A stretch of 64,000 nucleotides of DNA from Thermoanaerobaculia bacterium (lineage in GTDB: Bacteria > Acidobacteriota > Thermoanaerobaculia > Multivoradales > JAGPDF01), in NCBI GenBank assembly GCA_046331385.1, contig JAXLQW010000001.1:384188-448187 (forward strand), read 5' to 3'. Below are positions 1 through 64,000 of the stretch, piece after piece. Below the pieces are notes generated by a model. The model had not been told where the DNA came from. It saw only the letters and a program-made list of their open reading frames with translations, and made no database searches. A program made the translations under genes and the position numbers. Each line of letters starts with the position of its first letter. Positions within the stretch are counted from its first letter, which is position 1.

Positions 1-426
1 GGCGTCGAGGAAGTGCACGAACCGCCGGCTCCAGAGTACGCACACCGGTTCGCGGCGGCCGAGCTCGAGCGCCCGCCGGCCCGGGGCGCTGCGCAGGCTG
101 CGCGGCAGGTGGAAAGTGCGGATCTCGTCGACCAGGAAAGCGACGCCGGCGCGCAGCAGTGTGCTCCCCGGCATCTCGGCCTGCGAGCCGTCGGGACCGA
201 GCACCAACACGCGCGAGCCGCTCGATCCGGGAACGAACGCGCTGCCCAGGGGAGCCTCGAATCCGGTCGCGCCTTCGTCGCCGCCGGAGGGCAGCTCGAC
301 GCGCCATCGGCGCGCCGCCAGCTGCAGGCGGAAGATGGCGAGCAAGTCGTCGCCGAGGGAGCGCGGCTCGACGATCGCGTAGCCGCTGGCGGTGGATGGA
401 GCGACCACACGAGAGCCGGTGCGCAT
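1..426 (-). CDS. Hypothetical protein, 3'-truncated by window edge
   Basis: Manually translated stop-free frame from ATG at 426 (MRTGSRVVAPSTASGYAIVEPRSLGDDLLAIFRLQL...) off the left edge; co-oriented with the upstream regulator; no family recognised. Confidence 0.5.
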   Translation of the reverse strand, partial: MRTGSRVVAPSTASGYAIVEPRSLGDDLLAIFRLQLAARRWRVELPSGGDEGATGFEAPLGSAFVPGSSGSRVLVLGPDGSQAEMPGSTLLRAGVAFLVDEIRTFHLPRSLRSAPGRRALELGRREPVCVLWSRRFVHFLDA

Positions 427-511
427 GGCTAGATCCGGATCGCGAATCGGCGCAGGCCGACGCGCGGCGCGCCGCCGTCCGGGCGCGCTACGCGACTGGG
501 CGAGGAGCGGC

Positions 512-1057
512 TCACGCTTCCGAAGGCTCCGGCGAGGCGGCGTTGCGCAGCTCCTCGAGGCCTGGGAAGCGCGCGTCGGGCCAGTGCTTCTCGAACGGAT
601 CGGGCTCGCGCGACGTGCCGCGGATGCGCCGGTAGAGGTCGCGCTGGCGCTGGGCTTGGAGAGCGCTGTCGGTGGCCAGGCGCTCGAACGGGCGCGGCAA
701 CTCGAACATGAACGCGAGCAGCAGGTCGAGATCCTCGCGGTCGAGCAGGTAGGGCTCGAGGGCACGCGTCAAGCCGCGACGAAAGACCGTCTCCCAAGCG
801 TAGATCGGGGTGTAGATGTTGGGTATCGGCGGCGAGGTGCGCTTGGCACGCAGGTATTTCTTGGCCGCGAGCCGCTGCAGCAGCGTCATGATCGTCTGGA
901 TGGTGCGCGGCGAGCTGGCGTCGCTCGCGTTCCAGTCGAGTCGCTGCTCGAGATACTCGAACACGTCGCGCGCGGTGCCCTGGCCGAGCTTGCACAACGC
1001 GCCGTAGAGCATGAGCTCGGTGGGCGCCAGCGGTTCCAGCTTGTCGAGCTTCGTCAT
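512..1057 (-). CDS. BlaI/MecI/CopY-family transcriptional regulator with C-terminal extension
   Basis: N-terminus LAPTELMLYGALCKLGQGTARDVFEYL...TIQTIMTLLQRLAAKKYL matches the penicillinase-repressor winged helix; SD-like GAGGAGA upstream on minus strand. Confidence 0.75.
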   Translation of the reverse strand: MTKLDKLEPLAPTELMLYGALCKLGQGTARDVFEYLEQRLDWNASDASSPRTIQTIMTLLQRLAAKKYLRAKRTSPPIPNIYTPIYAWETVFRRGLTRALEPYLLDREDLDLLLAFMFELPRPFERLATDSALQAQRQRDLYRRIRGTSREPDPFEKHWPDARFPGLEELRNAASPEPSEA

Positions 1058-1219
1058 CGGTCGTCTCCTCTCGGCACGGCGACCCGCCGCGGGTCGCTGT
1101 CCTCGTCCGCCCGGAGACTACCACCGGTTCGACCGTTGCGGTAGGGGGGCGGGAGCCGCGCCGCGGTCGACGATCGACGGCGGAGTGGGGGCATAGGAGA
1201 ATCCGATCGGAGGAGCGCG

Positions 1220-2044
1220 ATGGCCGAGTTGCTGGAGACCGCGAGACGGGCAGCGCGGGCGGGGGCGGAAGTCCTGCGTCGCAGCTTCCGCGACGAGCGC
1301 CTGCTGATCGAGACCAAGGCGAGGAACGACTTCGTCACTTCGGCCGATCGCGCCAGCGAGGCCGCGGTGGTGGCGGAGATCGTGAAGCGGCATCCGGGGC
1401 ATCGGATCCTCGCCGAAGAGGGCTCGAGCAACCCGGCGGCCGACGACGTTCTCGAGTGGGTCATCGATCCGCTCGACGGCACCACCAACTTCCTCCAGGG
1501 TCTGCCGGTCTTCGCCGTCTCGGTGGCGTGTCGCCGCGGCCACGAGGTCCTCGCCGGCGTGGTCATCGACCCCCTGCGCGGCGACGAATTCGCGGCCGAG
1601 CGCGGCGCCGGCGCCTACCTCGGCGATCGCCGTCTCGCGGCTTCGCCACGGCCCGGGCTCGACGGCGCCTTTCTCGCCACCGGCTATCCGTTCCGCGCCC
1701 AAGCGGCGCTCGATCTCTACCTCGCGGTCTTCCGCCGCGTCTTCCTGCGCGCGCGCGCGATCCGCCGCTGCGGCGCGGCGGCCCTCGATCTGGCCAACTG
1801 CGCGGCCGGCGTCTACGACGGCTTCTTCGAGTTTCGCCTCTCGCCGTGGGACATCGCGGCCGGAGCGCTGCTGCTCACGGAAGCCGGGGGCGCGATCTCG
1901 GACCTCGGCGGCGGCGAGCGCCACTGGAGCGGCGGCAACGTGCTCGCCGGCGGAGCCGCCGTCCACCGGGCGCTGGTGACCGAGGTCGGGCCGCTGGCGA
2001 GCGAGGAAGAGCTCGATCGACTGGTGCCGATCGGCGCCGGCTGA
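1220..2044 (+). CDS. suhB: Inositol monophosphatase family protein (SuhB)
   Basis: DFVTSADRASE, WVIDPLDGTTNF, GAAALDL and PWDIAAG motifs; GGAG RBS. Confidence 0.92.
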   Translation: MAELLETARRAARAGAEVLRRSFRDERLLIETKARNDFVTSADRASEAAVVAEIVKRHPGHRILAEEGSSNPAADDVLEWVIDPLDGTTNFLQGLPVFAVSVACRRGHEVLAGVVIDPLRGDEFAAERGAGAYLGDRRLAASPRPGLDGAFLATGYPFRAQAALDLYLAVFRRVFLRARAIRRCGAAALDLANCAAGVYDGFFEFRLSPWDIAAGALLLTEAGGAISDLGGGERHWSGGNVLAGGAAVHRALVTEVGPLASEEELDRLVPIGAG

Positions 2045-2060
2045 CCGGCGCGATCCGACG

Positions 2061-3104
2061 ATGAGCGACGAGTCGCGGCACGACACGATCGAGATCCAGA
2101 TCCATCCGATCGACGTGCGCGGTCGGGTCAGGTCGATGCGCGCCCGACGCCAGCAGCTGCGCTGGCTGCGCGTCCTGGCGGGCGCCTACTTGCTCTTCCT
2201 GGTCGCCGGGCTCGGCACCGCGCCGCGCGTCGTCGGCGGCCTGCTGCGCCACAGCGAGTACCGCATCCAGCTCGCGCGCCGCGGTCAGCAGGGCGAGCGC
2301 CTGCAGGCGCTGGTCGATCGACTGGCCGAGCTCGGCCGTCAGACGCGCGATCTCGAGCACCGGGTGGAGAAGATCCACGACCTCTACGGGTTGGCGCCCG
2401 AGCCGGCGATCGAGGACCTTCCTCCGGGGCCCGTCGCCGGCGAGCGTTCGATTTTCGCGGCGACGATCGAGCGTGGGGAGACTCTGCTCGCGGACGTCGG
2501 GCGGCGCTCGGCGCGGCTCGATCGTCAGCTCGGCCAGGTGCGCGAGTTCGAGGTGGCGCATCCCGAGGCGGCGCCGGCGCTCCCGGCGGCCCTGCCGCTC
2601 GAAGGAACGCGCTGGGTGCTCACCAGTCTCTTCGGTACGCGACGCAGCCCGTTCACCCGCGACCTCGAATTCCACACCGGCATCGATCTGGCTTCGCCGC
2701 TCGGCACCTCGGTGTTGGCCGCCGGCGCTGGCGCGGTGGTCTACGCCGGACCGGTGCCGGTCGCCAAGGCGAGCAGCTGGTGGCGTCTGGGAAACGTGGT
2801 CGTGGTGCGCCACGGCGATCGCTTCCTGTCGATCTACGGCCACTTGGATCGCATCCTGGTCGTGCCGGGAACGAAGGTGCGCCGCGGGCAGGCGATCGCC
2901 ACCGTCGGCAGCTCGGGCTGGTCGAGCGCCCCGCACCTCCATTTCGAGGTCTGGCAGCGGGTCGGCGGCGCGGGCTTCTCGCCGCTCGATCCGCGCGCCG
3001 CGATTCTCGATCGCCGATTCGGCCAGGAGGTTCCGGTCTCGCCGGCGGCGGCCGGAGAAGCCCCGGCCTTCGCGCCTCTGCCGCCGGCGTTCCTGCGCGG
3101 CTAG
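2061..3104 (+). CDS. M23 family metallopeptidase with N-terminal TM and coiled coil
   Basis: FHTGIDL (HxxxD), IYGHL and APHLHFEV (HxH) motifs. Confidence 0.9.
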   Translation: MSDESRHDTIEIQIHPIDVRGRVRSMRARRQQLRWLRVLAGAYLLFLVAGLGTAPRVVGGLLRHSEYRIQLARRGQQGERLQALVDRLAELGRQTRDLEHRVEKIHDLYGLAPEPAIEDLPPGPVAGERSIFAATIERGETLLADVGRRSARLDRQLGQVREFEVAHPEAAPALPAALPLEGTRWVLTSLFGTRRSPFTRDLEFHTGIDLASPLGTSVLAAGAGAVVYAGPVPVAKASSWWRLGNVVVVRHGDRFLSIYGHLDRILVVPGTKVRRGQAIATVGSSGWSSAPHLHFEVWQRVGGAGFSPLDPRAAILDRRFGQEVPVSPAAAGEAPAFAPLPPAFLRG

Positions 3105-4105
3105 AAGTCGAACAGCGGGACCGCCGCCGGCCTCGTCCGCGCGAGCTCCGCCGATCGCCCGGCCCGCTCGCCCGGGAGTCGCCACACGGGCAGATCGCGC
3201 AGCAGCTCCGGCCGCGCCGCGAGCAACCCGGCGGCCGCGTCTCGATGCCGCCGAGCGGCTCCGGCGCAGGCCAACAGGCGCAGACCCGAGCGCACGAAGG
3301 CTCGCAGCTCGATGGCCGCCAGCGCCGCCGGCTCGCCCGCGGCGAGCAGGACGGTGGCGCCTCCCGGGCGAGCGAACGCCACCCCATCGCGCACCACGCG
3401 GGGGTCGCCGTCGGTTGCCAGCACCAACTCGGCGCCGAGTCCCTGCGACAGCTCCCGAACCGCCTTGGCGAGCTGACGGCCGGGCTCGACGGTGCGCGTC
3501 GCGCCGAGGGCACGCGCGATCCGCCGGCTCTCCTCGTCGCTCGCGACCACGACGGTTCGCCAGTGCGGCGCGAGATGGCGCAGCACGGCGAGCGCCGTCA
3601 GGCCGTGGGCGCCGCCGCCGTCGATGACCGCGACCGCGTCGGCGCGGCGAGCGAACCCGGCGGGCTCGGCCCAGCCCGCGGATTCGAAGCCGGCGAGCGC
3701 GTCGGCGACGATCCCGAGCCGTACCGCGTCGTCGTCGGCGACCTCCACCGGCGGGGCCCAGGCCGCGGCCAGTCGCTCGGCGTCGAGCGCGATTCGGTCG
3801 GTTCCCGCGTCCGCCGGCAGCTCGCGTTCGGCGAGCCGCGCGCACGCGTGCTCGGCGCCGAGCACGCAGTGCCGGCACTTGCCGCAAGGCAGACGCAGCG
3901 GCACGACGAGTCGCGTCCCGGCGCCGATTCCGAGCGGCGCGCCGCTGCCGCGCTCGATCACGGTTCCGAGGAGGTCCCCCCGGCGCGCGAAGCTCGTCCC
4001 ACGGCGCTGCGCCAGGATCTCGTCCGGATCGATGCGCAGCCGTTCGCCGCGCAAGACGACGCCGCGCGGATCGAGCAGCGAGAGTCCGTTCGACGGTCGC
4101 GACAC
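3101..4105 (-). CDS. Medium-chain (zinc-binding) dehydrogenase-like protein, degenerate catalytic site
   Basis: Structural Zn motif CGKCRHC-x7-C and Rossmann GGGAHG present; GHE catalytic motif reads GDL; GTG start. Confidence 0.7.
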   Translation of the reverse strand: MSRPSNGLSLLDPRGVVLRGERLRIDPDEILAQRRGTSFARRGDLLGTVIERGSGAPLGIGAGTRLVVPLRLPCGKCRHCVLGAEHACARLAERELPADAGTDRIALDAERLAAAWAPPVEVADDDAVRLGIVADALAGFESAGWAEPAGFARRADAVAVIDGGGAHGLTALAVLRHLAPHWRTVVVASDEESRRIARALGATRTVEPGRQLAKAVRELSQGLGAELVLATDGDPRVVRDGVAFARPGGATVLLAAGEPAALAAIELRAFVRSGLRLLACAGAARRHRDAAAGLLAARPELLRDLPVWRLPGERAGRSAELARTRPAAVPLFDF

Positions 4106-4108
4106 GCC

Positions 4109-4117
4109 TATAATCTA
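4109..4117. promoter_or_regulatory. Overlapping divergent -10 elements
   Basis: TATAAT at 4109-4114 (+) before the PilZ gene (ATG 4129); TAGATT on minus strand (4117-4112) 6 nt before GTG 4105. Confidence 0.55.
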
Positions 4118-4128
4118 GCCGACCGACC

Positions 4129-4920
4129 ATGGAACGACGGGGAGATCGTCGCATCGCGCGCCGCCTGGAGATCCGCTTCTGGCGGCGGGGCGAGGCCCAG
4201 GCGCATTCGGCCTTCACCACCAACGTATCGGCCTCCGGGCTCTATCTGGCGACCGGGCAAGCGCTGCAGCACGGAGAGCGCTTGCGATTGGAGGTGGTCG
4301 ATGCCCGCCGCGGGTTCGTGGTGGAGGCGCGGGTGGCGCGCGTGCGCCGCGTCGCCGTGGCGTTGCGTCAGGTCGATCAGGCGGGCGTCGGAGTCCGTTT
4401 TCTCTCGCCGGGTGAGCTGTTGATCGACCTGCTCTCCGGGGGACGGCCGCTCGCCGGCCTAGCAGCGGACGAAGTGCCGGTCGAGGCTCTCGGGTCCGAG
4501 TCGGTCGCGGTCGCGGAGTCGACGCCGCGATCCGCCGCGACGGCCTCTGCGCCGCCGGCGCCCCAACCGCGGGTCGAATCGCTCGTCAAGTCGCAGTTGC
4601 GAATCGACTTTCCCGACGCCGATTCGTTCCTGCAGGCTTACTACCGAGAAATCGTGCATGGCGGCATCTTCCTGTCGACCGAGGCGCCGGCGGCGGTGGG
4701 CGAGGAGGTCGAGGTCGAGATCGTGGTGCCGCTACCGGCGGTGACTCCCCTGCGCGCCCTGGCCACCGTCGCTCAGCGCAGCGAGCCGCGCGCCGCGGTC
4801 GGCGCCGGGAGGAACCTCCTCGCGGGGTTGGCGTTGCGCTTCCGTGATCCGCGCGGACTCTTGGCCGCCCTCGATCCGCTGCGCCAGCGGTTGCGGGACA
4901 TCCGCCAGCGCGGCTACTGA
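4129..4920 (+). CDS. Tandem PilZ-domain protein
   Basis: N-terminal RxxxR (RGDRR) and NVSASG (D/NxSxxG); second PilZ-like domain (YYREIVHGGIFLST). Confidence 0.8.
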   Translation: MERRGDRRIARRLEIRFWRRGEAQAHSAFTTNVSASGLYLATGQALQHGERLRLEVVDARRGFVVEARVARVRRVAVALRQVDQAGVGVRFLSPGELLIDLLSGGRPLAGLAADEVPVEALGSESVAVAESTPRSAATASAPPAPQPRVESLVKSQLRIDFPDADSFLQAYYREIVHGGIFLSTEAPAAVGEEVEVEIVVPLPAVTPLRALATVAQRSEPRAAVGAGRNLLAGLALRFRDPRGLLAALDPLRQRLRDIRQRGY

Positions 4921-5004
4921 GGTCGGCTCCGCTGGCCGTCCCTGTGGAATAATCGCTCGCGCTCCGGGGTCCCTCGGAGCGCCGATCCCGATGGAGGCAC
5001 CCGC

Positions 5005-5436
5005 ATGCCCTACAGTCCCCTGCTGGTTCGCCCGATGCGCGAGGAGTTGACGGCGGCCGGTTTCGAAGAACTGCGCACCCCGGAAGAGGTCGATCGCTTC
5101 CTCGCCGCGCCGGCGGGGACTGCCCTGCTGGTGGTCAACTCGGTCTGCGGCTGCGCCGCCGGCATGGCGCGCCCGGGGGTTCGCCTGGCGCTCCAGGCCG
5201 GACCGCGGCCCGAGCGCCTGGGAACGGTCTTCGCCGGCCAGGACGTCGATGCCACCGCGCGCGCGCGCTCGTTCTTCGCCGACTTGCCGCCCTCCTCGCC
5301 GTCGATGTTCCTGTTCAAGAACGGCGAGCTGGTGTGGGCCCTGCCTCGCCATCGGATCGAGGGGCGCGACGCCTTGGCGGTGGCGCAGGAGCTGCGCGCG
5401 GCGTTCGAACGCCACTGCGCGACGGTCGCGGTCTGA
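5005..5436 (+). CDS. BrxA/BrxB family bacilliredoxin (YphP/YqiW-like)
   Basis: VNSVCGCAAGMARPG (CGC motif), TVFAGQD, PSSPS; typical N-terminus MPYSPLLVRPMREELT. Confidence 0.92.
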   Translation: MPYSPLLVRPMREELTAAGFEELRTPEEVDRFLAAPAGTALLVVNSVCGCAAGMARPGVRLALQAGPRPERLGTVFAGQDVDATARARSFFADLPPSSPSMFLFKNGELVWALPRHRIEGRDALAVAQELRAAFERHCATVAV

Positions 5437-5453
5437 GGTCGGCGGACGGCGCG

Positions 5454-5735
5454 TTGGGAACGTTCCACTCCGATACCCATCCGTTGCACGGCATCACGGT
5501 CGTGGTCGAGACCCGCGATGCAGCGCTCTACGTCGGCCGCTGCGACGACGTGACCGAGAGCGAAGTGCGGCTGCGCGACGCCGAGGCGCACCGCTCCGGG
5601 GGCGACGGCTCGGCGCGCGAGCAGTTCCTGGCGCGGGTCGCGCGGGTGGGGCAGTGGCCGCAACTGAAGGTCGTCCGTCTCGAGCGCGCCGAGGTGGTTT
5701 CGCTGCGCCCGCTCGCCGAGGTCGCATCCGCGTGA
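5454..5735 (+). CDS. Small hypothetical protein
   Basis: TTG start, 93 aa (LGTFHSDTHPLHGITVVVETRD...); fills the gap between two + strand genes; GTGA overlap with the next gene. Confidence 0.6.
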   Translation: MGTFHSDTHPLHGITVVVETRDAALYVGRCDDVTESEVRLRDAEAHRSGGDGSAREQFLARVARVGQWPQLKVVRLERAEVVSLRPLAEVASA

Positions 5736-6109
5736 AGCCCGAGCGCGCTCTCGCCTCCGGCGCGCTCGCCTGCGCGATCGCCGTGGCGGCGGGGGCACTC
5801 GGGGCGCATCTGCTGCGCGCGCGGCTCGATCCCGAGAACCTGGCGCGCTGGGAGACCGCGGCGCGCTACCTGGGAATCGCGGGCCTCGGTGCGATCGGCG
5901 CCGCGCTGGCGGCGAGGACGAGAGGCGACGGCGCGCCCGATGCCGCGGTGCTGGTCGCGGGCGGCGCCGGCTTCGCCCTCGCCGTCGGCGGACTGGCGCT
6001 CGGCGGGCCCTTCTGGCTGGGGGCGCTCGCGCCCTTCGGCGGTCTGGCGATCATCTCCGGATTCGTCTGGTTCGCGGCCCGCGCCGGTCGCCCGCCTTCC
6101 GGTCGCTGA
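5732..6109 (+). CDS. DUF423 (YgdD/TMEM256) family membrane protein
   Basis: GALGAHLL, WETAARY, LGALAPFGG; GTG start overlapping previous TGA. Confidence 0.8.
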   Translation: MKPERALASGALACAIAVAAGALGAHLLRARLDPENLARWETAARYLGIAGLGAIGAALAARTRGDGAPDAAVLVAGGAGFALAVGGLALGGPFWLGALAPFGGLAIISGFVWFAARAGRPPSGR

Positions 6110-6137
6110 GCCCGGAGCTCGAAAAGGAGTCGTCTCC

Positions 6138-7769
<1,632 letters not shown>

Positions 7770-7782
7770 TTCCGGCCCCGAC

Positions 7783-9198
7783 TCAGGGCGCCGTCGGCGG
7801 CGGGAGGATCTGCCACTGCTCGCCCGCCGCGTCGGTGACCACGACGCGGCGGGCCACGGCGCCGGCGGGGAAGGCGAGCTCGCGCGTCGCCCCCGACGGT
7901 CCAGCGGCGAGCGGCGGGTCGACCGTCGACTCGATTTCGCCCTCCGCCGATTTCCAAGCTCGCGCCAAGCGCAAGACCGAAGCGGCGGAGGTCAACCGGC
8001 GGATCCGCCAGGCGGCAGCGCCGGGATCGACGAGCTCCGCCAGCCGGCTGCGGGCCGCCGGCGGGCTCCAGCCGTCGACGGCGGCCCGCGCTCGCGCCGC
8101 CAACACGGCGTCGGGCGTGCCGCTGCGCACCATGCGCGGCGAGGAGAGGCGTCGGCCGTCCTTCGCCCAGGTCACCACCAACGGGGTGAGCTCGCCCGGA
8201 GCGCCGGTCGGCGCGCGGAACCAGACGATCGAGCGTTTGCCGAAGTCGCGGATCTCGGCCGCCAGACGGGTGCCCGAGCCGACGATGGTGCCGCCGGTGC
8301 CTCGCAGCAGCGTCTGCCAGGGCAGGTAGGTCGGATCGAGCGCGCGCTCGACCGACGCCGAGTCGCCGAGCTTCGACTTGCGCGTCTTGGTCGACAGCAC
8401 CGGAAAGGTGACCCGCCGATCGCCCGTCGGACCTGGTTCGACCCTCACGTCGGCTTCGCGATCCAGGGTCTCGGATTTCTCGCTCGCCCTCCGGATCGCC
8501 ACCCCTTCGAGGATCCAACCGTAGCTGCCGACGGTCTCGCCGGCGCGGGCGAAGGCGCGCTCGGACTCGGTCTCCTGCGGCGAGGTCCAGCGCTCGAGCT
8601 CATCGGTCGGGATCGCGAAGGCGGAGATCGGCGCCAGCACCAGCCCGGGCGACTGTGTGGGCAGGGTGCCGAGCGCCGCGACCAGCCGATCGAGCGCCGC
8701 GACCGCGGCGCTTGGCGTGCCGGCGGCCGGAGTCGTCTCGGCGGCCGCCTGGCGGGCGATCTCCCCCAGCGCGGCCGCGAGCGCGGCGCGATCCCCGTGC
8801 TGCACCACGACCCGCGGCCAAGGGTCGGCCACCACGACGGTCGCGGAGCGGTAGCCGGCGAGGTCCTCGGCGGCGTCGGCGAGGGCCAGGGCCGCGGCGG
8901 CGCGGGTCGCGCCGTCGGCGAGACCGCCGTCGATCCAGACCAACACGTCGGCGGCCCGCGCCACCGACTCGACTCGGCTCACCGTGCGCGCCGAGCCGGC
9001 TTCGGTGACCAACAGGGCGCCGGGCGCGACCCCACCGGCGCGCGCCGCGGCCGGCAGGCCGGTGAAGTCGACCAGCACGCCGACCTCGCGCACCTCGACC
9101 TGCTCCTCGAACGACGGCGGCGCGGCGGCGGAAGCGGCCGAGGCGCAGGCCGCGAGGAGGAGAAGCGAAGCGGGAACGACGCGCGCAACGGCGATCAT
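7783..9198 (-). CDS. Secreted hypothetical protein, possibly VWA-like
   Basis: Signal-peptide-like N-terminus (MIAVARVVPASLLLLAACASAASA) then FEEQVEVREVGVLVDF, a pattern typical of acidobacterial VWFA-related proteins. Confidence 0.6.
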   Translation of the reverse strand: MIAVARVVPASLLLLAACASAASAAAPPSFEEQVEVREVGVLVDFTGLPAAARAGGVAPGALLVTEAGSARTVSRVESVARAADVLVWIDGGLADGATRAAAALALADAAEDLAGYRSATVVVADPWPRVVVQHGDRAALAAALGEIARQAAAETTPAAGTPSAAVAALDRLVAALGTLPTQSPGLVLAPISAFAIPTDELERWTSPQETESERAFARAGETVGSYGWILEGVAIRRASEKSETLDREADVRVEPGPTGDRRVTFPVLSTKTRKSKLGDSASVERALDPTYLPWQTLLRGTGGTIVGSGTRLAAEIRDFGKRSIVWFRAPTGAPGELTPLVVTWAKDGRRLSSPRMVRSGTPDAVLAARARAAVDGWSPPAARSRLAELVDPGAAAWRIRRLTSAASVLRLARAWKSAEGEIESTVDPPLAAGPSGATRELAFPAGAVARRVVVTDAAGEQWQILPPPTAP

Positions 9199-9290
9199 GG
9201 TCGGCTCCTGGAGCGGATCCACTCCATCGGATCTTCTGGAACGAATCCGCTTGCAAGACGCATGCTGCCGAACCGCGGATCGCGCGCCGG

Positions 9291-10091
9291 TCACGGCGCG
9301 ACCATCACCGGGCAGGGGGAGAGCTGGAGGAGCTTGTCGGCGACGCTGCCGACGAGGAGGCCGGAGAGGCCACCGCGGCCGCGGCGCCCGAGCGCCACTA
9401 GATCCGTCTTGTGGTGGGTGAGGTCGAGCAGCGCCGCGGCGGGCGAGCCTTGGACGACGTGTAGCGGCCAGTCGAGGCCGGGGGCCGCCGCTTGCAGGCC
9501 GCGCGTCAGCTCGTCCGCTTCGGGGCGCCACTCGCCGTGCGCCACGGCGACGGCGCGCACCTCGGCCGCCGGGAACCAGGTGGCGATCGCCGCCGCGGCG
9601 CCGAAGGCAGGCGGCGATCCGTCGAGGGCGACGAGCACCCGCCGCGGCGGGGCGGCGGGCGAGTCGCCGCGCACCACCACCACCGGCGACGGCGCGGTGC
9701 GCGTCACTTCGTTACTGACGCTGCCGAGCAGAGCGCGGCGGGCGCGCGAGCCGTGCTGCCCGACGACCAGCAGGCGGGGCTCGTCAAGCTCGCCGACGGC
9801 TTCGATCAGGGCTTCCGCCGGCAGCCAGCGACGAACCAGGGTCGCGATCGGCGGTCCGGCGGCGCGGATTGCGCTCGCGCGCCGGGCGATCCGCTCGCGC
9901 GCTGCCTCCTCGGAGAGAGCGACGATGTCCTCGGGCGGGCGCCCGAAGCCGTGCGGCGTGACGGCGGGCAGCGGCAGTCCGTGGACCAGGTGGAGCGTCA
10001 GGTCGCCGATGGCGCTCGCCGTGGCCACCGCCCAGCCGCAGGCGGCCTCGCTGCCGGGGCTGCCGTCCCAGCCGACGATCCAGTGCCTCAT
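9291..10091 (-). CDS. Universal stress protein, tandem UspA domains
   Basis: IVGWDGS...LLGSVSNEVTRTAPSPVVVVR and VLVALDGS...LVGSVADKLLQLSPCPVMV. Confidence 0.92.
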   Translation of the reverse strand: MRHWIVGWDGSPGSEAACGWAVATASAIGDLTLHLVHGLPLPAVTPHGFGRPPEDIVALSEEAARERIARRASAIRAAGPPIATLVRRWLPAEALIEAVGELDEPRLLVVGQHGSRARRALLGSVSNEVTRTAPSPVVVVRGDSPAAPPRRVLVALDGSPPAFGAAAAIATWFPAAEVRAVAVAHGEWRPEADELTRGLQAAAPGLDWPLHVVQGSPAAALLDLTHHKTDLVALGRRGRGGLSGLLVGSVADKLLQLSPCPVMVAP

Positions 10092-10198
10092 CGCCGGTCA
10101 GTATCCCACGGACGGTCGCGGGCGATCAGCGATCTCCCCCGCGCGCGGGACCCCGTCCGGCTCGCTGACCCCGCCGCAAGTTCCTGCCGCGTCGAGGC

Positions 10199-10227
10199 TT
10201 GCCGGCCGCGCGACGGGCGGGTACGAT
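10199..10227 (+). promoter_or_regulatory. Candidate sigma70 promoter of the TonB receptor gene
   Basis: TTGCCG-N17-TACGAT. Confidence 0.45.
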
Positions 10228-10300
10228 GGGCGGCAATTGATCCATCATGCTCCCGGCGCGGTGCGCGCTCGCGAGGAGCTGTCCGGAGGAGGACGATCGA

Positions 10301-12376
10301 ATGCGGACCACGCGAAATGCTCTGCTGTTGCTGGTCGGTGCGGCGCTCGCCGCGGACCTCGCCGCCCAGACGACCCCACCTCCCGCGGCGACGGAGCCGG
10401 AGCCGGCGGGCCAGGTCGAAGAGGTGATCGTCGTCACCGCTTCGCGTACCGAGCAGCCGATCCAGGAGGCGCCGGCGGCGATCTCGGTCATCTCGCCGAA
10501 GGAGGTCGAGAACCTGCCGGCGAACGACTTCGGCGACCTGCTGCGCAACGTCCCCGGACTCAACGTCTCGCAGACCAGCGCCCGCGACCTGAACATCACG
10601 GCGCGCGGCTCGACGAACACCCTGGCGACGACGCAGCTCGTGCTGCTCGACGGGCGCTCGATCTATCTCGACTTCTTCGGCTTCGTCATGTGGGACTTCC
10701 TGCCGGTCAACCCGGCGGAGATCAAGCAGATCGAGGTGGTGCGCGGCCCGGGCAGCGCGGTGTGGGGCGCCAACGCCATGACCGGCGTGGTCAACCTGAT
10801 CACCAAGCGGCCCAAGGAGATGGTGGGCACCACCCTGGTGGCCGGAGCCGGCGAGCTGGGGACGATCTACGGCGGCCTGACGCACGCCGGCGTTTCGGGG
10901 AACTTCGGCTACAAGTTCTCGGCCGGCTACTTCGAGCAGGATCCCTACGACCGCCCGACCGGCGTCGTTCCCGGCTCGCAGCCGGCGACGACCTATCCGA
11001 CCTTCCAGAACGAGGGCACCAAGCAGCCCAAGGGCGACCTGCGGCTCGATTGGGATCTCACCGACGATTCCAGTTTCGGCGCCGCGGTGGGCTACGCCGG
11101 CACGAGCGGCATCGTGCACACCGGCATCGGGCCGTTCTCAGTCGACACCGGCTCGGACCTCTCCTACGGCAAGCTCGACTACAACCGGCGCAACCTGCAC
11201 GTCGGATTGTTCGGCAACTTCCTCGACGCCAAGTCGAAGAACCTGCTCACCCGCGGCCTCGACCAGCAGCCGCTGAAGTTCGATTTCTCGACCAAGACCT
11301 ACAATCTCGACGTCTCGAACACCTCGGTCGCCGGCGAGCACAACATCTTCACCTACGGCCTGAGCGCGCGCACCAGCGACTTCACCCTGACCATCGCGCC
11401 CAAGGGAACCAAGAAGGACGAATACGGCGCCTTCGTCCAGGACGAGATCCTGCTCGGCGAGAAGCTGCGCTGGCTGATCGGGGGCCGCTGGGATCACATC
11501 GATCCGGTCGGCGGGGTGTTCTCGCCGCGTACCAGCCTGCTGTTCTCGCCCAATCCGAATCACACCTTCCGGGTCTCCTACAACCAGGCGTTCCGCGCGC
11601 CGTCGGTGATCAACAACTACCTCGACGTGACCATCCTCAACCAGGTGGGGCCGTTGCTCATCCCCGCCAACGCCGACGGCAACGTCGAGCTGAACGAGGA
11701 GCGGATGACGGCCTACGAGGTCGGCTGGGTGGGGACCTTCGATCGCGGCTTGATGGCGACGATCTCGCTCTACCGCAACAAGACCAAGGACTCGATCGAC
11801 TTCTTCGTCCAGCGCACCTACGGTCCGACCAATCCGCCTCCGGTCCCGGCCTCGGTCCTGCCCTGCTTCTTCGTCCCGCCGGGGACGACGCCGCTGTGCC
11901 CGCTCGGCGGGCTCGCCGGCGTGGTGCCGTCGAACTTCAGCTACCGCAACATCGGCGAGACGACCGACGAGGGCCTCGAGTTCTCGATCAGCCAGCGGCC
12001 GAGCGCCGATTGGAACTGGTTCTTCAACTATTCGTACCAGAAGGATCCGAAATTCAGCGGCATCGCCGACGAGGCGGACCAGAACAAGCCGCCGAAGAGC
12101 CGCGCCAACTTCGGCTTCGCCTTCGACAACGGCCGCTTCTTCGTCAGCACCAACGTCAACTACCAGGACAAGTCCTATTGGGCCGACGTTCTCAACGTTC
12201 GCGCCTTCACCGATTCGTTCACCACCGTGAACGCGTCGATCGGCGTCCGCTTCCTCGACGAGCGGTTGACGTTGCAGATCCTGGGTTCCAACATCACCGA
12301 CGAGACGGTGCAGCAGCACATCTTCGGCGACCTCATCAGCCGCAAGATCACCGGGCAGATCGGGCTGCGCTTCTAG
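10301..12376 (+). CDS. TonB-dependent receptor
   Basis: Signal peptide, TonB box EEVIVVTASR, plug motifs (LRNVPG; IKQIEVVRGPGSAVWGANAMTGVVNLIT), C-terminal Phe; GGAGGAGG RBS. Confidence 0.93.
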   Translation: MRTTRNALLLLVGAALAADLAAQTTPPPAATEPEPAGQVEEVIVVTASRTEQPIQEAPAAISVISPKEVENLPANDFGDLLRNVPGLNVSQTSARDLNITARGSTNTLATTQLVLLDGRSIYLDFFGFVMWDFLPVNPAEIKQIEVVRGPGSAVWGANAMTGVVNLITKRPKEMVGTTLVAGAGELGTIYGGLTHAGVSGNFGYKFSAGYFEQDPYDRPTGVVPGSQPATTYPTFQNEGTKQPKGDLRLDWDLTDDSSFGAAVGYAGTSGIVHTGIGPFSVDTGSDLSYGKLDYNRRNLHVGLFGNFLDAKSKNLLTRGLDQQPLKFDFSTKTYNLDVSNTSVAGEHNIFTYGLSARTSDFTLTIAPKGTKKDEYGAFVQDEILLGEKLRWLIGGRWDHIDPVGGVFSPRTSLLFSPNPNHTFRVSYNQAFRAPSVINNYLDVTILNQVGPLLIPANADGNVELNEERMTAYEVGWVGTFDRGLMATISLYRNKTKDSIDFFVQRTYGPTNPPPVPASVLPCFFVPPGTTPLCPLGGLAGVVPSNFSYRNIGETTDEGLEFSISQRPSADWNWFFNYSYQKDPKFSGIADEADQNKPPKSRANFGFAFDNGRFFVSTNVNYQDKSYWADVLNVRAFTDSFTTVNASIGVRFLDERLTLQILGSNITDETVQQHIFGDLISRKITGQIGLRF

Positions 12377-12401
12377 ACCGACGGCGGCGGGCGGAAGAGG
12401 A

Positions 12402-12438
12402 GGGCCGGGGTCCCACGCGGGTCCCGGCCCATTTTCTT
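12402..12438 (+). terminator. Intrinsic terminator after the TonB receptor gene
   Basis: GGGCCGGG...CCCGGCCC stem followed by ATTTTCTT, between convergent genes. Confidence 0.65.
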
Positions 12439-12445
12439 GGCGGGT

Positions 12446-14818
12446 TCAGGCGTCGGCGTCGACCAACAGGCGGGCGGCGGCGTCTTCGACCGGATGACCG
12501 AAGAAGTAGCCCTGCATGAGCTCGCAGCCGAAGGATCGCAGCCGGTCGCGCTGGTCGCTGGTCTCGACGCCTTCGGCGATCACCGTCAGTCCGAGGTCGG
12601 CGGCCAGGCGCACGATGTTGCGCACCAGCTCGGCGCGCTCGCCCTCGCGGCCGAGGTTCTGGATGAAGCTGCGGTCGATCTTCAGCACGTCGATCGCGAA
12701 GCGGTTGAGGTAGGAGAGCGACGAGTATCCGGTGCCGAAGTCGTCGATCGCCACCCCGATGCCGCGCGAGCGCAGCTCGGAGATCATCCGCGTCGCCTCG
12801 AGCGGATTCTCGATCAACAGCCCCTCCGTGATCTCGAGCTTGAGCGTGTCGCCCGGCAGGCGGTGGCGTTCGAGCGCTTCGTCGATCTTGGCGACCAGAT
12901 CGGGTTGAGCGAAGAGCCGGGGCGAGAGATTCACGCTCATCATCAACTCGCGCGCCCGCGGCATCTCCTTGCGCCAGAGCGCCAGCACGCGGCACGATTC
13001 GTCGAGCACCCACAAACCGAGAGGAACGATGAGCCCGGTTTCCTCGGCCACGCGGATGAAGGAGGCGGGCTGCAGTAGCCCGCGGCGCGGATGCTGCCAG
13101 CGCACCAGGGCCTCGAAGCCGACCAGACGGACTTCGGGAATCGCCATGATCGGCTGGTAGTGGACGATGAACTCGCCGCGCTCGACGGCGCGCCGCAGAT
13201 CGTTCTCGATTTCCAGGCGGGCCACCGCCTCGTCGCGCATTTCGGGCGTGAAGATCTGGATGCCGCCGCGGCCGCGCGCCTTGGCGCGGTACATCGCGGT
13301 GTCGGCGTCGCGCAGCAAGGCGGCGAGGTCGCCGTCGCCGGCCGGGCCGTGAGCGATGCCGATCGAGACGCTGGCGAAGAGCTCGTGCTCGCGGATGCGG
13401 ATCGGATCGGCGAGCGCCTCCTGGATGCGCAGCGCGACCTCCTCGGCCTCGCCGTCGCTGTCCATGTCCTCCACCAGCACCGCGAACTCGTCGCCGCCGA
13501 AGCGCGCCAGGGTATCGGTGGCGCGCAGGCGCGAGCCGATGCGCGCCGCGGCGTCGACCAGCAGCGAGTCTCCCAGCTGGTGCCCGAGGCTGTCGTTGAC
13601 CGTTTTGAAGCGGTCGAGGTCGAGGAACAGGACCGCGAAGCGCTGCCCCTCGCCGCGCGTGGCGCGGGTCTGCGCGCGCTCGAGGCGGTCGACGAACAGC
13701 GCGCGGTTGGGCAGCCCGGTGAGCGGGTCGTGCACCTTGCGGTCGGTGATGTCGGTTTGCGATCCAGCGATCCGGGTGGCGCGGCCCCAGGGGTCCCACA
13801 CCGCGCTGCCGCGGGCGAGCATCCAGCGGTACGAGCCGTCGGCGTGCACCATGCGGTGCTCGCACTCGAAGTGGTCGGCGAGGCGCGACAGGTGGCTCTC
13901 CAGCCGGTGACGCAGGGTCCCGAGGTCGTCGGGGTGGACGCGCGCGAACCACTCGCCGAGGGCGTCGTCGAGCTCCTCGGGGGCGTGGCCGAGCATCTCC
14001 TTCCAGCGCGGCGAGAGGTAGACCTCGCCGGTGCGCAGGTTCCAGTCCCAGATGCCGTCGTTGGCCCCGGCGACCGCGAGCGCGAATCGTTCTTCGCTCT
14101 CGCGCAGCGCCTCGGCGGTGCGCTGGCGGACGGTGATGTCCTGGCAGATGGTCACCAGCCCGACCGGGTCGCCGTCGTCGGTGCGCACCACGTCCTGCAG
14201 CACCTCGACCGGCACGCGCGCGCCCGTGCGATGGCGGCCGTAGGTCTCCTGCTTCAGCGTGCCGCGCTCCTTGAGCTCGCGGAACTCGAGCGCGCCGCCG
14301 CCCTCGGGCAGGAGCTTCGCCAGGCGATCGCCGAGCACGTCGGCGAGGCCGAAGCCGAACATTTCGGCGAGCGCCGGGTTGGCGCGCTGGATGCGCAGGT
14401 CGCGGTCGGCGATGGCGACGCCGACCTGCATCGTCTCGAGCGCCTTGTCGAGCTCGCGCAGGTGCCCCTTGGCGCCCGCGAGCTCGGACAGGTCGCGTAC
14501 CAGCACCAGGGTCGCGGGCGGCGTGGCGCTGGGAATCGCGAGCGTGCCGACCAGCACCGGAAAGCCGCGGCCGTCGCGACGGTAGGCCTCGAGGCGCCGG
14601 CGGCGAGGACCGCGGGCGGGGACGTGCGCCGTGGGGTCGCGAGACTCGAAGGAGAGCAGCAACGGCAACTTCTTGCCGCGCAGCTCGCGCGGCTCGTAGC
14701 CCCAGAGCTCGCGCGCGCCGTCGCTCGACCATTGGATGGCGCCGCTCTCGTCGAGCAGCAGGACGGCGTCGTCCATCGCTTGCAGGACGGGTTCCGGTAG
14801 CGGCAACTGGATCGCCAC
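12446..14818 (-). CDS. Multi-PAS diguanylate cyclase/phosphodiesterase (GGDEF-EAL)
   Basis: Three PAS-like repeats, HDPLTGLPNR, RxxD I-site, RFGGDEF, FEALVRW, DDFGTGYSS. Confidence 0.95.
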   Translation of the reverse strand: MAIQLPLPEPVLQAMDDAVLLLDESGAIQWSSDGARELWGYEPRELRGKKLPLLLSFESRDPTAHVPARGPRRRRLEAYRRDGRGFPVLVGTLAIPSATPPATLVLVRDLSELAGAKGHLRELDKALETMQVGVAIADRDLRIQRANPALAEMFGFGLADVLGDRLAKLLPEGGGALEFRELKERGTLKQETYGRHRTGARVPVEVLQDVVRTDDGDPVGLVTICQDITVRQRTAEALRESEERFALAVAGANDGIWDWNLRTGEVYLSPRWKEMLGHAPEELDDALGEWFARVHPDDLGTLRHRLESHLSRLADHFECEHRMVHADGSYRWMLARGSAVWDPWGRATRIAGSQTDITDRKVHDPLTGLPNRALFVDRLERAQTRATRGEGQRFAVLFLDLDRFKTVNDSLGHQLGDSLLVDAAARIGSRLRATDTLARFGGDEFAVLVEDMDSDGEAEEVALRIQEALADPIRIREHELFASVSIGIAHGPAGDGDLAALLRDADTAMYRAKARGRGGIQIFTPEMRDEAVARLEIENDLRRAVERGEFIVHYQPIMAIPEVRLVGFEALVRWQHPRRGLLQPASFIRVAEETGLIVPLGLWVLDESCRVLALWRKEMPRARELMMSVNLSPRLFAQPDLVAKIDEALERHRLPGDTLKLEITEGLLIENPLEATRMISELRSRGIGVAIDDFGTGYSSLSYLNRFAIDVLKIDRSFIQNLGREGERAELVRNIVRLAADLGLTVIAEGVETSDQRDRLRSFGCELMQGYFFGHPVEDAAARLLVDADA

Positions 14819-14837
14819 GGCCGGTCAAGGTATCACA

Positions 14838-16403
14838 TCAATCGTAGATGCCGTCCGCGTACCAACGCCCCGTCGCGGCATCGCGGAAGATGCGGTAGAG
14901 ACCGCGATCGGCGAGCTCCACGTCCCAATATTCGCGCGTCACCGGCGCGTCGCTCCACCAAGCTTCCTCGACTCGCCAGGGGCCCGACGCGACGCGCACC
15001 GCGCCGTCGAGACGCGGGCGGCGATCGGCTCCCTCGCCGGCGAGCGAGCGCAGCTCGCGCGGCGCAGCGTTCGCGGCGTCGGCGGCAGCTGAGGGATCGG
15101 CGGCGTCGGCCGGCTCCGCGCCGAGCACCTCGATCTCGATCGCCGGGCGCAGCACACGCACCGCCAGCAGGCCGTGCGCGCGCTCAGGCAGGGCGGGCGA
15201 CAGGGCCGGCGGCGGCGACGGCTCGTAGGGCACCAGGACGGCGCGCTCCGGGCGATGACCATCGTCGACGCGCGGCGCGCCGACGCGGTCGCGACCGAGC
15301 AGCGCGAAGAGACGCGCGAGCGTGGTGGCGATGCGATCGGGCGACGGCGTGTCCGGCCCGAACAGGCCGAGCTGCGCGGCGCGCGGCCGGTCGGGATGGG
15401 CGGTGAAACGGAATCCGGCGACCGCCGCCCCGGGCGGTCGCTCCTCGAGCGCCAGACGGGTCACCGCGAGCAGCGTCTTGGCCTCGCGGGTCGGGGCGGG
15501 CAACGCGACCGAGCGTTCGTCGTGGCCGGCGGGCTCGAGCGCCAGCGCGAGGTCGAGCCGTGCGCAGCCGAGCCCGTGGGTCGCCAGGCGCTGGCAGAGC
15601 CGGTCGAGCGCCGCGCGCGCCAGGAAGAGGAAGGGCTCGATCGTGGCGAGCGGCCACTCGAGCTCGAGCCCCTCCTGGAAATCGGGCGGCGGCAGGCGCG
15701 GCAGGAGCGGGTGGGGATCGAGGCCGCGCGCCGCGCGGTGGAGCGCACCGCCGACTTCGCCCAGCCGGCTGACGATCTCGGCGGCCGGCAGGCGGGCGAA
15801 GTCGCCGATCGACCGCACCCCCCAACGCTCGAGAGTCGCGGCGAGATCGACCTCGGGGGCGAGGCGGGCGAGCGGCAACGGCGCGAGGAACGCCGCCTCT
15901 TCGCCGGGCGGCACGACGGCCGGCGGGCGCGGCGCGTCGGCGGCCACCCGGGCCGCGAGCTTGCTGCCGGCGATCCCCACCCGCGCCGGCAGGGCGATGC
16001 GCCGCGTCGCGTCGGTGAGCAGCTCGGCCAGGCGCCGTTCGGGATCGGCGTCGCGCAGGCGGCGGGCGACGCCGTCGACGTCGAGGAAGACCACCCCTTC
16101 GCCGGCCTGCTCGACCCGCGGCGAGAAACTCTCGGCGACTTCGAGCAGCGCTTCGCCGGCCGCGGCCTCGCAAAGCGGGTCGCGGCCGCGCGCCGCGAGC
16201 TTCGGCACCAGGGCGCGGGCCTGCGCGAGCGTCATGCCGGCGCGCACCCCGGCGCGGCGGGCGAAGCGGGTGGCGGCGACGACCCGCGCCTGCGGGCCGC
16301 TGCCGGCGAGCACCGCGAGCGCCGTCTCGGCAAGCTCGGGCTCGGCGCGCAGGCGCGCCGCGAGCGGGAAGAGCGGCACCGCGAGGCAGGCGAGGCGGGT
16401 CAT
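14838..16403 (-). CDS. imuB: Y-family polymerase-like accessory protein ImuB
   Basis: LACLAVPLFPL N-terminus without the catalytic acidic motif, GVRAGMTLAQARAL, FSPRVE, C-terminal GPWRVEEAWW...REYWDV; ATGA overlap with imuA. Confidence 0.85.
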   Translation of the reverse strand: MTRLACLAVPLFPLAARLRAEPELAETALAVLAGSGPQARVVAATRFARRAGVRAGMTLAQARALVPKLAARGRDPLCEAAAGEALLEVAESFSPRVEQAGEGVVFLDVDGVARRLRDADPERRLAELLTDATRRIALPARVGIAGSKLAARVAADAPRPPAVVPPGEEAAFLAPLPLARLAPEVDLAATLERWGVRSIGDFARLPAAEIVSRLGEVGGALHRAARGLDPHPLLPRLPPPDFQEGLELEWPLATIEPFLFLARAALDRLCQRLATHGLGCARLDLALALEPAGHDERSVALPAPTREAKTLLAVTRLALEERPPGAAVAGFRFTAHPDRPRAAQLGLFGPDTPSPDRIATTLARLFALLGRDRVGAPRVDDGHRPERAVLVPYEPSPPPALSPALPERAHGLLAVRVLRPAIEIEVLGAEPADAADPSAAADAANAAPRELRSLAGEGADRRPRLDGAVRVASGPWRVEEAWWSDAPVTREYWDVELADRGLYRIFRDAATGRWYADGIYD

Positions 16404-17194
16404 GGCGCGGGCAGCAGCGGGTCGCGGCAGGCGAGCTCGGCGGCGCGCGGCGCGGCGAGCGCGTTGCGGCGCTCGCGCTCGAGCACCAGACGCGCCGAGC
16501 GCGCCGCGAGCAGCCGCGGCTCGCGCCCGGCGCCGAGCCAGACCGGGCGTTCGCGTTCGAGCGCCAGCACGGTCGAGGCGGCGGTGCCGGTGGCGCGGTA
16601 GGGCGAGGCGACGACGAGCGCGACGCGTTCGCCGCGGGCGGCGTGCGCCAGCCGCAGCCACTGCGCCTCCGCCCCGCGGCCGCCGGCGACCGGCGGCGGC
16701 CCCAGGTCGAGCACGCACAGGGCGAAGCCGCCGGCGAGGATCGCCTCGCTCGCCGCGAGCGCCTGCTTCAGGTGGCGCGGGCGGGTCCAGAGCAGGCGGG
16801 CGAGATCCACGCCGCAGGCCGCCGCCTGCTGCGGGTCGAGGTTGTCGCCGAGATCGACCAGCGCCGCGTTCCAGCCGCCGCGGGTGGCTGCGGCGAGCAG
16901 CTCGAGCACCAGGGCGAAACGGCCGCTCGAGCGCCCGGCGACCAGCTCGGCGAGCTCGCCGCGCGGCAACCCGCCAGGGAGCAGGCGCCCGAGGGGAACG
17001 AAGCGGGCGGTGGCGGCGAGGGTCTCGTCGCCCGGACGGGGCGCGTCGACGAGCTCGCGCGCCGTGCGCACCCGCCCGCCGAGCGGCAGGCGCAGCCCCT
17101 CGACCAGCGTCCGCAGGGGAGCCGGCGCCGGCCGTGGAGAGGGTGCCGGGAGCGCCGCGGGCTCGAGTTCCGGCCAAGAGAGAGGTTCCGCCAT
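16400..17194 (-). CDS. imuA: RecA-like ImuA protein
   Basis: LPGGLPRGELAEL, degenerate P-loop SSGRF, ALVDLGDNLDP, GVDLARLLW; directly upstream of imuB. Confidence 0.8.
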   Translation of the reverse strand: MAEPLSWPELEPAALPAPSPRPAPAPLRTLVEGLRLPLGGRVRTARELVDAPRPGDETLAATARFVPLGRLLPGGLPRGELAELVAGRSSGRFALVLELLAAATRGGWNAALVDLGDNLDPQQAAACGVDLARLLWTRPRHLKQALAASEAILAGGFALCVLDLGPPPVAGGRGAEAQWLRLAHAARGERVALVVASPYRATGTAASTVLALERERPVWLGAGREPRLLAARSARLVLERERRNALAAPRAAELACRDPLLPAP

Positions 17195-17203
17195 CGCGGC
17201 TCC

Positions 17204-17233
17204 AAGATAGGGCGTAAAAAAGGCGTAAGTCAA
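17204..17233 (-). promoter_or_regulatory. imuA promoter with embedded direct-repeat operator candidate
   Basis: Minus strand TTGACT-N18-TATCTT; spacer holds TTACGCC-TTTT-TTACGCC (plus strand GGCGTAA at 17211-17217 and 17222-17228). Confidence 0.6.
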
Positions 17234-17272
17234 GGGCGAATCCGCCCCCCCGGCGTGCGAAGATCGAGAGCG

Positions 17273-18472
17273 ATGAAGATCGTCGACGTGGCGGTGGTGG
17301 GCGGCGGGATCGTCGGCCTGGCAACCGCGCGGGCGCTCGCCCGGGAAGGGCGCTCGGTGGTCGTCCTCGAGGCCGAGGAGCGGGTCGCCACCCATCAGAC
17401 CGGCCACAACAGCGGGGTGATCCACTCCGGGCTCTACTACCGGCCCGATTCCGAGAAGGCCCGCACCTCGACCGCCGGCCGCCGGGCGCTCTATCGCTAT
17501 CTCGAGGAGCGCGGCATCGCGCACGAGCGTTGCGGCAAGCTGGTGGTGGCGCTCGGCCCGGAGGAGCTGCCGCGCCTCGACGAGCTCGAGCGCCGCGGGC
17601 GGGCCAACGGCATCGCCGGGCTCGTCCGGCTCGCCGCCGGCGAGCTGGCGCGCTACGAGCCGCACGTGGCCGGGATCGCCGGTCTCTGGGTGCCGGAGAC
17701 CGGGATCGTCGACTACCGCCAGGTGGCGCGCGCCTTCGCCGAGGACATCGCGGCGGCGGGGGGCGAGGTGAAGACCGGCGCGCGGCTGCTCGCCGTCGCG
17801 CCCGACGGCACGAGCGACCGCCTCGCGACCGCCGCCGGCGAGGTCGCCTGCCGTCTGCTGGTCAACTGCGCCGGCCTCGAATGCGATCGGGTGGCGCGCC
17901 TGGCGGGGCTCGACCCGGAGGTGCGCATCGTCCCCTTCCGCGGCGACTACTACGACCTCGTCCCCGAGCGCCGTGGCCTGGTGCGCAACCTCATCTATCC
18001 GGTCCCCGATCCGGCGCTGCCCTTCCTCGGCGTCCACTTCACCCGCCGGATCTCGGGCGAGATCGAAGCCGGACCCAACGCGGTGCTCGCCTGGAAGCGC
18101 GCCGGCTACCACCGGGCGAGCTTCTCGTTCGCCGACGCCGCCTCGACGCTCGCCTTCCCGGGTTTCTGGCGCATGGCGCCGCGCTATCTCGGCGTCGGGT
18201 TGGCCGAGCTGCGCCGCGCCTGGAGCCGGCGGGCGTTCGTCGCCGAGCTGCGCCGCCTGCTGCCCGAAATCCGTGACGCCGACGTCGCGCCAGCCGGTTG
18301 CGGCGTGCGCGCCCAGGCGGTCGACCGGCAAGGCCGGCTGCTCGACGACTTCGCCATCGTCGAGGCGCCGCGCGGCGTGCACGTGCTCAACGCCCCGTCG
18401 CCCGGGGCCACGGCCTCGCTGGCGATCGGCGAGACCATCGCCCAGCGCGCCCGCGCCCGCCTCGACGCCTGA
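17273..18472 (+). CDS. lhgO: L-2-hydroxyglutarate oxidase
   Basis: VVGGGIVG, HQTGHNSGVIHSGLYY, FRGDYY, IYPVPDP, LGVHFT, GPNAV, NAPSPGATASL. Confidence 0.92.
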   Translation: MKIVDVAVVGGGIVGLATARALAREGRSVVVLEAEERVATHQTGHNSGVIHSGLYYRPDSEKARTSTAGRRALYRYLEERGIAHERCGKLVVALGPEELPRLDELERRGRANGIAGLVRLAAGELARYEPHVAGIAGLWVPETGIVDYRQVARAFAEDIAAAGGEVKTGARLLAVAPDGTSDRLATAAGEVACRLLVNCAGLECDRVARLAGLDPEVRIVPFRGDYYDLVPERRGLVRNLIYPVPDPALPFLGVHFTRRISGEIEAGPNAVLAWKRAGYHRASFSFADAASTLAFPGFWRMAPRYLGVGLAELRRAWSRRAFVAELRRLLPEIRDADVAPAGCGVRAQAVDRQGRLLDDFAIVEAPRGVHVLNAPSPGATASLAIGETIAQRARARLDA

Positions 18473-18512
18473 GGCCGGCGCGGCCTCTTCGGGGCGCCGC
18501 AAGAAATCGGCA

Positions 18513-18689
18513 GAAAAATAGGGACAGGCACCAATTTCGGTCTCGTCGGCTCCATCGAAGCGATGGTCAGGATGGCTGAGAAATTGGTGCCTGTCCCTAT
18601 TTTTCCGAGAAAGAGAAAAAGGCTCGCTTAGGGAAAGGACGCTGGCTGGAGAATTGGTGACAGGCACCGATTCTCAGGCACCGATTCTC
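18513..18689. repeat. REP/REPIN-like inverted-repeat cluster
   Basis: Perfect 26-bp IR GAAAAATAGGGACAGGCACCAATTTC (18513-18538 / 18580-18605); hairpin GAGAATTGGTG-ACAGG-CACCGATTCTC (18649-18675); 14-bp tandem CAGGCACCGATTCT x2 (18661-18688). Confidence 0.8.
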
Positions 18690-18951
18690 CAAAGCCGAGA
18701 TGATGCGCGCCGGACGAGAGCGGTGGCAGTGGTCGTTCCGCTCGGGCGGGGGGATCCGAGGACGGAAGCGCCCTCCCGCCCGCAGGATCCCACCGCCCCG
18801 GGAGGGGGGCGAAGTCCGAGCGAGCGAGCCGGCGCGCCGCCCAACGCGCCTGCCGACCCCGGCGCGCCGCGACCCGACGAGGATCCATGGGTGAAATAAT
18901 CTGCGCCCGGCGATCGATGGTCCGCCGCTCGCCGTCGAAGGAGATCCCCGC

Positions 18952-19764
18952 ATGCCGCTGCCGCTCTACCAAGTCGATGCCTTCGCCGATCGACCGTTCT
19001 CCGGCAATCCGGCGGCGGTCTGCCTACTCGATCGGCCGCGCTCGCCGGAGTGGATGCAGGCGGTCGGGGCGGAGATGAACCTGGCCGCGACCGCGTTCCT
19101 GCTGCGCGAGGGCGAGCGCTACCGGTTGCGCTGGTTCACGCCGGCGGTCGAAGTGGCGCTCTGCGGCCACGCCACGCTCGCCTCGGCGCACGTTCTCTGG
19201 GAGCTCGGGGAGATCGCCGCGACGGCGCCGGCGCGGTTCGTGACCGAGAAGAGCGGCGAGCTCGTCTGCCGCAAGGCGAGCGCCGCCGCCAGGGAGGATT
19301 GGATCGAGATGGACTTTCCCATCCGCCCCGAGTCGCCGGCGAGCCCGCCGCCGGGGCTGGTGGAGGCACTCGGCGCGACCCCGGTCTACGTCGGCAAGAA
19401 CCTCTACGACTACTTCGTCGAGCTCGCCTCGGAGGCGGAGGTCCGTGCCCTCGCCCCGGATCACGTTCTGCTCGCCCGCCTGCCGGTACGCGGCGTGATC
19501 GTCACCGCCGCGGCCGAGCTCGGCAGCGACCACGACTTCGTCTCGCGCTTCTTCGCCCCCGGCTCGGGGATCGCCGAGGATCCGGCCACCGGCTCGGCGC
19601 ACTGCTGCCTGGCGCCCTTTTGGGCGGCGCGGCTCGGGCGCGACTCGCTGATCGGTTACCAAGCCTCGCGGCGCGGCGGCGTGGTGCGGGTGCGAGCGAT
19701 GGGCGAGCGGGTGCTGCTCGCCGGTCGCGCGCTCACCGTGCTGCGCGGCGAGCTCGACGCGTGA
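18952..19764 (+). CDS. PhzF family epimerase-like protein
   Basis: VDAFADRPFSGNPAAV, FTPAVEVALCGHATLA, SRFFAPGSGIAEDPATGSAH. Confidence 0.92.
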   Translation: MPLPLYQVDAFADRPFSGNPAAVCLLDRPRSPEWMQAVGAEMNLAATAFLLREGERYRLRWFTPAVEVALCGHATLASAHVLWELGEIAATAPARFVTEKSGELVCRKASAAAREDWIEMDFPIRPESPASPPPGLVEALGATPVYVGKNLYDYFVELASEAEVRALAPDHVLLARLPVRGVIVTAAAELGSDHDFVSRFFAPGSGIAEDPATGSAHCCLAPFWAARLGRDSLIGYQASRRGGVVRVRAMGERVLLAGRALTVLRGELDA

Positions 19765-20666
19765 AGCACGCCCGCGCCGCGCTGCTCGCCGCGGTCGCGC
19801 TGGCGATCGCTTGCCGGCCCGCTCCGGCGCCGGTGCTGCCGCCGGTGGCGATGCGCGACGTCCCGCCGCGGATCGGCCTGGCGCTCGGCGGCGGCGGGGC
19901 GCGCGGCTTCGCCCACGTCGGCGTGCTGCGCGTCTTCGAGCAGGAGAAGATCCCTCTCCACGTCGTGGTCGGCAGCTCGGTCGGCAGCCTGATCGGTGCG
20001 CTCTACGCCGACAGCGGCCGGGTGCTCGACGCCGAGTTCCTGGCGGCGGAGGTCGAGCACGACGACATCTTCGACTTCGGCGCGCTCGCCTTTTTCAGCG
20101 GCGGCCTGGCGCGCGGCGCCGGCATCGAGCGCTTCCTCGGCGAGCACCTGAAGCACCCGACGTTCGAGACCTTGCCGGTGCGTTTCGGTGCCGTGGCGAC
20201 CGAGCTCGCCACCGGGCGCACCGTGGTCTTCGAGCGCGGCTCGGTGGCGCAGGGGGTGCGCGCCTCCTGCGCCATCCCCGGCGTGTTCTCCCCGGTCGAG
20301 ATCGGCGGCACGGTCTATGTCGACGGCTCGGTCACCGATCCGGTCCCGGCGGATGCGGCGCGGGCGCGCGGCGCCGAGGTCGTGGTGGCGGTGGCGATCC
20401 CGTCGAGCGTGCCGAGCGACCTGCCGTCGACGCCGGTCGGAGTGGCGCTACGCGCCATCGGCCTGCTCGCCAACGCGGTGCAGGAGGCGCGCGCCGCCGA
20501 GGCCGACGTGGTGATCTCGCCCGAGGTCGGAGGGATCGCCTACGACGATTTCACCGCCAAGAAGCGGGCGATCGAGGCCGGGGAGGAAGCGGCGCGCAGG
20601 GCGCTGCCGGCGATCCGCGCCGCGATCGCCGCAAAGACGCGGCACGAGCCGATGCCGCCGGAATGA
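19761..20666 (+). CDS. Patatin-like phospholipase, probable lipoprotein
   Basis: GGGGARG, GSSVG (GxSxG), YVDGS; lipobox-like LAIAC; GTGA overlap with the PhzF gene. Confidence 0.88.
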   Translation: MKHARAALLAAVALAIACRPAPAPVLPPVAMRDVPPRIGLALGGGGARGFAHVGVLRVFEQEKIPLHVVVGSSVGSLIGALYADSGRVLDAEFLAAEVEHDDIFDFGALAFFSGGLARGAGIERFLGEHLKHPTFETLPVRFGAVATELATGRTVVFERGSVAQGVRASCAIPGVFSPVEIGGTVYVDGSVTDPVPADAARARGAEVVVAVAIPSSVPSDLPSTPVGVALRAIGLLANAVQEARAAEADVVISPEVGGIAYDDFTAKKRAIEAGEEAARRALPAIRAAIAAKTRHEPMPPE

Positions 20667-20704
20667 CCCTCCGATTGCGGCGACCCTCCTAGAATCCGAC
20701 CTCC

Positions 20705-21538
20705 ATGGGCTGGCGGAGAACGACACGGATCTACGGGCGGCTGACGCGCGCCCTGGGGTACTCCTTCGTCGCCTATGGCGGCGCCCTGCTCAGCGGCTGG
20801 TTGCTGGCGCCCTGGCCGCGCGCGAGCGCGCGCTGGCAGATGCGCAGCTTCCAGTTCTGGTCGCGCGCTCTGGTGCGAGTCTTCGGCGTCCGCCTGACGG
20901 TCGTCGGCGAGCCGCCGCGCCCACCCTTCTTCCTGGTCGCGAACCACCTCTCGTACGTCGACATCGTGGTGCTCGGCACGCAGTTGCCGTGCGTTTTTGT
21001 CGCCAAGGCGGAGATCGACCGCTGGCCGGTCTTCGGCGCCATCTGTCGGGTGGTCAACACGATCTTCATCGACCGCAAGTTGAAGCGCGACGTGCCGCGC
21101 GCCATCGCGCTCATCCGCGAGGCGCTCGCGGTCGGCAAGGGGATCGTGGTCTTCGCCGAGAGCACTTCGAGCGCCGGCGCCGAGGTCATGCCGTTCCGCT
21201 CGCCGCTGCTCGACCTGCCGGTCAAGATGGGTCTGCCGGTGCACTACGCGGTGCTCGGCTACCGCACGCCGGAGTTCGCGCCGCCGGCCTTCTCGACCGT
21301 CTGCTGGTGGGGCAACGCGCCATTCGCGCCGCACGTCAAGGAATTCCTCGCCCTGCCGAGGGTCGAGGCCCGCCTGGTCTTCGGTGACCAGCCGGTGGCG
21401 ATCGCCGACCGCAAGCAGCTCGCCGAGCGACTGCGCAGCGAAGTCGCGGCGCGCTTCGAGCCGACGGTCGGCGCCGAGGAGCTCGCCAAGTACCGCCCGC
21501 CTTGGCGCGAAGACATCGACGAATTCGCCGGCGAGTGA
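20705..21538 (+). CDS. Lysophospholipid acyltransferase (PlsC/OlsA-like)
   Basis: NHLSYVD (HxxxxD), FVAKAEI, FIDR, FAESTSS. Confidence 0.88.
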   Translation: MGWRRTTRIYGRLTRALGYSFVAYGGALLSGWLLAPWPRASARWQMRSFQFWSRALVRVFGVRLTVVGEPPRPPFFLVANHLSYVDIVVLGTQLPCVFVAKAEIDRWPVFGAICRVVNTIFIDRKLKRDVPRAIALIREALAVGKGIVVFAESTSSAGAEVMPFRSPLLDLPVKMGLPVHYAVLGYRTPEFAPPAFSTVCWWGNAPFAPHVKEFLALPRVEARLVFGDQPVAIADRKQLAERLRSEVAARFEPTVGAEELAKYRPPWREDIDEFAGE

Positions 21539-21585
21539 CCCCCCGCCCGGCCCCGCGGCAGCCGGCGGCAGCTCGACCTTCCAAC

Positions 21586-22110
21586 AAGAAAGGCTCGGTT
21601 AGAGACCCTACGGTTCCATCCTCGCGAACCCTGGGCCGGCTCGATCCCAGCCGACACCAGCTCTCGCCTGGGAGTGTGGGCTCACCGCGCGCCCTCGTGA
21701 ACTGGCGGGTGGCTCGGCTGGGCGAGGCTGGAAGTGCGGGTTTCCTTTTTCCCCAGGGTGAGCTTTTCTTCGCAGGTTGCTGGCAGCTCGAGCTCAGCGG
21801 ACACCAGCTCTCGCCTGGGAGTGTGGGCTCACCCCGCGCCCTCGTGAACTGGCGGGCGGCTCGGCTGGGCGAGGATGGAAGTGCGGGCGTCTTTTTTCCC
21901 TAGGTGAGCTTTTCTTCGCAGGTTGCTGGCAGCTCGGCCTCAGCGGACACCAGCTCTCGCCTAGGAGTGTGGGCCTCTCTCGCGCCCTCGTGAACTGGCG
22001 GGCGGCTCGGCTGGGCGAAGCTGGAAGTGTGGGCCTCCTTTTCCCTAACCAGATCCTTTTCTTCTTTTTCTTGCTGTGTTTTCTTCTTTTCTTCTATCTC
22101 TACTGTTTCG
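21586..22110. repeat. Modular ~146-147 bp tandem repeat array, locus 1 (3 units), ending in a pyrimidine tract
   Basis: GACACCAGCTCTCGCC at 21653, 21800, 21946; GCCCTCGTGAACT at 21691, 21838, 21984; GGTGAGCTTTTCTTCGCAGG at 21757, 21903. Confidence 0.9.
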
Positions 22111-22132
22111 CCGACAGGGATCGGGTCTGGGG

Positions 22133-24703
22133 TCAGTCGAGGTATCGCCGTTTGAGGAGGCGGAGGAGCTCGCGCAGTGTCGTCGGGCGATGGCCGCTCT
22201 GGGCGTTTTCTTCACCGATCTCGAAGGCGAGGCGCCACTGCTCGAAGAGGGTCCGGTAGGCGGCGATCAGGCTCGCGCCGGGCTCGTAGATGTGGGTCGC
22301 TTCGGAGGTCACGCCGTTGAGCTCGAGAATCTTCAGGTTGCGCCCCTGCTGGAAGTCCTCGGTCGAGGGCACGCGCACGTCGTAGCGCCCGAAGAAGAAG
22401 CCCTCGAAGCCGCGGCTGATTTCGTCGATCCGACGGCGCAGCGCCTCGGTGGCGAGCGCCCGGCCGTCGCGGAAGATCGTGCCGCGGCAGTGGTTGCCGA
22501 TCTCGACCAGCTGCACGGGAACGTCGGACGCCGGGACCTCGCTCAGGCGGTGCGAGTTCTTCTCGAGATAGAACCTCGCCATGCACACCGCACGCTGGTC
22601 GGCGAGAATCAACTCCTCGAGCGTTCGCACGCCGTCGCCGCGCACAACCGGGAACTGCTTGCGCGTGATCGAGAAGATGCGGCCTTCGGCCTCCCGCGGG
22701 CGGCGCACGTAGAAGACGCCGAACTCCTCGCCGGGGACGTACTCCTGCAGAATCACCGGGCCCGCGTTCTCCTCGAGGTGCAGGCGGATCTCGTCGTGGC
22801 TACGCGCCACCGCCACGCCCGTGCCGCGCTCGCCGACGTCCGGCTTGAGCACCACCGGCAGCTCGAGAGCCAAGTCGGTCATCATCGCGCGCGCGGCGGC
22901 CAGGCGCGACTCGAGATCGGCGTGCGGCTCGAGCCGGGCGTAACGCGCCAGCGCCTCGGGGGACGCGGAGAGTCCGGCGAGGATGCCGCTCTTCGACTCC
23001 TCGACGAAACCGCCGGCGGGGATCGCCGGATTGGCGGCGGTGAAGACCGTCAGACTCTTGTGGCGCCAAGCGAGGCGGAGGATCTGGGCGAAGACGGGGA
23101 TCTGGAACAACCAGAGCGGCCAGAACTCCCAGCGCCGCAAGCGCTCGACCTTCGACCGCAGCATCCGGCGGCCCCGCCAGGTGCAGGCCGGGATCACCAG
23201 GTGGAAGAGAACGAGCAGGAGCACGAGCAGCAGGGCGATGCCCGGCAGGGCCCAGCGTTCGTAGGTCGCGAGCAGCCCGAGGAGCGTCTTGCCCGCGAGC
23301 GCCGAGAGTCCGACCAGGATCGGCGTCCAGAGCACCGCCGCGAGCAGGAAAGCGAGGAGCAACATCGGCAGGCGCACGTGGAGCACGCCGGCGGCGAAGA
23401 AGAGCGGCAGGCGGCTGCCGGGGATGAAGCGCGAGATCAGGATGACCTTCATCCCTTCGCGGCGGAACCACTCCGAGCTCGCCTCGAGGGTCGCCGGCTT
23501 GACCATCCACTTGAACGGCGCGCGCGCCAACGCCGGGCGCCCGAGCCAGCGTCCGGCGGCCACCAGCAGCAGATCGCCGACCACGATGCCCACCAGACAG
23601 GCGAGCGTCGCCTCGGGAAAGGCGAGGGTGCCATGTGAGACCAGCAGACCGCCGGCGAGGCAGGCCAGGTCCTCGGCGAGAAAAGTGGCGAGCGCCAGCA
23701 GGGACAGCAGGATCAGCAGGGTCACGCCGCGCGCCCGCGGCGGACGGATCTTGTCGAGCGCGAGCGCCGAGCGCGCCTGGCGGTCGCTCGGGGCGGTGGC
23801 GCGGGTGCGCGCCGCGCCCGAATCGACCGCCGCGAGGAAGGCGGAGATGCGCGTGGCCGCGAGGCCCGGTTGCTGGAAGAAGAGGAAGTGCCCGCCGGGG
23901 ACGATCTCGAGCTCCGCCTGCGGCACGATGCGCGCGTGCTCGTGCGCGGCGGCGACCGGCACGAGTCCGTCGCGTTCGCCGTGCAGGATGAGCGTCGGCC
24001 CGCCCCAGGCGCCGAGCAGACCGCGCAGCGGTCTTTGATCGGCGGCGGTGAAATTGCGCGCGTAGCCGAGATCGAGCGGCTGGCGGTCGAGCAGGCCGAA
24101 GTGAGGCACGAGCTGGTGCAGCCCCCAGACCAAGCCATACTGCACGTCGTAGAGCAGGTGGTTCAGGCGGTAGTCGCCCAGCAGCTCGAGCTCCTGGACG
24201 CCGATTGCCGAGAAGAGGGTGAGCGAGCGCACCCGCTCCGGATGACTTCCGGCGAGCTCGATCGCCGCGCCGCCTCCCTGGCTCACCGCCACCAGGTCGA
24301 CCGGCCCCGCGACCGGCGGCTCGACCGCGGCGAGGAAGTCGGCGAGCGACTCGGCCTCGGCGCGAAACGAGGCGTCCGGAAGGCCGCGACTCGAGGCGCC
24401 GAACTCCGGCAGGTCGGGGGCCAGCACGCGGCGGTCGCGGGCGAGCTCGCGGGCGAGATCGAGGACCGAGGCGCCGCTGCCGGGCGCGCCGTGGAGCAGC
24501 AAGACCGACGGACGAGACGAGAGCGAACCGAGGTCGCGGTAGGCGAGTCGCATCCGGTGCTCCGGCCGCGCCCCGCGGCCACGCTCGGGAAGCTCGAGAG
24601 TGCGCTGGTCGGCGGCCGGCGCGTTCCCGGGCCAGAAGGCGGTCGTGAGGTGCGAGGCCGCGAGCAGCACCATCCAGGCGAGCGCGAAACGGTGGCGGCG
24701 CAT
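22133..24703 (-). CDS. Fusion: alpha/beta hydrolase + DedA/VTT membrane domain + ATP-grasp ligase
   Basis: LLHGAPGS, AVSQGG, HGERDGLVP, GGHF (hydrolase); FLAEDLAC...LISRFIPGSR (DedA); VLKPDVGERG, LQEYVPG, GDGVRTLEELI, ILELNG (ATP-grasp). Confidence 0.85.
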   Translation of the reverse strand: MRRHRFALAWMVLLAASHLTTAFWPGNAPAADQRTLELPERGRGARPEHRMRLAYRDLGSLSSRPSVLLLHGAPGSGASVLDLARELARDRRVLAPDLPEFGASSRGLPDASFRAEAESLADFLAAVEPPVAGPVDLVAVSQGGGAAIELAGSHPERVRSLTLFSAIGVQELELLGDYRLNHLLYDVQYGLVWGLHQLVPHFGLLDRQPLDLGYARNFTAADQRPLRGLLGAWGGPTLILHGERDGLVPVAAAHEHARIVPQAELEIVPGGHFLFFQQPGLAATRISAFLAAVDSGAARTRATAPSDRQARSALALDKIRPPRARGVTLLILLSLLALATFLAEDLACLAGGLLVSHGTLAFPEATLACLVGIVVGDLLLVAAGRWLGRPALARAPFKWMVKPATLEASSEWFRREGMKVILISRFIPGSRLPLFFAAGVLHVRLPMLLLAFLLAAVLWTPILVGLSALAGKTLLGLLATYERWALPGIALLLVLLLVLFHLVIPACTWRGRRMLRSKVERLRRWEFWPLWLFQIPVFAQILRLAWRHKSLTVFTAANPAIPAGGFVEESKSGILAGLSASPEALARYARLEPHADLESRLAAARAMMTDLALELPVVLKPDVGERGTGVAVARSHDEIRLHLEENAGPVILQEYVPGEEFGVFYVRRPREAEGRIFSITRKQFPVVRGDGVRTLEELILADQRAVCMARFYLEKNSHRLSEVPASDVPVQLVEIGNHCRGTIFRDGRALATEALRRRIDEISRGFEGFFFGRYDVRVPSTEDFQQGRNLKILELNGVTSEATHIYEPGASLIAAYRTLFEQWRLAFEIGEENAQSGHRPTTLRELLRLLKRRYLD

Positions 24704-24711
24704 GGACGCTT

Positions 24712-25446
24712 CTAGGCGGCGCGCGCGATCGCGATGCGGTGCGCGCGGGCGGCGGTGCACGGCGAATCGCCCTGGTAGCGCATCTCGATCCGCTCCGGCC
24801 CGACCTCGACCTCGCAGAACGACACCGTACGGGCGTCGTCGCGGTGCATGCAGACCGACCAGGCGGAGGGGAAAAGGCCGTGGTCGCGGTGGACGGCGCG
24901 CAGCCCGGCGACCGAAGCCAGCGGTTGGGCGCGCCAGCGCTCCCAGATCGGCCGGCGCTCACGGTCGGCGCGCTCGTCGCCGAGCGAGGACGAGCAGAGG
25001 AGCCCGGCTTCGATCGGCAGGACCGCGGACGTCGCCCGCGAGCCGTCCCAGGCGCGCAGCAGCGCCGGTTCGCCGCCCGGCGCCATGGCCACGAGGGTGA
25101 AAGGGGCGAGGTCGGCGAGGTCGAGCTCGTCGAAGGCGGCCATGGCACCCCGCGGCCCGTCCGCGTCGATCAGGCCGGGAATCAGCTCGCCCCGCGAGCG
25201 CGGCGCCGGCGGCAGGGGCCGCGTGGCGTTGCGGTTGAGCAGGCAGAGGAGGAGGCCGGTCTCGGCCGCCGCGATCCAAGTGCCGCCCGAGGCGCCGTCG
25301 ACCGGCGCGAGGTAGCCAATGCCGGTTGCCGACTGCGCCAGCCGGGGCGGCGACGCCGCGGTGCGGCGCCCGAGCTCGTCACGATTGAAGAGGAGGTGGA
25401 GGCGTGCGGCCGGAGCGGGCGAGGTCAGCCAGGAAGCGGTGCACAT
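24712..25446 (-). CDS. NRDE/TANGO2 family protein
   Basis: Begins MCT (N-terminal Cys), FNRDE motif, GGTWI, RSRG, CMHR...RTVS. Confidence 0.88.
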   Translation of the reverse strand: MCTASWLTSPAPAARLHLLFNRDELGRRTAASPPRLAQSATGIGYLAPVDGASGGTWIAAAETGLLLCLLNRNATRPLPPAPRSRGELIPGLIDADGPRGAMAAFDELDLADLAPFTLVAMAPGGEPALLRAWDGSRATSAVLPIEAGLLCSSSLGDERADRERRPIWERWRAQPLASVAGLRAVHRDHGLFPSAWSVCMHRDDARTVSFCEVEVGPERIEMRYQGDSPCTAARAHRIAIARAA

Positions 25447-25964
25447 GTGGCCGCTTGCTGCCAGTGGCGCAGGGTCGAAGGGGCGACGCCGAACTCCGGA
25501 CCGGCGTCGATACCCTGCGCGAGGAGCAGCTGACCGATCAGGGCGTAGTGGTGCACCGTGTGCGAGAGGAGGAACTGCAGCTCGCGCTTGACCGTCGAGC
25601 GGCTCCACTGGTCGCTCGCCTCGTCGCCGCAATCGAGCCGCACCTCGAGGGAGCGGCCGAACCCGGCCTCGTCGACTCGTCCGAGCCCCTCGACGAGCTC
25701 CCGAATGCGGGCGACGGCGGCCTGCACCTCGACCTCGAGGGCCGCCTCGCGCGGGCGCGACTCGTAGTCGACCCGGCCCTCGTCGAGACCGGCGAGGAAG
25801 CAGGAGTAGTGCTCCAGGATGTGCCGCAGGTGGGGGCCGATCCCGCGCGCCCGCTCGCGTACCAGAACCAGGGAATAGGCCTCGCCGGGGATGCGGCCGA
25901 GCAGCTCGCGGCCCTCCTCGAGGAGACGGATGTTCTCGTGGATCACGTCGTGCTTGGCGGCCAT
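25425..25964 (-). CDS. DinB family protein
   Basis: IGPHLRHILEHY and RELQFLLSHTVHHYALI (three-His DinB pattern), FGVAPST; overlaps the NRDE start by 22 nt. Confidence 0.85.
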   Translation of the reverse strand: MAAKHDVIHENIRLLEEGRELLGRIPGEAYSLVLVRERARGIGPHLRHILEHYSCFLAGLDEGRVDYESRPREAALEVEVQAAVARIRELVEGLGRVDEAGFGRSLEVRLDCGDEASDQWSRSTVKRELQFLLSHTVHHYALIGQLLLAQGIDAGPEFGVAPSTLRHWQQAATCAPLPG

Positions 25965-26061
25965 CCTATGAATCCTAATACAGAGCGCCTAAGCTATCCT
26001 AGATGCGCCACTTATGAGACGGGTTTCCGACCTCGACAGTACGCGACCGCGGGCCCTTTGG

Positions 26062-27366
26062 ATGGCTCGCCGGGGAATCGCCGTTCTGTTCGCCGCGACA
26101 ACGGTCTTCGCTTCCGGGGCGTCGGCCTCGAGCCACGGTGAAATCGTCCGCCTGCAGGTGCGCTCGATCATCCAGCCGATCGCGGCCGAATACCTGAAGG
26201 ACGGGCTGGAGGAGGCCGACCGCGACGGCGCGGCGCTGGTGGTGGTCGAGCTCGACACGCCGGGCGGCCTCCTGCCCTCGACCCGCGAGATGTCGACCGC
26301 GATGCTCGCGGCGCGCACGCCGGTGGCGGTCTGGGTCGCGCCGAGCGGCGCGCAGGCGGCCTCGGCCGGCTTCTTTCTCCTGCAGGCGGCCGACTTCGCG
26401 GTCATGGCGCCGGCGACCAACACCGGCGCTGCGCACCCGGTGGGCGCCGGGGGCGAGACGATCGAAGGCGTGCTGGGCGAGAAGGTCGAGCAGGACGCCG
26501 CCGCCACGATCCGCACCCTCGCCGACCGCCGCGGCCGCAACGTCGAGCTCGCCGAAGCCGCGGTGGTCAAGAGCCGCTCGTTCACCGCCGAGGAGGCTCT
26601 GGCGGCGCACCTGATCGACGCCATCGCCCCGGACTTCCCGGGCCTGGTGGCGGCGCTCGACGGGCGGACGATCGAGAAGCCGAAGGGCGAGCCGCGCACC
26701 CTGCGGCTCGCCGGCGCCACCGTGCGCGCGATCGAGATGGCGCCGTTGCGCCGTTTCCTGTCGCGGATCGCCTCGCCCGACTTCGCCTCGATCCTGCTCA
26801 CCCTCGGCCTGCTCGGCCTCTACTTCGAGTTCTCTCACCCGGGCGCCGTGCTGCCGGGGGTGGTGGGTGGGATCTGCCTGCTGCTCGCCTTCTTCGCCCT
26901 CTCGGTCCTGCCGGTCTCCTACGTCGGCGTGGCGCTCGTGGGTTTGGCGATCGCGATGTTCGTCGCCGAGGTCAAGGTCACCAGTTACGGCGCGCTCACT
27001 TTGGGCGGTATCATCGCGCTCGTCCTGGGGCTCGCCATGCTCTTCAAGAGCTCGGAGCCGGCGCTGCAGGTGAGCCGCGGCCTGATCGCGGCGCTGGCGA
27101 TGACGGCCCTGCTGGTGGCGGGGACGGTGCTGCTGGTGGCGGTTCGTTCCCGCCGTCTCCCCATCCAGAGCGGGCGCGAGGCGCTAGTCGGCGCGCGCGC
27201 GACGGCGCGTACCGAGATCGCGCCGCACGGCAAGGTGTTCGTGGCCGGAGAGTGGTGGAACGCGGTGGCCGAGGGTCCACCGGTGGCGGCCGGCAGCGAA
27301 GTAGTGGTAACGGCGGTCCAGGGCTTGGTGCTCACGGTGCGCGCGACGGCGCACGAAGGGAGTTAG
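26062..27366 (+). CDS. nfeD: NfeD family membrane-bound serine protease
   Basis: [31 protein letters not shown]; C-terminal OB fold ([12 protein letters not shown]); alternative ATG at 26014. Confidence 0.9.
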
Positions 27367-27370
27367 AGCG

Positions 27371-28132
27371 ATGCAGTTCGTGGCGTTTCCGTTCTTCCTG
27401 TTCCTCATCCTGATCTTCGTGGTCTCCCGCTGGCTCAACATCCTGCGCGAGTACGAGCGCGCGGTGGTCTTCCGCGTCGGCCGCCTGCTGCCGGAGCCGA
27501 AGGGGCCCGGCTGGGTCTTCATCTTCTGGCCGTTCGACACCATGGTGCGGGTGTCGATGCGCACCGTGGTCCTCGACGTGCCGCCGCAGGACGTGATTAC
27601 CCGCGACAACGTCTCGGTGAAGGTCAACGCGGTGGTCTATTTCCGCGTCGTCGACCCGAATCGGGCGGTGACCTCGGTCGAGAATTACCTTTACGCCACC
27701 AGCCAGCTGTCGCAGACGACCTTGCGCTCGGTGCTCGGCCAGGCCGAGCTCGACGAGCTGCTCTCCGAACGCGAGAAGCTCAACGAGCGCCTGCAGGAGA
27801 TCATCGACCAGCACACCGATCCATGGGGGATCAAGGTCTCGATGGTCGAAGTCAAGGCGGTCGACCTGCCGCAGGAGATGCAGCGCGCGATGGCCAAACA
27901 GGCCGAGGCCGAGCGCGAGAAGCGGGCCAAGATCGTGCACGCCGAGGGCGAGAAGCAGGCCTCGAAGGCGCTCGGCGAGGCGGCCGACATCATCTCGGTC
28001 AATCCGGTGACTCTCCAGCTGCGCTACCTGCAGACGCTGACCGAGATCGCCACCGAGAAGAACTCGACGATCGTCTTCCCGTTGCCGGTCGACGTGCTGC
28101 GCTCCTTCCTGGACCGCGTGCGCAAGGACTGA
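27371..28132 (+). CDS. SPFH/stomatin (slipin) family protein
   Basis: [43 protein letters not shown]; canonical NfeD partner. Confidence 0.95.
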
Positions 28133-28145
28133 AGGAGCCAGCGCA

Positions 28146-28949
28146 GTGGCCGAGAGCGCCGAATCCCACGAGCCGAGCTACTACGAAGTCGCGCTCACCA
28201 ACCGTCAGGTAGTGATCGCCTTCGTGGTGCTGCTCGCCTGCCTGCTGGCGGCTTTCCTGTCCGGAGTCTGGCTCGGCCGCGGCGCGCATCGGCCCGTGCC
28301 GCCGCCGACGGTCGCCGCCACGCCGGCCCCCGAGCCTCCGCTCGAGCAGCTCTCCTTCTTCTCCAAGAGCGAGCAGAAGCCTGAACCCGCCGCCGCGCGG
28401 GCGGCGCCGCGCGACGCGGCGCCGGGTTCGGCTCCGGGCGAGCTCGCACCCGCGGCGGTCCCCGGCACGAGTCTCGCTCCCATGATCGGCGGCGCTCCGG
28501 CCGTCGGGGCGCGCGGCGCAAATCCGTCGGGGACCGCGAGCCCGGCGTCCGCTCCCGCTGCGCCGCCGGTCGCCGCCCGGCCGCCATCCGCCGCGAAACC
28601 CGCGACCGCGTCGGCGGAGACGACCCCTATCGCGGCCTCCAAGGGCGCCGCCTCCAAACCGGCGCCGGCGCCCGCCGCGTCGACCGCCAAGTCGACGAGC
28701 GCGACACCGGTGGCCGCCAGGCTCTGGGTCCAGGTCTACTCGTCGACCAACGGCGCGCGGGCGCGCGAGATCGCGGCACAGCTCGGCAAGGCCGGCTTCA
28801 CGGTGCAGATGACCCAGATCGACAAGGCCGGGACCGCGAACTACCGCGTGCGCGTCGGCCCCTACGGCGCGCGCTCGGATGCGAACGACGCCTCGCAGCG
28901 TCTGCGGCGCAACTACCACCTCGACACCTGGGTGACCGACACCCCCTGA
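28146..28949 (+). CDS. SPOR domain-containing protein
   Basis: N-terminal TM, Pro/Ala-rich linker, C-terminal WVQVYS...YRVRVGPY. Confidence 0.85.
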   Translation: MAESAESHEPSYYEVALTNRQVVIAFVVLLACLLAAFLSGVWLGRGAHRPVPPPTVAATPAPEPPLEQLSFFSKSEQKPEPAAARAAPRDAAPGSAPGELAPAAVPGTSLAPMIGGAPAVGARGANPSGTASPASAPAAPPVAARPPSAAKPATASAETTPIAASKGAASKPAPAPAASTAKSTSATPVAARLWVQVYSSTNGARAREIAAQLGKAGFTVQMTQIDKAGTANYRVRVGPYGARSDANDASQRLRRNYHLDTWVTDTP

Positions 28950-28953
28950 CGAC

Positions 28954-30456
28954 GTGCGGCCGCGATGGCTGGGCCCACGCCTCGCCGCGCTCGCGGCCGG
29001 CGCGCTCTGGGGGGCGTGCTTCGCCAAGCTCCAGCCGCCTCTCCTGCCGTTCGTCGCCCTCGCGCCGCTCTTCCTGTTCCTCGAGCGCGACGACGCCGGC
29101 TGGCAGGGCTTCGCGCACGGCTTCGGCGCTTGGGCGGTCGGTCTATGGTGGATCGCGCCGACGCTCGCCATCTACGGCGACTTGCCCTGGTACCTGGCGC
29201 TCGCGGGGCTCGCGCTGCTGGCGGCGATCCTGGCTCTCTACACCGCGGCCTTCGCGCTCGCCGGACGCCGCTTCTGGCGTCGCGGCGGCTGGGTCGCCTG
29301 GGCCGCGTCGCCGGCGCTCTGGGTGCTGCTCGAGTGGTTGCGCGAGCGGCTGCTGACCGGGTTTCCCTGGAATCAGGCGGCCTACGCCTGGACCGATTTC
29401 CCCGGCGCGCTGGCGCTCGCGGCCTGGATCGGCGCCGCCGGCGTTTCGTGGATCGGAGTCTTGCCGGCGCTCGGCGTGGCGCTCTCGATCCGCCGGCGGA
29501 GCATCTCGCCGGCCGCGGTGGCGATCCTGGTCGCTCTGCTCGCCTTCGCCCTCGGCGACCGGTTCGCGGCGCCGCGTCCGGCCCGCATGGCCGAGCCACG
29601 GGCGGTGCGCATCGTCCAGCCGAACACCCCGGACCGCCCGCTCTACGACGCCGAAGCGTCGGCCAGGGACTATCTACGGCTGCTGCGCATGTCGAGCGAA
29701 GCCTGCGCCCCCGGTGCGCTCGTCGTCTGGCCCGAGAGCGCCGCCTGGCCCGCGGCCTGGGAAGAGGACCCGAACCTGCGCGCCGACGTGGCCAAGCTGC
29801 TCGATCGCGGTTGTGCGGTGTTGCTCAACTCGCCGCGCTCGGCGGGCGAGCGGGTCTTCAATTCGCTCTACCTGCTGAGCGCGGGATCGCTGCCGGAGAT
29901 CGCCGACAAGCGGCACCTGGTGCCGTTCGGCGAGTACGTGCCGCTCGGTCGTGCCATCCCGTGGCTCGGCAAGCTGGCGCGCAACGCGGGCGATTTCTCG
30001 GCGGCCGAGGAGATCCGCCTCCTGCCCTGGCGCGGCGAGAGCCTGGCGCCAGCGGTCTGCTACGAGGTCGTCTTCGCGTCGGAGGTGGCGGCGGCGGTAC
30101 GCGCCGGCGCGACGGCGATCGTCACCGTCACCAACGACGGCTGGTACGGCGACACCGCCGCCCCTTGGCAGCACTTCCGCGCCGCCCGTTTCCGCGCCGC
30201 CGAGTCCCACCGCTGGCTGCTGCGGGCGGCGATCACCGGGGTCTCGGGAGTCATCGGCCCCGACGGGGCGGTGGTCGGCCAGATCGGGGTGGGCGAGTCG
30301 GGCGTGCTCTACGCCACCTTCGAAGGCCGCCGGGAGCTGACCCCCTTCGTGCGCGCCCCCTGGGTCGTCCCGGCCATGGCGCTCCTCCTCGTCACCGTGG
30401 CGGAGGTCGACGCGCGATGGCGGCGGCGGCCGGCGGTGAGCCCGCCGCCGGCCTGA
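28954..30456 (+). CDS. lnt: Apolipoprotein N-acyltransferase
   Basis: TGFPW, IVQPN, VVWPESA, DKRHLVPFGEYVP, VCYEVVF, TNDGWYG, RAAITGVS. Confidence 0.93.
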   Translation: MRPRWLGPRLAALAAGALWGACFAKLQPPLLPFVALAPLFLFLERDDAGWQGFAHGFGAWAVGLWWIAPTLAIYGDLPWYLALAGLALLAAILALYTAAFALAGRRFWRRGGWVAWAASPALWVLLEWLRERLLTGFPWNQAAYAWTDFPGALALAAWIGAAGVSWIGVLPALGVALSIRRRSISPAAVAILVALLAFALGDRFAAPRPARMAEPRAVRIVQPNTPDRPLYDAEASARDYLRLLRMSSEACAPGALVVWPESAAWPAAWEEDPNLRADVAKLLDRGCAVLLNSPRSAGERVFNSLYLLSAGSLPEIADKRHLVPFGEYVPLGRAIPWLGKLARNAGDFSAAEEIRLLPWRGESLAPAVCYEVVFASEVAAAVRAGATAIVTVTNDGWYGDTAAPWQHFRAARFRAAESHRWLLRAAITGVSGVIGPDGAVVGQIGVGESGVLYATFEGRRELTPFVRAPWVVPAMALLLVTVAEVDARWRRRPAVSPPPA

Positions 30457-30502
30457 GACGGGCCGCGCGCTGCGCTAGAGTTCGCCCCTGCCCTGCGCCG
30501 CC

Positions 30503-32632
30503 GTGGCCTACCGCTTCGATCGCTTCGAGCTCGATCCTGACGCGGCGGTTCTCCGTCGCGACGGCGAGCCCGTCGAGGTTCAGCCCAAGGTGCTGGACTT
30601 GCTCGTCCTGGCGGTCGAGAACGCCGGCCGTCTGCTGACCAAGGAAGAGCTGATGCAGCGCCTCTGGCCGGGAGTCTTCGTCGGCGAGGAATCGCTCACC
30701 CAGGTGATCCGCAAGGCTCGCCTGGCGCTCGGCGACGACACGCAGAGTCCGCGATTCATCCAGACCGTGCCGCGGCGGGGATACCGCTTCATCGCCGCGG
30801 CGCAGACGATCGAGAGCTCGCCGCCGTCGCCGGCGAGCGCGCTGGCGGCGAGCGCGCCGACGCTTCCGATCGGCGGCTCGGCGGTGGTCCCGGTGAGCGC
30901 CGGGTCGGGCGCGCGGCGCGGGATCGCCCTGCCGCTGATCGCCGCCGGGGCGCTGGCGGTCCTGCTCAGCGCCGCCGTCGTGATGCTGCAGCGGGCGACC
31001 CGGGAGAGAGCCTTCGAGCCGAGCCCTTTCGGTCGCGAGCGCCGCCTGACCGATTCGCCGGAGCGCGAGAGCGATCCGGCGCTCGCCCCGGCCGCCGATC
31101 GCTATGCCTTCGTGCGCCCGACCGCCGACGGCGATCTCGACCTGTTCGTCGCCAGTCTCGATGGCCCGGCCTCACGGCTCACCGCGACGCGCGCCGTCGA
31201 GTCGGCTCCCAGTTTCTCTCCCGACGGTCAGACGATCCTCTTCACCCGCGCCGACGCTGGCGTGAGCGACCTCTGGGAGATCCCGGTGCGAGGCGGCCCG
31301 GGCGAGCGCGTCGTCGCGGACGCGATTTTCGGCGTGTTCTCTCCCGATGGCGGGCGAATCGCCTTCCTCCGGTCGCAGCCCGACGGGCGCAGCGAGGTGC
31401 GGGCGCTCGCGACCGGCGGCGGCGTGGACTCGTCGATCTGGACGCTTGCGGAACCGGTTTCGGCGCTCGCCTGGTCGCCCGACGGCACGCGGCTCGCGGC
31501 GGTCGCCGGCGACCACGTCCTGCTTGGCGCGGCGGCTCCCGGCGCGCGGCCCCAGGTGCTTCCTGCGCGGGCGGAGTACGTTCGCTCGCTGGTCTTCGAC
31601 AGCACCGGCGAGGCGCTGGTCGTCGACGGCAGCTGGGGCGGTCCGTCGACCTCCGGGGCCCTCTGGCGGCTGGCGCTCGACGGCGGCGCACCGACGCCGC
31701 TGGTGCACGGATCGGGGGCGATCTACAACCCGTCGTTGGCGCGCGACGGCCGGCGCCTGCTCTACGTCGCCGAGCACAAGGTGCGACAGATCTGGCGCTT
31801 CGACGGCGAGCTGAAGCCGGTGGGCGCGTTGTCGCTGCCGATCGGTATCGAGTGCTTCGACGTCTCTCCGGACGGCCGCCAGCTGTCGGCGACCGATTGG
31901 GTGGCGCCACCCGACGGCGGGACGCTGGCGCTGGTCGACCTGGAAAGCGGGGCGGAGGTGGGGCTCGGATCGGGGCTCTGCCCGGCCTTCTCTCCCGACG
32001 GTCGCCGACTCGCCTACCTCGGGCACGGCGAGGACGATCGGGGTCTGTGGGTGCTCGACCTGGCGTCGCGCGCGCGCTGGCGAATCGCGCCAGATGGGGG
32101 AGGGGTGGGGCTCTCCGAACGCAACGCCGCGCGCCGGCCCGCCTGGTCGGCCGACGGTGGCCGGCTGGCCTACGAAGCCAACGGGCTGCCCGAGGGCAGC
32201 GGCGTGGCGGTGGTGGAGATCGCGAGCGGCGAGCGCCAACTGGTGGCGCCGGAGGTCTTCGGCAATCTCGCCTGGTCGCCCGACGGTCGCTGGATCGCCG
32301 CCTCGGGCACCGGCGTCGAGAGCGGTTTCGCGCGCATCGACGTGGCGACCGGCGAGGTTCGCCGCCTGGCGGCCGGCGGCGCCTACCGCGCGAGCGCCAT
32401 CTGGCTCGATTCGGGCGCCGTGGCCGTCGTGGTCGACCAGCAACGCGCGCCGGCGCAGCTGATCGTCGATGCCGCGACTCTCGAACCGCGCGCGCGCCGG
32501 CCGTTCACCGTCCCCCTCGACGCCAGCTTCTGGGGGATCTTCGAAGCGCAGCCGGACCGGCGGGGCGGATGGCTGGTGGTGGTGGAGCGCTACGAGAGCG
32601 ATCTCTACCTCGCCGAGCGCGGCGGGGGCTGA
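30503..32632 (+). CDS. CadC/ToxR-like winged-helix regulator fused via a TM to TolB-like (PD40) beta-propellers
   Basis: YRFDRFELD...FIQTVPRRGYRF, a hydrophobic segment, repeated xSPDG motifs. Confidence 0.85.
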   Translation: MAYRFDRFELDPDAAVLRRDGEPVEVQPKVLDLLVLAVENAGRLLTKEELMQRLWPGVFVGEESLTQVIRKARLALGDDTQSPRFIQTVPRRGYRFIAAAQTIESSPPSPASALAASAPTLPIGGSAVVPVSAGSGARRGIALPLIAAGALAVLLSAAVVMLQRATRERAFEPSPFGRERRLTDSPERESDPALAPAADRYAFVRPTADGDLDLFVASLDGPASRLTATRAVESAPSFSPDGQTILFTRADAGVSDLWEIPVRGGPGERVVADAIFGVFSPDGGRIAFLRSQPDGRSEVRALATGGGVDSSIWTLAEPVSALAWSPDGTRLAAVAGDHVLLGAAAPGARPQVLPARAEYVRSLVFDSTGEALVVDGSWGGPSTSGALWRLALDGGAPTPLVHGSGAIYNPSLARDGRRLLYVAEHKVRQIWRFDGELKPVGALSLPIGIECFDVSPDGRQLSATDWVAPPDGGTLALVDLESGAEVGLGSGLCPAFSPDGRRLAYLGHGEDDRGLWVLDLASRARWRIAPDGGGVGLSERNAARRPAWSADGGRLAYEANGLPEGSGVAVVEIASGERQLVAPEVFGNLAWSPDGRWIAASGTGVESGFARIDVATGEVRRLAAGGAYRASAIWLDSGAVAVVVDQQRAPAQLIVDAATLEPRARRPFTVPLDASFWGIFEAQPDRRGGWLVVVERYESDLYLAERGGG

Positions 32633-32665
32633 GCCCGAGCCTCCTCTGGTATCCTCGCTCTCGCC

Positions 32666-33791
32666 ATGCTCGCGCCGGAAATGCAGCAACGCCTCGACCG
32701 ATTGGGCGAACAGCTCGCCCAGATCCGGGGGTATCTTTGAGGCCGCCGGCGTCGAAGACCAGCTGAAAGACATCGACCGTCAGATGGAGATGCCCGGCTT
32801 CTGGGACAAGCCGGCCGAGAGCGCCGTCGTGCTGCAGAAACGGCGCGCCATCGAACGCCAAGTCGAGACCCTACGGCGCTTCCGCGCCGACGCCGACGAG
32901 CTCGCCGCCTGGCGCGAGCTGCTGGCCGAGAGCTCCGGCGAGGTCGACGCCGACGCGGTCGCCTTCAGCGAGCGTCTCGCCCGCGATCTCGCGGAGCTCG
33001 AGCTGCGAATCAAGCTCTCCGGCCCGGACGACGACAAGAACGCCATCCTGTCGATCAACTCCGGCGCCGGCGGCACCGAGTCCCAGGACTGGGCCGAGAT
33101 GCTGCTGCGCATGTACGTGCGCTGGGCGGAGAAGCGCGGCTTCGACCTCGAGCTGCTCGACCGCCAGGACGGCGAGGAGGCGGGCATCAAGAGCGCCACG
33201 GTGGCGATCCGCGGGTCCTACGCCTTTGGCTACCTGCAGAGCGAGAGCGGCGTCCATCGCCTGGTGCGCATCAGCCCGTACGACGCCGCGGCGCGCCGCC
33301 ACACCTCGTTCGCCTCGGTCTACGTCGTGCCCGAGGTCGACGACACGATCCACATCGACGTCGCCGACAAGGACCTGCGCATCGACGTCTACCGCTCGTC
33401 CGGGGCTGGTGGCCAGCACGTGAACCGCACCGAGTCGGCGGTGCGCATCACCCACCTGCCGACCGGCATCGTCGTCGCCTGCCAGAACGAACGCAGCCAG
33501 ATCAAGAACCGCGCCACGGCGATGAAGGTCCTGCGCTCGCGGCTCTACGACCTCGAGATGAAGAAGCGCCGCGAGGCGCAGGACAAGCTCGAGGGCGAGA
33601 AGATGGACATCGCCTGGGGGAGCCAGATCCGGAGCTACGTCCTCCACCCCTACCGCATGGTCAAGGACCACCGCACCGGCGAGACGGTCGGCGACGCCCC
33701 CGGCGTGCTCGACGGCGATCTCGATCCGTTCATCGAGGCCTTCCTCAAGGGCAAGATCGCCGGCCCCGAGGAGCGCGAGGAAGCGGTCTGA
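32666..33791 (+). CDS. prfB: Peptide chain release factor 2 with programmed +1 frameshift
   Basis: ORF1 MLAPEMQQ...RGYL ends at CTT TGA (32735-32740) after GGGGG internal SD; the +1 frame has GAGGTESQDWAEML, SPY tripeptide, GAGGQHVN, WGSQIRSY. Confidence 0.95.
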
Positions 33792-33823
33792 TGGGCGCCC
33801 CGCGGCTCTTATAGGCTCGACCG

Positions 33824-34459
33824 ATCACGCGCCCGTCGACGCCTCATCCCTTCCCTCGCCTCCGCTGGCTCGCGCCGGCGTGGTTGGCAGTCTGGGTGCC
33901 GGCGTACGCCTGGGCCTACGGCTGGACCAACTTCCTCTTCCTCTGCAATCTCGGGGTGATGATCACCGCGATCGCCCTCTGGCGCGGCAGCGCTCTCCTG
34001 CTGTCGACCCAAGCGGTCGCCGCGCTGTGGATCTCGGCCGCGTGGCTGCTCGACTTCTCTTGGCGCCTGCTGCTCGGACATCATCTCTTCGGCGCCACGG
34101 CCTATATGTTCGAGGCCAAGTACCCGCTCTTCACCCGCATGCTGTCGCTCTACCACGTCGCCTGGCCGATCCTGCTCGCCTACTGCCTCTCGGTGGTCGG
34201 CTATCGGCGCGCCGCCTGGGCGCTGCAGGCGGCGATCGCGGCGGCGGCGATCGTCGTCTGTCGTCTCTTCACGTCGCCGGCGGCGAACATCAACTACGCC
34301 TTCCGCGAACCGTTCCTCGGCAAGCAGCTTGCCCCGGGAGCGCTGCACGTGGTGGCATTGATCGTGACCCTCGGCCTCGGCGTCTACGGTCTCGCGCACC
34401 TGATCCTGCGCGCCGGATTCGAGCGCGCCGCGCCGGCGCCGGAGCGCGCGACCACGTGA
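33824..34459 (+). CDS. Integral membrane protein, start uncertain
   Basis: Multi-TM frame (FPRLRWLAPAWLAVWVPAY...NFLFLCN...SLYHVAWP...NINYAF); open from 33815; first canonical start is TTG 33884, ATC at 33824 is a candidate. Confidence 0.7.
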   Translation: MTRPSTPHPFPRLRWLAPAWLAVWVPAYAWAYGWTNFLFLCNLGVMITAIALWRGSALLLSTQAVAALWISAAWLLDFSWRLLLGHHLFGATAYMFEAKYPLFTRMLSLYHVAWPILLAYCLSVVGYRRAAWALQAAIAAAAIVVCRLFTSPAANINYAFREPFLGKQLAPGALHVVALIVTLGLGVYGLAHLILRAGFERAAPAPERATT

Positions 34460-35556
34460 CCGAACCGCCCGCGGTCCCCGGCGCACCCGAGGTCGAATCG
34501 CCCGGGGCGGCCGGAGAAGGCGAGCTTCCGCCGGTCGCCGCCGAGCCGGCGCCGGCCGCCGCGCCGCCGCCGCGCCGGTTCCGCCTGCCGCTGCGTCCGT
34601 TCGAGATCTACACCTTCGCGAGCACGCTGGCGATCGTCGCTTTCCTGCGCTACCACGGGCTGCGCATCGACTGGACGACGGTCGACTATTCGCTCGTGCC
34701 GATGGTCAAGGCCCTGCCGCGGATGGCGCTCGTCGGCCTCGGCCTCCAGCTCGTGGCGCACCTGGTGCGCCGGCGCAGCTTCGTCGGCTATCTGCGGCAG
34801 GTGGCGCGACCGGCGTCGCTGTGGCTCTGGGCGCGGGTCTGGTTCGCCGCCATGCTGATGACCTACAGCTACAAGTGGTTGAAGGTGTGCATTCCGCTGT
34901 TCAACTACCACCTGTTCGACGATCAGCTCTGGCGCCTCGACCGCTTCCTCCACCTCGGTGTGTCGCCGAGCATCTTCGCGGTCGAGCTGACGCGCGGCAC
35001 GCCGGTCGCCGGCTGGCTCGACACCTGGTACGGCTGGTGGATCACCTCGGTGCTGTTCGCGCTCGCCTACTTCTTCTCCTCGACCGATCTCGCGCAGCGC
35101 CGGCGGTTCGCTCTCGCCTGCGCCCTACTCTGGACGCTCGGCGCGACCACCTATGCGCTCGTGCCGGCGCTCGGCCCCTGCTACTACGCCGCGGCCGAGT
35201 TCGAGCCGGTCGCGGACCGGATGCCGAGCGCGATCGCCGGCCAGGCGGTGCTGTGGGGGAACTACACCAAGATGCTCGCCGGCCGCACCGGTCAGCTCTA
35301 CCAGTTCAATCCGGTGATGGGCGTCGCGGCGATGCCGAGCCTGCACGTCGGCGCGCACTTCCTTTTCTTCCTCTGGGCGCGGCGCTACGAGCGGCGGCTC
35401 GCCCTGCTCCTGGCGCTCGCCACCGGCCTGACGCTCTTCGCTTCGGTGCTCACCGGCTGGCACTACGCGGTCGACGGCTACGCCGGCATGCTGCTCGCCT
35501 GGATCTGCTACCGCCTCGCCCTGCGCTTCGAGCCGCCGGAGCCCGCGCCGGCATGA
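34456..35556 (+). CDS. PAP2 superfamily (AUR1/inositolphosphotransferase-like) membrane protein
   Basis: FDDQLWRLDR, LVPALGP, AAMPSLHVG, GWHYAVDG. Confidence 0.8.
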   Translation: MTEPPAVPGAPEVESPGAAGEGELPPVAAEPAPAAAPPPRRFRLPLRPFEIYTFASTLAIVAFLRYHGLRIDWTTVDYSLVPMVKALPRMALVGLGLQLVAHLVRRRSFVGYLRQVARPASLWLWARVWFAAMLMTYSYKWLKVCIPLFNYHLFDDQLWRLDRFLHLGVSPSIFAVELTRGTPVAGWLDTWYGWWITSVLFALAYFFSSTDLAQRRRFALACALLWTLGATTYALVPALGPCYYAAAEFEPVADRMPSAIAGQAVLWGNYTKMLAGRTGQLYQFNPVMGVAAMPSLHVGAHFLFFLWARRYERRLALLLALATGLTLFASVLTGWHYAVDGYAGMLLAWICYRLALRFEPPEPAPA

Positions 35557-36164
35557 GCGCGGCGCGCCGCAGCAAGTACGACGCGGCTTACTACCGCCGG
35601 TACTACCTCGACCCGCGCACCCGGGTGCTCGCGCCCGCGGAGCGCCGGCGGCGGGTGGCGGCGGTGGTGGCGCTCGCCGAGCGCTTCCTCGAACGGCCGC
35701 TCGCGACCGTGCTCGACATCGGCTGCGGAGTCGGCCTGTGGGGGAGGGAGATCCTGCGCCTGCGCCCGCGGGTCGTGTGGACCGGCGTCGAGCCCTCGGC
35801 CGCGGCACGGCGCGCGGCGGTGGTGAAGCGGCCGATCCTCGCCGGGTCGTTCGCCGACCTCGAGCGCCTCGTCGGGCGCCGGAAGGTCGACCTCGTCCTC
35901 TGCGTCGACGTCCTGCACTACCTGCCGGCGGCGACGATCGCGCGCGGCCTGCCGGCGCTCGCGCGCCGGACCGGCGGCCTCGCCTGCCTCGAAGTGCTGA
36001 CCTCCGCCGACGAGGTCGAGGGCGACCTCGCCGGCTTCCGGCGCCGCTCGCCCGCCTGGTACCGCCGCCGCTTCGCCGCCGCCGGCCTCGTCGCCTGCGG
36101 AGCGCACTGCTACCTCGGCGAGGGCGTCCGCGACACCGCCGCCGCGCTCGAGCGCTTCGACTGA
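35553..36164 (+). CDS. Class I SAM-dependent methyltransferase
   Basis: VLDIGCGVG, GVEPS, DLVLCVDVLHY. Confidence 0.85.
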   Translation: MSAARRSKYDAAYYRRYYLDPRTRVLAPAERRRRVAAVVALAERFLERPLATVLDIGCGVGLWGREILRLRPRVVWTGVEPSAAARRAAVVKRPILAGSFADLERLVGRRKVDLVLCVDVLHYLPAATIARGLPALARRTGGLACLEVLTSADEVEGDLAGFRRRSPAWYRRRFAAAGLVACGAHCYLGEGVRDTAAALERFD

Positions 36165-36196
36165 ACCCCGCGCCGCCACTGCGTAGAATCTCCCCC

Positions 36197-37774
36197 GTGC
36201 TCGCGCTCGACTATCTCTCGCCGCTGCCGCCGGTGCGCTCGGGGATCGCCGACTACAGCGTCGATCTGCTGCCGCACCTCGAGCCGCTGGTGGACCTGCG
36301 GGTGATGGCGCTGCCGGAACAGCCGATCTCTCCCGAAGTCGAGGCGCGCTGGCACCCGGTGCCGGCCGAGCGCACCGGCGAGGGCGGCCGCCTGCCGCTC
36401 TACCACATGGGCAACAACCGCTACCACGAGCCGATCTGGCGCCTGGCGCTCGAGCGGCCCGGAGTGGTGCTGCTGCACGACCTGGTCCTGCATCACTTCC
36501 TGCTCGACCGCACGGTGGGCGCGGGCGATTTCGAGGCCTACCGCGAGGCGATGACCCAAGAGCACGGGCGGATCGGCCGCGCCGCCGCGCAGCCGATCCG
36601 CTGGGGCGCCTTCGGTCGCGCGGCACAGTTCTTCCTGCCGGCGCACCGGAGCTTGCTGCGGCGCCAGCGCGGAGTCGTGGTGCATGGCGAGTGGGCGGCG
36701 GCGGTGCTCGCAGAGGAGGACCCCGAGCTCGCGGTGCGCGTCGTGCCGATGCCGATCCCCCTGCCGGCCGGAGCCGACGAGGCGGCGGGCCGGGCCTTCC
36801 GCGCCGCGCACGGCATTCCGCTCGCGGCGCCGCTCCTGGGCTCCTTCGGTTTCCAGACGCCGATCAAGCGCACCGAGGTGGCGATCGCGGCGCTGGCGCG
36901 TCCGGGTCTCGAGCAGGTGCACCTGCTGGTGGCGGGCGAGCTCTCGCCCTACGCGGGCTACGAGCGCCTGGCCGAGGAGCTCGCGGTGCGCGAGCGAGTG
37001 CACGTCACCGGCTTCCTGCCCTTCGCCGAGCTCGACGCGGCGATCGCCGCGACCGATCTGTGCCTCAACTTGCGCTATCCGTCGGCGGGCGAGACCTCGG
37101 CCTCGCTGCTGCGCATCCTCGCGGTCGGCCGACCGGTGGTGGTGTCGCAGTACGCCGACCTCGGCGACCTGCCGCCCGATGTCGCGCTGGTGATCGCGCC
37201 CGGCGAGGCGGAGGCCGACGAGCTCGCCGCGGCGCTCGACCGGCTCTTTCACCACCCCGAGTCGCTGCGCGCGATGGGAGCGCGCGCCCGCGCCCACGTG
37301 GAGCGCGAGCACGATCCGGCGCGCGCCGCCCGGCTCCTGGTCGAGCGCCTCGGCGAGCTCGCCCACCTCGCTGCCCCGGGCGACGCGGCGCCGCGCGAGG
37401 TCTCGCGCACCAGCGCGCTCGTCGCCGATCTGCCGGGGGCGATCGAGATCGGCGGTCTCTCCGGCTGGCGTCCGGGAGAGCGCCGGTGCCTCGACGTCAC
37501 GGTCGAGAACCGCAGCGACTGCCGCTGGCTGGCGAGCCACGTCCTGCCGGGCGGAGTGATCTTCGAAGTCCAGCTCTGGTCGGAAGGCCGAGACCTCTTC
37601 CTGGGACGGCCGTGGTTGAAGTTGCCCGAGGACCTGCCGCCGGGCGAGAGTCACCGCTTCGCTCTGGAGATTCGCCGGCCGATCGCCGAGGCCCGCCTGC
37701 TGGTCAAGCCGACGGTGCAATGGACCGACGGGCACCGCCCATTCGCCTCCTGGGAGTGGGACCGATGGCTCTGA
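36197..37774 (+). CDS. GT4 glycosyltransferase with C-terminal Ig-like extension
   Basis: SPLPPVRSGIADYS, YHMGNN, LHDLVLHH, NLRYPSAGETSASL; GTG start. Confidence 0.85.
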   Translation: MLALDYLSPLPPVRSGIADYSVDLLPHLEPLVDLRVMALPEQPISPEVEARWHPVPAERTGEGGRLPLYHMGNNRYHEPIWRLALERPGVVLLHDLVLHHFLLDRTVGAGDFEAYREAMTQEHGRIGRAAAQPIRWGAFGRAAQFFLPAHRSLLRRQRGVVVHGEWAAAVLAEEDPELAVRVVPMPIPLPAGADEAAGRAFRAAHGIPLAAPLLGSFGFQTPIKRTEVAIAALARPGLEQVHLLVAGELSPYAGYERLAEELAVRERVHVTGFLPFAELDAAIAATDLCLNLRYPSAGETSASLLRILAVGRPVVVSQYADLGDLPPDVALVIAPGEAEADELAAALDRLFHHPESLRAMGARARAHVEREHDPARAARLLVERLGELAHLAAPGDAAPREVSRTSALVADLPGAIEIGGLSGWRPGERRCLDVTVENRSDCRWLASHVLPGGVIFEVQLWSEGRDLFLGRPWLKLPEDLPPGESHRFALEIRRPIAEARLLVKPTVQWTDGHRPFASWEWDRWL

Positions 37775-39114
37775 GCCCGGCCCTCGGAGCGACGCTGCCG
37801 AGCGTGGCGGGGGCGCTTCTCCTCGCGGTGGCCGCGGCGCTCGCGTGGCGGGCGCAACGCCGGAACATGGGCGGGCGCGACGCGGCGGTCTGGATCGGCG
37901 CCTCGACCCTCGGCTCGGCGCTGCCCTGGATCGCCACCGGTTCGCTGACGAGCGCCGTGGCGGTCGCGGGCGTGGCGGTGGCCGGGACGCTGCTCTGGGG
38001 ACAGGGCGGGCGGCCGGCGGTCGCCGGCGAGGAGATCTACTCCGGACCGCTGCCGGGCGAGAGCGGCCCGTGGCGGTACGTCGCGGTCGGCGCCGGCCTC
38101 GGCTGCGCCGTCGCCACCGGCTTCGCCTGTCTGCCGCTGGTCGCTCCGGCGATCGCGGCATTGCCGCCCCACCGCCGCCGAAGGGCCGCGGCGGCCCTGG
38201 CGCTCGGCCTCGCGGCGGTGGTCCTTGCCGGCGCGACGCTCTTCGACGGGTTGTGGGATCCGCCGCGGACCGCGTTCTCGCCGGCGCTCTTCCTGTGGGC
38301 GACGGTAGACCTCTGGGTCGGCCGCGGTCTCGGGCTGCTGATCTTCTTCCTGCCTTTCGCGCTCGCGCTCGGATCGAGCGCTCGAGGCGGCGAGCGCCGC
38401 GGCCTCCTGACCGCGGTCGCCGCGGCGCTCGCGATCCGGGTGCTGGCCTATCCCTTCGACCTCGGGGGCGCGGCCGATCTGCAGGGCAACGCCGCGTTCG
38501 CGCCACTCGCCGCTGCGCTCTGGTTCGCCCCGGCGCGGCCGCTCGGGCGCTGGTTGCCGCTCGGCGCGCTCGTCGTCGCGCTGCCGCTCGTCCTGCCGAG
38601 CGCGCTCGCCTCGTTCGGCGCCCCGCCGCTGCCGCGCGCGATCGCCGCGCCGATCGACCGCGCGCTCGCCTGGCTGCCGATCCCGACCACCCAGGCCGCG
38701 CCGCCGGCGACCGTCGGCTACGAGCGCGACGGCGCTCGCTGGCTGGGGGCGACTCCCGAGGTCGCGCTCGCGCGGCCGAGCGACATGTCGATCGCCGGTG
38801 GGCGATGGGGGGAGCTGGCGCTGCTCGCGCCGGGAGCGCTCTCCTCGCTCCGCCTCGCCTTCGAGCCGAGCACCCCGGCGACGGTCGAGCTGCGGGGCGG
38901 CGAGCTCGGCAACACCACCTTCCGTCCGAGCGGCGAAGAGGCGATCGACCTGCGCCTCGGCGCGCCGGCGCGCCGTCATCCGGTGGCGTGGAGCGCGGCG
39001 CCGGTCGCGGTCTACCGGCTGTCGCTGCGCGTCGGCACGAGCGAGGGGCGGCGCTATCGATTCGCCCCGGACCTGCTGCGCGCCGCGGTTCCGGCCGCCG
39101 GGGAGTCGCGATGA
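37765..39114 (+). CDS. Multi-pass membrane hypothetical protein
   Basis: Many hydrophobic helices then a soluble C-terminal domain; overlaps neighbours at both ends. Confidence 0.6.
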   Translation: MALSPALGATLPSVAGALLLAVAAALAWRAQRRNMGGRDAAVWIGASTLGSALPWIATGSLTSAVAVAGVAVAGTLLWGQGGRPAVAGEEIYSGPLPGESGPWRYVAVGAGLGCAVATGFACLPLVAPAIAALPPHRRRRAAAALALGLAAVVLAGATLFDGLWDPPRTAFSPALFLWATVDLWVGRGLGLLIFFLPFALALGSSARGGERRGLLTAVAAALAIRVLAYPFDLGGAADLQGNAAFAPLAAALWFAPARPLGRWLPLGALVVALPLVLPSALASFGAPPLPRAIAAPIDRALAWLPIPTTQAAPPATVGYERDGARWLGATPEVALARPSDMSIAGGRWGELALLAPGALSSLRLAFEPSTPATVELRGGELGNTTFRPSGEEAIDLRLGAPARRHPVAWSAAPVAVYRLSLRVGTSEGRRYRFAPDLLRAAVPAAGESR

Positions 39115-39716
39115 GCGACACCGCCCGGCTGCCGCCGTCGTGGATCGCCGAGGTCCGCGCCCGGCTCGAGGACCCGCCGCCGAGGCGCCTGAGGCCGAGC
39201 GAGGCGCGCCAGGCCGCGGTGCTCGTGCCGCTCTACGTCGACGCCGGTCAGCTCTGGACGGTGCTGACCCAGAGGACCGAGACCCTGCCGCACCATCGCG
39301 GGCAGGTCGCCTTCGCCGGCGGCGGCAGCGAGGCCGGCGAGGATCCGTGGGCGGCGGCGCTGCGCGAGGCCGAGGAGGAGATCGGCCTGGCGGCGCGCAC
39401 CGTGCTGCGCCTCGGCGAGCTCGACGAGCTCGCGACGCCGTCGGGATTTCGCATCGTCCCCTGCGTCGGCGCCGTGCCGCATCCGCTCGCACTGCGTCCG
39501 AATCCCGACGAGATCGAGGAGGTGTTCACCGCGCCGCTCGCGGTGCTCGCCGATCCGAACCTGGTCGAGGATCGCGAGGTGAAGATCAACGGCCGCCGGC
39601 GCACGCTGCGCATTTACCACTACGGCCGGTGGCAGATCTGGGGGGCTACCGCGCGCATCCTGCAGGGCCTGCTGGCGCGACTCGGGATCGGCGATCCCGA
39701 CGCGCTCGGCGAGTAG
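39111..39716 (+). CDS. CoA pyrophosphatase, Nudix (NudL-like)
   Basis: AAVLVP, LTQR...HRGQVAFAGG, ALREAEEEIG, IWGATA. Confidence 0.9.
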   Translation: MSDTARLPPSWIAEVRARLEDPPPRRLRPSEARQAAVLVPLYVDAGQLWTVLTQRTETLPHHRGQVAFAGGGSEAGEDPWAAALREAEEEIGLAARTVLRLGELDELATPSGFRIVPCVGAVPHPLALRPNPDEIEEVFTAPLAVLADPNLVEDREVKINGRRRTLRIYHYGRWQIWGATARILQGLLARLGIGDPDALGE

Positions 39717-39723
39717 CCCGGTC

Positions 39724-40941
39724 TCAGCCGAGCCACGACGCCGCGATCGCCAGCAGCAGGGAGACCGCGGTCACCGGCAGGCCCACCGCGAGGTGCTCGC
39801 GAAAACCGAACGGCCGTCCGATCCGCGCCGCCTGCTCGGCGACGATCAGGTTGGCGACCGAGCCCACCAGCAGCGCGTTGCCGGCGAAGGTGGAAGCGAG
39901 CGCCAGGGTGTGGCCGACGTGCGGATCGGCGGGCAGGAAGCGCAGGAGCAGCATCACGGTCGGCACATTGCCCACCAGATTGCCGGCCAGCGCCGCGACC
40001 GGAACCAGCACCGCGCCCCGCGCCAGCTCGAGTCCCGCGGCCGCGAGCGCCCGGGCGCCCGCTGCGGTCCAGCCCGAGATCTCGAGCCCGCGGGTGACCG
40101 TGAACAGGCCGGCGAAGAGCGCCAGCAGCTGCCAATCCACCAGGGCGAGCATCGCGCGGGTGTGCATCTTGCGGCTGGTGAGCACGACGCCGGCCACCAG
40201 CGTCGCGGTCAGATAGGTCGGAATCGGGGTGAGGAACAGGCCGATCGCGCCGGCGGTGAGGATCACGGCCTTGGTCGCCTGCGGCCGGTGGAGCGGCGGG
40301 GCCTCGACCGGCGGCGGCGCGGCGAGCCCCTCCACTGCCGGTCGACGCAGGCGGCGCGCGAGGAAGAAATAGAGGAAGGCGAGCGAGAGCGCGACCGGCA
40401 GGGCGCAGAAGCCGACGAAGGGCAGGAAGGCGAGCTTCATCTGGGTGGCGATCAGGATGTTCTGCGGATTGCCGATCGGGGTCAGGGCGCTGCCGAGATT
40501 GGTGGCGCAAGCGATCGCCAGAAGGTACGGGAGCGGATCGCGCCTTCCTCGCAGCAGCGCGGTCCCGAGCAGCGGAGCCAGGGCGAAGCAGACCACGTCG
40601 TTCGTGAGCACCGCCGCCAGCCCCGCCGAGACGAGGACCGTGCCGGCCAGAAGCCGGCGCGGCGAGGTCGCCCGGGCGAGGCGACGGCCGATCGCGCCGT
40701 AGAGGCCGGAGAGCTCGTACTGCGCCGAGAGCAGCATCATGCCGAAGAGCACGACCAGCGTCGGCGCGTCGACCGCGTCTTTCGCCTGGTCGACGGAGAG
40801 CCTGCCGGTGGCGAGGAAGGCCATGGCGCCGAGGAGGGCGAATCCGGTCCGGTCGAGCGCCAGGCCCCGGATCCGACCCAGGGCGAGGAAGACATAGGTC
40901 GCCCCGAAGAGCGCCAGCGGAAGCGGATCGAGCGCGGCCAA
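39724..40941 (-). CDS. SLC13/ArsB-NhaD-type anion permease
   Basis: LALDRTGFALLG, LTNDVVC, ATNLGSALTPIGNPQNI, VGNVPTV, GSVANLIV; TTG start. Confidence 0.88.
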   Translation of the reverse strand: MAALDPLPLALFGATYVFLALGRIRGLALDRTGFALLGAMAFLATGRLSVDQAKDAVDAPTLVVLFGMMLLSAQYELSGLYGAIGRRLARATSPRRLLAGTVLVSAGLAAVLTNDVVCFALAPLLGTALLRGRRDPLPYLLAIACATNLGSALTPIGNPQNILIATQMKLAFLPFVGFCALPVALSLAFLYFFLARRLRRPAVEGLAAPPPVEAPPLHRPQATKAVILTAGAIGLFLTPIPTYLTATLVAGVVLTSRKMHTRAMLALVDWQLLALFAGLFTVTRGLEISGWTAAGARALAAAGLELARGAVLVPVAALAGNLVGNVPTVMLLLRFLPADPHVGHTLALASTFAGNALLVGSVANLIVAEQAARIGRPFGFREHLAVGLPVTAVSLLLAIAASWLG

Positions 40942-41030
40942 GTCCTTTGGAGTCTAGCGAATCGAGGTTCCCTCTCGGCCCGGTAGGGCGCCGGCCGTGG
41001 GCGGCCCGATGGTAGGCTGCCCCTCCCGTC

Positions 41031-42992
41031 ATGGCGCAGCCCGACAGTCAGAGCGGACTCTCCGCAACCATCACCGCCACGTCCTTCCATCACGCGCCGA
41101 TCATCCGCGGCCGCAAGGACCTGGTGCGTCTGGCGGTGGGCGCCCTCGGCGTGGTCTACGGCGACATCGGCACCTCGCCGCTCTACGCCATCCGCGAGTG
41201 CTTCCTGCGGCCGCACGGGGTGACCCCGACGCTCGCCAACGTCCTCGGCGTTCTGTCGCTCGTCTTCTGGTCGCTGACCGCGATCGTGGTGGTCAAGTAC
41301 ATGATCTTCGTGATGCGCGCCGACAATCACGGCGACGGCGGCATCCTCGCCCTGCTCGCCCTGGTCACCGAGCAGCGCAGCCATCCCAAGCGCGGCGAGG
41401 TCGGGCACAAGCGGCACGTGACCCTGATCGGCCTGGCGTTGGTCGGTGCCGCGCTGCTGCTCGCCGACGGCATGATCACGCCGGTGATCTCGGTGCTCTC
41501 GGCGCTCGAGGGGCTCGAGGTGGCGACCCCGGTCTTCCGTCCGGTGGTGGTGCCGATCGCGCTCGTCATCCTGGTGGCCCTGTTCTTCTTCCAGCGCCGC
41601 GGGACGGCCGGCGTCGGCGCGGTGTTCGGGCCGGCGATGCTCGTCTGGTTCGTAGTCATCGGCGCCCTCGGCTTCCCGCAGGTGGTGCAGCACCCCGAGG
41701 TGTTGGTGGCGCTGTCGCCGGCCTACGCCGTCCGCTTCTTCCTCGCCAACGGGCTGCACGGCTTCCTCATCCTCGGCAGCGTCGTGCTCTGCGTCACCGG
41801 GAGCGAGGCGCTGTACGCCGACATGGGTCACTTCGGGCGCCGCCCGATCCGCGTCGCCTGGTCGTGGATCGTCTTCCCGGCGCTGCTGCTGAACTACTTC
41901 GGCCAGGGGGCGCTGCTGCTCGAGCGCGGCGACCGCGTGGTCGAGAATCCCTTCTACGCCCTGGCGCCGTCGATGCTGCTCTACCCCATGGTGGCGCTCG
42001 CCACGATCGCGGCGATCATCGCCTCGCAGGCCCTGATCTCGGGCGCGTTCTCGCTCGCCCAGCAGGCGGTCCAGCTCGGCTACCTGCCGCGATTGACGAT
42101 CGTGCATACCTCGGAGGAGGCGAGCGGGCAGATCTACGTGCCGGAGATCAACCGCCTGCTGATGGTCGCTTGTGTCGCGCTGGTGATCGGATTCCGCGCC
42201 TCCTCGAATCTGGCGGCGGCCTACGGCATCGCGGTGATGGGGACGATGGTGATCACGTCGATCCTGATGTTCTCGGTCGAGCGCCGACGCTGGCATTGGT
42301 CGTGGGGAAGGGCGGCGCTGCTGACCGGCCTGTTCCTCGCGGTCGAAATGCCGTTCCTGGCGGCGAACTTCCCCAAGATCGCCCACGGTGGCTGGTTTCC
42401 GCTGATCGTCGGCATCCTGCTCTACACCGTGATGACCACCTGGAAGCGCGGGCGCAAGGCGCTCGCCGAGCAGCTCGAGCTGGGCGCCTATCCGATCGAG
42501 AAGTTCCTCGCCGAGCTGCCGCGTCGCAATCCGGTGCGGGTCGACGGCACGGCGGTGGTGATGACCTCGTCGCTCGCCCTGACGCCGCCGGTGCTGCTGC
42601 ACCACTTCAAGCACAACAAGGTGTTGCACCAGCAGGTGGTGCTGCTCACCATCGTCACCGAGGGCGTGCCCGAAGTCGGCAAGAGCGACCGGGTGAAAGT
42701 GCGCGACCTCGGCGAGGGCTTCTTCGAAGTCATCGCGCACTACGGCTTCATGCAGACCCCGACCGTGCCGGAGATCCTGCGGCGCTGCGAGGCGTGGGGC
42801 CTGCACATCACCCCGGGGACGGTCTCCTACTTCCTCGGCCGCGAGACCATCCTGCCGACCGGCAAGTCGCGCCTGTCGCGCTGGCGCAAGAGCCTGTTCA
42901 TCTACCTGGCGCGCAACGCCCGTCCGGCAACGGCTTTCTTCCGCCTGCCGCCCAACCGGGTCATCGAGCTCGGCTCGCAAGTGGAGCTGTAG
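41031..42992 (+). CDS. kup: KUP/HAK/KT potassium uptake protein
   Basis: GVVYGDIGTSPLYA, GEGG-like GDGGILAL, GSEALYADMGHFG, NYFGQGA, YGFMQTP. Confidence 0.96.
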   Translation: MAQPDSQSGLSATITATSFHHAPIIRGRKDLVRLAVGALGVVYGDIGTSPLYAIRECFLRPHGVTPTLANVLGVLSLVFWSLTAIVVVKYMIFVMRADNHGDGGILALLALVTEQRSHPKRGEVGHKRHVTLIGLALVGAALLLADGMITPVISVLSALEGLEVATPVFRPVVVPIALVILVALFFFQRRGTAGVGAVFGPAMLVWFVVIGALGFPQVVQHPEVLVALSPAYAVRFFLANGLHGFLILGSVVLCVTGSEALYADMGHFGRRPIRVAWSWIVFPALLLNYFGQGALLLERGDRVVENPFYALAPSMLLYPMVALATIAAIIASQALISGAFSLAQQAVQLGYLPRLTIVHTSEEASGQIYVPEINRLLMVACVALVIGFRASSNLAAAYGIAVMGTMVITSILMFSVERRRWHWSWGRAALLTGLFLAVEMPFLAANFPKIAHGGWFPLIVGILLYTVMTTWKRGRKALAEQLELGAYPIEKFLAELPRRNPVRVDGTAVVMTSSLALTPPVLLHHFKHNKVLHQQVVLLTIVTEGVPEVGKSDRVKVRDLGEGFFEVIAHYGFMQTPTVPEILRRCEAWGLHITPGTVSYFLGRETILPTGKSRLSRWRKSLFIYLARNARPATAFFRLPPNRVIELGSQVEL

Positions 42993-43055
42993 CTCCGAGC
43001 CTCGGGCCCGCGCCGCCGGTCCGTCCGCGCGCCGCGGCGCCGCGTAGGGTCGATC

Positions 43056-44558
43056 GTGACCTTGCCCGGGCCCTCGATTCCCGCCGACCGGCTCACCGTG
43101 CGCCGCGACCTCGCGCCGGCGGCGGGGGAGTGCGTCCTCTACTGGATGACCTCGGCGCGGCGGCTGGAGTGGAACTACGCTCTCGATCGGGCGCTCGACT
43201 GGGCGCGAGCGCTCGACCGACCGCTCGTGGTGCTCGAGGCGCTGCGCTGCGACTACCCCTGGGCGAGCGCCCGCCTGCACCGCTTCGTCCTCGACGGCAT
43301 GGCGGAGAACGCCGCGCGGGCGGCGGCGAGCGGCATCGCCTACCACCCTTACGTCGAGCCCGCGCGCGGCGCCGGAGGCGGGCTGCTGGCGGCGCTGGCG
43401 GAGCGCGCCGCGGTGGTCGTCGGCGACGACTTCCCGGCCTTCTTCCTGCCGCGCATGACGGCGCGCGCCGCGGCGATCGTCCCCTGCCGCTTCGAGACCG
43501 TCGACGCGAACGGGCTGCTGCCGCTCGCCTCCTCGACCGCCGCGTACCCGACGGCCTACGCGTTCCGCCGCTTCCTGCAGGCAAACCTCAAGCGCCATCT
43601 GGCGGCGCTTCCCGAGCCGGCGCCGCTCGCGGCGGCGGACCTGCCGCGCGGCGGACGGGTCCCGGAGGCGATCCAGCGTCGCTGGCCCGCCGCGAGCCCG
43701 TCCCTGCTCGCGGGCGACGCCGCGGAGCTCGCGGCCTTGCCGATCGATCGCTCGGTCGCGCCGGTCGCCGACCGCCGCGGCGGCGCGGTCGCGGCGCGGG
43801 AGCGGCTCGAGAGCTTCGTCTCCGCCGGCCTCGCGCGCTACGCCGAGGAGCGCAATCACCCGGACGCCGACGCCGGCAGCGGGCTCTCGCCGTACCTGCA
43901 TTTCGGGCACCTGTCGACGCACGCAGTGCTGGCGCGGCTGGCGCGCGAGTTCCACTGGTCGGTCGAGGATCTGCCCGAGCGCGGCGTCGGCGCGCGCCAG
44001 GGCTGGTGGCGGATGCCGCCCGCGGCCGAGTCCTTCCTCGACGAGCTGGTGACCTGGCGCGAGCTCGGGTACCACTTCTGCGCCCGGCGGCCGGACGATC
44101 ACGACGCCTACGAGTCGCTCCCGGCCTGGGCGCGGGCGACGCTCGAGAAGCACGCCGGCGATCCTCGTCGCTCTACCTATGATCTCGCCGAGCTCGAGGG
44201 CGCCGCCACGCACGATCCGCTTTGGAACGCGGCGCAGCGCGAGCTCGTCACCACCGGCCGGCTGCACTCCTATCTGCGGATGCTCTGGGGCAAGAAGATC
44301 CTCGAGTGGTCGAGCGATCCGCGCTCGGCGCTGGCGACCATGTTCCACCTCAACGACAAGTACGCCCTCGACGGCCGGGACCCCAACTCGACGAGCGGCA
44401 TCCTCTGGTGCCTCGGTCGGTTCGACCGTCCGTGGGCGCCGGAACGGGCGATCTTCGGCGTGGTGCGTTACTTGTCGAGCGACAACACGGCGCGCAAGCT
44501 GAGGCTGAAGGAGTACCTGAAGAGGCACGCCCCAGGCGCCGAAGGCGCAACCTCCTAG
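43056..44558 (+). CDS. phr: Deoxyribodipyrimidine photolyase, class II-type
   Basis: YWMTSARR...NYAL, SGLSPYLHFG, ELVTWREL, YLRMLWGKKILEW, NDKYALDGRDPNS. Confidence 0.9.
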   Translation: MTLPGPSIPADRLTVRRDLAPAAGECVLYWMTSARRLEWNYALDRALDWARALDRPLVVLEALRCDYPWASARLHRFVLDGMAENAARAAASGIAYHPYVEPARGAGGGLLAALAERAAVVVGDDFPAFFLPRMTARAAAIVPCRFETVDANGLLPLASSTAAYPTAYAFRRFLQANLKRHLAALPEPAPLAAADLPRGGRVPEAIQRRWPAASPSLLAGDAAELAALPIDRSVAPVADRRGGAVAARERLESFVSAGLARYAEERNHPDADAGSGLSPYLHFGHLSTHAVLARLAREFHWSVEDLPERGVGARQGWWRMPPAAESFLDELVTWRELGYHFCARRPDDHDAYESLPAWARATLEKHAGDPRRSTYDLAELEGAATHDPLWNAAQRELVTTGRLHSYLRMLWGKKILEWSSDPRSALATMFHLNDKYALDGRDPNSTSGILWCLGRFDRPWAPERAIFGVVRYLSSDNTARKLRLKEYLKRHAPGAEGATS

Positions 44559-44781
44559 GTGGGTGGGCTTGCGCTCCGCCCTCGTGAACTGGCTGGCTCG
44601 ACGGCGCGGGGCAAGAACGGCAAGCGTCCTTCTCCCCCAGGTGATCTTTTCTTCGCAGGATGGCGAAGGATCGGACTCCTCGGACACCAGCTCTCGCCTA
44701 GGAGTGCGGGCTGGCGCACCGCCCTCGTGAACTCGTGGCTGGCTCGACGGCGCGAGGCAAGAACGGCAAGCGTCCTTTTCC

Positions 44782-45723
44782 CTAGGTGTTAGTGCTCAAG
44801 AGGTTGTTGACTCGCGAGCAGGGTGGTTTTCTGCCGAGAGCGGTGTGAGGTCGGTGGAAATTGTAGCGGTGGAGGAAGGCTGGGAGTGCTTCTCGGCGTT
44901 GGCGAGAGGAGCAGTAGGGTCGAGCGTAGGCCCATTCCCGGAGGGCGGTCTGGATGAGCCTCTCGGCTTTGCCGTTGGTTCTTGGGGTGTAGGGCCGGGT
45001 GCGTAGGTGGCGGAGTTTGTAGCGCGTGCAGGCGCGTTGCATCTTCTTCGAGCGATAGCCGGTACCGTTGTCGGTGAGGATGCGCTGAGCCTCGATGCCG
45101 TGCTGTCGATACCAAGCGACCGCCCGGCGCAGGAAGCCCGCCACAGTGGCTCCCGTTTCGTCGGGCAAGACTTCCATGTAGGACAAACGACTGAAGTCGT
45201 CGATGGCGACATGAGCGTACTCCCAGCCGGCGCCGCGTTTTCGCCGACTCTGGTCGCCGTGGATGCGATGACCGATTCCGTCGATCCGGCCGAGCTTCTT
45301 GATGTCGAGGTGAATCAGCTCGCCGGGAGCCTGGCGCTCGTAGCGAATCACCGGGGGCTTCGGCTCGAGATCCCGAGCTCGCGACAGTTTGTGCCGCCGC
45401 AGGATTCGCCCCAAGGTGGAGCGTGGAATGCCGGTGAGCTCGGCCAGGGCTTGGGCGTTCAGCCGGTGTTGCCGGCGCAGGTGGATGGCCAGCTCCTCCC
45501 GGCTCAGGGAAAGCTTCCTAGGCGAGCGATGAGGCCGCGACGAGCGATCGAGCAACCCGCCCTCTCCTTCGTCGAGGAAGCGGCCAATCCACTTTCGCGC
45601 GGTCTGGCGGCTGACCCCCGCCGCGCGCGAAGCCTGGCCCATGGGCCAGGCTTCCTGCAAAACACGACGACAAAGCAAGGCTCGACTTTCCGGGCAAGTC
45701 TTTGCTCTTCTATGGATGTTCAT
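44782..45723 (-). CDS. IS481-family DDE transposase
   Basis: MNIHRRAKT, PGELIHLDIKKLG, AIDDFSR, LTDNG, NGKAER; GGAGG RBS; stop TAG lies in the target duplication. Confidence 0.95.
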   Translation of the reverse strand: MNIHRRAKTCPESRALLCRRVLQEAWPMGQASRAAGVSRQTARKWIGRFLDEGEGGLLDRSSRPHRSPRKLSLSREELAIHLRRQHRLNAQALAELTGIPRSTLGRILRRHKLSRARDLEPKPPVIRYERQAPGELIHLDIKKLGRIDGIGHRIHGDQSRRKRGAGWEYAHVAIDDFSRLSYMEVLPDETGATVAGFLRRAVAWYRQHGIEAQRILTDNGTGYRSKKMQRACTRYKLRHLRTRPYTPRTNGKAERLIQTALREWAYARPYCSSRQRREALPAFLHRYNFHRPHTALGRKPPCSRVNNLLSTNT

Positions 45724-45808
45724 CCGGGCTGCCTCCGTGGTTTGCCAGCTCTTCGACAAAGCCAGCCTGCCACAGCAGTCCGGGTGAACAACCTATTGAG
45801 CAGTCACA
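44787..45808 (-). mobile_element. IS481-family insertion sequence (1022 bp) with 6-bp CCTAGG target duplication
   Basis: Imperfect 25-bp TIRs TGTTAGTGCTCAAGAGGTTGTTGAC / TGTGACTGCTCAATAGGTTGTTCAC (21 of 25 identical); CCTAGG at 44781-44786 and 45809-45814; visibly lower GC than flanks. Confidence 0.95.
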
Positions 45809-46074
45809 CCTAGGTGAGCTTTTCTTCGCAGGATGGCGGCACCTCGAACGACGCCGACACCAGCTCTCGCCTAGGAGTGCGGGCTGGCGCACCGCCCTCG
45901 TGAACTGGCGACCGGTCGGCTTGGCGAGGCTGGAACTGCGAGGTGTCTTTTCTTCCCAGTCGAGCTTTTCCTCTCTGCGTGAACGCGCAATCGGCTCGGT
46001 CCCGCGAAGCTGGAGATTCCGGCGTCTTTTCCTTTTGACCGGGCCTTTGTTTCTTTCCTTCTTCTTCCTCTTGC

Positions 46075-46091
46075 TGAGAACCAGTTATCAT
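46075..46091 (+). promoter_or_regulatory. Candidate Fur/Zur-type operator overlapping a -10 element
   Basis: Imperfect palindrome TGAGAAC-CA-GTTATCA overlapping TATCAT (46086-46091), 6 nt before ATG 46098. Confidence 0.4.
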
Positions 46092-46097
46092 TAGAAC

Positions 46098-46814
46098 ATG
46101 GAGGCTGGGGAGGTGTCGGCGGGGGTGCTGGTCGAGTTGCGCGGCGTGTCGGTGGGGCACGGCGACGATGTCGCGCTTTCCGGCGTCGATCTCTCGGTCG
46201 CGGCCGGCGACCGCCTGGCGATCCTCGGTCCCAACGGCGGCGGCAAGAGCACCCTGGTGCGCGCCGTTCTCGGGTTGGTCCGGCCAGGCTCGGGGTCGGT
46301 GGTCTGGTCGCGGCCGCGGCGCGCTCTCCGGCTGGGCTACGTGCCGCAGTTCCCGGCCTTCGACCGCTCCTTTCCGATCCGGGTGCGCGACCTGATCGCC
46401 CACGGTCGCCTGCGCCACGGTTCCGGCGACCGGCGCGGCGGCGGTGGCGCCGAGGAGGCGGTGATCGCTCTCTGGCTCGAGCGGCTCGACCTCGGCGCGC
46501 TCGGCGACGCCTACCTGACGGAGCTCTCGGGGGGAGAGCTCAAGCGGGCGCTGATCGCTCGCGCGCTGGTGGGGGAGCCGGAGTTGTTGGTGCTCGACGA
46601 GGCGACCGCTTCGCTCGACGAATCCTCGCGGCGCGCGTTCTGGCGTCTGCTCGGAGAGCTGCCGGCGTCGACCGCCATCCTGCTCGCCACCCACGATCTC
46701 GCGCCCGGAACCTTCGCGCCCACCCGTGCCCTGCTCGTCGACCGCACGGTGGCGGACCTGCCGCTCGACGGGCTCCACACCCATCCCCTGCTCTGCGGGC
46801 ACGGACATGACTGA
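46098..46814 (+). CDS. Metal (Zn/Mn) ABC transporter ATP-binding protein (ZnuC-like)
   Basis: GPNGGGKST, GYVPQ, LSGGE, LVLDEAT, THDL, C-terminal CGHGHD. Confidence 0.9.
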   Translation: MEAGEVSAGVLVELRGVSVGHGDDVALSGVDLSVAAGDRLAILGPNGGGKSTLVRAVLGLVRPGSGSVVWSRPRRALRLGYVPQFPAFDRSFPIRVRDLIAHGRLRHGSGDRRGGGGAEEAVIALWLERLDLGALGDAYLTELSGGELKRALIARALVGEPELLVLDEATASLDESSRRAFWRLLGELPASTAILLATHDLAPGTFAPTRALLVDRTVADLPLDGLHTHPLLCGHGHD

Positions 46815-47619
46815 TCCGGGCGCCACTTTCATCGCCGGCCTGCCGCTCGCGACCGTGGTGGCCGCGGCGCTCGCGAGCCTGCTCTGTGGGCTCGTGGGCA
46901 CGTTCGTCGTCTTGCGCCGGTTGGTGGCGCTCGGCGGCGGCGTGGCGCACGCCTCCTTCGGCGGGATCGGCGTCGCGGTCGTCCTCGGCCTCGATCCGCG
47001 CCTGGGAGCGGCGGCGGTCGCCACCGGCGCGGCGCTGGTCCTGGCGGCGATGCCGCGCGAGCGCAGCGACCGGCGCGACGCGGTGATCGGCGTGCTCTGG
47101 TCGGTGGGCATGGCGGTCGGCATTCTCCTGCTCTCGCGCCGCGGCTCGGGCGAGGTCGACGTCGAGAGCTACCTGTTCGGCGACATCGAGCGCGTGCGGG
47201 CTTCCGATCTGGTCCTGCTCGCGGCGTTGGCGGCGCTGGTGTCGCTGGCGCATGTCGCGCGCGGGCGCGAGCTCGTGGCGACGGCGTTCGACCCCGAGCA
47301 GGCGCAGCTCCAGGGCCTGCCGGTGCGGGCGCTCGACACGCTACAGCTCCTCCTGGCGACCCTGTCGGTGGTGGCGCTGCTCGAGCTGGCGGGCGTCGTC
47401 CTGGCGATCGCGCTGCTCGCCATCCCGCCGCTCGTCGCCCTGCGTCTCTTCCGCAGCCTGTCGGCGATCATCGGCGGCGCGATCGCGCTGGCGTTCGTCA
47501 TTCTGCTCGCCGGACTCGAGCTCGGAGTTCGTCTCGCCTGGCCGGCCGGGCCGGCGGTGGTGAGCGTGGGGGCGCTGGCGCTCGGCGTCGCCCACCTGGT
47601 ACCGAGGCGCGGACGCTGA
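46807..47619 (+). CDS. Metal ABC transporter permease (ZnuB-like)
   Basis: GLVGTFVVLRR, AHASFGGIG, SYLFGDI, FDPEQA. Confidence 0.9.
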   Translation: MTDPGATFIAGLPLATVVAAALASLLCGLVGTFVVLRRLVALGGGVAHASFGGIGVAVVLGLDPRLGAAAVATGAALVLAAMPRERSDRRDAVIGVLWSVGMAVGILLLSRRGSGEVDVESYLFGDIERVRASDLVLLAALAALVSLAHVARGRELVATAFDPEQAQLQGLPVRALDTLQLLLATLSVVALLELAGVVLAIALLAIPPLVALRLFRSLSAIIGGAIALAFVILLAGLELGVRLAWPAGPAVVSVGALALGVAHLVPRRGR

Positions 47620-47647
47620 AGCGGCGCCCCTACCGGGCGCGACCGGG

Positions 47648-48022
47648 TCAGCCGCGCGCGCAGTCGGCGCAGCGGCCGTGGAGAGTGATGTCGTGCGATT
47701 CGAGCCGGAAGCCGCGCGGCGTCAGCCGGGTCAGGTCCGGCGGGCATGAGGCGACTTCGAAGACCCGATCGCAGACCCGACAGCGAAAGTGATGATGATG
47801 GTGCTTGCCGGCGATCTCGTAGCGCGACGGCTCGCCGGGCAACGCCACCTCGGCCAGCCATCCCTCGCCGACGAGAGCTTTGAGATTGCGATAAATCGTC
47901 GCAAGCCCTAGGCTCGGAACCCGACGTTGCGCTGAGCCGAGCACCTCGCTCGGCGACAGCGGGCGGTCGGCGCGCTCGAAAGCGTCGCGGATCGCTTGTC
48001 GCTGGACGGTGCGCCGCGTCAT
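47648..48022 (-). CDS. Fur family transcriptional regulator, probably Zur-like
   Basis: TVQRQAI, LGLATIYRNL, HHHHFRCRVC, terminal GRCADC; next to metal ABC genes. Confidence 0.9.
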   Translation of the reverse strand: MTRRTVQRQAIRDAFERADRPLSPSEVLGSAQRRVPSLGLATIYRNLKALVGEGWLAEVALPGEPSRYEIAGKHHHHHFRCRVCDRVFEVASCPPDLTRLTPRGFRLESHDITLHGRCADCARG

Positions 48023-48110
48023 GGCGAAATTCTAGCGCTGCTCGCGGGGCCGCTTCCGATTCCGGACAGAGGCGGGAGCCGCGGTTCGGCGGCGAGGGAG
48101 AGGAGCGAGG

Positions 48111-51100
48111 ATGAATCGCATGCGGGCATTTTCGACTCTCGGCGCGATCTCGATCGGTATGCTGTTGGCGAGGGCGGGCATCGCGGCGGCGATCGACCCC
48201 GATCTGCTCGCCGGCATGAAGGCGCGCTCGATCGGCCCGGCGGGGATGAGCGGGCGGGTGGCGGCGATCGACGCCGCGGAGTCGAACCCCGACCTGGTCT
48301 TCGTCGGCGCGGCGACCGGCGGGGTGTGGAAGTCGACCAACGGCGGCCTGACCTTCCGTCCGGTCTTCGACGATCAACCGGTGGCCTCGATCGGCGCGCT
48401 GGCGATCGATCAGGGGAATCCCGACGTGATCTGGGTCGGCACCGGCGAAGGCAACGTGCGCAACTCGACCTCGGTCGGCGACGGCGTCTACAAGTCGCTC
48501 GACGGCGGCGAGACCTGGACACATTCCGGGCTCGAGGCGACCGAGCGCATCCACCGCATCGTGCTCGACCCGACCCACCCGGAGACTGCCTGGGTGGCGG
48601 CGCTCGGCAGGCTCTGGGGCGAGAACCCGGAGCGCGGCGTCTTCAAGACCACCGACGGCGGCAAGAGCTGGCGCAAGGTGCTCTACGTCGACGAGAAGAC
48701 GGGAGCCGCCGATGTGGCGATCGATCCGGCGCATCCGAACCATTTGCTGGCGGCGATGTGGCAGTTCCGCCGCTGGCCGTACAAGTTCGAGTCGGGCGGC
48801 CCGGGCTCGGGCCTCTACTCGTCGTGGGACGGCGGCGAGACCTGGAAGCGCCTGCAACCCGAGGACGGGCTGCCGGAGGGCGACCTCGGCCGCATCGGCC
48901 TCGCCTTCGCGCGCTCGGACTCGGCGATCGTCTACGCCATGGTCGAGGCCAAGAAGAGCGCTCTGCTGCGCTCGGAGGACGGCGGGCGCTCCTTCAAGAC
49001 GGTCAACTCCGAACCCAACGTCAACCCGCGGCCGTTCTACTTCTGCGAGATCCGGGTCGATCCGCGCGATCCCAACAGGATCTACAGCGTCGACTACGAC
49101 ATCCGCGTCTCGGAGGACGGTGGCCGCCACTTCCGCGAGGCGGTGCGCGGGCGCGAGATCCACGGCGACCACCATGCGATGTGGATCGACCCGAACCGTC
49201 CGCTGCACTTCCTGGTCGGCAACGACGGTGGGGTGGCGGCGACCCACGACGGCGGCGCGGCGACGCGCTTCGTTTCCAACCTGCCGCTGGCGCAGTTCTA
49301 CCACGTGGCGGCCGACGAGGATCTGCCCTATAACGTCTACGGCGGGCTGCAGGACAACGGCGCCTGGCGCGGCCCGGCGACGATCTGGCAGAGCGGCGGC
49401 ATTCGCAACTACATGTGGAAGGTGCTGGTCTTCGGCGACGGTTTCGAGACCCTGCCCGATCCGCAGCGCTCGACCCGCGGCTATTCGCTCTGGCAGGGCG
49501 GCGGGCTGACGCGCTGGGACCTCGCCAAGGGCGAGTACAAGGACGTGAAGCCGGCGCCACCCGAGAACCTCGATCTGCGCTTCAACTGGAACGCCGCCCT
49601 GGCACAGGACCCCTTCGACCCGGCGACGATCTACCTCGGCAGCCAGTTCGTCCACAAGTCGACCGATCGCGGCGAGACCTGGACGACGATCTCGCCCGAC
49701 CTGACGACCAACAAGCCCGAGTGGCAGGTCGCCGGCAGCTCCGGCGGTCTGACGCCCGACGTGTCGATGGCGGAGAACTTCACCACCCTGGTCACCCTGG
49801 CGCCGAGTCGCAAGGAGCGCGGCGTTCTGTGGGCCGGCAGCGACGACGGCCGCGTGCACGTGACCCGCGACGGCGGCGCGACCTGGACCTCGGTCGAAGG
49901 CAACGTCCACGGCGTGCCGGCGAACACCTGGGTGCCAGCGATCGAGCCCTCGCCGCACGCCGCCGGCACGGCCTTCGCGGTCTTCGACAACCATCGCCGG
50001 TCGGATGGGACGCCCTACCTCCAACGCACCGACGACTACGGCAAGACCTGGCGGAGCTTGGCGACCGCCGACCTGCGCGGCTACGCGCTGGCGATCGTGC
50101 AGGATCCGGTCGATCCCGATCTGCTCTTCCTCGGCACCGAGTTCGGGCTCTGGGTCACCTTCGACGGCGGCAAGAAGTGGTGGCCCTGGAAGCACGGCGT
50201 ACCGACGGTCTCGGTGATGGACCTGGCGATCCAGGCGCGCGAGGCCGATCTGGTCATCGGCACCCACGGCCGCGCGCTCTACGTGCTCGACGACATCCGG
50301 CCGCTGCGCGACGTGACCTCGGCGACGATGGCGGCCAAGCTCCATCTCTTTCCGGTGGCCGACGCGCTCGAGGTCCGCACCCTCGGCTCCGACGGCGGCT
50401 ACGGCGCCGGCGCCACCGAGTTCCGCGGCGAGAATCGCGCGCTCGGGGCGCTCTTGACCTTCGTGGTCAACGCCGACGATCTGCCCTTGCCCGACGCCGA
50501 GAAGGAGCGCGCCCGCCAGGAGACGGAGCGGCAGGCGAAGCGCGCGGCCGAGGCGAAGAAGTCGGCCGCGGCCGGCGCGAGCGAGCCGAAGAGCGCGGCG
50601 CCGGCAGCCGACGCTGGACAGCCGAGCGCCGGGAAGGCGGCGGATGACCACGAGGCGACCGCGACGCTCGAGATCCGCGACGGCTCGGGGGCGCTGCTGC
50701 GCACGCTGCGGCCAAAGGTCAAGCGCGGCCTCAACCGGGTGGTCTGGGAGCTCGACCGCGACGCCTGGAAACCGCTGCCGAGCGACGAACCGCGCGTCGA
50801 CGACGATCGCGACGCCGGTGGCCCGTCCGTACCGCCCGGGACCTACGAGCTGACGCTGAAGTTCCGCGGCGAGACGGCGAAGACTCCGATCCGGGTGCTC
50901 GCCGATCCGCGCTCGGGCAACTCCGATTCCGACTGGCAGGCGCGTTGGCGGGCGGTCAACGACGCCGGGCGCCTGCAGGAGGCCGCGGTCGGCGCGATCG
51001 AACGCATCCGCGCCACCCGCCGCGACGTCGACGCGGTCGCCGACCGCCAGCGGGAGGCCAACGCCGACGCCATCCGCCGCCACGAGGTGAAGGCGGACGA

Positions 51101-51428
51101 GCTGCCGCTGGTCAAGGCCGGCGAGGAGGTCAAGGAGGCGCTCGCCACGATCGAGAAACGCATCTGGCAGCCGCCGGGCACCGTCGGCATCGTCAAGGAC
51201 GACGACGTCGTGACCGCGATCCAGTTCGTCCAGGGTTACCTCGGCTCGAGCTGGGATCCGCCGAATCCGACCCATCTCGAGTACCTGCGCCAGGCGCGAG
51301 CGAAGCTCGGCCAGGCGATCGAGGAGCTCAATCGCGTCTATCGCGAGCGCGTCGAGCCCTACCGCGCCCAGGTCGCCGCCGGCGGGCCGCAGCTCCTGCC
51401 GGCGCTCGAGCCGCTGCCGGCGCCCTGA
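48111..51428 (+). CDS. Large secreted VPS10/BNR-repeat beta-propeller protein
   Basis: Signal peptide, RSIGPAGMSGRV, repeated SxDGGxTW boxes, HGDHHAMWID, GGLQDNG, GTHGR. Confidence 0.85.
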   Translation: MNRMRAFSTLGAISIGMLLARAGIAAAIDPDLLAGMKARSIGPAGMSGRVAAIDAAESNPDLVFVGAATGGVWKSTNGGLTFRPVFDDQPVASIGALAIDQGNPDVIWVGTGEGNVRNSTSVGDGVYKSLDGGETWTHSGLEATERIHRIVLDPTHPETAWVAALGRLWGENPERGVFKTTDGGKSWRKVLYVDEKTGAADVAIDPAHPNHLLAAMWQFRRWPYKFESGGPGSGLYSSWDGGETWKRLQPEDGLPEGDLGRIGLAFARSDSAIVYAMVEAKKSALLRSEDGGRSFKTVNSEPNVNPRPFYFCEIRVDPRDPNRIYSVDYDIRVSEDGGRHFREAVRGREIHGDHHAMWIDPNRPLHFLVGNDGGVAATHDGGAATRFVSNLPLAQFYHVAADEDLPYNVYGGLQDNGAWRGPATIWQSGGIRNYMWKVLVFGDGFETLPDPQRSTRGYSLWQGGGLTRWDLAKGEYKDVKPAPPENLDLRFNWNAALAQDPFDPATIYLGSQFVHKSTDRGETWTTISPDLTTNKPEWQVAGSSGGLTPDVSMAENFTTLVTLAPSRKERGVLWAGSDDGRVHVTRDGGATWTSVEGNVHGVPANTWVPAIEPSPHAAGTAFAVFDNHRRSDGTPYLQRTDDYGKTWRSLATADLRGYALAIVQDPVDPDLLFLGTEFGLWVTFDGGKKWWPWKHGVPTVSVMDLAIQAREADLVIGTHGRALYVLDDIRPLRDVTSATMAAKLHLFPVADALEVRTLGSDGGYGAGATEFRGENRALGALLTFVVNADDLPLPDAEKERARQETERQAKRAAEAKKSAAAGASEPKSAAPAADAGQPSAGKAADDHEATATLEIRDGSGALLRTLRPKVKRGLNRVVWELDRDAWKPLPSDEPRVDDDRDAGGPSVPPGTYELTLKFRGETAKTPIRVLADPRSGNSDSDWQARWRAVNDAGRLQEAAVGAIERIRATRRDVDAVADRQREANADAIRRHEVKADELPLVKAGEEVKEALATIEKRIWQPPGTVGIVKDDDVVTAIQFVQGYLGSSWDPPNPTHLEYLRQARAKLGQAIEELNRVYRERVEPYRAQVAAGGPQLLPALEPLPAP

Positions 51429-51441
51429 GAGCCGCGGCCGG

Positions 51442-54339
51442 TTGATCTCGCTTCGCTCCTCCTCCCGGCGCCGTGCGTCCCGCCGGCTCCACGCTCCGCT
51501 CGCGGCCGCGTGGCTTGTTGCCGCGCTGGCCGCGAGCTTCGTCTCGAACGCGGCGGCGACGAGCCTCACCTCCTTCGAGTATCTCGGCCGCGCGGTGCTG
51601 CCGCCTGGCCTGCTGTTCCGCGGCACGACCGTGGGCGGTCTCTCGGCGCTTGCCTGGGACGAGGAACGCGGCGAGCTGCTGGCGCTCTCCGACGACCGCA
51701 GCGAGCGGCAGCCTTCGCGCTTCTATCGCCTGCGCGTCGCGCTCGACGGCGATCGACTGGACGACGGCGGCGTCACCGTGGTCGACGTGGCGACCCTCTG
51801 CGACCGGGCCGGGCGGCCCTTCCCGGCCCGGGCGCTCGATCCGGAGGGTCTGGCGATCGCGGGCCGGCGGCTCTTCTTCTCCTCGGAAGGCGAAGCCAAG
51901 GTCGGAAATCCGCCGCGGGTCTTCGAGATCGACGCCCGCGGTCGCGTCTTGGGCGAGCTCACGATCCCGTCTCGCTTCCGTCCCGCCGCCGGTCGCGGCG
52001 TGCGCGACAACCAAGCGTTCGAAGCCCTCGCGGCGACCCCCGACGGCGCCACGCTCTTTGTCGGCACCGAGGGCCCGCTGACCCAGGACGGACCGGCGGT
52101 CGACGCCGGGCGCGGCGCGCGGGTGCGCATCCTGCGCTACGACCTCGCCGCCGGGCGCCAGCCGCCGTCCGAGTTCCTCGACGCCCTCGAGCCGCTCTTC
52201 GCCGCGCCGGGCGCCGCGGACGCCTTCCGGCTCGGCGGTCTGTCGGACCTGCTGGCGCTCGACGCCACGCACCTCGTCGCCCTCGAGCGCCAGTTCGTGG
52301 CCGGGGTCGGCAACTCCGCCCGCCTCTGCGAGCTCGACCTCGCGCGCGCCACCGACACCGCGGACTTCGACGCCCTCGACAGCCTCGCCGGAGGCGTCGC
52401 CGCGCCGGCGGCGAAAACGGCGCTGCTCGACCTCGGCGAGCTACCGACCGGGCTGGCGCTCGACAACTTCGAGGGCTTGGCGTTCGGACCCCGCCTCGCC
52501 GATGGCCGCCGGGTGCTCTTCCTGATCTCGGACGACAACTTCCATCCGCTGCAGCGCACGATCCTCCTGGCGCTCGCGGTCGGCGAGCTGAGGCTCGAGA
52601 TCCACGACCTGCAGGGGGTCGGTCACCGTTCGCCGTTCGCGGGGCGCTGGGTGGCGGGGATCGAGGGCGTGGTGACCGCGGTCGATCGCGGCGACCCGAG
52701 GCTCTTCTGGATCGAAGGAACGCGGCCGGATGCCGACCCAGGGACCTCGGAAGGGATCCTGGTGGCGACGAAGTCGGCGCTCGCGCTCCCGATCGGAGAG
52801 CGGGTGCGGGTGGCCGGCCGGGTGGAGGAGCGGGCGGCGAATCCGCGCGAGCTCACGGTGACGACCCTCGCCGCGACCGCGGTCGAGAAGCTGGCCGCCG
52901 GCGACCCGCTGCCCGCTCCGCCGCGCCTGGGTGCCCGGCTCGCAATCCCCACGGCGGTAGACGACGATGGTCTCGCGCATTTCGAGCCGGCGACGGACGC
53001 GATCGACCTCTGGGAGAGCCTCGAATCGATGCGCCTGACGGTTCCCGGCGGCGCCGTGGTCGGGCCGACGACCGCCTACGGCGAGATCGCGCTCTGGCCG
53101 GACGGTTCCCCCGATCTCCAGCGGACGCGTGCCGGCGGCCTGCGCCTCGAGTCCGGCGCGGCGCCGCCGCCGCGGGTGCTGCTCTCGGCGCGCGTCGCCG
53201 GTCGCACGCCGCAGTTGAACGTCGGCGCGCGCCTGGCGGGACCGATCACCGGCGTGGTCGAGTACGGACACGCCAACTACCACCTCGCGCCGCTCGCGCC
53301 GCTGGCGGTCGCCGCCGCCCGTGGCGCGACCTGCGACGCGCGATCGACGCTGGCCGACGGCGCCTTGCACCTGACCGTCGCCACCTGGAACGTCGAGAAC
53401 CTCTCGATCGCCGGCCCGGCCGAGCGCTTCGACCGTCTGGCGCACGCCATCGTCGAGCGCCTGCGTTCGCCGGCGCTCGTCGGCCTGCAGGAGATCCAGG
53501 ACGACAGCGGCCCGGCAGACGACGGCACGGTGACCGCGACGGCGACGCTGGCGCGGCTGGTGGCGGCGATCCGATCCGCGGGCGGCCCGGCGTACGAGGT
53601 GGCGGCGGTCGACCCGGAGGAGAACCGCGAGGGCGGGCAGCCGGGCGCCAACATCCGCGTCGCGCTGCTCGTCGACCCGGCGCGCGCTACGATCGTCCGG
53701 CGCGGCGCGGCCGGCGCTCTCGACGCGGCGGAGCCGGTGGCCGAGGGAAAAGGGAAGGATCGCATCCTGAGGCTGACCTCGAGCCCGGCGCGAGTGGCCC
53801 CGACCTCCGAGGAGTTTTCCGGCCCGCCGGGCGAAGGAGTGCGGCGCTCGTTGGCGGTCGAGCTCGCGGCCGGCGGCCGACCGCTCTTCGTGGTGGTCAA
53901 TCACTGGAGCTCGCGCTCCGGCGACGACCGCGCTTTCGGCGCCAGCCAGCCGCCGCGCACCCCCACGGCGTCGCGACGGCTCGGCCAGGCGCGCCAGATC
54001 CGCGCCTTCCTCGATCGCCTGCTCGCCGTCGATCCCGCGGCGCGGGTCGCGGTGCTCGGCGATCTCAACGACGACGAGGCGTCGCCGCCGCTCTTCGCCC
54101 TCGCGGCTCCGCCGTGGACCGACCTCGCGACGCGGGTCGCGGTGGAGGAGCGCTACAGCTTCGATTTCGAGGGCGGCTCCTCGCTGCTCGATCACGTCCT
54201 GGTGTCGCCGGCGCTCGCGGCCGGCGCCGAGATCGAGATCCCGCACTTCGACGCCGACTGCCACGCCGGCCTGCGCGCCAGCGATCACGACCCGTTGGTC
54301 GCGAGGCTCGCGCTCCCGCCTTCGTCGCGCCGGCCGTGA
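51442..54339 (+). CDS. Fusion: esterase-like-activity-of-phytase domain + OB region + exonuclease/endonuclease/phosphatase domain
   Basis: GGLSAL, LSDDRS, DPEGL, DNFEGL, SDDNF (phytase-like); TWNVEN, GLQEIQD, NHWSS, GDLN, LDHVLVS, SDHDP (EEP); TTG start uncertain. Confidence 0.8.
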   Translation: MISLRSSSRRRASRRLHAPLAAAWLVAALAASFVSNAAATSLTSFEYLGRAVLPPGLLFRGTTVGGLSALAWDEERGELLALSDDRSERQPSRFYRLRVALDGDRLDDGGVTVVDVATLCDRAGRPFPARALDPEGLAIAGRRLFFSSEGEAKVGNPPRVFEIDARGRVLGELTIPSRFRPAAGRGVRDNQAFEALAATPDGATLFVGTEGPLTQDGPAVDAGRGARVRILRYDLAAGRQPPSEFLDALEPLFAAPGAADAFRLGGLSDLLALDATHLVALERQFVAGVGNSARLCELDLARATDTADFDALDSLAGGVAAPAAKTALLDLGELPTGLALDNFEGLAFGPRLADGRRVLFLISDDNFHPLQRTILLALAVGELRLEIHDLQGVGHRSPFAGRWVAGIEGVVTAVDRGDPRLFWIEGTRPDADPGTSEGILVATKSALALPIGERVRVAGRVEERAANPRELTVTTLAATAVEKLAAGDPLPAPPRLGARLAIPTAVDDDGLAHFEPATDAIDLWESLESMRLTVPGGAVVGPTTAYGEIALWPDGSPDLQRTRAGGLRLESGAAPPPRVLLSARVAGRTPQLNVGARLAGPITGVVEYGHANYHLAPLAPLAVAAARGATCDARSTLADGALHLTVATWNVENLSIAGPAERFDRLAHAIVERLRSPALVGLQEIQDDSGPADDGTVTATATLARLVAAIRSAGGPAYEVAAVDPEENREGGQPGANIRVALLVDPARATIVRRGAAGALDAAEPVAEGKGKDRILRLTSSPARVAPTSEEFSGPPGEGVRRSLAVELAAGGRPLFVVVNHWSSRSGDDRAFGASQPPRTPTASRRLGQARQIRAFLDRLLAVDPAARVAVLGDLNDDEASPPLFALAAPPWTDLATRVAVEERYSFDFEGGSSLLDHVLVSPALAAGAEIEIPHFDADCHAGLRASDHDPLVARLALPPSSRRP

Positions 54340-54352
54340 GCGGCGTATCGCG

Positions 54353-54381
54353 TTGACAGGCCTGAGGGCGGCGCGTAAGGT
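54353..54381 (+). promoter_or_regulatory. Near-consensus sigma70 promoter of the DAACS gene
   Basis: TTGACA (54353-54358)-N17-TAAGGT (54376-54381), 7 nt before TTG 54389. Confidence 0.65.
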
Positions 54382-54388
54382 TCCCGCC

Positions 54389-55675
54389 TTGAAGAAAATT
54401 CCGCTGCACACACGGATGCTGATCGGGGTCGGGATCGGCATCGCGGCGGGTCTCGTCGCGCACGAGACGCTCGCCGGTTCCGCCGGGCTCGCCTGGTTCC
54501 TGGCGCACGTCGCGCAGCCGGTGGGCAAGATCTTTCTCCGCCTGCTGTTCATGCTGGTGGTGCCGCTGATCTTCGCCGCGCTGGCGCTCGGGGTCGCCGG
54601 CCTCGGAGATCTGCGCAGCCTCGGTCGCATCGGGCTGAAGACGCTGGCCTACACCGTGGTGGTGTCGGCGATCGCGGTGCTCCTCGGTTTGTCGCTGGTC
54701 AATCTCGTGCGGCCGGGCGACGTCTCGCCCGAGCTGCGCGCCCGTCTGACGGCCGGCGCCGCCGATCGCGCCACGGTGCTCGCCAAGGCAAGCGCGCCCA
54801 AGGCCGGCATCGACCTGCTGACCGACATCGTGCCGGCGAACCCGTTGAAGGCGGCGGCCGACGGCGATCTGCTCGCCTGGATGTTCTTCTCGATCTTCGT
54901 CGGCATCGGCCTGACCCTGACCCGCAGCGAAGCGGCGCGCAAGCTCGAGGAGGTGCTGCAGGGGCTCTACGACGTAACCATGCGGCTGATCCAGGTGGTG
55001 ATCGGCTTCGCGCCGATCGGCGTCGCGGCGCTGCTCTTCTCGCTCACCGCCGATCTCGGCTACGAGATCCTGGTGCAGCTGGCGCGCTACGTCGGCGTCG
55101 TGGTCTTCGCGCTGGCGTTTCATCAGTTCGTCGTCTACTCGCTCGCCGTGTCGCTGCTCGGCGGCATGCGGCCGCGGACCTTTTTCCGCGGCGTGCAGGA
55201 GGCGATGATCACCGCCTTCTCGACCGCGTCCTCGAACGCCACCCTGCCGACGGCGCTGCGGGTGGCGGAGGAGAACCTCCACCTGCCGCCGCACGTCGCG
55301 CGTTTCGTGCTCACCATCGGCTCGACCGCGAATCAGAACGGCACGGCGCTGTTCGAGGGGGTGACCGTCCTCTTTCTCGCTCAGTTCTACGGCGTGACCC
55401 TCGGCCTCTGGCAGCAGGTGACCGTGTTGTTCATCTGCGTGCTCGGGGGGGTGGGGACGGCGGGCGTGCCGGCCGGGTCGATCCCGGTGGTGGCGATGAT
55501 CCTCGGCCAGGTCGGCGTGCCGGTCGAGGGCATCGGCTTGATCCTCGGCGTGGACCGGTTCCTCGACATGTGTCGCACGACCCTGAACGTCACCGGCGAT
55601 CTCGCCGCGGCGGTGGTGGTCTCGCGCGGCGAGACGCGGGAGCCGCCGCTCGCCGTGCCGGCGGCGGGCGCCTGA
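54389..55675 (+). CDS. Dicarboxylate/amino acid:cation symporter (DAACS)
   Basis: FLRLLFMLVVPL, AFSTASSNATLP, GSTANQNGTA, GTAGVP, DRFLDMCRTTLNVTGD; start could be ATG 54416. Confidence 0.93.
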   Translation: MKKIPLHTRMLIGVGIGIAAGLVAHETLAGSAGLAWFLAHVAQPVGKIFLRLLFMLVVPLIFAALALGVAGLGDLRSLGRIGLKTLAYTVVVSAIAVLLGLSLVNLVRPGDVSPELRARLTAGAADRATVLAKASAPKAGIDLLTDIVPANPLKAAADGDLLAWMFFSIFVGIGLTLTRSEAARKLEEVLQGLYDVTMRLIQVVIGFAPIGVAALLFSLTADLGYEILVQLARYVGVVVFALAFHQFVVYSLAVSLLGGMRPRTFFRGVQEAMITAFSTASSNATLPTALRVAEENLHLPPHVARFVLTIGSTANQNGTALFEGVTVLFLAQFYGVTLGLWQQVTVLFICVLGGVGTAGVPAGSIPVVAMILGQVGVPVEGIGLILGVDRFLDMCRTTLNVTGDLAAAVVVSRGETREPPLAVPAAGA

Positions 55676-55707
55676 GGTGATCGGGTGAGAGCGGAGCCGG
55701 GTCCGTC

Positions 55708-56127
55708 GTGAGCGCCAACAGCCGCATGACCGTGGCGGTCCATGCCCTCACCCTGCTGGCCGAGCCGGGCGGCAAGTGGTGCGCCTCGGATTGGATCGCC
55801 GCGAGCGTCAACACCCACCCGGTCGTCGTGCGGCGCACGCTCGCCGCGCTGCAGGCCGCCGGGCTGGTCGAGGGACAGGCGGGGGCCAAGGGCGGCTATC
55901 GCCTGGCGATCCCGGGTCGGCGAGTGACGCTGGCCGACGTCTACCGGGCGATGCGCGACGAAGGGCCGTTCGGACTCCATGCGCACGCGCCGAATCCGCA
56001 GTGCCCCGTGGGGCGGGCGATCCAGAAACACCTGACGCGGGTCTACGACGCCGCCGAGACGGCGCTCGAGGGCTCGCTGCGCGCCACCACCGTCGCCGCC
56101 CTGCGCGGGCGGATCACGGCCGGCTGA
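55708..56127 (+). CDS. Rrf2 family transcriptional regulator
   Basis: NSRMTVAVHAL, SVNTHPVVVRR, GAKGGYRL, TLADVYRA, NPQCPVG. Confidence 0.9.
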   Translation: MSANSRMTVAVHALTLLAEPGGKWCASDWIAASVNTHPVVVRRTLAALQAAGLVEGQAGAKGGYRLAIPGRRVTLADVYRAMRDEGPFGLHAHAPNPQCPVGRAIQKHLTRVYDAAETALEGSLRATTVAALRGRITAG

Positions 56128-56260
56128 AGCCGCGAGCCTGGTCTCGAGCTTCACCCTCGGGGCGGCGCGCGGCCGCCGCCGTTTGGCCGCCCTCGCTCCG
56201 GTGTGGGAGACTTCCCGCCGCTCTCGACCCACTCGACGAACGCAGCGACCGGGAGGCGGC

Positions 56261-58039
56261 GTGCTCAGCGACCTGATGCGCAGGAAGAGCCTCAACGAGA
56301 TCCTCGCGGCACCGGAGGAGGGTCACGGTCCGACCCTCAAGCGCAACCTCTCGGTCTGGGCGCTGACCGCGCTCGGCATCGGCGCGATCATCGGCGCGGG
56401 CATCTTCTCCTCGGTCGGCGCCGCGACCGCCGGCGGTCCGGACCAACCGGGCGCGGGACCGGCGATCGTCGTCTCCTTCCTGCTCACCGCCATTGCCTGC
56501 GGCTTCGCGGGCCTGTGCTACGCCGAGCTCTCCTCGATGGTTCCGATCGCCGGCTCGGCCTACACCTACTCCTATGCGACTCTGGGCGAGCTGGTGGCCT
56601 GGATCATCGGCTGGGACTTGATGCTCGAGTACGCGATCGGCAACGTGGCGGTCGCGATCTCCTGGTCGGGCTACTTCCAGGAGCTGCTGCGCGGTTTCGG
56701 CATCCACTGGCCGGACTGGCTCGGCATCAGCCATCGCACCGCCTCCTTCGCCACCCAGGCGATCGCCGACGCGGTGGCCGCCGGCAAGGACCCCCTCGCC
56801 GAGGTCGGCGCGGCGACGATCGCCAAGGCGCAGGCGCTGGCGCACGCGCCGCAGATCTTCGGCATTCCGGTCATCCTCGATCTGCCCGCCTTTCTGATCG
56901 TCGGGCTGATCACCGGCATCCTGATCATCGGCGTGCGCGAGAGCGCCGGCTTCAACACCCTGATGGTCGGCCTGAAGCTCGCGATCATCGCCTTCTTCAC
57001 CGTCATGGGCTCCTTCTACGTCAAGCCCGAGCACTGGCACCCGTTCGCGCCCAACGGCTTCCGCGGCATCACTTCGGCGGCGGCGATCATCTTCTTCGCC
57101 TACATCGGCTTCGACGCCGTGTCGACGGCGGCGGAGGAGAGCCGCAATCCGCAACGGGACATGCCGCGCGCGATTCTCGGCTCGCTCGCCATCTGCACGG
57201 TCATCTACATCGCGGTCGCCATCGTTCTGACCGGCATGCTGCCCTGGAACCAGCTCGGCACCGCCGAGCCGCTCGCCGCCGCCTTCTCGGCCCTGGGCAT
57301 GCACTGGCCGGCGCTGCTGATCGCGCTCGGCGCGGTCTTCGCCACCACCTCTGTGCTGCTGGTGTTCCAGCTCGGCCAGCCGCGCATCTTCCTGTCGATG
57401 GCGCGCGACGGGCTGCTGCCGCAGTGGGCGGCGCGCGTCCACCCGAAGTTCCGCACGCCGTCGACCGCCACCTGGATCACCGGCATCGTGGTGGCGGTGC
57501 TCTCGGCGATCGGCGACTTCGGCGAGATCGTGCAGCTGACCAACATCGGTACTTTCTTCGCCTTCGTGCTCGTCTGCCTCGGCGTGACCGTTCTGCGGCG
57601 CAGTGACCCGGCGCGCCCGCGGCCGTTCCGCGTCCCCGGCGGCGATTTCGTGGTTCCGGCGCTCGGTGCGCTCTGCTGCGCCTTCCTGATGTTCTACCTG
57701 CCGGGGACCTCCTGGTGGCGGTTCGTCGGCTGGCTGGTGCTCGGGGCGGCGGTCTACTGCGCCCACAGCTGGAGCCACAGCGTGATCGGTCGGCGCGCCG
57801 GCCGCCCGACCACGACGCCGGGCTTCATGCGCGTCATGGCGTTCGGCTTCTTCGTCGCGGCGCTCGGGCTGTTCGTCATTCCGCACGATTCCGGCCTGGC
57901 GAAGCTCTTCGCCGAGGCCGAGACCGCCGCCAACGTCGACCACGCGCGGGCGCTCTTCGGCCTGATTGCGGTGGCGGTCGGGATCCTCGCGGTGACGGGC
58001 GGAGCGATCTCGGGCCGCCGGCGAGCGCCGGCCGGCTGA
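56261..58039 (+). CDS. APC superfamily amino acid permease
   Basis: LGIGAIIGAGIF, GLCYAELSSMVPIAGSAY, FFAYIGFDAVST, GQPRIFLSMARDGLLP; GGAGG RBS before GTG. Confidence 0.93.
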   Translation: MLSDLMRRKSLNEILAAPEEGHGPTLKRNLSVWALTALGIGAIIGAGIFSSVGAATAGGPDQPGAGPAIVVSFLLTAIACGFAGLCYAELSSMVPIAGSAYTYSYATLGELVAWIIGWDLMLEYAIGNVAVAISWSGYFQELLRGFGIHWPDWLGISHRTASFATQAIADAVAAGKDPLAEVGAATIAKAQALAHAPQIFGIPVILDLPAFLIVGLITGILIIGVRESAGFNTLMVGLKLAIIAFFTVMGSFYVKPEHWHPFAPNGFRGITSAAAIIFFAYIGFDAVSTAAEESRNPQRDMPRAILGSLAICTVIYIAVAIVLTGMLPWNQLGTAEPLAAAFSALGMHWPALLIALGAVFATTSVLLVFQLGQPRIFLSMARDGLLPQWAARVHPKFRTPSTATWITGIVVAVLSAIGDFGEIVQLTNIGTFFAFVLVCLGVTVLRRSDPARPRPFRVPGGDFVVPALGALCCAFLMFYLPGTSWWRFVGWLVLGAAVYCAHSWSHSVIGRRAGRPTTTPGFMRVMAFGFFVAALGLFVIPHDSGLAKLFAEAETAANVDHARALFGLIAVAVGILAVTGGAISGRRRAPAG

Positions 58040-58049
58040 GGCGGAGCGC

Positions 58050-59015
58050 TCAGGAGAGCGCGGCGTCGAGAGCGGCGGGAGCCGGTCTCGAAGTCGAGGC
58101 CTCGAGATTCGATTCGGCTCTCGCCGCGAGGGTCGCGGCGACCAGGCCGACGAAGGCGATCCACACCGCGTTGGCGAGCAGCAGGTGGACGATCTGCATT
58201 CCGACCGGGGCGAGCAGCGCCATGTTCGCCGTGCCGGCGAGCATCTGCAGGAAGACCAGGGCGGAGAGTGCCAGGGCCCAGCGCCGCACTCCGGCGCGGC
58301 GATCCGCGCGCCGCCAGCGAGGAGCCAACCAGAGCAGCAGCACGCCGGTCGCGACCGCCAGCAAGGGGTGGAGCACGCGCAGGCGGAGGAGGAAGTGCGA
58401 CCCGGTCGAGAGGTCCTGGCGTAGCGCGGCGGCGAGATCGCCGGCGGGGAAGAGGGTGTCGCCGAGCGCCGCCACGGCGCCGCTCATCGCGGTCGCCACG
58501 AGCAGAGCCGAGGCGAGGCCAGCCTCGGCGAGGGTGCGGCCGCGTCCGGCGAGCCGCGGCGCCGGCAGGCCCCCCGCCCAGAGCGCGGCGAGTGTCAGCG
58601 CGGCGAGCAGCGCCAAGGTGTTGCCGAGGTGCACCCCCATCCACAGGGCACGCGCCACCGAAGCGTCGTCCGCCACCAACCGGAAGAGGACCAGGCCGGC
58701 GCCGACCGCGGCTTCGCCGAGCAGTAGGAGGAGAGCCCAGACCGCGCCGCGCCGCACCGGGTCGCCCGCCGGGCGGGCGCGAAAGGCCGAGACCAGGAGG
58801 GCCACGCCGGCGAGCAGTGCCGCGCCGCTCGACAGACGGTGGGAGTACTCGATCAGCGTCTCGAGACGCGGAGCGCGCGGCACCACGTCGCCGTTGCACA
58901 GCGGCCAGTGGGCGCCGCAGCCAGCCCCGGAGCCGGTAGCGCGGACGATCGCTCCCCACAGAATGACCGCCAGATTGAGACCCAGGACAAACCAAGCGAA
59001 GCGCGCCAGACGCAC
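58050..59015 (-). CDS. ctaA: COX15/CtaA family heme A synthase-like protein
   Basis: VRATGSGAGCGAHWPLCNG, IEYSHRL, HLGNT, HPLLA, HLLLA. Confidence 0.8.
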   Translation of the reverse strand: MRLARFAWFVLGLNLAVILWGAIVRATGSGAGCGAHWPLCNGDVVPRAPRLETLIEYSHRLSSGAALLAGVALLVSAFRARPAGDPVRRGAVWALLLLLGEAAVGAGLVLFRLVADDASVARALWMGVHLGNTLALLAALTLAALWAGGLPAPRLAGRGRTLAEAGLASALLVATAMSGAVAALGDTLFPAGDLAAALRQDLSTGSHFLLRLRVLHPLLAVATGVLLLWLAPRWRRADRRAGVRRWALALSALVFLQMLAGTANMALLAPVGMQIVHLLLANAVWIAFVGLVAATLAARAESNLEASTSRPAPAALDAALS

Positions 59016-59040
59016 GCGGTGATGATAGCGCCCGGGGGCT

Positions 59041-60054
59041 TCAGGACGCGGCCGCGACCGACGCGGCCGCCAGCTCGGCGCGCACCTTGTCGAGATCGAG
59101 GCCGTGGAATCCGCGCCGGCCGCCGGCTTCGAGCAGGCCGCGGGCCGCCGCGGGCCGGCCGCGGTGCAGCTCGAGCATGGCCCGCGCCGCCCAGACGTTG
59201 GGTCGCATCGGGCGTTCGACCAAGCCGAGCGAGCGTTCGAACGCGGCGTCGATCTCCGCCTCGTCGAAGTCCTCGAAGGCGAGCGGCGTCAGCATCGCGG
59301 CGGGGATCGCGCGCTCCAGGCGGAAGACCATCGACCCCGAGTAGGGCACGTGCAGCACGGGCGCGAAGTATTCCCGCAGCCGCCAGTGCGACAGGTGAAC
59401 CCAGGGGGTGAAGAAGTGCGCGAAGTCCTGTTCGACGAGAATCCCCGATCCCGGGATCAAGCAGGGCACGAAATCGCGCCGGATGCTGTTGCCGAGCTCG
59501 AGGGTCTTCGAGGCGTCGTTGAACACCAGGGCGAGCGGCTGGCCGAACGGCCAGCCGACGACATTCAGGTCGCCGGCGTGGATCGTGACCAGCTCGCGCC
59601 AGGGAGCGATCCGCTGCTCGAACTGCGGCAGGAAGCTCGAACCGGGAGCGAGACGGCCGGCGAGGCCGGTGCCGGCCAGGGTGTCCTCCATCCAGGTTTC
59701 CCAGAGGAAGAGATCGAAGGCGTGGATCCGTCCCCGCTTCTCGGCCACCGCCGGGTTCTCCGCCAGCCCCTGCGCGAGCGGAATGGTGGAAGAGCCGAAC
59801 CAGCAACCGAGATCGGCGATCTCGCCCTCGCCGCGGTAGGAGCGGCGAGCGAAGTCGTAGAGCCAGGACTGCTCCTCGGGCGTCGTCATGCCGAGCAGAT
59901 CGCCGACCGGCGGTCGAATCTTCAGGAAGGCGTGGCGGGGGAAACGGCGGGTGACCGCGCGCCGCGACTGGTGCGCCAGCATCCGGGCGAAGGCGACGGG
60001 ACCCTGGCGGGCGAGCAGACGGAAGCCGCGGGCCGCATCGCGGACGAGACGCAT
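59041..60054 (-). CDS. Putative class I SAM-dependent methyltransferase-like protein
   Basis: GMTTPEE, IADLGCWFGSST, HAFDLF, LVFNDASK, LVEQDF. Confidence 0.6.
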   Translation of the reverse strand: MRLVRDAARGFRLLARQGPVAFARMLAHQSRRAVTRRFPRHAFLKIRPPVGDLLGMTTPEEQSWLYDFARRSYRGEGEIADLGCWFGSSTIPLAQGLAENPAVAEKRGRIHAFDLFLWETWMEDTLAGTGLAGRLAPGSSFLPQFEQRIAPWRELVTIHAGDLNVVGWPFGQPLALVFNDASKTLELGNSIRRDFVPCLIPGSGILVEQDFAHFFTPWVHLSHWRLREYFAPVLHVPYSGSMVFRLERAIPAAMLTPLAFEDFDEAEIDAAFERSLGLVERPMRPNVWAARAMLELHRGRPAAARGLLEAGGRRGFHGLDLDKVRAELAAASVAAAS

Positions 60055-60097
60055 CGAAGGAGAGTCTATCGGGAGCGAGCCGGCGGGCTCAGGCGGC

Positions 60098-61522
60098 TCA
60101 GTGCGCGTTCAGCCGCAAGCCGTGGCGGATGGTCATCCAGAGGATCTTGAAATCCAGACCGATCGACCAGTTCTCGATGTAGTAGAGGTCGTACTCGAGG
60201 CGCTTGCGGATCGAGGTGTTGCCGCGCCAGCCGTGCACCTGCGCCCAGCCGGTGATCCCGGCCTTGACCCGGTGACGCAACATGTACTGCGGCAGGCGCT
60301 GCTTGAATTCCTCGACGAAGGTGGGGCGCTCGGGGCGCGGACCGACGAGCGACATGTCGCCGACCAAGACGTTCCACAATTGCGGCAGCTCGTCGATCGA
60401 CCAGCGGCGCAGGAAGCCGCCGACCCGGGTGCGTCGCGGATCGTCCTTGGTCGCCCAGATGGGACCGGTCGTGGCTTCGGCGTTGACCCGCATCGAGCGG
60501 AATTTCCAGATCATGAACGGGCTGCCGTCGAGCCCCATGCGCTCCTGGCGGAAGAGGATCGGGCCGTGGTCCTCCACCCAGATCGCCAGGGCGACGAGCG
60601 GGAAGAGCGGCGCGACGACGAGCAGGCCGGCGGCCGAGAAGGCGAGATCGACCATCCGCTTCACCAGGCTGTGCCAGCCCTGGAGCGGTACCTGCGAGAG
60701 GTTGATGACCGGCGTGCCGTCGAGGTCCTCGAGCGTGGCGCGCAGGGTCGCGTACTGCAAGATGTCGGGCACCAGCTTCACTTCGACGCACTCGCTGCCG
60801 ATCTCCTGCAGCACCCGCAGCATCTTGCGGTGGGCCTCGAGCGGCAGGGCGACGAAGACCTGCTCGATGCGGTGTTCGGCGAGCACCGCGGCGATCTGCC
60901 GGGTCGTGCCGAGGACCGGTGCTCCGTAGAAAACGCGGCCGGCCTTGCCCGGGTCGTCGTCGAGGAAGCCGACCACCTGGAGACCGAGCTCGTGGTGGGC
61001 GGCGAGCTTCTGCGTGACCTCGAGGCCGAGCTTGCCGGCGCCGACGACCAGGATCCTCTGCGTCCTGCCGGCGTGGAGCTGGGCGCTGCGCAGCAGGCCG
61101 GTCGCCCCGAGGCGACTGAAGACCACCAGCGGCACCTCGAGCAGGGCGAAGAGGGCGAGGAAGGCACGGCTGTAGGTGAAAGGCTCGAGGCTGCCGGGTG
61201 CGGCTGCCGGGCGGTACCAGGCGAGGATGCCCGAGAGCAGCACCGTGCCGAGCACGACCGCCAGGAGCACCGAGACCGACTCGTCCACCCGGCTGCGGTT
61301 GGTCCGCGCCTGGTAGAGGCCGTGGAAGTAGAAAACGAGGGGGAACAGGACCAGCGCGACCGGCAGGAGCTCGAGGTAGCGACGGAACTCGGGTTCGGTC
61401 TTGGTGAGCGGGATGACCTCGTACTCGAAACGGAGCAGCCAGGCGCCCAGGAACGCGGCGGCCGTGGCGGCGAGATCCCCGAAAAACAGCACGGCCGACG
61501 AGATTCTGTGTCGCTCTTGCAT
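60098..61522 (-). CDS. Undecaprenyl-phosphate glucose phosphotransferase (WcaJ-like priming GT)
   Basis: KRMVDLAFS, FRQERMG, KFRSM, DELPQLWNVLVGDMSLVGPRPERP, GITGWAQV, YIENWS. Confidence 0.93.
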   Translation of the reverse strand: MQERHRISSAVLFFGDLAATAAAFLGAWLLRFEYEVIPLTKTEPEFRRYLELLPVALVLFPLVFYFHGLYQARTNRSRVDESVSVLLAVVLGTVLLSGILAWYRPAAAPGSLEPFTYSRAFLALFALLEVPLVVFSRLGATGLLRSAQLHAGRTQRILVVGAGKLGLEVTQKLAAHHELGLQVVGFLDDDPGKAGRVFYGAPVLGTTRQIAAVLAEHRIEQVFVALPLEAHRKMLRVLQEIGSECVEVKLVPDILQYATLRATLEDLDGTPVINLSQVPLQGWHSLVKRMVDLAFSAAGLLVVAPLFPLVALAIWVEDHGPILFRQERMGLDGSPFMIWKFRSMRVNAEATTGPIWATKDDPRRTRVGGFLRRWSIDELPQLWNVLVGDMSLVGPRPERPTFVEEFKQRLPQYMLRHRVKAGITGWAQVHGWRGNTSIRKRLEYDLYYIENWSIGLDFKILWMTIRHGLRLNAH

Positions 61523-62643
61523 CACGCGATCAGTTCCTCCGCTTCCGGCCAAAATCTCACGAGCGTCCCGCGCAGCCTGGCGGCAAACAAGGGGGCCGCG
61601 AAACGCTCGGCCCGGCTGCGAAGGTTCACCAAATTGAACTGCATTCCTCGACTTTTGTCAATCGCGGCGGCCAGCGCGGCCGCCGGATCGCCTTCCTGCG
61701 CCGTGTAGAGCAGCCCATGCTGGCCCGATTCCACGATGTCGAGGACCCCGCCTTCGGCGAGCGCGACCACCGGGGTTCCGCTGGCCAGCGCCTCCACGGT
61801 GGCGATGCCGAAGTCCTCGATTCCGGGCTGGATGAAGCATATCGCCTGGCGGTAGAGCGCTGCCAGCTCGGCGTCCGAAACCCGCCCGGCGAGCCGAATT
61901 CCAGGTCCCGCCAGGCGCTCGAGCCGGGCGCGCTCGGGGCCCGTGCCGACGACCACCAGCTCGATTCCCAGCCGTCCGCAGGCTTGAATCGCGATTTCCA
62001 CTTTTTTGTAAGGCGCGAGCGCAGCCACCATCAGCGCATGGCGCCGGGGCTCGCCCTCGGCGGCGACCGGGAAGGCCTCGAGATCGACCGGCGGCGGCAC
62101 CACTTCCGCCGTTCGTCCGTAGTAGCGCGCGATCCGGCCGGCGACGAAGCTCGAATTGGCGACGAAATGGTGTACCCGCGGCGCGCTGCGGACATCCCAA
62201 CGGCGGAGGCCGGCGAGCACCCGTCGCCGCACCAGCGCCAGCGCTCCGCGACGTTCTGGGAAGTAGGCCTCTTCCTGGTCCCAGGCGTAACGCACCGGCG
62301 TGTGGCAGTAGCACAGGTGGCGAGCGCCCGGCCCCGGGATCACCCCTTTGGCGACGCAGTGGCTGGAGGAGACGAGCAGCCGGTGGTCGCCGACCGGCAG
62401 CTCCTCGGCCGCTTTCGGGAACAGCGGCAGGTAGTTGCGATACCAGCGCTCGGCGCCGGGAGCCCCCTGCAGGAAGCTGGTGACGATCGGGTGCGCCTCG
62501 ATCGCCGGCGAGACGCTGCCGGGGAAGTGGAACAGGGTGTAGATCGGCGCCGAGGGGAAGAGCCGGGCGATGGCCTCGAGGACCTTCTCGCCGCCGCGCA
62601 TCCCGGTCAGCCAGTCGTGCACCAACCCCACGGGATGATTCAT
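61522..62643 (-). CDS. GT4 glycosyltransferase
   Basis: HDWLTGMRGGEKVL, SSSHCVAKG, YCHTPVRYAW, EDFGIATVEA. Confidence 0.92.
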   Translation of the reverse strand: MNHPVGLVHDWLTGMRGGEKVLEAIARLFPSAPIYTLFHFPGSVSPAIEAHPIVTSFLQGAPGAERWYRNYLPLFPKAAEELPVGDHRLLVSSSHCVAKGVIPGPGARHLCYCHTPVRYAWDQEEAYFPERRGALALVRRRVLAGLRRWDVRSAPRVHHFVANSSFVAGRIARYYGRTAEVVPPPVDLEAFPVAAEGEPRRHALMVAALAPYKKVEIAIQACGRLGIELVVVGTGPERARLERLAGPGIRLAGRVSDAELAALYRQAICFIQPGIEDFGIATVEALASGTPVVALAEGGVLDIVESGQHGLLYTAQEGDPAAALAAAIDKSRGMQFNLVNLRSRAERFAAPLFAARLRGTLVRFWPEAEELIA

Positions 62644-63764
62644 CGCGGGTCTCCGCCGGTCGACGAGATCGCGGCCCGATAGACGTCGATCGTCCGCCGC
62701 CCCGCCGCCTCCCAAGTGAGCGGCGCCACCCGCCGGCGCCCGGCCTCGCGCATCCCGAGCGCCAGATCGCGGTCGGCGAGCAGGCGCGCGGCGGCAGCCG
62801 CGAAGGCTGCCGGCTCACCAGCCGGCGCGAAAAGGGCGGCGTCGCCCGCGACCTCGCGGTGGGCGGGAATGTCCGATGCCACCACCGGACAGCCGGCGGC
62901 GAGCGCTTCGCCGACCGCGAAGCCGAAGCCCTCGTAGAGCGACGGCGAGAGCAGGAGTTCGGCGCCGCGGTAGAGCGCCGGCAAGAGCTCAGGCGGCACG
63001 AAGCCGAGAGCCCGCACGCGGTCCTCGACCCCGGCGCCGCGCGCGGCCGCGACGATCTCGGCGCTCGCGCCGGTGCCCGCGAGGGCCAGCGGCGGCGAGC
63101 CCTCCTCCGCCCCGAGTCGCGCCAACGCCGCGAGCGCGGTCGGCAGGTCCTTGTGGCGCTTCGGATTGCCGACGAAGAGCAGGTAGGGCCGGCGCAGCCC
63201 GAGCCGCGCGAGCGCCGCGGGCACGGCGCCGTCGGTCACCTGGCGAAAGGCCTCGTCGATGCCGTTGGGCACCACGACGACCTTCTCGGGCGGCATCCTG
63301 GGCGAGCGCGAGAGCACGTCCCGGCGCGTGGTCTCGGAGACCGCGATCACCCGCCGCGAGGCGCGGAGCGCCCGGCGGAGCATGAAGCGGGCGTAGGGAA
63401 GTCCGAGGCGGCTGGGAAGGAACTGCGGGAAGAGGAGGTGGATGACGTCGTGCACGGTGACCACGAACGGCGCGCCGAGAGCGAAAGGGACGACATAGTG
63501 TGGCGCGTGGAACAGGTCGAGGCGCTGACGGCGCACCTTGAGGCCCACTTGCACCAGCTCGCGCGCCGAGTAGCCGCGGCTGCCGTCGTCGATCCAGCGC
63601 ACGGAAGCGGGCAGGCCCGGCAGGAGCGACCGGCCCGAGGGGCGGGCGAACAGCGTCACGTCGAATTCGGCGGAGCGGCGCGCGAGCTCGAGGACGAGGT
63701 GACGGACGTACGTGCCGATGCCGAAGTCGGCGAGCTTGCGGGCGTCGAGTCCGAGCCGGATCAT
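62640..63764 (-). CDS. GT4 glycosyltransferase
   Basis: DFGIGTY, VVTVHD, VSETT, KRHKD, SLYEGFG...EALAAG, SDIP. Confidence 0.92.
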   Translation of the reverse strand: MIRLGLDARKLADFGIGTYVRHLVLELARRSAEFDVTLFARPSGRSLLPGLPASVRWIDDGSRGYSARELVQVGLKVRRQRLDLFHAPHYVVPFALGAPFVVTVHDVIHLLFPQFLPSRLGLPYARFMLRRALRASRRVIAVSETTRRDVLSRSPRMPPEKVVVVPNGIDEAFRQVTDGAVPAALARLGLRRPYLLFVGNPKRHKDLPTALAALARLGAEEGSPPLALAGTGASAEIVAAARGAGVEDRVRALGFVPPELLPALYRGAELLLSPSLYEGFGFAVGEALAAGCPVVASDIPAHREVAGDAALFAPAGEPAAFAAAAARLLADRDLALGMREAGRRRVAPLTWEAAGRRTIDVYRAAISSTGGDPR

Positions 63765-64000
63765 CGCCCCCAGCCCGCCTCGGCCAGAACCTCGGCGAAG
63801 ATCGCGCGCAGCCGGCGCGCGGCGCGGTCCCAGCGGTAGAGGTCGGCGCGCGGCGGACCGGCAGCGGCCAGCCGAAGCGCGAGATCTGGATTCGCCACCA
63901 GGTCGAGCAGCACGGCGGCGAGATCCTCCGGGTCGTCGGGGTCGACGACCGCGGCGGCGTCGCCCACCACCTCGACCAGGCTCGGCGTGCGCGAGACGAT
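63761..64000 (-). CDS. GT4 glycosyltransferase C-terminus, 5'-truncated by window edge
   Basis: SRTPSLVEVVGDAAAVVDP...YRWDRAA typical GT4 tail. Confidence 0.8.
   Translation of the reverse strand: MVSRTPSLVEVVGDAAAVVDPDDPEDLAAVLLDLVANPDLALRLAAAGPPRADLYRWDRAARRLRAIFAEVLAEAGWGR

Follow-up and report, generated by a model that had tools for sequence, protein, structure and literature searches.

A probable lineage-private family of small mosaic interspersed repeats as a landing pad for an IS481-family insertion sequence

Two arrays of an ~146 bp repeat in a 64-kb window (the whole stretch of DNA that was analysed) probably belong to a family of small interspersed repeats that is non-coding, mosaic and private to its lineage, resembles BIME/BOX elements and serves as a landing pad for an insertion sequence (IS) of the IS481 family. 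In kind, the repeats would be REP/BIME, BOX, ERIC or Correia-like objects, with a sequence that appears unrelated to those. To our knowledge, small interspersed repeats have been well studied in Proteobacteria and Firmicutes and hardly in deep uncultured lineages, and this family is an example from a poorly sampled high-GC lineage, though it opens no long-standing question. The host, probably one of the Acidobacteriota, is 72 % GC, and the named nearest protein homologues come from Acidobacteriota MAGs and share no more than 63–64 % identity. Copies were read from the window (two loci) and from the ends of two Logan contigs (two loci), giving about nine units, all from one lineage.

The first array (locus 1, 21606–22100) is made up of three head-to-tail units at 21606–22044, with periods of 147 and 146, and a CT-rich tail. 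The in-register units lie at 21606/21610–21752, 21753–21898 and 21899–22044 (spacings 147 and 146), and the TRF call is 21639–22047, period 146, 2.8 copies and 90 % matches. On the 5′ side is an acyltransferase gene (+ strand, stop codon at 21536–21538) and on the 3′ side, in convergent orientation, an alpha/beta-hydrolase-VTT gene (− strand, stop codon at 22133–22135). An earlier note on this DNA had described three tandem units with these periods between convergent genes, and this was borne out by TRF, nhmmer and the gene calls. The features of locus 1 are as follows.

21606–21752, + strand: unit 1, module A degenerate in its left part, alpha-type module B intact (nhmmer with the unit profile, E=2.4e-37; alignment)
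21753–21898, + strand: unit 2, module B alpha-type (nhmmer E=2e-43; TRF period 146)
21753–21819: module A of unit 2, bounded by CCAGGG/CCTGGG
21899–22044, + strand: unit 3 (nhmmer E=2e-42)
21899–21965: module A of unit 3, perfect CCTAGG at both bounds (21899 and 21960)
22046–22100, + strand: tail, terminal motif followed by a microsatellite, 84 % pyrimidine
22046–22065: terminal motif TAACCAGATCCTTTTCTTCT in the tail
22056–22095: CTTTTCTT microsatellite in the tail (TRF: 8-bp repeat, 5.2 copies)

The basic unit of ~146 bp comprises two modules, each with a CCTAGG-like palindrome at its bounds, as the earlier note had proposed, and the two CCYRGG sites per unit alternate in spacing between ~61 and ~85 nt. 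In module A (~67 bp), a variable core is enclosed by terminal inverted repeats of 10 bp. The self-complementary ends previously claimed for this shorter module are real; they span 10 bp including CCTAGG and, as CCTAGGTGAG and CTCGCCTAGG, have 83 % of cells paired over six copies, compared with 27–50 % when the partner is slid. Module B (~85 bp) includes a GGGC-N9-GCCC mini-palindrome, in which the 9-mer is hypervariable, together with the invariant motif GCCCTCGTGAACT; its right half exists in at least two versions. The units run head to tail, and the arrays close in short-form units, the terminal motif and a CT-rich tract.

The second array (locus 2, 44547–46072) is collinear and is split by a 1,022-bp IS481-family element. 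Its order is a partial B, A-B, A-B and one short unit, and it is a single array, not two separate loci.

44547–44635, + strand: partial first unit, end of module A and a beta-type module B (nhmmer E=5.7e-21)
44636–44786, + strand: unit 2, module B beta-type; the final CCTAGG became the left target-site duplication (nhmmer E=7.7e-42; junction analysis)
44787–45808, − strand: IS481-family insertion sequence, 1,022 bp, inserted in the array and not part of the repeat
44782–45723, − strand: IS481 transposase (Pfam LZ_Tnp_IS481 2.9e-22, rve 1.7e-16)
45809–45954, + strand: unit 3, recombinant (nhmmer E=1.9e-40; collinear alignment; segment identities)
45955–46032, + strand: short-form unit (local alignment to the unit; nhmmer match 45978–46030)
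46028–46072, + strand: CT-rich tail, 87 % pyrimidine

In unit 3 of this locus, the left half of module B is locus-2-type and the right half is locus-1-type (alpha), and in the short-form unit an internal deletion places the left part of module A immediately next to the right half of module B. The photolyase gene beside the array (43056–44558, identified by Pfam DNA_photolyase) has its TAG stop codon inside the CCTAGG at 44554–44559 of the first unit; hence, the repeat supplies the stop codon of this gene. Beyond the tail lie an AT-rich Fur/Zur-like box and then the start of znuC at 46098.

It had been claimed in the earlier note that invariant blocks alternate with variable segments and recur 23 kb away, and both parts were confirmed. 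The three invariant blocks recur at 44.5–45.9 kb (the third with 2 mismatches in one copy), where shuffles expect 0 matches. The alternation of blocks is non-random (P=0.0005), since the longest invariant run covers 17 columns and shuffles average 7. The cores share 27–29/30 and 13/13 positions in every unit pair, and between unit types the variable segments share 9–14/23 and 1–4/9. Since the 29-nt and 14-nt blocks are near-invariant amid near-random neighbours, selection or frequent conversion would appear to act on the blocks, and ‘neutral’ is then not the whole story. The same pattern could be that of a DNA-level protein-binding array, in which the blocks, which have palindromic cores and include the CCTAGG and GGGC-N9-GCCC palindromes, are sites for a dimeric protein (nucleoid-associated, a recombinase or a restriction-modification component) and the near-random segments of constant length between them are spacers. 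This explanation would also fit the avoidance of CTAG elsewhere in the window, and there is a precedent in the REP/BIME elements, which bind several proteins (PMC2817692). We nevertheless regard it as rather improbable, as a Pfam search of the window revealed no candidate binding protein near either locus, both loci with a known upstream flank sit 3′ of genes and not in regulatory regions, and short-form and degenerate units drop blocks without obvious consequence.

Units resemble each other more within one array than across arrays, and among them segments have been exchanged and internal parts gained and lost. Under the preferred reading of a mosaic interspersed repeat, unequal recombination, slippage and gene conversion would lengthen, shorten and homogenise the arrays, and the family would persist as DNA that is selfish or nearly neutral, since it is tolerated in 3′ intergenic regions. 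A quite different route, which we consider a poor candidate, is that the units are nested, self-targeting miniature transposons, with module A (ends GG...CC) and perhaps module B inserting in the TA or CTAG of CCTAGG and regenerating the flanks, such that arrays could expand through repeated insertion. The terminal inverted repeats of module A, the CCTAGG-like sequence at every module bound and the existence of short forms that lack internal parts would all be expected of such elements. However, the units all point the same way, with ~90 % identity between neighbours over A+B, and hence whole-unit duplication fits better than repeated insertion. Furthermore, no B-B junction (an empty site) was seen among the available units, the single transposase available comes with unrelated ends, and the end pattern of module A is absent from the GTDB representatives. 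Neither a mobilising enzyme nor a target duplication or an inverted repeat at the array ends was found for the two loci in the 64-kb window.

At least four loci of the family are available, two in the window and two at Logan contig ends, and their flanks are unrelated. The earlier description as a dispersed family is therefore backed by copies outside the window. In one of these contigs (L258), the short-form unit occurs twice and the array closes with the same terminal motif as the locus 1 tail. This array adjoins the apparent 3′ end of a convergent gene, as judged by eye. Both arrays with a known upstream flank lie just downstream of a same-strand gene. No head homology was detected between loci, the head alignments scoring below the shuffle mean, and tail homology between the two window loci was not above that of shuffles.

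Searches of wider collections were negative. When 185,579 GTDB representative genomes were scanned with four patterns, exact or gapped, there were either 0 matches or single chance matches in unrelated taxa, as checked by BLAST and nhmmer, and the pattern CCTAGGTGAG-N50-62-CTCGCCTAGG was found in none of these genomes. Only chance matches were recovered from IMG/VR and from a metagenome scan with a loose pattern, and there was no match in the PLSDB plasmids. The window itself contains no tRNA or tmRNA. The loci retrieved by a photolyase search (≤64 % identity) and those of two acyltransferase homologues (59 % identity) were not syntenic where examined and were without the repeat. The label ‘undescribed’ given to the family in the earlier note thus holds as far as searched, in Rfam, the GTDB representatives, plasmids and translated public proteins.

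The IS in locus 2 has imperfect TGT...ACA terminal inverted repeats, with ~19 of the first 22 positions matching, and its ends, TGTTAGTGCTCAAGAGG..., are unrelated to the ends of the repeat modules. It is flanked by a 6-bp duplication of CCTAGG (44781–44786 and 45809–45814), and taking the element out restores a normal unit junction. The element belongs to the IS481 family on the basis of the LZ_Tnp_IS481 and rve domains, the TGT...ACA ends and the CCTAGG duplication, which fits the IS481 consensus target of NCTAGN (PMC3053399), and plasmid relatives are annotated as IS481 family transposase. Exact-protein look-ups with the transposase (two start choices) and with the ABC ATPase returned no record.

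Copies of this IS that are 100 % identical were found in three other sequencing runs, and two Logan contigs hold the identical IS next to further, diverged copies of the repeat family. In one of them (L259), the IS lies at the other CCTAGG of a unit and, in the other (L258), at CCTAGT and in the opposite orientation. Hence, though the IS itself is an ordinary member of the IS481 family, all three resolved insertions are within one repeat family, in its CCTAG(G/T) sites. Related ISs (78–85 %) found elsewhere also have NCTAGN targets, but in contigs without the repeat. In the window, CTAG is depleted, with 22 occurrences observed against 68 expected from a Markov estimate and 163 from composition, and seven of the nine CCTAGG sites are inside the repeats. 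It is because the repeat concentrates NCTAGN targets in a CTAG-depleted genome that we see the family as a probable IS481 landing pad. It appears that a repeat of the host can serve an IS481-type element as the principal site of insertion simply by concentrating the otherwise depleted CTAG. The view of REPs as hot spots for ISs would thereby be extended to a further IS family with a different targeting logic. With low probability, the repeat family has co-evolved with the IS481 element and is a safe harbour in a CTAG-purged genome. A practical consequence is that short-read assemblies of the host are interrupted by the repeat and the IS, as the Logan contigs end in the repeat and at IS ends. 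An origin of the repeat as an IS481-derived MITE was considered and dropped.

The GC content by codon position is flat (0.60–0.71) in all six frames of the arrays, compared with a GC3 of ~0.9 for the genes of the window, and this together with unit periods of 146/147, which are not multiples of 3, indicates that the arrays are non-coding. We find it scarcely credible that they are cryptic coding repeats, with small ORFs of the MIRU kind that are coupled to the genes on either side, or that they form a CRISPR-like array. Long open frames do run across the array and the photolyase stop codon does lie in the first CCTAGG, but in addition to the unit length and the lack of a codon-position GC signal, six-frame translation of two units found no relative among 5.8 billion proteins. 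As to CRISPR, the conserved parts exceed the variable ones in length, adjacent variable parts are alike (20/23) and do not match the rest of the window, and Pfam identified no cas domains in the window; the view taken in the earlier note, that the array is not CRISPR-like, is supported. A small ORF led by an SD sequence on the minus strand was dropped, the start codon differing between loci, and G-quadruplexes, a CsrA-sponge (GGA) array and a LexA box were likewise considered and dropped. The possibility that the two arrays bound a 23-kb island was dropped because the interval carries prfB, lnt and kup and its GC content is uniform.

The array would be transcribed as the 3′UTR of the upstream gene, to judge from position only, because the locus 2 array begins inside the photolyase stop codon. 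In such a 3′UTR, 3′-end formation or mRNA stability may be influenced, as a side effect, by the C/U-rich tail and by the imperfect hairpins of the plus strand. A stronger version, that the units are a selected structured RNA (a 3′UTR stabiliser, a processing site, a Rho-entry site or a regulatory RNA) with blocks kept for RNA function, is unlikely. The folds that it would involve are the module-A hairpin, an A-right/B-right ‘alpha’ hairpin and the GGGC-N9-GCCC hairpin with a free loop. It is consistent with the position of the arrays on the strand of the upstream gene, starting at or just past the stop codon, and with the location of the hypervariable segments where loops would be. In the alpha-hairpin region the plus-strand z is ~0.6–1.2 below that of the minus strand in 4/4 copies, and some copies reach −2.0 to −2.5, and the paired ends of module A include compensatory-type changes. 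The changes seen in this helix are one G.C to U.A double, one wobble-to-Watson-Crick and one A to G that keeps G.U on the plus strand only. Two pairs are changed on both sides and, since 100 of 500 shuffles match that, the covariation is suggestive only.

Several findings weigh against a selected RNA. Whole-unit folding gave z from −0.96 to +1.31 on either strand, no better than shuffles, and the RNAalifold covariation terms were −0.32 and +1.4. The two longer inverted repeats, with arms of 10–11 bp that are 46–53 nt apart, are real but are retained inconsistently, with a plus-strand z of ~−2 in some copies and not in others; the alpha helix is broken in the beta-type unit, and z is ~−0.4 to +0.5 for U1b and U2b, where the background is −0.17±1.14. 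No canonical terminators or sigma-70-like promoters were present within the units, and a scan of the window against Rfam at gathering thresholds gave 0 matches, permissive settings adding two sub-threshold chance matches in the region. The stem that the earlier note saw as kept in the variable part is at chance level, as a perfect stem of ≥4 bp is present in 45 % of random 23-mers drawn from the window and the per-segment shuffle P values are 0.14–0.39 (Fisher combination ~0.27), and only its central TCG is invariant. The wider claim of conserved folding is therefore mostly unsupported, given units that fold like shuffles. A further suggestion, that as plus-strand RNA or single-stranded DNA the invariant stems display fixed-length hypervariable loops that, if transcribed in 3′UTR arrays, would be ‘programmable’ and have a sequence-specific role (as a decoy, guide or recognition element), is a very long shot. 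The loops so defined would have 23 nt in module A and 9 nt in module B. Among the three readings offered in the earlier note (a structured ncRNA, an ssDNA recombination substrate and a BOX/MITE-like element), the BOX/MITE-like one, a mosaic interspersed repeat, stands, resting on non-coding, dispersed, modular and recombinant copies, short forms and a shared terminal motif, and the structural argument from a conserved stem in the variable part does not.

Comparison with known systems places the family near the REP/BIME and BOX elements. The hallmarks of REP/BIME are a compact imperfect palindrome of ~20–40 bp (REP/PU), a RAYT (Y1 transposase) gene flanked by REPs and more than 100 copies per genome, and a conserved GTAG-type REP head is reportedly recognised by RAYT, as described by Nunvar in 2010 and Ton-Hoang in 2012. 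Like the REP/BIME of Enterobacteria and Pseudomonas, which are small extragenic mosaics found mostly 3′ of genes and are insertion targets for particular ISs (PMC1525189, PMC2817692, PMC3333891), the family is a small, non-coding, dispersed mosaic with imperfect inverted repeats that lies 3′ of genes and is an IS target. However, the array units have no sequence similarity to REP/BIME, their inverted repeat arms are widely spaced and do not form a compact palindrome (CCTAGG and GGGC-N9-GCCC are the only compact ones), and GTAG is absent from the unit strand, with CTAC only at the array edges (21608 and 22100). No RAYT gene was found among the ~45 window ORFs scanned with Pfam. The REPs inside a BIME alternate in orientation (PMC2817692), whereas here all units, in L258 as well as in both loci, follow one another head to tail on a single strand. 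REPs are known IS targets (PMC1525189) and ISPpu9, of the IS110 family, is among the REP-specific ISs described (PMC12288879), but the IS here differs from these in belonging to the IS481 family (DDE) and in its CTAG core.

The BOX elements of Streptococcus pneumoniae and S. suis (boxA-boxB(n)-boxC) are similar in having an internal part of variable copy number, apparently terminal modules, and variant or short forms, and in their occurrence between convergent genes and as 3′ extensions of operons; for BOX, a modular build, enrichment between convergent genes and co-transcription as a 3′ extension have been described (PMC3049150). They differ in that 146-bp two-module units are repeated here instead of the 45-bp boxB, a 3′ terminal motif is shared but no common 5′ head module was found, and the units are predicted to fold much less strongly than BOX with its tight stem-loops. 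Homology to BOX is in any case implausible because the host is a high-GC organism with its homologues in Acidobacteriota MAGs.

As in MITEs such as Correia, ERIC and RUP, module A at ~67 bp has terminal inverted repeats and identical short flanking sites. Unlike in MITEs, the terminal inverted repeats are those of module A only and not of the whole unit or array, the CCTAGG-like sites flanking both modules are a palindrome inside the inverted repeat itself, and the module is part of same-orientation tandem arrays of a larger unit; neither solo copies nor empty sites occur among the copies available, and no partner IS has matching ends. The MIRU of mycobacteria are 40–100 bp long and contain small ORFs that overlap neighbouring stop and start codons. 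The family shares with MIRU/VNTR the tandem intergenic arrangement in a high-GC genome, the orientation with respect to the neighbouring gene and the contact with a stop codon, but its units of 146/147 bp are without a coding signature.

The window carries two loci of a non-coding, dispersed and modular repeat family, the units of which have been duplicated, internally deleted and recombined, and the family is an insertion hot spot for an IS of the IS481 family. By TRF, the window has a single array of long period (21639-22047, period 146, 2.8 copies, 90 % matches), and a profile built on the units placed them as follows.

Repeat units located with the unit profile
21606/21610-21752, +, locus 1 unit
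21753-21898, +, locus 1 unit
21899-22044, +, locus 1 unit
44547-44635, +, locus 2 unit (partial)
44636-44781, +, locus 2 unit
45809-45954, +, locus 2 unit
45978-46030, +, locus 2 extra weak match

The three invariant blocks described in the earlier note were found exactly where it had placed them and again at locus 2 (chance expectation 0). Locus 1 does lie between convergent genes, with the stop codons of an acyltransferase gene at 21536-21538 (+) and an alpha/beta-hydrolase-VTT gene at 22133-22135 (-). As had been proposed, each unit consists of two modules, a module A of ~67 bp and a module B of ~85 bp split by two CCYRGG sites, and the alternation of invariant and variable segments is statistically real (longest invariant run 17 columns, mean in shuffles 7, P=0.0005). 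In every unit pair the core blocks match at 27-29 of 30 and 13 of 13 positions, and between unit types a 23-nt segment of module A (9-14 of 23) and the 9-mer in GGGC-N9-GCCC (1-4 of 9) are near-randomised. The right half of module B has two versions, alpha and beta, and module B of alpha-type units opens with a 14-bp motif, CTRGRAGTGYGGGC, that returns 60 nt later, close to the module's end (21668/21728, 21815/21875 and 21961/22021). Hence, the unit may have grown out of a shorter repeat of ~60 bp. Pyrimidine-rich tracts (84-87 % C+T) close both arrays, and the one at locus 1 holds an 8-bp CTTTTCTT microsatellite (TRF).

The halves of locus 2 are separated by a 1,022-bp element (44787-45808) with TGT...ACA inverted repeats, a perfect 6-bp CCTAGG duplication and a transposase with LZ_Tnp_IS481 and rve domains (Pfam). 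Excision of the element and one duplicate in silico gave a normal unit junction (TTTTCC-CTAGG-TGAGC), and the repaired array is collinear with locus 1 across ~363 bp (B, A-B, A-B). The two halves form a single array that the IS interrupts. In its third unit, module B has a left half of locus-2 type joined to a right half of locus-1 type (alpha); the adjoining units have the beta right half, and the fourth unit is a short form with an internal deletion. The array edges are more degenerate than the interiors; the heads at the two loci are unrelated, and the tails align no better than shuffles. A photolyase gene terminates in locus 2: the first CCTAGG there (44554-44559) contains its TAG stop codon, and its final ~12 bp can be aligned with the end of module A, and thus the repeat seems to have supplied the gene's last codons and stop.

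The IS is intact and has a GC content of 63 % versus 72 % for the window. It is multi-copy and probably recently active, as its transposase is 100 % identical on Logan contigs from three other runs (SRR31893907, SRR35651070 and SRR26348416). One Logan contig (L260) includes the IS alone and CCTAG. On another (L259), CCTAGG flanks the identical IS on both sides, and the site occupied is the A|B junction, the alternative CCTAGG within a unit. A third (L258) has the identical IS inverted, in a CCTAGT at the left edge of a diverged unit. All of the resolved insertions (3/3) are in CTAG sites of the repeat family. The IS481 target consensus is NCTAGN (PMC3053399), and the sites of ISs from other metagenomes that are 78-85 % identical agree with it, being also in NCTAGN (one side only on contig L263) and outside the repeat family. 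The window has far fewer CTAG sites than expected, 22 in 64 kb versus 68 (Markov estimate) or 163 (base composition), and seven of the nine CCTAGG sites are inside repeats. CTAG is also rare at two relatives' loci (L256 and L257, with 59 %-identical acyltransferase homologues), with 5 sites each in 20.8 and 13.1 kb. On the simplest reading, the IS obeys the usual target rule and, in the source host, the repeat family provides a large share of the targets. Several CTAG sites outside the repeats are apparently at gene ends.

The diverged copies on L258 and L259 raise the number of loci to four or more, in line with the dispersal claimed earlier, and a 3' terminal module recurs among them. The L259 unit shares 74-80 % identity with units of the window. 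The L258 unit, which reads GCTCTCGTGAACT, has an extended A core and no second CCTAGG; after it come two short-form units of ~55 bp, a terminal motif GAACCGATCCTTTTCTTCT nearly equal to the start of the locus-1 tail (TAACCAGATCCTTTTCTTCT) and, by eye, the apparent 3' end of a convergent gene. The family was absent from the 185,579 GTDB representative genomes, where two module-B patterns, the best-conserved 22-mer and a pattern restricted to the module-A inverted repeats gave 0 or chance-level single matches in unrelated taxa. It was also absent from IMG/VR and from PLSDB plasmids, and a screen of relatives' loci (those from the photolyase search and those of two acyltransferase homologues) did not reveal it. 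A Logan contig from SRR26348421 (L001), with an acyltransferase 100 % identical to that of the window, stops inside the first (29-nt) invariant block, equivalent to window position 21682, as expected because repeated sequence breaks de Bruijn assembly. Both the repeat and the IS fragment assemblies of the source organism.

The window is an ordinary chromosomal stretch (72 % GC) with housekeeping and transport genes identified using Pfam (prfB, lnt, kup, znuCB and a Fur-family regulator, glycosyltransferases, a TonB receptor and others). Its acyltransferase is on record on a contig of 4.52 Mb. The closest homologues of the acyltransferase are at most 63 % identical, the named ones being from Thermoanaerobaculia/Acidobacteria MAGs, and relatives of the photolyase are at most 64 % identical, so that the source would be a near-complete genome from a poorly sampled lineage, probably of the Acidobacteriota. 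An unusually AT-rich stretch, GTTATCATTAGAAC, at ~46079-46097, directly before the start of a znuCB-like ABC ATPase/ABC-3 permease pair (46098-47616), looks like a Zur/Fur box in native promoter sequence outside the repeat; the Fur-family regulator gene (47651-48031) is just downstream of the pair on the opposite strand. Six direct repeats of ~37 nt at 48321-49887, spaced 153-837 nt apart within a 1,130-residue ORF, are coding BNR/Asp-box (Sortilin-Vps10-like) protein repeats unrelated to the intergenic family. Three ORFs in regions of very high GC (78-80 %) encode uncharacterised proteins: for 16403-18673 (-; 757 residues) the sole match is a partial RecA domain (E=6.4e-11, residues 567-655), and its neighbours at 15093-16598 and 7786-9711 have no Pfam match.

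A coding repeat was rejected on the unit lengths of 146 and 147, on codon-position GC that is flat in all six frames (0.60-0.71; GC3 is ~0.9 in genes of the window), and on six-frame translations of two units, which have no relative among 5.8 billion proteins. The earlier note had set CRISPR aside, and the variable segments have no other match in the window, which also includes no cas domains. RAYT, integrase and reverse-transcriptase domains are likewise absent from the window (Pfam).

The note had also suggested a structured RNA. Rfam yielded no known RNA family, searches found no tRNA or tmRNA genes, and the units include no terminator-like or sigma-70-like sites. The stems described in the variable part of module A are present but not distinctive, as 45 % of random 23-mers from the window include a perfect stem of at least 4 bp; shuffle P values per segment were 0.14-0.39 for stem length and 0.14-0.46 for MFE, with a Fisher combination over four independent segment types (our own calculation) of ~0.27. 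On neither strand was the folding of whole units better than that of dinucleotide shuffles (z -0.96 to +1.31), and RNAalifold did not bear out covariation (terms -0.32 on the plus and +1.4 on the minus strand).

Two longer inverted repeats are real, however. The module-A ends (CCTAGGTGAG / CTCGCCTAGG) are self-complementary as reported, with 83 % of cells pairing versus 27-50 % for slid partners, and in alpha-type units A-right CCAGCTCTCGCC pairs with B-right GGCGAGGCTGG (11 bp, one bulge, by hand). When two extra copies, the L258 and L259 units, were included in the module-A comparison, the former had one G.C to U.A double change and a U.G to C.G improvement, the latter had an A to G change with pairing kept only as G.U on the plus strand, and one unit copy of the window (U1b) had ends, CCCAGG/CCTGGG, complementary to each other. 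Three or four mismatches are without compensation, and the both-sided change in two pairs was matched by 100 of 500 shuffles. Plus-strand folds of sub-regions reach z -2.0 to -2.5 in some copies versus a genomic background of -0.17 +/- 1.14, and only -0.4 to +0.5 in U1b and the beta-type unit. The inverted repeats may or may not reflect a selected fold of the units, and there is a slight lean to the plus strand.

Adjacent units are ~90 % identical versus 69-75 % for units of different loci, suggesting that the arrays would grow and be homogenised via unequal recombination, slippage and gene conversion. 3' intergenic regions would tolerate the family, which could persist there as selfish or near-neutral DNA, as argued for BOX, RUP and SPRITE (PMC3049150). 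Both arrays with a known upstream flank (2/2) are directly downstream of a same-strand gene, and may be co-transcribed as its 3'UTR; at locus 2, where the array starts in the stop codon, this could hardly be otherwise. C/U-rich, G-poor sequence can serve for Rho entry, and the imperfect plus-strand hairpins and a tail of this type could affect 3'-end stability or Rho entry. The main feature not fully explained by selfish or near-neutral persistence is that the blocks of 29 and 14 nt are conserved almost perfectly, and this keeps alive both an RNA function of the units and protein binding to the repeat DNA.

Among known repeats, BIMEs and BOX elements are closest in kind, and no sequence is shared with any family searched. 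The testable features that define REP/BIME, a compact palindromic unit, alternating orientation and a GTAG head, are absent from the family. Module A alone has MITE-like inverted repeats, and a partner IS, solo copies and empty sites were not found. The inserted element is a regular member of the IS481 family. The interest of the repeat is modest and lies mainly in its being a first example from the source lineage and in its being targeted, as a host repeat, by IS481 via its CTAG core.

Follow-up and report, generated by a model that had tools for sequence, protein, structure and literature searches.

Three genes on the minus strand of the 64-kb stretch of DNA analysed here (the window, meaning that whole stretch) encode, in operon order, a DinB-fold protein, an NRDE/TANGO2-family protein and a triple fusion of an alpha/beta-hydrolase, a DedA/VTT membrane domain and an ATP-grasp domain (Table 1). 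A preliminary description had called these genes tightly coupled, and reading both junctions directly bears this out at the coordinates given here. The NRDE start (ATG TGC ACC) lies inside the terminus of the DinB gene (...ACA TGT GCA CCG CTT CCT GGC TGA), giving an overlap of 22 nt, and the NRDE stop codon TAG is followed by an 8-nt gap (aagcgtcc) and then by the ATG of the fusion.

The fusion is a widespread membrane enzyme and no artefact of assembly, a concern raised in that description. Its exact form is present in a public protein collection (as P0001), it has more than 2,000 full-length homologues and is encoded by at least 584 species-representative genomes, and its domain junctions are spanned by an independent metagenome contig. 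We found no paper on this system in the literature. An OlsA-like gene that lies outside the coordinates first described also belongs to the system, and a patatin-like phospholipase gene adjoins it.

Table 1. Genes and protein features of the locus, with positions in the window
Feature	Position	Strand	Residues or length	Details
OlsA-like (PlsC-family) lyso-aminolipid O-acyltransferase gene	20705..21538	+		convergent with the fusion; Pfam PF01553, NCBIfam, HMM
Triple fusion gene (hydrolase + DedA + ATP-grasp)	22133..24703	-	856 aa	ATG at 24703; stop codon included
ATP-grasp core	22136..22975	-	577-856	cyanophycin-synthetase G-domain/GshAB/RimK branch; GDGVRTLEELI insert
Interfacial helical segment	22976..23179	-	509-576	RWEFWP...FTAANPAIPAGGF.ESK; conserved
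DedA/VTT membrane domain	23186..23746	-	~320-506	Pfam PF09335, AF2 secondary structure, hydropathy, charge census
Alpha/beta-hydrolase domain	23804..24604	-	~34-300	Pfam PF00561; Ser141 (AVSQG)/Asp245/His272
N-terminal transmembrane helix	24635..24700	-	2-23	AF2 helix; conserved Ser17
NRDE/TANGO2-family gene	24712..25446	-	244 aa	ATG at 25446
DinB-fold gene	25425..25964	-	179 aa	opens the operon

Domain architecture of the fusion protein

The AF2 model of the fusion has a pLDDT of 90.1 and a pTM of 0.68. Its hydrolase domain matches Abhydrolase_1 (89.4 bits, 3.8e-25), and the Ser/Asp/His residues that had appeared intact at first reading are invariant across 90 homologues. The best Foldseek matches of this domain are esterases, the monoacylglycerol lipase ABHD6 and the phospholipase A PlaF (6i8w), which is itself membrane-anchored.

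The DedA domain first recognized from the sequence matches Pfam VTT at 53 bits (6.1e-14), above the threshold of 33.9, which places it in the superfamily of the UptA/PetA-type lipid transporters and the TMEM41B/VMP1 scramblases. AF2 places a first re-entrant loop (RL1) at 326-356, with E344-D345 at its turn, followed by a transmembrane helix (TMH) at 362-387, a K/R-rich loop predicted to be cytoplasmic, a second re-entrant loop (RL2) at 419-440 and helices at 445-480 and 482-506. We take helix 2-23, whose S17 is invariant in the 90-homologue alignment, as the likely counterpart of TMEM41B's N-terminal transmembrane helix, which in that protein comes before re-entrant loop 1. The order TM, RL1, TMH, cytosolic region, RL2, TMH, TM fits both the AF2 helices and the charge census, in which K+R averages 3.7 in the N-terminal tail and 1.5 in the stretch past the first helix. 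The same order is established experimentally for TMEM41B, which has two re-entrant loops and four transmembrane helices. From this topology (AF2 helices, charge census and TMEM41B element order), the hydrolase domain is predicted to be periplasmic and outward-facing, and the ATP-grasp domain to face inward, into the cytoplasm. Apart from this fusion, we know of no DedA protein with enzyme domains at both ends, and a literature search found none.

The ATP-grasp part has a sub-threshold Pfam match to RimK (0.0058) and an NCBIfam match to cyanophycin synthetase (7.6e-7). Compared with solved structures, a profile built from 50 homologues matched 7ta5 (1.7e-8), cyanophycin synthetase (CphA, 2.8e-6) and GshAB (2.2e-5), with the GDGxxTLxxLI insert and the E-x-N columns aligned. 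This alignment upholds the earlier assignment of the insert to the GshAB/cyanophycin-synthetase branch. Loss of catalytic residues, which the preliminary description named as grounds for rejecting its idea, did not occur: every one of 90 homologues carries K620, E660, R773, D775, E794 and N796. The best profile relatives, the cyanophycin synthetase G domain, GshAB and RimK, share the insert, the catalytic K, R-x-D and E-x-N with the fusion, and all of them work by activating an alpha-carboxylate at a C-terminus, to which an amino acid is joined. Unlike these enzymes, the fusion's ATP-grasp is tethered to a DedA membrane domain, and where they usually have an N-terminal substrate domain it has conserved membrane-interface helices (invariant R521, E526, W528, P536, N558, P559, G565, E569, S570 and K571). 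Stand-alone ATP-grasp homologues of ~375 aa keep this segment, with 98-99% query coverage. To our knowledge, no ATP-grasp enzyme that acts on a lipid has been described.

These matches could also be read in terms of cell-wall precursors, with the DedA domain as a UptA-like undecaprenyl-phosphate transporter and the ATP-grasp domain as a Ddl/Mur-like amino-acid ligase on a polyprenyl-linked intermediate. We regard this as very unlikely. UptA is the best NCBIfam match of the DedA part (1.8e-14), but at 54 bits against a cut-off of 250 the domain is no UptA equivalog; D-Ala-D-Ala ligases are among the PDB matches of the ATP-grasp profile (1.6e-6), but mur, pbp and glycosyltransferase genes do not recur nearby, where the conserved partners are aminolipid acyltransferases.

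The DinB-fold and NRDE/TANGO2 proteins

The DinB label given at first holds at the level of fold but not by Pfam, where the DinB_2 match falls below the cut-off (E 0.014). The AF2 model (pLDDT 91.9) has DinB/YfiT proteins as its top Foldseek PDB matches (3gor, 3dka, 6iz2; probability 1.00, target TM up to 0.80), and the protein scores 217 bits against the cluster HMM. H48, H135, H138 and H139 do not vary among 35 orthologues, and H48/H135/H139 form a putative metal site with an H...HxxxH pattern.

The second protein begins M-C-T and matches TANGO2 (PF05742; 8.2e-10) with 39.7 bits, above the cut-off of 22.6. Across 32 orthologues C2, R22, D23 and E24 never change and N21 hardly does, in agreement with its initial description as an NRDE/TANGO2 protein with an N-terminal Cys. 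Its profile matches human TANGO2 (8sv7, 9bwa; 2e-5), and the NRDE motifs line up. By structure, TANGO2 belongs with the Cys-Ntn hydrolases, near lipid-amide hydrolases (PMC13044924). The bacterial protein shares Cys2 and the N-R-D-E motif with human TANGO2 (8sv7) and belongs to the same family; unlike it, the bacterial protein shares an operon with genes for N-acyl-amino-acid lipids. We know of no enzymatic activity for either protein.

Matches of the DinB-fold protein to thiol S-transferases (8f5v, 5wk0) and to the EgtB DinB domain speak for the thiol option raised in the preliminary description. It would amount to an ergothioneine- or bacillithiol-like system in which a low-molecular-weight thiol conjugate is processed by a ligase, a DinB S-transferase and an Ntn amidase and exported by DedA. 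EgtA/B/C offer an analogy for such a set, and DoxX and YHS genes recur in some loci where the fusion is split. However, EgtD, the FGE domain, BshA-C and MshA-D are absent from all neighbourhoods examined, and the DinB and NRDE genes are dispensable in many loci while linkage to an OlsB-like gene persists, making a thiol substrate extremely improbable.

Conserved aminolipid acyltransferase neighbours

In related loci, the fusion is directly preceded on its own strand by DinB-like, NRDE and OlsA-like genes. De novo clustering revealed a fifth conserved gene, which is OlsB-like (PF13444, 1.9e-28; NCBIfam OlsB, 1e-39), and the gene order is OlsB-OlsA-DinB-(NRDE)-fusion. OlsB is the best match for all 42 OlsB-like neighbours scanned, at ~135-150 bits against NCBI equivalog cut-offs of 320-350. 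The 64-kb window holds no OlsB-like gene. Its OlsA-like protein matches PF01553 (7.3e-19) and has OlsA as its best NCBIfam match (5.7e-36; 124 bits, below the cut-off of 300), and it scores 349 bits (9.5e-106) against an HMM of the operon-linked OlsA-like genes from related loci. Both the OlsB-like and the OlsA-like proteins fall far under the equivalog cut-offs.

An HMM census of 57 fused loci, each with at least 5 kb upstream, found OlsB-like genes in 41 (72%), OlsA-like genes in 37 (65%), DinB-like genes in 41 and NRDE genes in 26; an adjacent OlsB-like gene was missing from the other 16. The parts also occur in split form, as DedA::ATP-grasp proteins of ~550 aa or with the ATP-grasp protein alone, in operons arranged DinB-NRDE-DedA::ATP-grasp or DinB-DedA-NRDE-ATP-grasp. 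Versions with separate DedA, NRDE and ATP-grasp genes retain the partners of the fused loci, and an OlsB-like gene adjoins the split form in 9/9 independent loci, whereas an OlsA-like gene is absent from five of these. The constant core is the DedA and ATP-grasp pair, mostly beside an OlsB-like gene; the hydrolase domain, NRDE gene and DinB-like gene occur often, but none of them is obligatory. Gene and domain structure, catalytic residues, synteny, the fusion and fission of parts and the ATP-grasp branch are all direct observations. The three genes are co-conserved in other genomes, as the preliminary description required of its idea, and the system is larger and more modular than the operon described, with OlsB-like and OlsA-like partners that had been missed.

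A proposed aminolipid pathway

We propose, at a probability of roughly one half, that these genes are an accessory module of a pathway for aminolipids (N-acyl-amino-acid lipids resembling ornithine lipids). We infer the topology, the substrate, the direction in which lipid is flipped and what the hydrolase, NRDE and DinB proteins do. A lipid substrate is suggested by the conserved OlsB-like and OlsA-like aminolipid acyltransferase neighbours, and action on a free carboxylate by the way the closest ATP-grasp relatives treat C-terminal carboxylates. An OlsB-family N-acyltransferase would produce an N-(3-hydroxyacyl) amino acid, to which the OlsA-like O-acyltransferase would add the second acyl chain. 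Next, the ATP-grasp domain, on the cytoplasmic side, would phosphorylate the lipid head group at its free alpha-carboxylate and couple an amine there, either an amino acid or a taurine-like compound, and the DedA domain would carry the product to the outer leaflet. There the hydrolase domain, sitting within a predicted periplasmic loop of the DedA scaffold, might trim an ester-linked acyl chain or remove the added group. The NRDE protein, whose Cys-Ntn fold is also that of bile-salt hydrolase and ceramidase, would probably edit or recycle the N-acyl amide bond, and the DinB-fold protein, with its three His, may be a metal-dependent tailoring enzyme. The earlier idea that ligation, hydrolysis and export take place at the membrane holds up in general; of the amino-acid, thiol or lipid conjugates it considered, the acyltransferase neighbours favour lipid, and nothing was found in support of thiol.

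The same three-part logic of cytoplasmic synthase, flippase and periplasmic hydrolase is seen in MprF with an aminoacyl-PG hydrolase (PA0919/AhyD type), where a head-group enzyme is fused to a flippase and an alpha/beta-hydrolase acts at the outer face. This parallel raises the possibility of a tRNA-independent MprF-like system, in which the ATP-grasp domain aminoacylates the head group of a glycerophospholipid (PG, PE or cardiolipin) or decorates it in some other way, DedA flips the product and the hydrolase undoes the change, with OlsB/OlsA reflecting mere clustering of lipid genes. The 16 fused loci without an OlsB-like gene nearby would fit, as would this window, which has no OlsB-like gene and carries the patatin-like phospholipase gene beside the OlsA-like one. 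We nevertheless consider it unlikely, since OlsB-like genes adjoin 72% of fused and all split loci, mostly within one operon whose gene order is fixed, phospholipid-synthesis genes do not recur, and the ATP-grasp relatives make amide bonds on alpha-carboxylates, a group that among phospholipid head groups only PS has. MprF has no sequence relationship to the fusion and acts on PG with aminoacyl-tRNA chemistry and its own flippase domain; the fusion unites ATP-grasp, DedA and hydrolase in one chain, and its substrate is likely an aminolipid.

The OlsB linkage and ATP-grasp chemistry are shared between the aminolipid proposal and a secreted N-acyl-peptide surfactant or signal, for which the ATP-grasp domain would convert an OlsB-like product into an N-acyl dipeptide that DedA exports and the hydrolase matures. 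In the five split loci without an OlsA-like gene, a single-chain N-acyl amino acid may indeed be the substrate. Such a product seems improbable, however, given that OlsA-like genes in 65% of fused loci point to two-chain membrane lipids and no outer-membrane export component recurs in the neighbourhoods. Characterized DedA proteins move lipids between leaflets, and we know of none that exports a product from the cell.

For the proposed aminolipid pathway, the closest chemical precedent is ATP-dependent transfer of taurine onto the carboxyl group of ornithine lipid, which yields cerilipin and is known biochemically with no gene identified and identical in chemistry to the carboxylate amidation proposed here (PMC12971839). 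OlsB- and OlsA-family genes share an operon with the system in most relatives, although with acyltransferases below the equivalog cut-offs the amino acid may not be ornithine. Head-group modification of ornithine lipids involves the OlsC/D/E hydroxylases, the OlsG methyltransferase and this ATP-dependent taurine transferase; no modifying enzyme known so far belongs to the ATP-grasp, DedA, alpha/beta-hydrolase, DinB or NRDE proteins that make up the fusion system. The planctomycete OlsH/OlsI pathway includes an alpha/beta-hydrolase O-acyltransferase, OlsI (PMC12493201), which resembles the hydrolase domain in fold and, as proposed for that domain, works on aminolipids. OlsI stands in for OlsA, whereas the fusion's hydrolase co-occurs with OlsA-like genes (37/57 loci) and is predicted to lie in the periplasm, away from acyl-ACP and acyl-CoA.

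The cluster and the spread of the fusion

Three minus-strand genes of the window, which has a G+C content of 72%, lie exactly where the preliminary description had placed them: a DinB-like gene, an NRDE/TANGO2 gene and a gene for a fusion of alpha/beta-hydrolase, DedA and ATP-grasp domains. Direct reading of the junctions bears out both the 22-nt overlap and the 8-nt gap that it had reported. The DinB-like gene ends in ...TGT GCA CCG CTT CCT GGC TGA, within which lies the NRDE start (ATG TGC ACC), and the NRDE stop codon TAG is followed by aagcgtcc (8 nt) and then by the ATG of the fusion. This start fits the N-termini of homologues and an entry in a public protein collection, whereas an 875-aa form starting at GTG does not. 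A scan for promoters and terminators found nothing useful.

Positions of features in the window (nucleotides) and in the encoded proteins (residues)
Feature	Position	Strand	Details
DinB-like gene	25425-25964	-	179 aa
C-A-x end of DinB-like protein	25425-25446	-
FGVAPSTL motif of DinB-like protein	25440-25490	-	residues 158-170
NRDE/TANGO2 gene	ATG 25446 to 24712	-	244 aa
Fusion gene	ATG 24703 to 22133	-	856 aa
Fusion, N-terminal helix	residues 2-23		AF2 model; hydrolase fold comes next
Fusion, short helix pair 1	residues 326-342 / 344-356		AF2 model; E344-D345 at turn
Fusion, long helix	residues 362-387		AF2 model
Fusion, short helix pair 2	residues 419-426 / 431-440		AF2 model
Fusion, two long helices	residues 445-480, 482-506		AF2 model
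Farm-metagenome contig	21989-24222		2,236 bp
Tandem repeat	21639-22047		146-bp unit, 2.8 copies, 90% matches
OlsA-like gene	20705-21538	+
Patatin-like phospholipase gene	~19761-20666	+
NfeD-SPFH/Band 7-(SPOR)-Lnt block	26014-30456		divergent, upstream of DinB-like gene

Assembly artefact, which the preliminary description had named as a way in which the fusion might prove false, is ruled out by thousands of full-length homologues and by an independent contig from an unrelated farm metagenome. The sequence of the window occurs in wastewater metagenomes, and the farm metagenome, from a different study, holds a strain variant; its contig covers both domain junctions, and its ORF differs by substitutions only, with no indel. 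The observation as first made is correct in every detail.

A word-indexed protein search returned more than 2,240 significant matches to the fusion. The 120 listed homologues are 817-912 aa long, with at least 90% query coverage and 46-54% identity, and carry only "alpha/beta fold hydrolase" or "DedA" as annotation. Scanning one genome per species, we found a fusion relative in at least 584 genomes spanning roughly ten phyla; carriers belong to Acidobacteriota, Gemmatimonadota, Verrucomicrobiota, Planctomycetota, KSB1, Calditrichota, Desulfobacterales, Rhodothermia/Balneolales (among them the cultured Fodinibius salsisoli, locus L061), Chloroflexota and Gammaproteobacteria. The module is very common. 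An exhaustive HMMER search with the ATP-grasp part alone yielded, at E <= 1e-30, 1,163 distinct clusters defined at 50% identity. Our literature search found no paper describing this domain fusion or combination and none joining aminolipids with DedA. This undescribed system is very widespread and lends itself to experiment.

Domain architecture of the three proteins

Within the ligase domain, K620, E660, R773, D775, E794 and N796 are invariant in an alignment of 90 homologues. The superfamily hallmarks are present, namely the ATP-binding Lys on the central strand (K620), the R-x-D motif (R773/D775) and the E-x-N Mg2+ site (E794/N796), which we take to correspond to the residues of DdlB-type ATP-grasp enzymes; the catalytic residues, whose absence the preliminary description had named as a refutation, are intact. 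Matches to curated Pfam models stay below threshold: RimK scores 16.7 bits (cut-off 21) and ATP-grasp_3 17.1 (cut-off 23.2). A profile built from 50 C-terminal domains and searched against solved structures matched 7ta5, annotated as a glutathione synthase (1.7e-8), D-Ala-D-Ala ligase (1.6e-6), cyanophycin synthetase (2.8e-6), GshAB (2.2e-5) and a RimK-domain protein (1.3e-4), and the NCBIfam cyanophycin synthetase model matches residues 629-718 (7.6e-7). The domain belongs to the cyanophycin-synthetase G / GshAB / RimK branch, CphA and GshAB being among the top profile matches. The GDGxxT..LI insertion of the central domain, recognized from the outset as GDG..TLEELI and as typical of the GshAB/cyanophycin-synthetase branch, holds up in the profile alignment: the family sequence vGDGkstleeLi aligns to IGDGRSTIYDLI of 7ta5, and E-L-N of the fusion family to its E-I-N. 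The N-terminal substrate domain usual in ATP-grasp enzymes is absent, and residues 509-576 stand there instead, a highly conserved and partly hydrophobic helical segment (RWEFWP...FTAANPAIPAGGF.ESK) that stand-alone ATP-grasp homologues retain.

The membrane part matches VTT/DedA in Pfam (PF09335, 6.1e-14, 53 bits against a gathering score of 33.9); against the NCBIfam equivalog for the undecaprenyl-phosphate transporter UptA (NF052604) it scores 54.3 bits, below the cut-off of 250. In the AF2 model of the fusion (pLDDT 90.1, pTM 0.68), both short helix pairs, each followed by a long helix, would be the re-entrant loops of DedA/VTT proteins. Okawa et al. established by cysteine accessibility that TMEM41B consists of an N-terminal TM, re-entrant loop 1, a TMH, a cytosolic region, re-entrant loop 2, a TMH and a C-terminal TM, with both ends cytosolic. 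The elements in the DedA part of the fusion follow the same order. By analogy with this scheme, the loop that links the first helix to re-entrant loop 1 is predicted to be periplasmic and to contain the hydrolase domain, and the ATP-grasp domain is predicted to be cytoplasmic. Family-average K+R counts fall from 3.7 for the N-terminal tail to 1.5 immediately past helix 1; the loop at 388-418 and the stretch at 507-526 each have 6.7. Two-domain and stand-alone DedA relatives have a short tail without charges and start right at re-entrant loop 1.

The hydrolase domain belongs to Abhydrolase_1 (PF00561, 3.8e-25, 89.4 bits against a Pfam cut-off of 25.8). The Ser/Asp/His triad, earlier described as apparently intact, is so: the nucleophile-elbow Ser141, Asp245 and His272 are invariant across the 90-sequence alignment. 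The elbow itself reads A-V-S-Q-G in the window and G-F-S-M-G in most relatives. Structural neighbours of the domain are esterases and lipases, including human ABHD6 and PlaF, an N-terminally anchored membrane phospholipase A.

By its sequence, the middle gene is a clear member of the NRDE/TANGO2 family (PF05742, 39.7 bits against a Pfam cut-off of 22.6). It has an N-terminal Cys following the Met as well as the N-R-D-E motif, with C2, R22, D23 and E24 invariant and N21 almost invariant, and the family profile matches human TANGO2 at 2e-5. Human TANGO2, which causes metabolic disease, has to our knowledge no known reaction. A 2026 crystal-structure paper assigns TANGO2, whose substrate is not known, to the Cys-Ntn hydrolases and places it near bile-salt hydrolase, acid ceramidase and NAAA (PMC13044924).

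The DinB-like protein falls below the Pfam threshold for DinB_2 (E 0.014; 16.3 bits, cut-off 24.8), and its family sequence profile found no match in the PDB; the fold search alone succeeded. The 28 best Foldseek PDB matches of its AF2 model (pLDDT 91.9) are all of DinB/YfiT type, with probabilities of 0.97-1.00 and target TM scores up to 0.80, and as modelled the protein is a member of this four-helix-bundle fold. H48, H135 and H139 are invariant in the H...HxxxH pattern of the fold and form a putative metal triad. In the C-terminal helix, an FGVAPSTL motif not typical of DinB proteins is strongly conserved, with G159, S163 and T164 invariant. A MerR HTH at this C-terminus (FGVAPSTLRHW) was rejected, the Pfam match being weak, 13 residues long and below threshold. 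Many DinB-like proteins, among them those of the related loci L002, L003, L005 and L011, end in C-A-x. We considered a lipidation signal here and rejected it: the residues result from reading the overlapping NRDE start (ATG-TGC-ACN) out of frame and are missing where NRDE is missing.

Gene associations and a candidate aminolipid pathway

In most of 80 related loci searched by tblastn with the window proteins, DinB-like, NRDE and PlsC-type homologues share the strand of the fusion and immediately precede it. When all flanking ORFs were clustered without supervision, the same three genes emerged together with a fourth conserved one, an Acetyltransf_5 GNAT (PF13444, 1.9e-28) whose best NCBIfam match is the ornithine N-alpha-acyltransferase OlsB (1e-39). 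OlsB is the best match for all 42 scanned GNAT neighbours, yet every one scores far below the equivalog cut-off. The genes usually follow the order OlsB-OlsA-DinB-(NRDE)-fusion. A census by HMM covered 57 fused loci with at least 5 kb upstream and nine independent split loci, in which DedA::ATP-grasp or the ATP-grasp alone is encoded. OlsB-like neighbours occur at 41 of the 57 fused and all nine split loci, and DinB-like neighbours at 41/57 and 8/9; the corresponding figures are 37/57 and 4/9 for OlsA-like genes, 26/57 and 8/9 for NRDE, and 14/57 and 5/9 for a Rieske/ferric-reductase membrane protein.

The ATP-grasp is also found as a DedA::ATP-grasp protein (~550 aa) and alone (~375 aa). Three arrangements emerge from the context of the nine independent loci: L081 and L087 have DinB-NRDE-DedA::ATP-grasp with a convergent OlsB-like gene; L085 has OlsB-OlsA-DinB-NRDE-DedA::ATP-grasp; and L083, L086 and L091 are fully split (YHS-DoxX-DinB-DedA-NRDE-ATP-grasp, OlsB-like gene alongside). 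L089 and L090 carry a convergent operon, Esterase-Rieske/FRD-OlsB-OlsA. The recurrence of these parts, fused or split, among the same neighbours argues for a common substrate.

A ferric-reductase-type heme-b::Rieske [2Fe-2S] membrane protein adjoins the module in L083, L086, L089, L090 and L091 and in 16 of L001-L080, often accompanied by DoxX and YHS genes, and may be the redox partner of the three-His DinB-like protein. In L089, a zeta-toxin / PhdYeFM antitoxin pair (6680-7678) lies between DedA::ATP-grasp and the convergent OlsA-like gene. In L010, from a Desulfobacterales MAG, a divergent neighbour of 669 aa (644-2653, minus strand) clusters with the OlsB-like group and may represent a bifunctional synthase of the OlsF type.

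The close relatives of this ATP-grasp domain, namely cyanophycin synthetase, GshAB and RimK, all convert the C-terminal alpha-carboxylate of a peptide-like molecule to an acyl phosphate, to which the amine of an amino acid is then added. Because such relatives use alpha-carboxylates and an N-acyl amino acid lipid offers one at the membrane surface, and also because membrane-interface helices replace the soluble substrate domain of the ligase, we propose a three-step scheme. The cytoplasmic ATP-grasp domain would ligate an amine to an aminolipid head group, the DedA domain would translocate the modified aminolipid, and the periplasmic serine hydrolase would work on the outer-leaflet lipid. NRDE could act on the N-acyl bond as an amidase or transacylase, and the DinB-like protein could be a metal-dependent tailoring enzyme, perhaps served by the Rieske/ferric-reductase protein. 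The anatomy, conservation and gene associations of the module are direct observations; substrate, product and direction are what we infer, and we give this general reading of aminolipid ligation, translocation and hydrolysis a probability of about one half. The preliminary description had proposed a membrane-associated ligate/hydrolyse/export pathway for an amino-acid, thiol or lipid conjugate; that outline stands, and the aminolipid context is what it missed. MprF together with a periplasmic hydrolase is alike in overall logic, but its parts are unrelated, and Pfam and NCBIfam searches found no tRNA-dependent aminoacyl-PG synthase domain in the fusion.

Aminolipids are major phosphorus-free membrane lipids with few head-group modifications whose genes are known, and Gluconobacter produces cerilipin, a taurine-bearing ornithine-lipid derivative. 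Transfer of taurine to the ornithine-lipid carboxyl group is ATP-dependent, with neither enzyme nor gene known (2026 review, PMC12971839). The module is a candidate for such ATP-dependent amidation of an aminolipid carboxylate, an activity known since the 1970s without a gene. The fusion would also be a case of a DedA domain physically joined to an enzyme on either face of the membrane, which could show what DedA proteins carry, and a TANGO2 homologue in a defined lipid context makes the substrate question approachable by experiment in bacteria. More tentatively, and with the odds against it, the DedA and ATP-grasp core, with or without the fused hydrolase, might be a previously unrecognised tRNA-independent remodeller of lipid head groups that makes dipeptide- or taurine-type aminolipids, its NRDE partner being an N-acyl-amino-acid amidase or transacylase. 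If so, it would be the first ATP-grasp enzyme with a membrane lipid as carboxylate substrate, would provide the class of enzymes that cerilipin-like amidation has long lacked, and would give the TANGO2 family its first concrete substrate class.

Another role for the hydrolase is suggested by OlsI, an alpha/beta-hydrolase that acts as an aminolipid O-acyltransferase (PMC12971839; also a 2025 JBC paper), on whose model the domain would stand in for OlsA. The census does not support this role, since OlsA-like genes accompany hydrolase-bearing fusions (37 of 57) no less often than hydrolase-less forms (four of nine); the predicted periplasmic position of the domain also counts against it.

Flanks of the cluster in the window

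In the window, as at L089 and L090, the OlsA-like gene and the fusion run convergently. The OlsA-like gene reaches 349 bits with an HMM of operon-linked OlsA-like genes and matches PF01553; its best NCBIfam match is OlsA (NF052553; 5.7e-36, 124 bits, below the equivalog cut-off of 300). No match to an OlsB-like gene was found when all six frames of the 64-kb window were searched by HMM. The position that OlsB takes in relatives, directly upstream of the OlsA-like gene, is occupied by a patatin-like phospholipase (Pfam, 5.8e-32) with a lipoprotein-signal-like N-terminus (...AVALAIAC). None of the 91 related loci contains a homologue of this phospholipase.

On the other side, the divergent NfeD-SPFH/Band 7-(SPOR)-Lnt block is syntenic with L081 and L087. 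Since these two loci share the block and lack the hydrolase, the hydrolase domain was therefore gained or lost within one lineage. The convergent gap between the OlsA-like gene and the fusion is filled by the tandem repeat, over which the read depth of run X1 is raised, consistent with a dispersed repeat.

Follow-up and report, generated by a model that had tools for sequence, protein, structure and literature searches.

Between the photolyase and znuC-like genes of the 64,000-nt stretch of Thermoanaerobaculia DNA analyzed here (the window) lies a genuine non-coding array of a ~146-bp repeat, interrupted by an insertion sequence (IS). We favor, with a probability of roughly 0.65, reading it as a narrowly distributed, mosaic, intergenic tandem repeat of the BOX/MIRU/BIME kind that would form part of a 3′ untranslated region (UTR). 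The family, of which the window holds one further array (locus 1; the array between the two genes is locus 2), was found only in a small wastewater/sludge clade of Thermoanaerobaculia (Acidobacteriota). Its arrays are inherited vertically at fixed sites and change through unit duplication, deletion, and recombination between units.

The core sequence GCCCTCGTGAACT occurs exactly six times in the window (21691, 21838, 21984, 44578, 44721, and 45894), always on the + strand. At locus 2 the cores are 143 nt apart and then, after subtraction of 1028 nt (the IS plus one target duplication), 145 nt apart, in agreement with the period of 143–145 that had been read from the letters. The features of locus 2 and its flanks are as follows.

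43056..44558, + strand: deoxyribodipyrimidine photolyase gene (phr); ORF, Pfam DNA_photolyase, homologues named photolyase
44554..44633, + strand: unit 1, second half only (end of block A, core, variable part, T-run); nhmmer profile positions 64-145, E=1.6e-14, and alignment
44634..44779, + strand: unit 2, full, 146 nt; nhmmer E=9.6e-40
44780-44786 plus remainder 45815..45953, + strand: unit 3, split by the IS; nhmmer E=2.8e-40
44781..44786, no strand: target-site duplication CCTAGG, left copy, equal to the junction motif opening unit 3
44787..45808, - strand: IS481-family insertion sequence, 1022 bp; Pfam LZ_Tnp_IS481 (PF13011) 2.7e-22, rve 1.6e-16
45809..45814, no strand: target-site duplication CCTAGG, right copy
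45954..46033, + strand: unit 4, internally deleted (block B joined to GTGAAC); nhmmer profile positions 93-145, E=6.9e-05
46034..46076, + strand: T/C-rich, G-poor tail (by composition) with TCTTGCTG at its end, made of repeated TTTTCTTC, the unit's own motif
46077..46097, + strand: operator/promoter-like box AGAACCAGTTATCATTAGAAC, immediately next to the znuC start codon; also upstream of znuA in a distant relative (L011)
46098..46814, + strand: znuC-like ABC ATPase gene; Pfam ABC_tran, synteny

The original prediction counted three modules here. Three exact cores are present, but the array resolves into a partial unit, two full units, a deleted fourth unit, and a tail. Its description of orientation, tail, and blocks holds, as does the proposed start at a CCTAGG that supplies the photolyase stop codon: the motif at 44554-44559 includes the stop TAG (44556-44558) and lies within unit 1. 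In a sister species the photolyase ends 2 codons later at a stop of its own, and a further ~88 nt are present that the window has lost by deletion. That deletion fused the end of the photolyase to unit 1, and for this reason the stop codon comes from the repeat.

The inserted element has a DDE transposase with a leucine-zipper N-terminus, a length of ~1 kb, and a 6-bp CCTAGG duplication, all as in the IS481 family, and its terminal inverted repeats are imperfect (TGTTAGTGCTCAAGAGGTTGTT / TGTGACTGCTCAATAGGTTGTT). The transposase ORF runs from 45723 to 44782, where the target CTAG provides its stop codon. When the flanks of the element are rejoined, they form a normal unit junction, TTTTCCCTAGGTGAGCTTTTCTTCGCAGG, as at locus 1. 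The genome holds about 8 identical copies (contig depth 83 vs 11), and CTAGG adjoins the left end in all of them; only about a third seem to run into repeat-like flanks, and hence the repeat is one supplier of CTAG rather than an exclusive target. The element is not present in the related organism of study P3. It is a later arrival, in this lineage only, at a CTAG target within the repeat. Stibitz reportedly described in 1998 that the IS481 family targets NCTAGN with a 6-bp duplication; here likewise CCTAGG was duplicated.

Locus 1 belongs to the same repeat family by repeat and nhmmer profile evidence, and an orthologous array exists in the sister species (L017:4810-5544). It is arranged as follows.

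21586..22110, + strand: whole array
21586-21605, + strand: block-A-like remnant
21606-21750, + strand: unit 1, first part degenerate
21751-21897, + strand: unit 2
21898-22042, + strand: unit 3
22043-~22110, + strand: tail

Five to six units could be aligned. An imperfect ~12-bp inverted repeat, CC(C)TAGGTGAGC ... GCTCTCGCCTAGG, with arms ~45 nt apart, is found in each unit, along with a ~40-nt core that is strongly conserved (CGCCCTCGTGAACTGGCG...GGCTCGGCTGGGCGAGGCTGG), three short stretches that change fast, and a T-rich end. The unit period, 143–147 nt, is not a multiple of three. The complementarity of the junction to block A reaches -15.6 kcal/mol, against -11.8 ± 1.0 for shuffled sequence, a value attained by 0 of 300 shuffles. 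The T/C-rich tails that close the arrays consist of copies of the unit's TTTTCTTC motif and are 46–56% T and 9–12% G, compared to 14.5% T and 36% G for the window; this composition, and TCTTGCTG at 22069 and 46069, confirm that both arrays end in a pyrimidine tract with that sequence. The variable segments, said to differ strongly between loci, do so in part: they can be aligned across loci around a common GGCTCG-N6-CGAGGC core, and that of locus 2 unit 3 is of the locus-1 type. An ORF running through the units had no homologue, and no gene-caller ORF overlying the repeat was found among 5.8 billion proteins. We rejected a small peptide as a candidate product; a 13-codon ATG...TAG frame in the locus 2 units is not preserved at locus 1.

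In the sister species, whose flanking genes are ~93% identical to the window at the nucleotide level (phr 91%, znuC 93%, kup 95%), both arrays stand at matching sites, locus 2 between phr and znuC (L010:10117-10578) and locus 1 between plsC and a hydrolase-DedA gene (L017, L018). Contigs of a third related population (study P3) run into both arrays from the flanks. Alignment identifies locus 2 unit 1 as the ortholog of the first sister unit, and unit 3 is orthologous to sister unit 2 (127 matches, 14 mismatches, and 16 gap positions against L010:10272-10425). Unit 4 has an equal nhmmer match in L010, with 80% identity to unit 4 of that contig, and the two tails differ by 12 gap positions of slippage type. 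A search of relatives for empty sites, as had been proposed, thus returned filled sites at both loci in the sister species; only the distant L011 is repeat-free at locus 2, with the order phr-znuA-znuC and znuA at the locus 2 site. This order without the repeat is the ancestral state, and the box AGAACCAGTTATCATTAGAAC is likewise ancestral and lies outside the repeat.

Unit content has turned over at these fixed sites. At locus 1 the window has 3 units, L017 has 4, and L018 has 2, the last possibly an assembly collapse. Locus 2 of the window has one additional duplicated unit relative to the sister species, besides an internally deleted unit and the ~88-nt deletion. There the variable parts of units 1 and 2 (44590-44636 and 44736-44782; family D4) are 96% identical, and the second half of unit 2 is a recent local duplicate of unit 1. 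In one mosaic unit, R1u3, a first half from u2/u4 is joined to a second half from u1. The arrays keep to a fixed locus, with units head to tail in numbers that differ between close relatives, and this places them with variable-number tandem repeats (VNTRs) of the MIRU type. Five array-wide fixed differences separate the species, and block A matches better between the window's two loci (110/116) than it does to the orthologous unit (20/29). These fixed differences, together with the block swap between loci, establish concerted evolution by sequence exchange within and between arrays.

The original prediction preferred selection on the scaffold, or a defined three-unit mobile cassette, over random local duplication, and called a scaffold carrying guide-like variable segments conceivable but unsupported. 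Three GCCCTCGTGAACT cores and a similar tail in each window array agree with a cassette, but the arrays are orthologous rather than newly inserted, unit number at locus 1 is 3 versus 4 (or 2), and locus 2 has its deleted fourth unit and differs between the species; with the duplication of units 1/2 and the mosaic recombination, most of what had been named as counting against a cassette was observed. The guide idea fares no better. Variable parts align with one another and are shuffled among units, and the rest of the window offers them no match of more than 14 nt. The two hypervariable flanks of the core do not covary: cognate flanks paired no better than non-cognate ones (permutation p=0.71). 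Mutually alignable variable parts next to phr, znuC, plsC, and the hydrolase-DedA fusion are also unlike a CRISPR or other guide array. We regard either version as extremely improbable, and under the preferred reading the arrays would carry no guide or spacer information.

A different kind of mobility could be imagined if each unit were a non-autonomous element of the MITE/REPIN type, with terminal inverted repeats and a transposase elsewhere, inserting repeatedly beside an existing copy. The family is dispersed (roughly 10–60 block copies, an estimate from contig depth only), and the junction plus pyrimidine block is inverted relative to block A; in the commonest genomic variant, of which nothing but 30-nt contig ends was seen, CCCTTAACCGAGCCTTTCTTTGC faces GCGAAAAGCTTCCGGTTAAG. 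Locus 1, moreover, lies between the arms of an imperfect 22-bp inverted repeat (score 21 vs 13.7 ± 2.1; 2 of 500 shuffles as high). Yet the corresponding inverted repeat at whole-array ends is not significant at window locus 2 or in the sister species (L017, L010), no target duplications were seen flanking the arrays, neither the repeat nor the array ends resemble the ends of the resident IS481 element, and neither array has moved since the two species diverged. Such an origin seems distinctly unlikely.

Divergence is not uniform along the unit. Between orthologous units of the two species the core (CCCTCGTGAACTGGCG + GGCGGCTCGGCTGGGCGAGGCTGG) is identical at 114 of 119 positions (96%), compared to 86–89% for third codon positions of the flanking genes and 67–75% for the short variable parts. 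This upholds the expectation that blocks and variable parts diverge at different rates, and it supports in part the proposed selection on near-invariant blocks: the core is unusually conserved, but block identity between loci stems partly from sequence exchange. Conservation above that of third codon positions may reflect a sequence-specific function; copying among many copies could also have slowed divergence of the core. Faster-than-neutral change of the variable parts was considered and dropped, as the effect disappears without the recombinant first-unit pair (34/42 = 81%).

Were the core a binding site at the DNA level for a nucleoid-associated or topology-related protein, the 146-bp spacing might serve as phasing. 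An invariant 14–18-nt core is common to all units of both species in the alignment, spacing is regular, and tails are AT-rich; BIMEs, for their part, bind IHF, gyrase, and Pol I. The core nevertheless has no palindromic or direct-repeat site architecture, and no gene for a binding protein is linked at either locus. Binding sites of this sort strike us as very unlikely.

Evidence on transcription comes from metatranscriptome contigs that are unstranded, assembled, of low depth, and from a relative. One contig of 294 nt, which has the relative's SNPs, has one end 47 nt inside plsC, spans unit 1, and extends into unit 2, and others of 160–784 nt reach the core of other repeat copies. In the same RNA run, the depth of phr and znuC was zero, which argues against uniform carry-over of DNA. 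These data point to transcription that begins in the upstream gene and reads through, and the arrays are probably transcribed as 3′ UTR. As part of the upstream gene's 3′ UTR, they would act, if at all, in the manner of REP/BIME or BOX elements, as a structured, U-rich 3′ end that might slow exonucleases, help termination, or insulate the next promoter.

On either strand, the folding energy of single units does not surpass that of shuffled sequence (z = -0.5 to +1.1), and a stabilizing hairpin is thus without thermodynamic backing. A scan found no canonical intrinsic terminator in full units; its sole terminator-like hairpin (46009-46023) lies in the truncated unit 4. The folding result bears also on the proposal that the units are RNA modules of the + strand (small RNAs, 3′-UTR riboregulators, or protein-binding platforms) with a functional core, in which the Shine-Dalgarno (SD)-like UAGGAG of block A would have the upstream junction and downstream GGCGAGGCUGG as alternative pairing partners. 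The excess conservation of the core and the coverage of the repeat by RNA contigs are as this proposal would have it; RNAalifold pairs block A with GGCGAGGCTGG, G-U pairs make the core hairpin GCCCUCGU/GCGGGCGG valid on the + strand only, three units have one-sided U-G to U-A changes, and T-runs occur on the + strand only. Against the proposal, the RNAalifold covariation term is positive and convincing double compensatory changes are absent. Besides the folding energies, the pairing of block A with the core is missing from the orthologous locus 2 units of the sister species, no sigma-70 promoter-like sites were found in the units, and the RNA contig extends without a break from the upstream gene instead of being a discrete unit. 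We consider the module unlikely. A bolder form, in which the ~40-nt core and the UAGGAG constitute a new cis-acting or protein-/ribosome-sequestering class of multi-copy + strand RNA module in the 3′ UTRs of a set of this clade's genes, with gains and losses of units tuning the copy number per gene and the T/C-rich tail as a Rho-loading/termination signal, is quite improbable.

The repeat corresponds to no described RNA or protein. Rfam gave no match at gathering score in the 64-kb window, nor one at E<=5, and the arrays produced only chance-level matches (E>1). Two core patterns searched in public collections gave first 0 matches and afterwards only single chance ones within coding DNA (genome_contigs 5, metagenome_contigs 4, viral_contigs 2); the metagenome scan overlooked a JGI record that carries the repeat, and its absences are therefore weak evidence.

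What emerges is a repeat family not described before, from the little-studied Thermoanaerobaculia, along with its mode of evolution: fixed sites, unit turnover, and concerted evolution. The repeat also reshapes its neighbors, having provided a stop codon for photolyase and a CTAG target for an IS481 element, and it occupies the place of the lost znuA, directly upstream of the znu promoter. Such arrays probably cause breaks in short-read assemblies, and they might find use as strain markers. Their significance would be greater only if the conserved core had a sequence-specific role in RNA or DNA.

Several known systems share parts of this organization. BOX elements of Streptococcus pneumoniae have the form boxA-boxB(n)-boxC, with a boxB of ~45 bp. 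They too are modular and intergenic, with distinct terminal modules and variable tandem inner modules, partial complementarity of the ends, transcription with neighboring genes, and no coding capacity. The present repeat differs from BOX in its 146-bp units, its high-GC Acidobacteriota host, and a T/C-rich tail unlike boxC, and there is no sequence similarity. Correia/NEMIS elements of Neisseria and ERIC elements are likewise 100–150 bp long and intergenic, with inverted-repeat ends and co-transcription with flanking genes, but they generally occur as lone insertions with TA duplications, whereas we see tandem arrays with a pyrimidine tail. With REP/BIME elements the arrays share a mosaic, intergenic arrangement downstream of genes, an imperfect palindrome, probable 3′-UTR transcription, and IS insertions; REP/BIME elements of Enterobacteria and Pseudomonas serve as IS targets (Tobes and Pareja 2006, PMC1525189). 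REPs, however, are RAYT-linked 20–40-bp palindromes with GTAG/CGTC heads in alternating orientation, whereas the units here are 143–147 bp long, are palindromic only in their ~12-bp inverted repeat, have no such head in the alignment, and are all direct on the + strand at both loci and in the sister species. Mycobacterial MIRUs, with repeats of tens to ~100 bp, are shorter and often contain small translation-coupling ORFs, unlike the present units with their period that is not a multiple of three and no conserved ORF. In common with MIRU-VNTRs, these arrays are direct tandem repeats in gene spacers, oriented with the upstream gene, in contact with its stop codon, and different in number of units among close relatives.

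The repeat array belongs to a known class, mosaic intergenic tandem repeats, of which it is a new representative with a narrow distribution. Exactly six copies of the 13-mer GCCCTCGTGAACT lie in the window, all on the + strand and split evenly between two loci (three each), and repeat finding and profile search give a unit size of 143–147 nt. The T-rich, G-poor tails of both arrays (46%–56% T and ~10% G, vs 14.5% T and 36% G for the window) have no counterpart elsewhere in the window. Re-checking the window bears out what the original prediction described: the cores, the insertion sequence (IS) splitting locus 2, these tails, and a photolyase stop codon (44556–44558) lying inside a repeat CCTAGG. 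Its three units at locus 2 hold as a count of cores, but before the tail that array runs from a partial unit through two full ones to a fourth that is internally deleted.

Features of the two arrays (window coordinates)
21586–~22110: locus 1, array following the plsC-like gene
44554–46076: locus 2, array between phr (photolyase) and znuC
44787–45808: IS481-family element, 1022 bp, interrupting locus 2, with CCTAGG duplicated on both sides

Parts of a unit, in order
1: junction + pyrimidine block, CCCTAGGTGAGCTTTTCTTCGCAGG
2: variable stretch, ~23 nt
3: block A, GACACCAGCTCTCGCCTAGGAGTGYGGGC
4: variable, ~10 nt
5: core, CGCCCTCGTGAACTGGCG...GGCTCGGCTGGGCGAGGCTGG
6: variable, ~11 nt
7 (end): TCCTTTT

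The ~45-nt segments previously described as variable between loci do fall into locus types, but they are alignable across loci and include a conserved GGCTCG-N6-CGAGGC part. Because unit 3 of locus 2 has a locus-1-type variable version, the arrays are mosaics. An imperfect 12-bp inverted repeat pairs the junction with block A; its pairing energy, −15.6 kcal/mol, clearly beats that of composition-matched shuffles (−11.8 ± 1.0 kcal/mol), none of 300 reaching −15.6. The halves of a full unit (e.g., 21751–21897) are alike (GGAGTGTGGGC vs GGAAGTGCGGGC, GGCAGCTCGAGCTCAGCG vs GGCGGCTCGGCTGGGCG); an old dimerization of a ~73-bp unit may have given rise to the present 146 bp. A block-A-like remnant in the locus 1 leader (21586–21605) repeats the tail start (22043–22068) imperfectly and in inverted orientation; two of 500 shuffles reach its score, and in the sister species the match is not significant.

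The 313-aa IS product has Pfam matches to LZ_Tnp_IS481 and an integrase core, and the insertion conforms to the usual CTAG target rule of the family. Deleting the IS and one CCTAGG duplication in silico restores a normal unit junction, as at locus 1. Contig depth indicates ~8 sequence-identical IS copies; a third related population (study P3) is without the IS. Unitigs fork at the IS right end (depth 26 with 9 shared nt; depth 54 with 6 shared nt). All IS copies thus lie at NCTAGG; the branching suggests that only about one third of them continue in the manner of the repeat junction, in repeat-like flanks.

A photolyase search found one close relative (90% amino-acid identity), a sister species whose contig (L010) is syntenic with the window across kup, phr, znuC, znuB, and fur. 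Its array occupies the same phr–znuC spacer: a first unit whose start is degenerate is followed by one full unit, the internally deleted unit also present at locus 2, and the tail. A more distant relative (contig L011; 67% photolyase identity) has the order phr–88 nt–znuA–znuC–znuB–fur, with no repeat within 21 kb. Neither the window (44559–46097) nor the sister species has znuA, encoding the periplasmic binding protein, between phr and znuC (compared with L011:11507–12473). The operator-like box AGAACCAGTTATCATTAGAAC abuts the znuC ATG (window 46077–46100), with TATCAT lying 6 nt before it, which suggests a leaderless, Zur/Fur-controlled znuC start; L011 has the same box upstream of znuA. Given this gene order in L011, with the box before znuA and no repeat, the array arose after the L011 split, in the spacer left by the lost znuA.

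Contigs L017 and L018, reached through a cluster member of the plsC-like protein and coming from separate samples of a single project, have the locus 1 array in the same position, with leader, degenerate first unit, and tail as in the window. L017 (4810–5544) has four units, L018 (1483–1925) two, and the window three. Flanks of the L017 and L018 versions are identical, and the shorter form corresponds to units 1 and 4 of the longer one; it may have collapsed in assembly. A private base in unit 3 of L017 shows that at least four units exist there. In the P3 population (~89% identity), DNA contigs extend from flanking genes into both arrays. Inheritance at the same sites and varying unit number thus speak largely against the proposed three-unit mobile cassette, which implied a fixed unit number and no static vertical descent: relatives carry both arrays at orthologous sites, with four (possibly also two) units vs three at locus 1.

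Flanking genes of the window and sister species are 91%–95% identical.

Orthologous-unit identity, window vs sister species
Core, first part: 47/48, 98%
Core, second part: 67/71, 94%
Junction block: 63/72, 88%
Block A: 73/87, 84%
Three variable parts: 67%–75%

Divergence is non-uniform, as the original prediction held (core 94%–98% vs variable parts 67%–75%), and the core is more conserved than synonymous sites (third codon positions, 86%–89%). This conservation could reflect sequence-specific function, or just the inertia that gene conversion gives a multi-copy family. The variable parts score low because the first-unit pair has a swapped second half; without that pair they are 81% identical, near neutral. 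Units 1 and 2 of locus 2 are a recent duplication (variable part 96% identical), the internal deletion of unit 4 predates the species split, and one L017 unit is recombinant. An ~88-nt deletion at locus 2 removed three terminal photolyase codons together with the leader and one half of unit 1. It joined photolyase codon 499 to the repeat, which now gives the stop codon, and the window photolyase is 2 aa shorter than that of the sister species (44540–44560 vs L010:10095–10200). At five positions, every internal unit of one species' array has a substitution that the other species' array lacks, and block A of window locus 2 matches window locus 1 at 110/116 positions, vs 20/29 for its own orthologue. 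Such duplication, deletions, swaps, and fixed differences are the signature of unequal recombination and gene conversion.

The suggested guide-carrying scaffold likewise finds no support: the variable parts, searched against the rest of the window on both strands, have no match longer than 14 nt, and they align across loci. No Rfam family matches the arrays or window, and on both strands the folding of single units is no better than that of dinucleotide shuffles. RNAalifold on 7 and 11 units proposes block A paired with GGCGAGGCTGG, plus a core hairpin requiring G-U pairs on the + strand, with a positive covariation term and no convincing compensatory pairs; the two hypervariable core flanks do not covary (p = 0.71). 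Full units lack a sigma-70-type promoter and a canonical terminator. The repeat period is not a multiple of three. A frame open across units (21502–21903 and 45702–46094; HQLSPGSVGSPRALVNWR...GELFFAG), interrupted by the 146-nt period, has no homologue among 5.8 billion proteins.

Two wastewater metatranscriptomes of study P3 contain RNA contigs of the related population. One of 294 nt, with the same variants as the P3 DNA contigs, runs from inside the plsC-like gene past its stop, through the array leader and unit 1, and into unit 2; several others (160–784 nt) touch the core of other copies. No RNA contig covers the photolyase and znuC flanks in the same run. From these unstranded, shallow contigs we infer read-through transcription from an expressed upstream gene, a better fit than uniform DNA carry-over.

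Named homologues assign the genome to Thermoanaerobaculia, and DNA nearly identical to the window is present in wastewater and farm metagenomes. Contig depth over the repeat blocks is 10–40x single-copy depth in these runs and up to ~60x in a related population, so the family is multi-copy. Pattern scans of public genome, metagenome, and viral collections returned only chance matches in coding DNA, and a search for ORFs overlying the repeat found none. On this showing the family appears restricted to a small clade, a weak negative because the metagenome scan missed a record carrying the repeat.

The array differs from REP/BIME elements in unit size, orientation, and head motif, and is therefore not a member of that family. 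Insertion sequences tend to land in REP-type repeats (PMC1525189), a tendency that the IS481 insertion parallels here. In behaviour, BOX, MIRU-VNTR, and BIME elements come closest to the present array.
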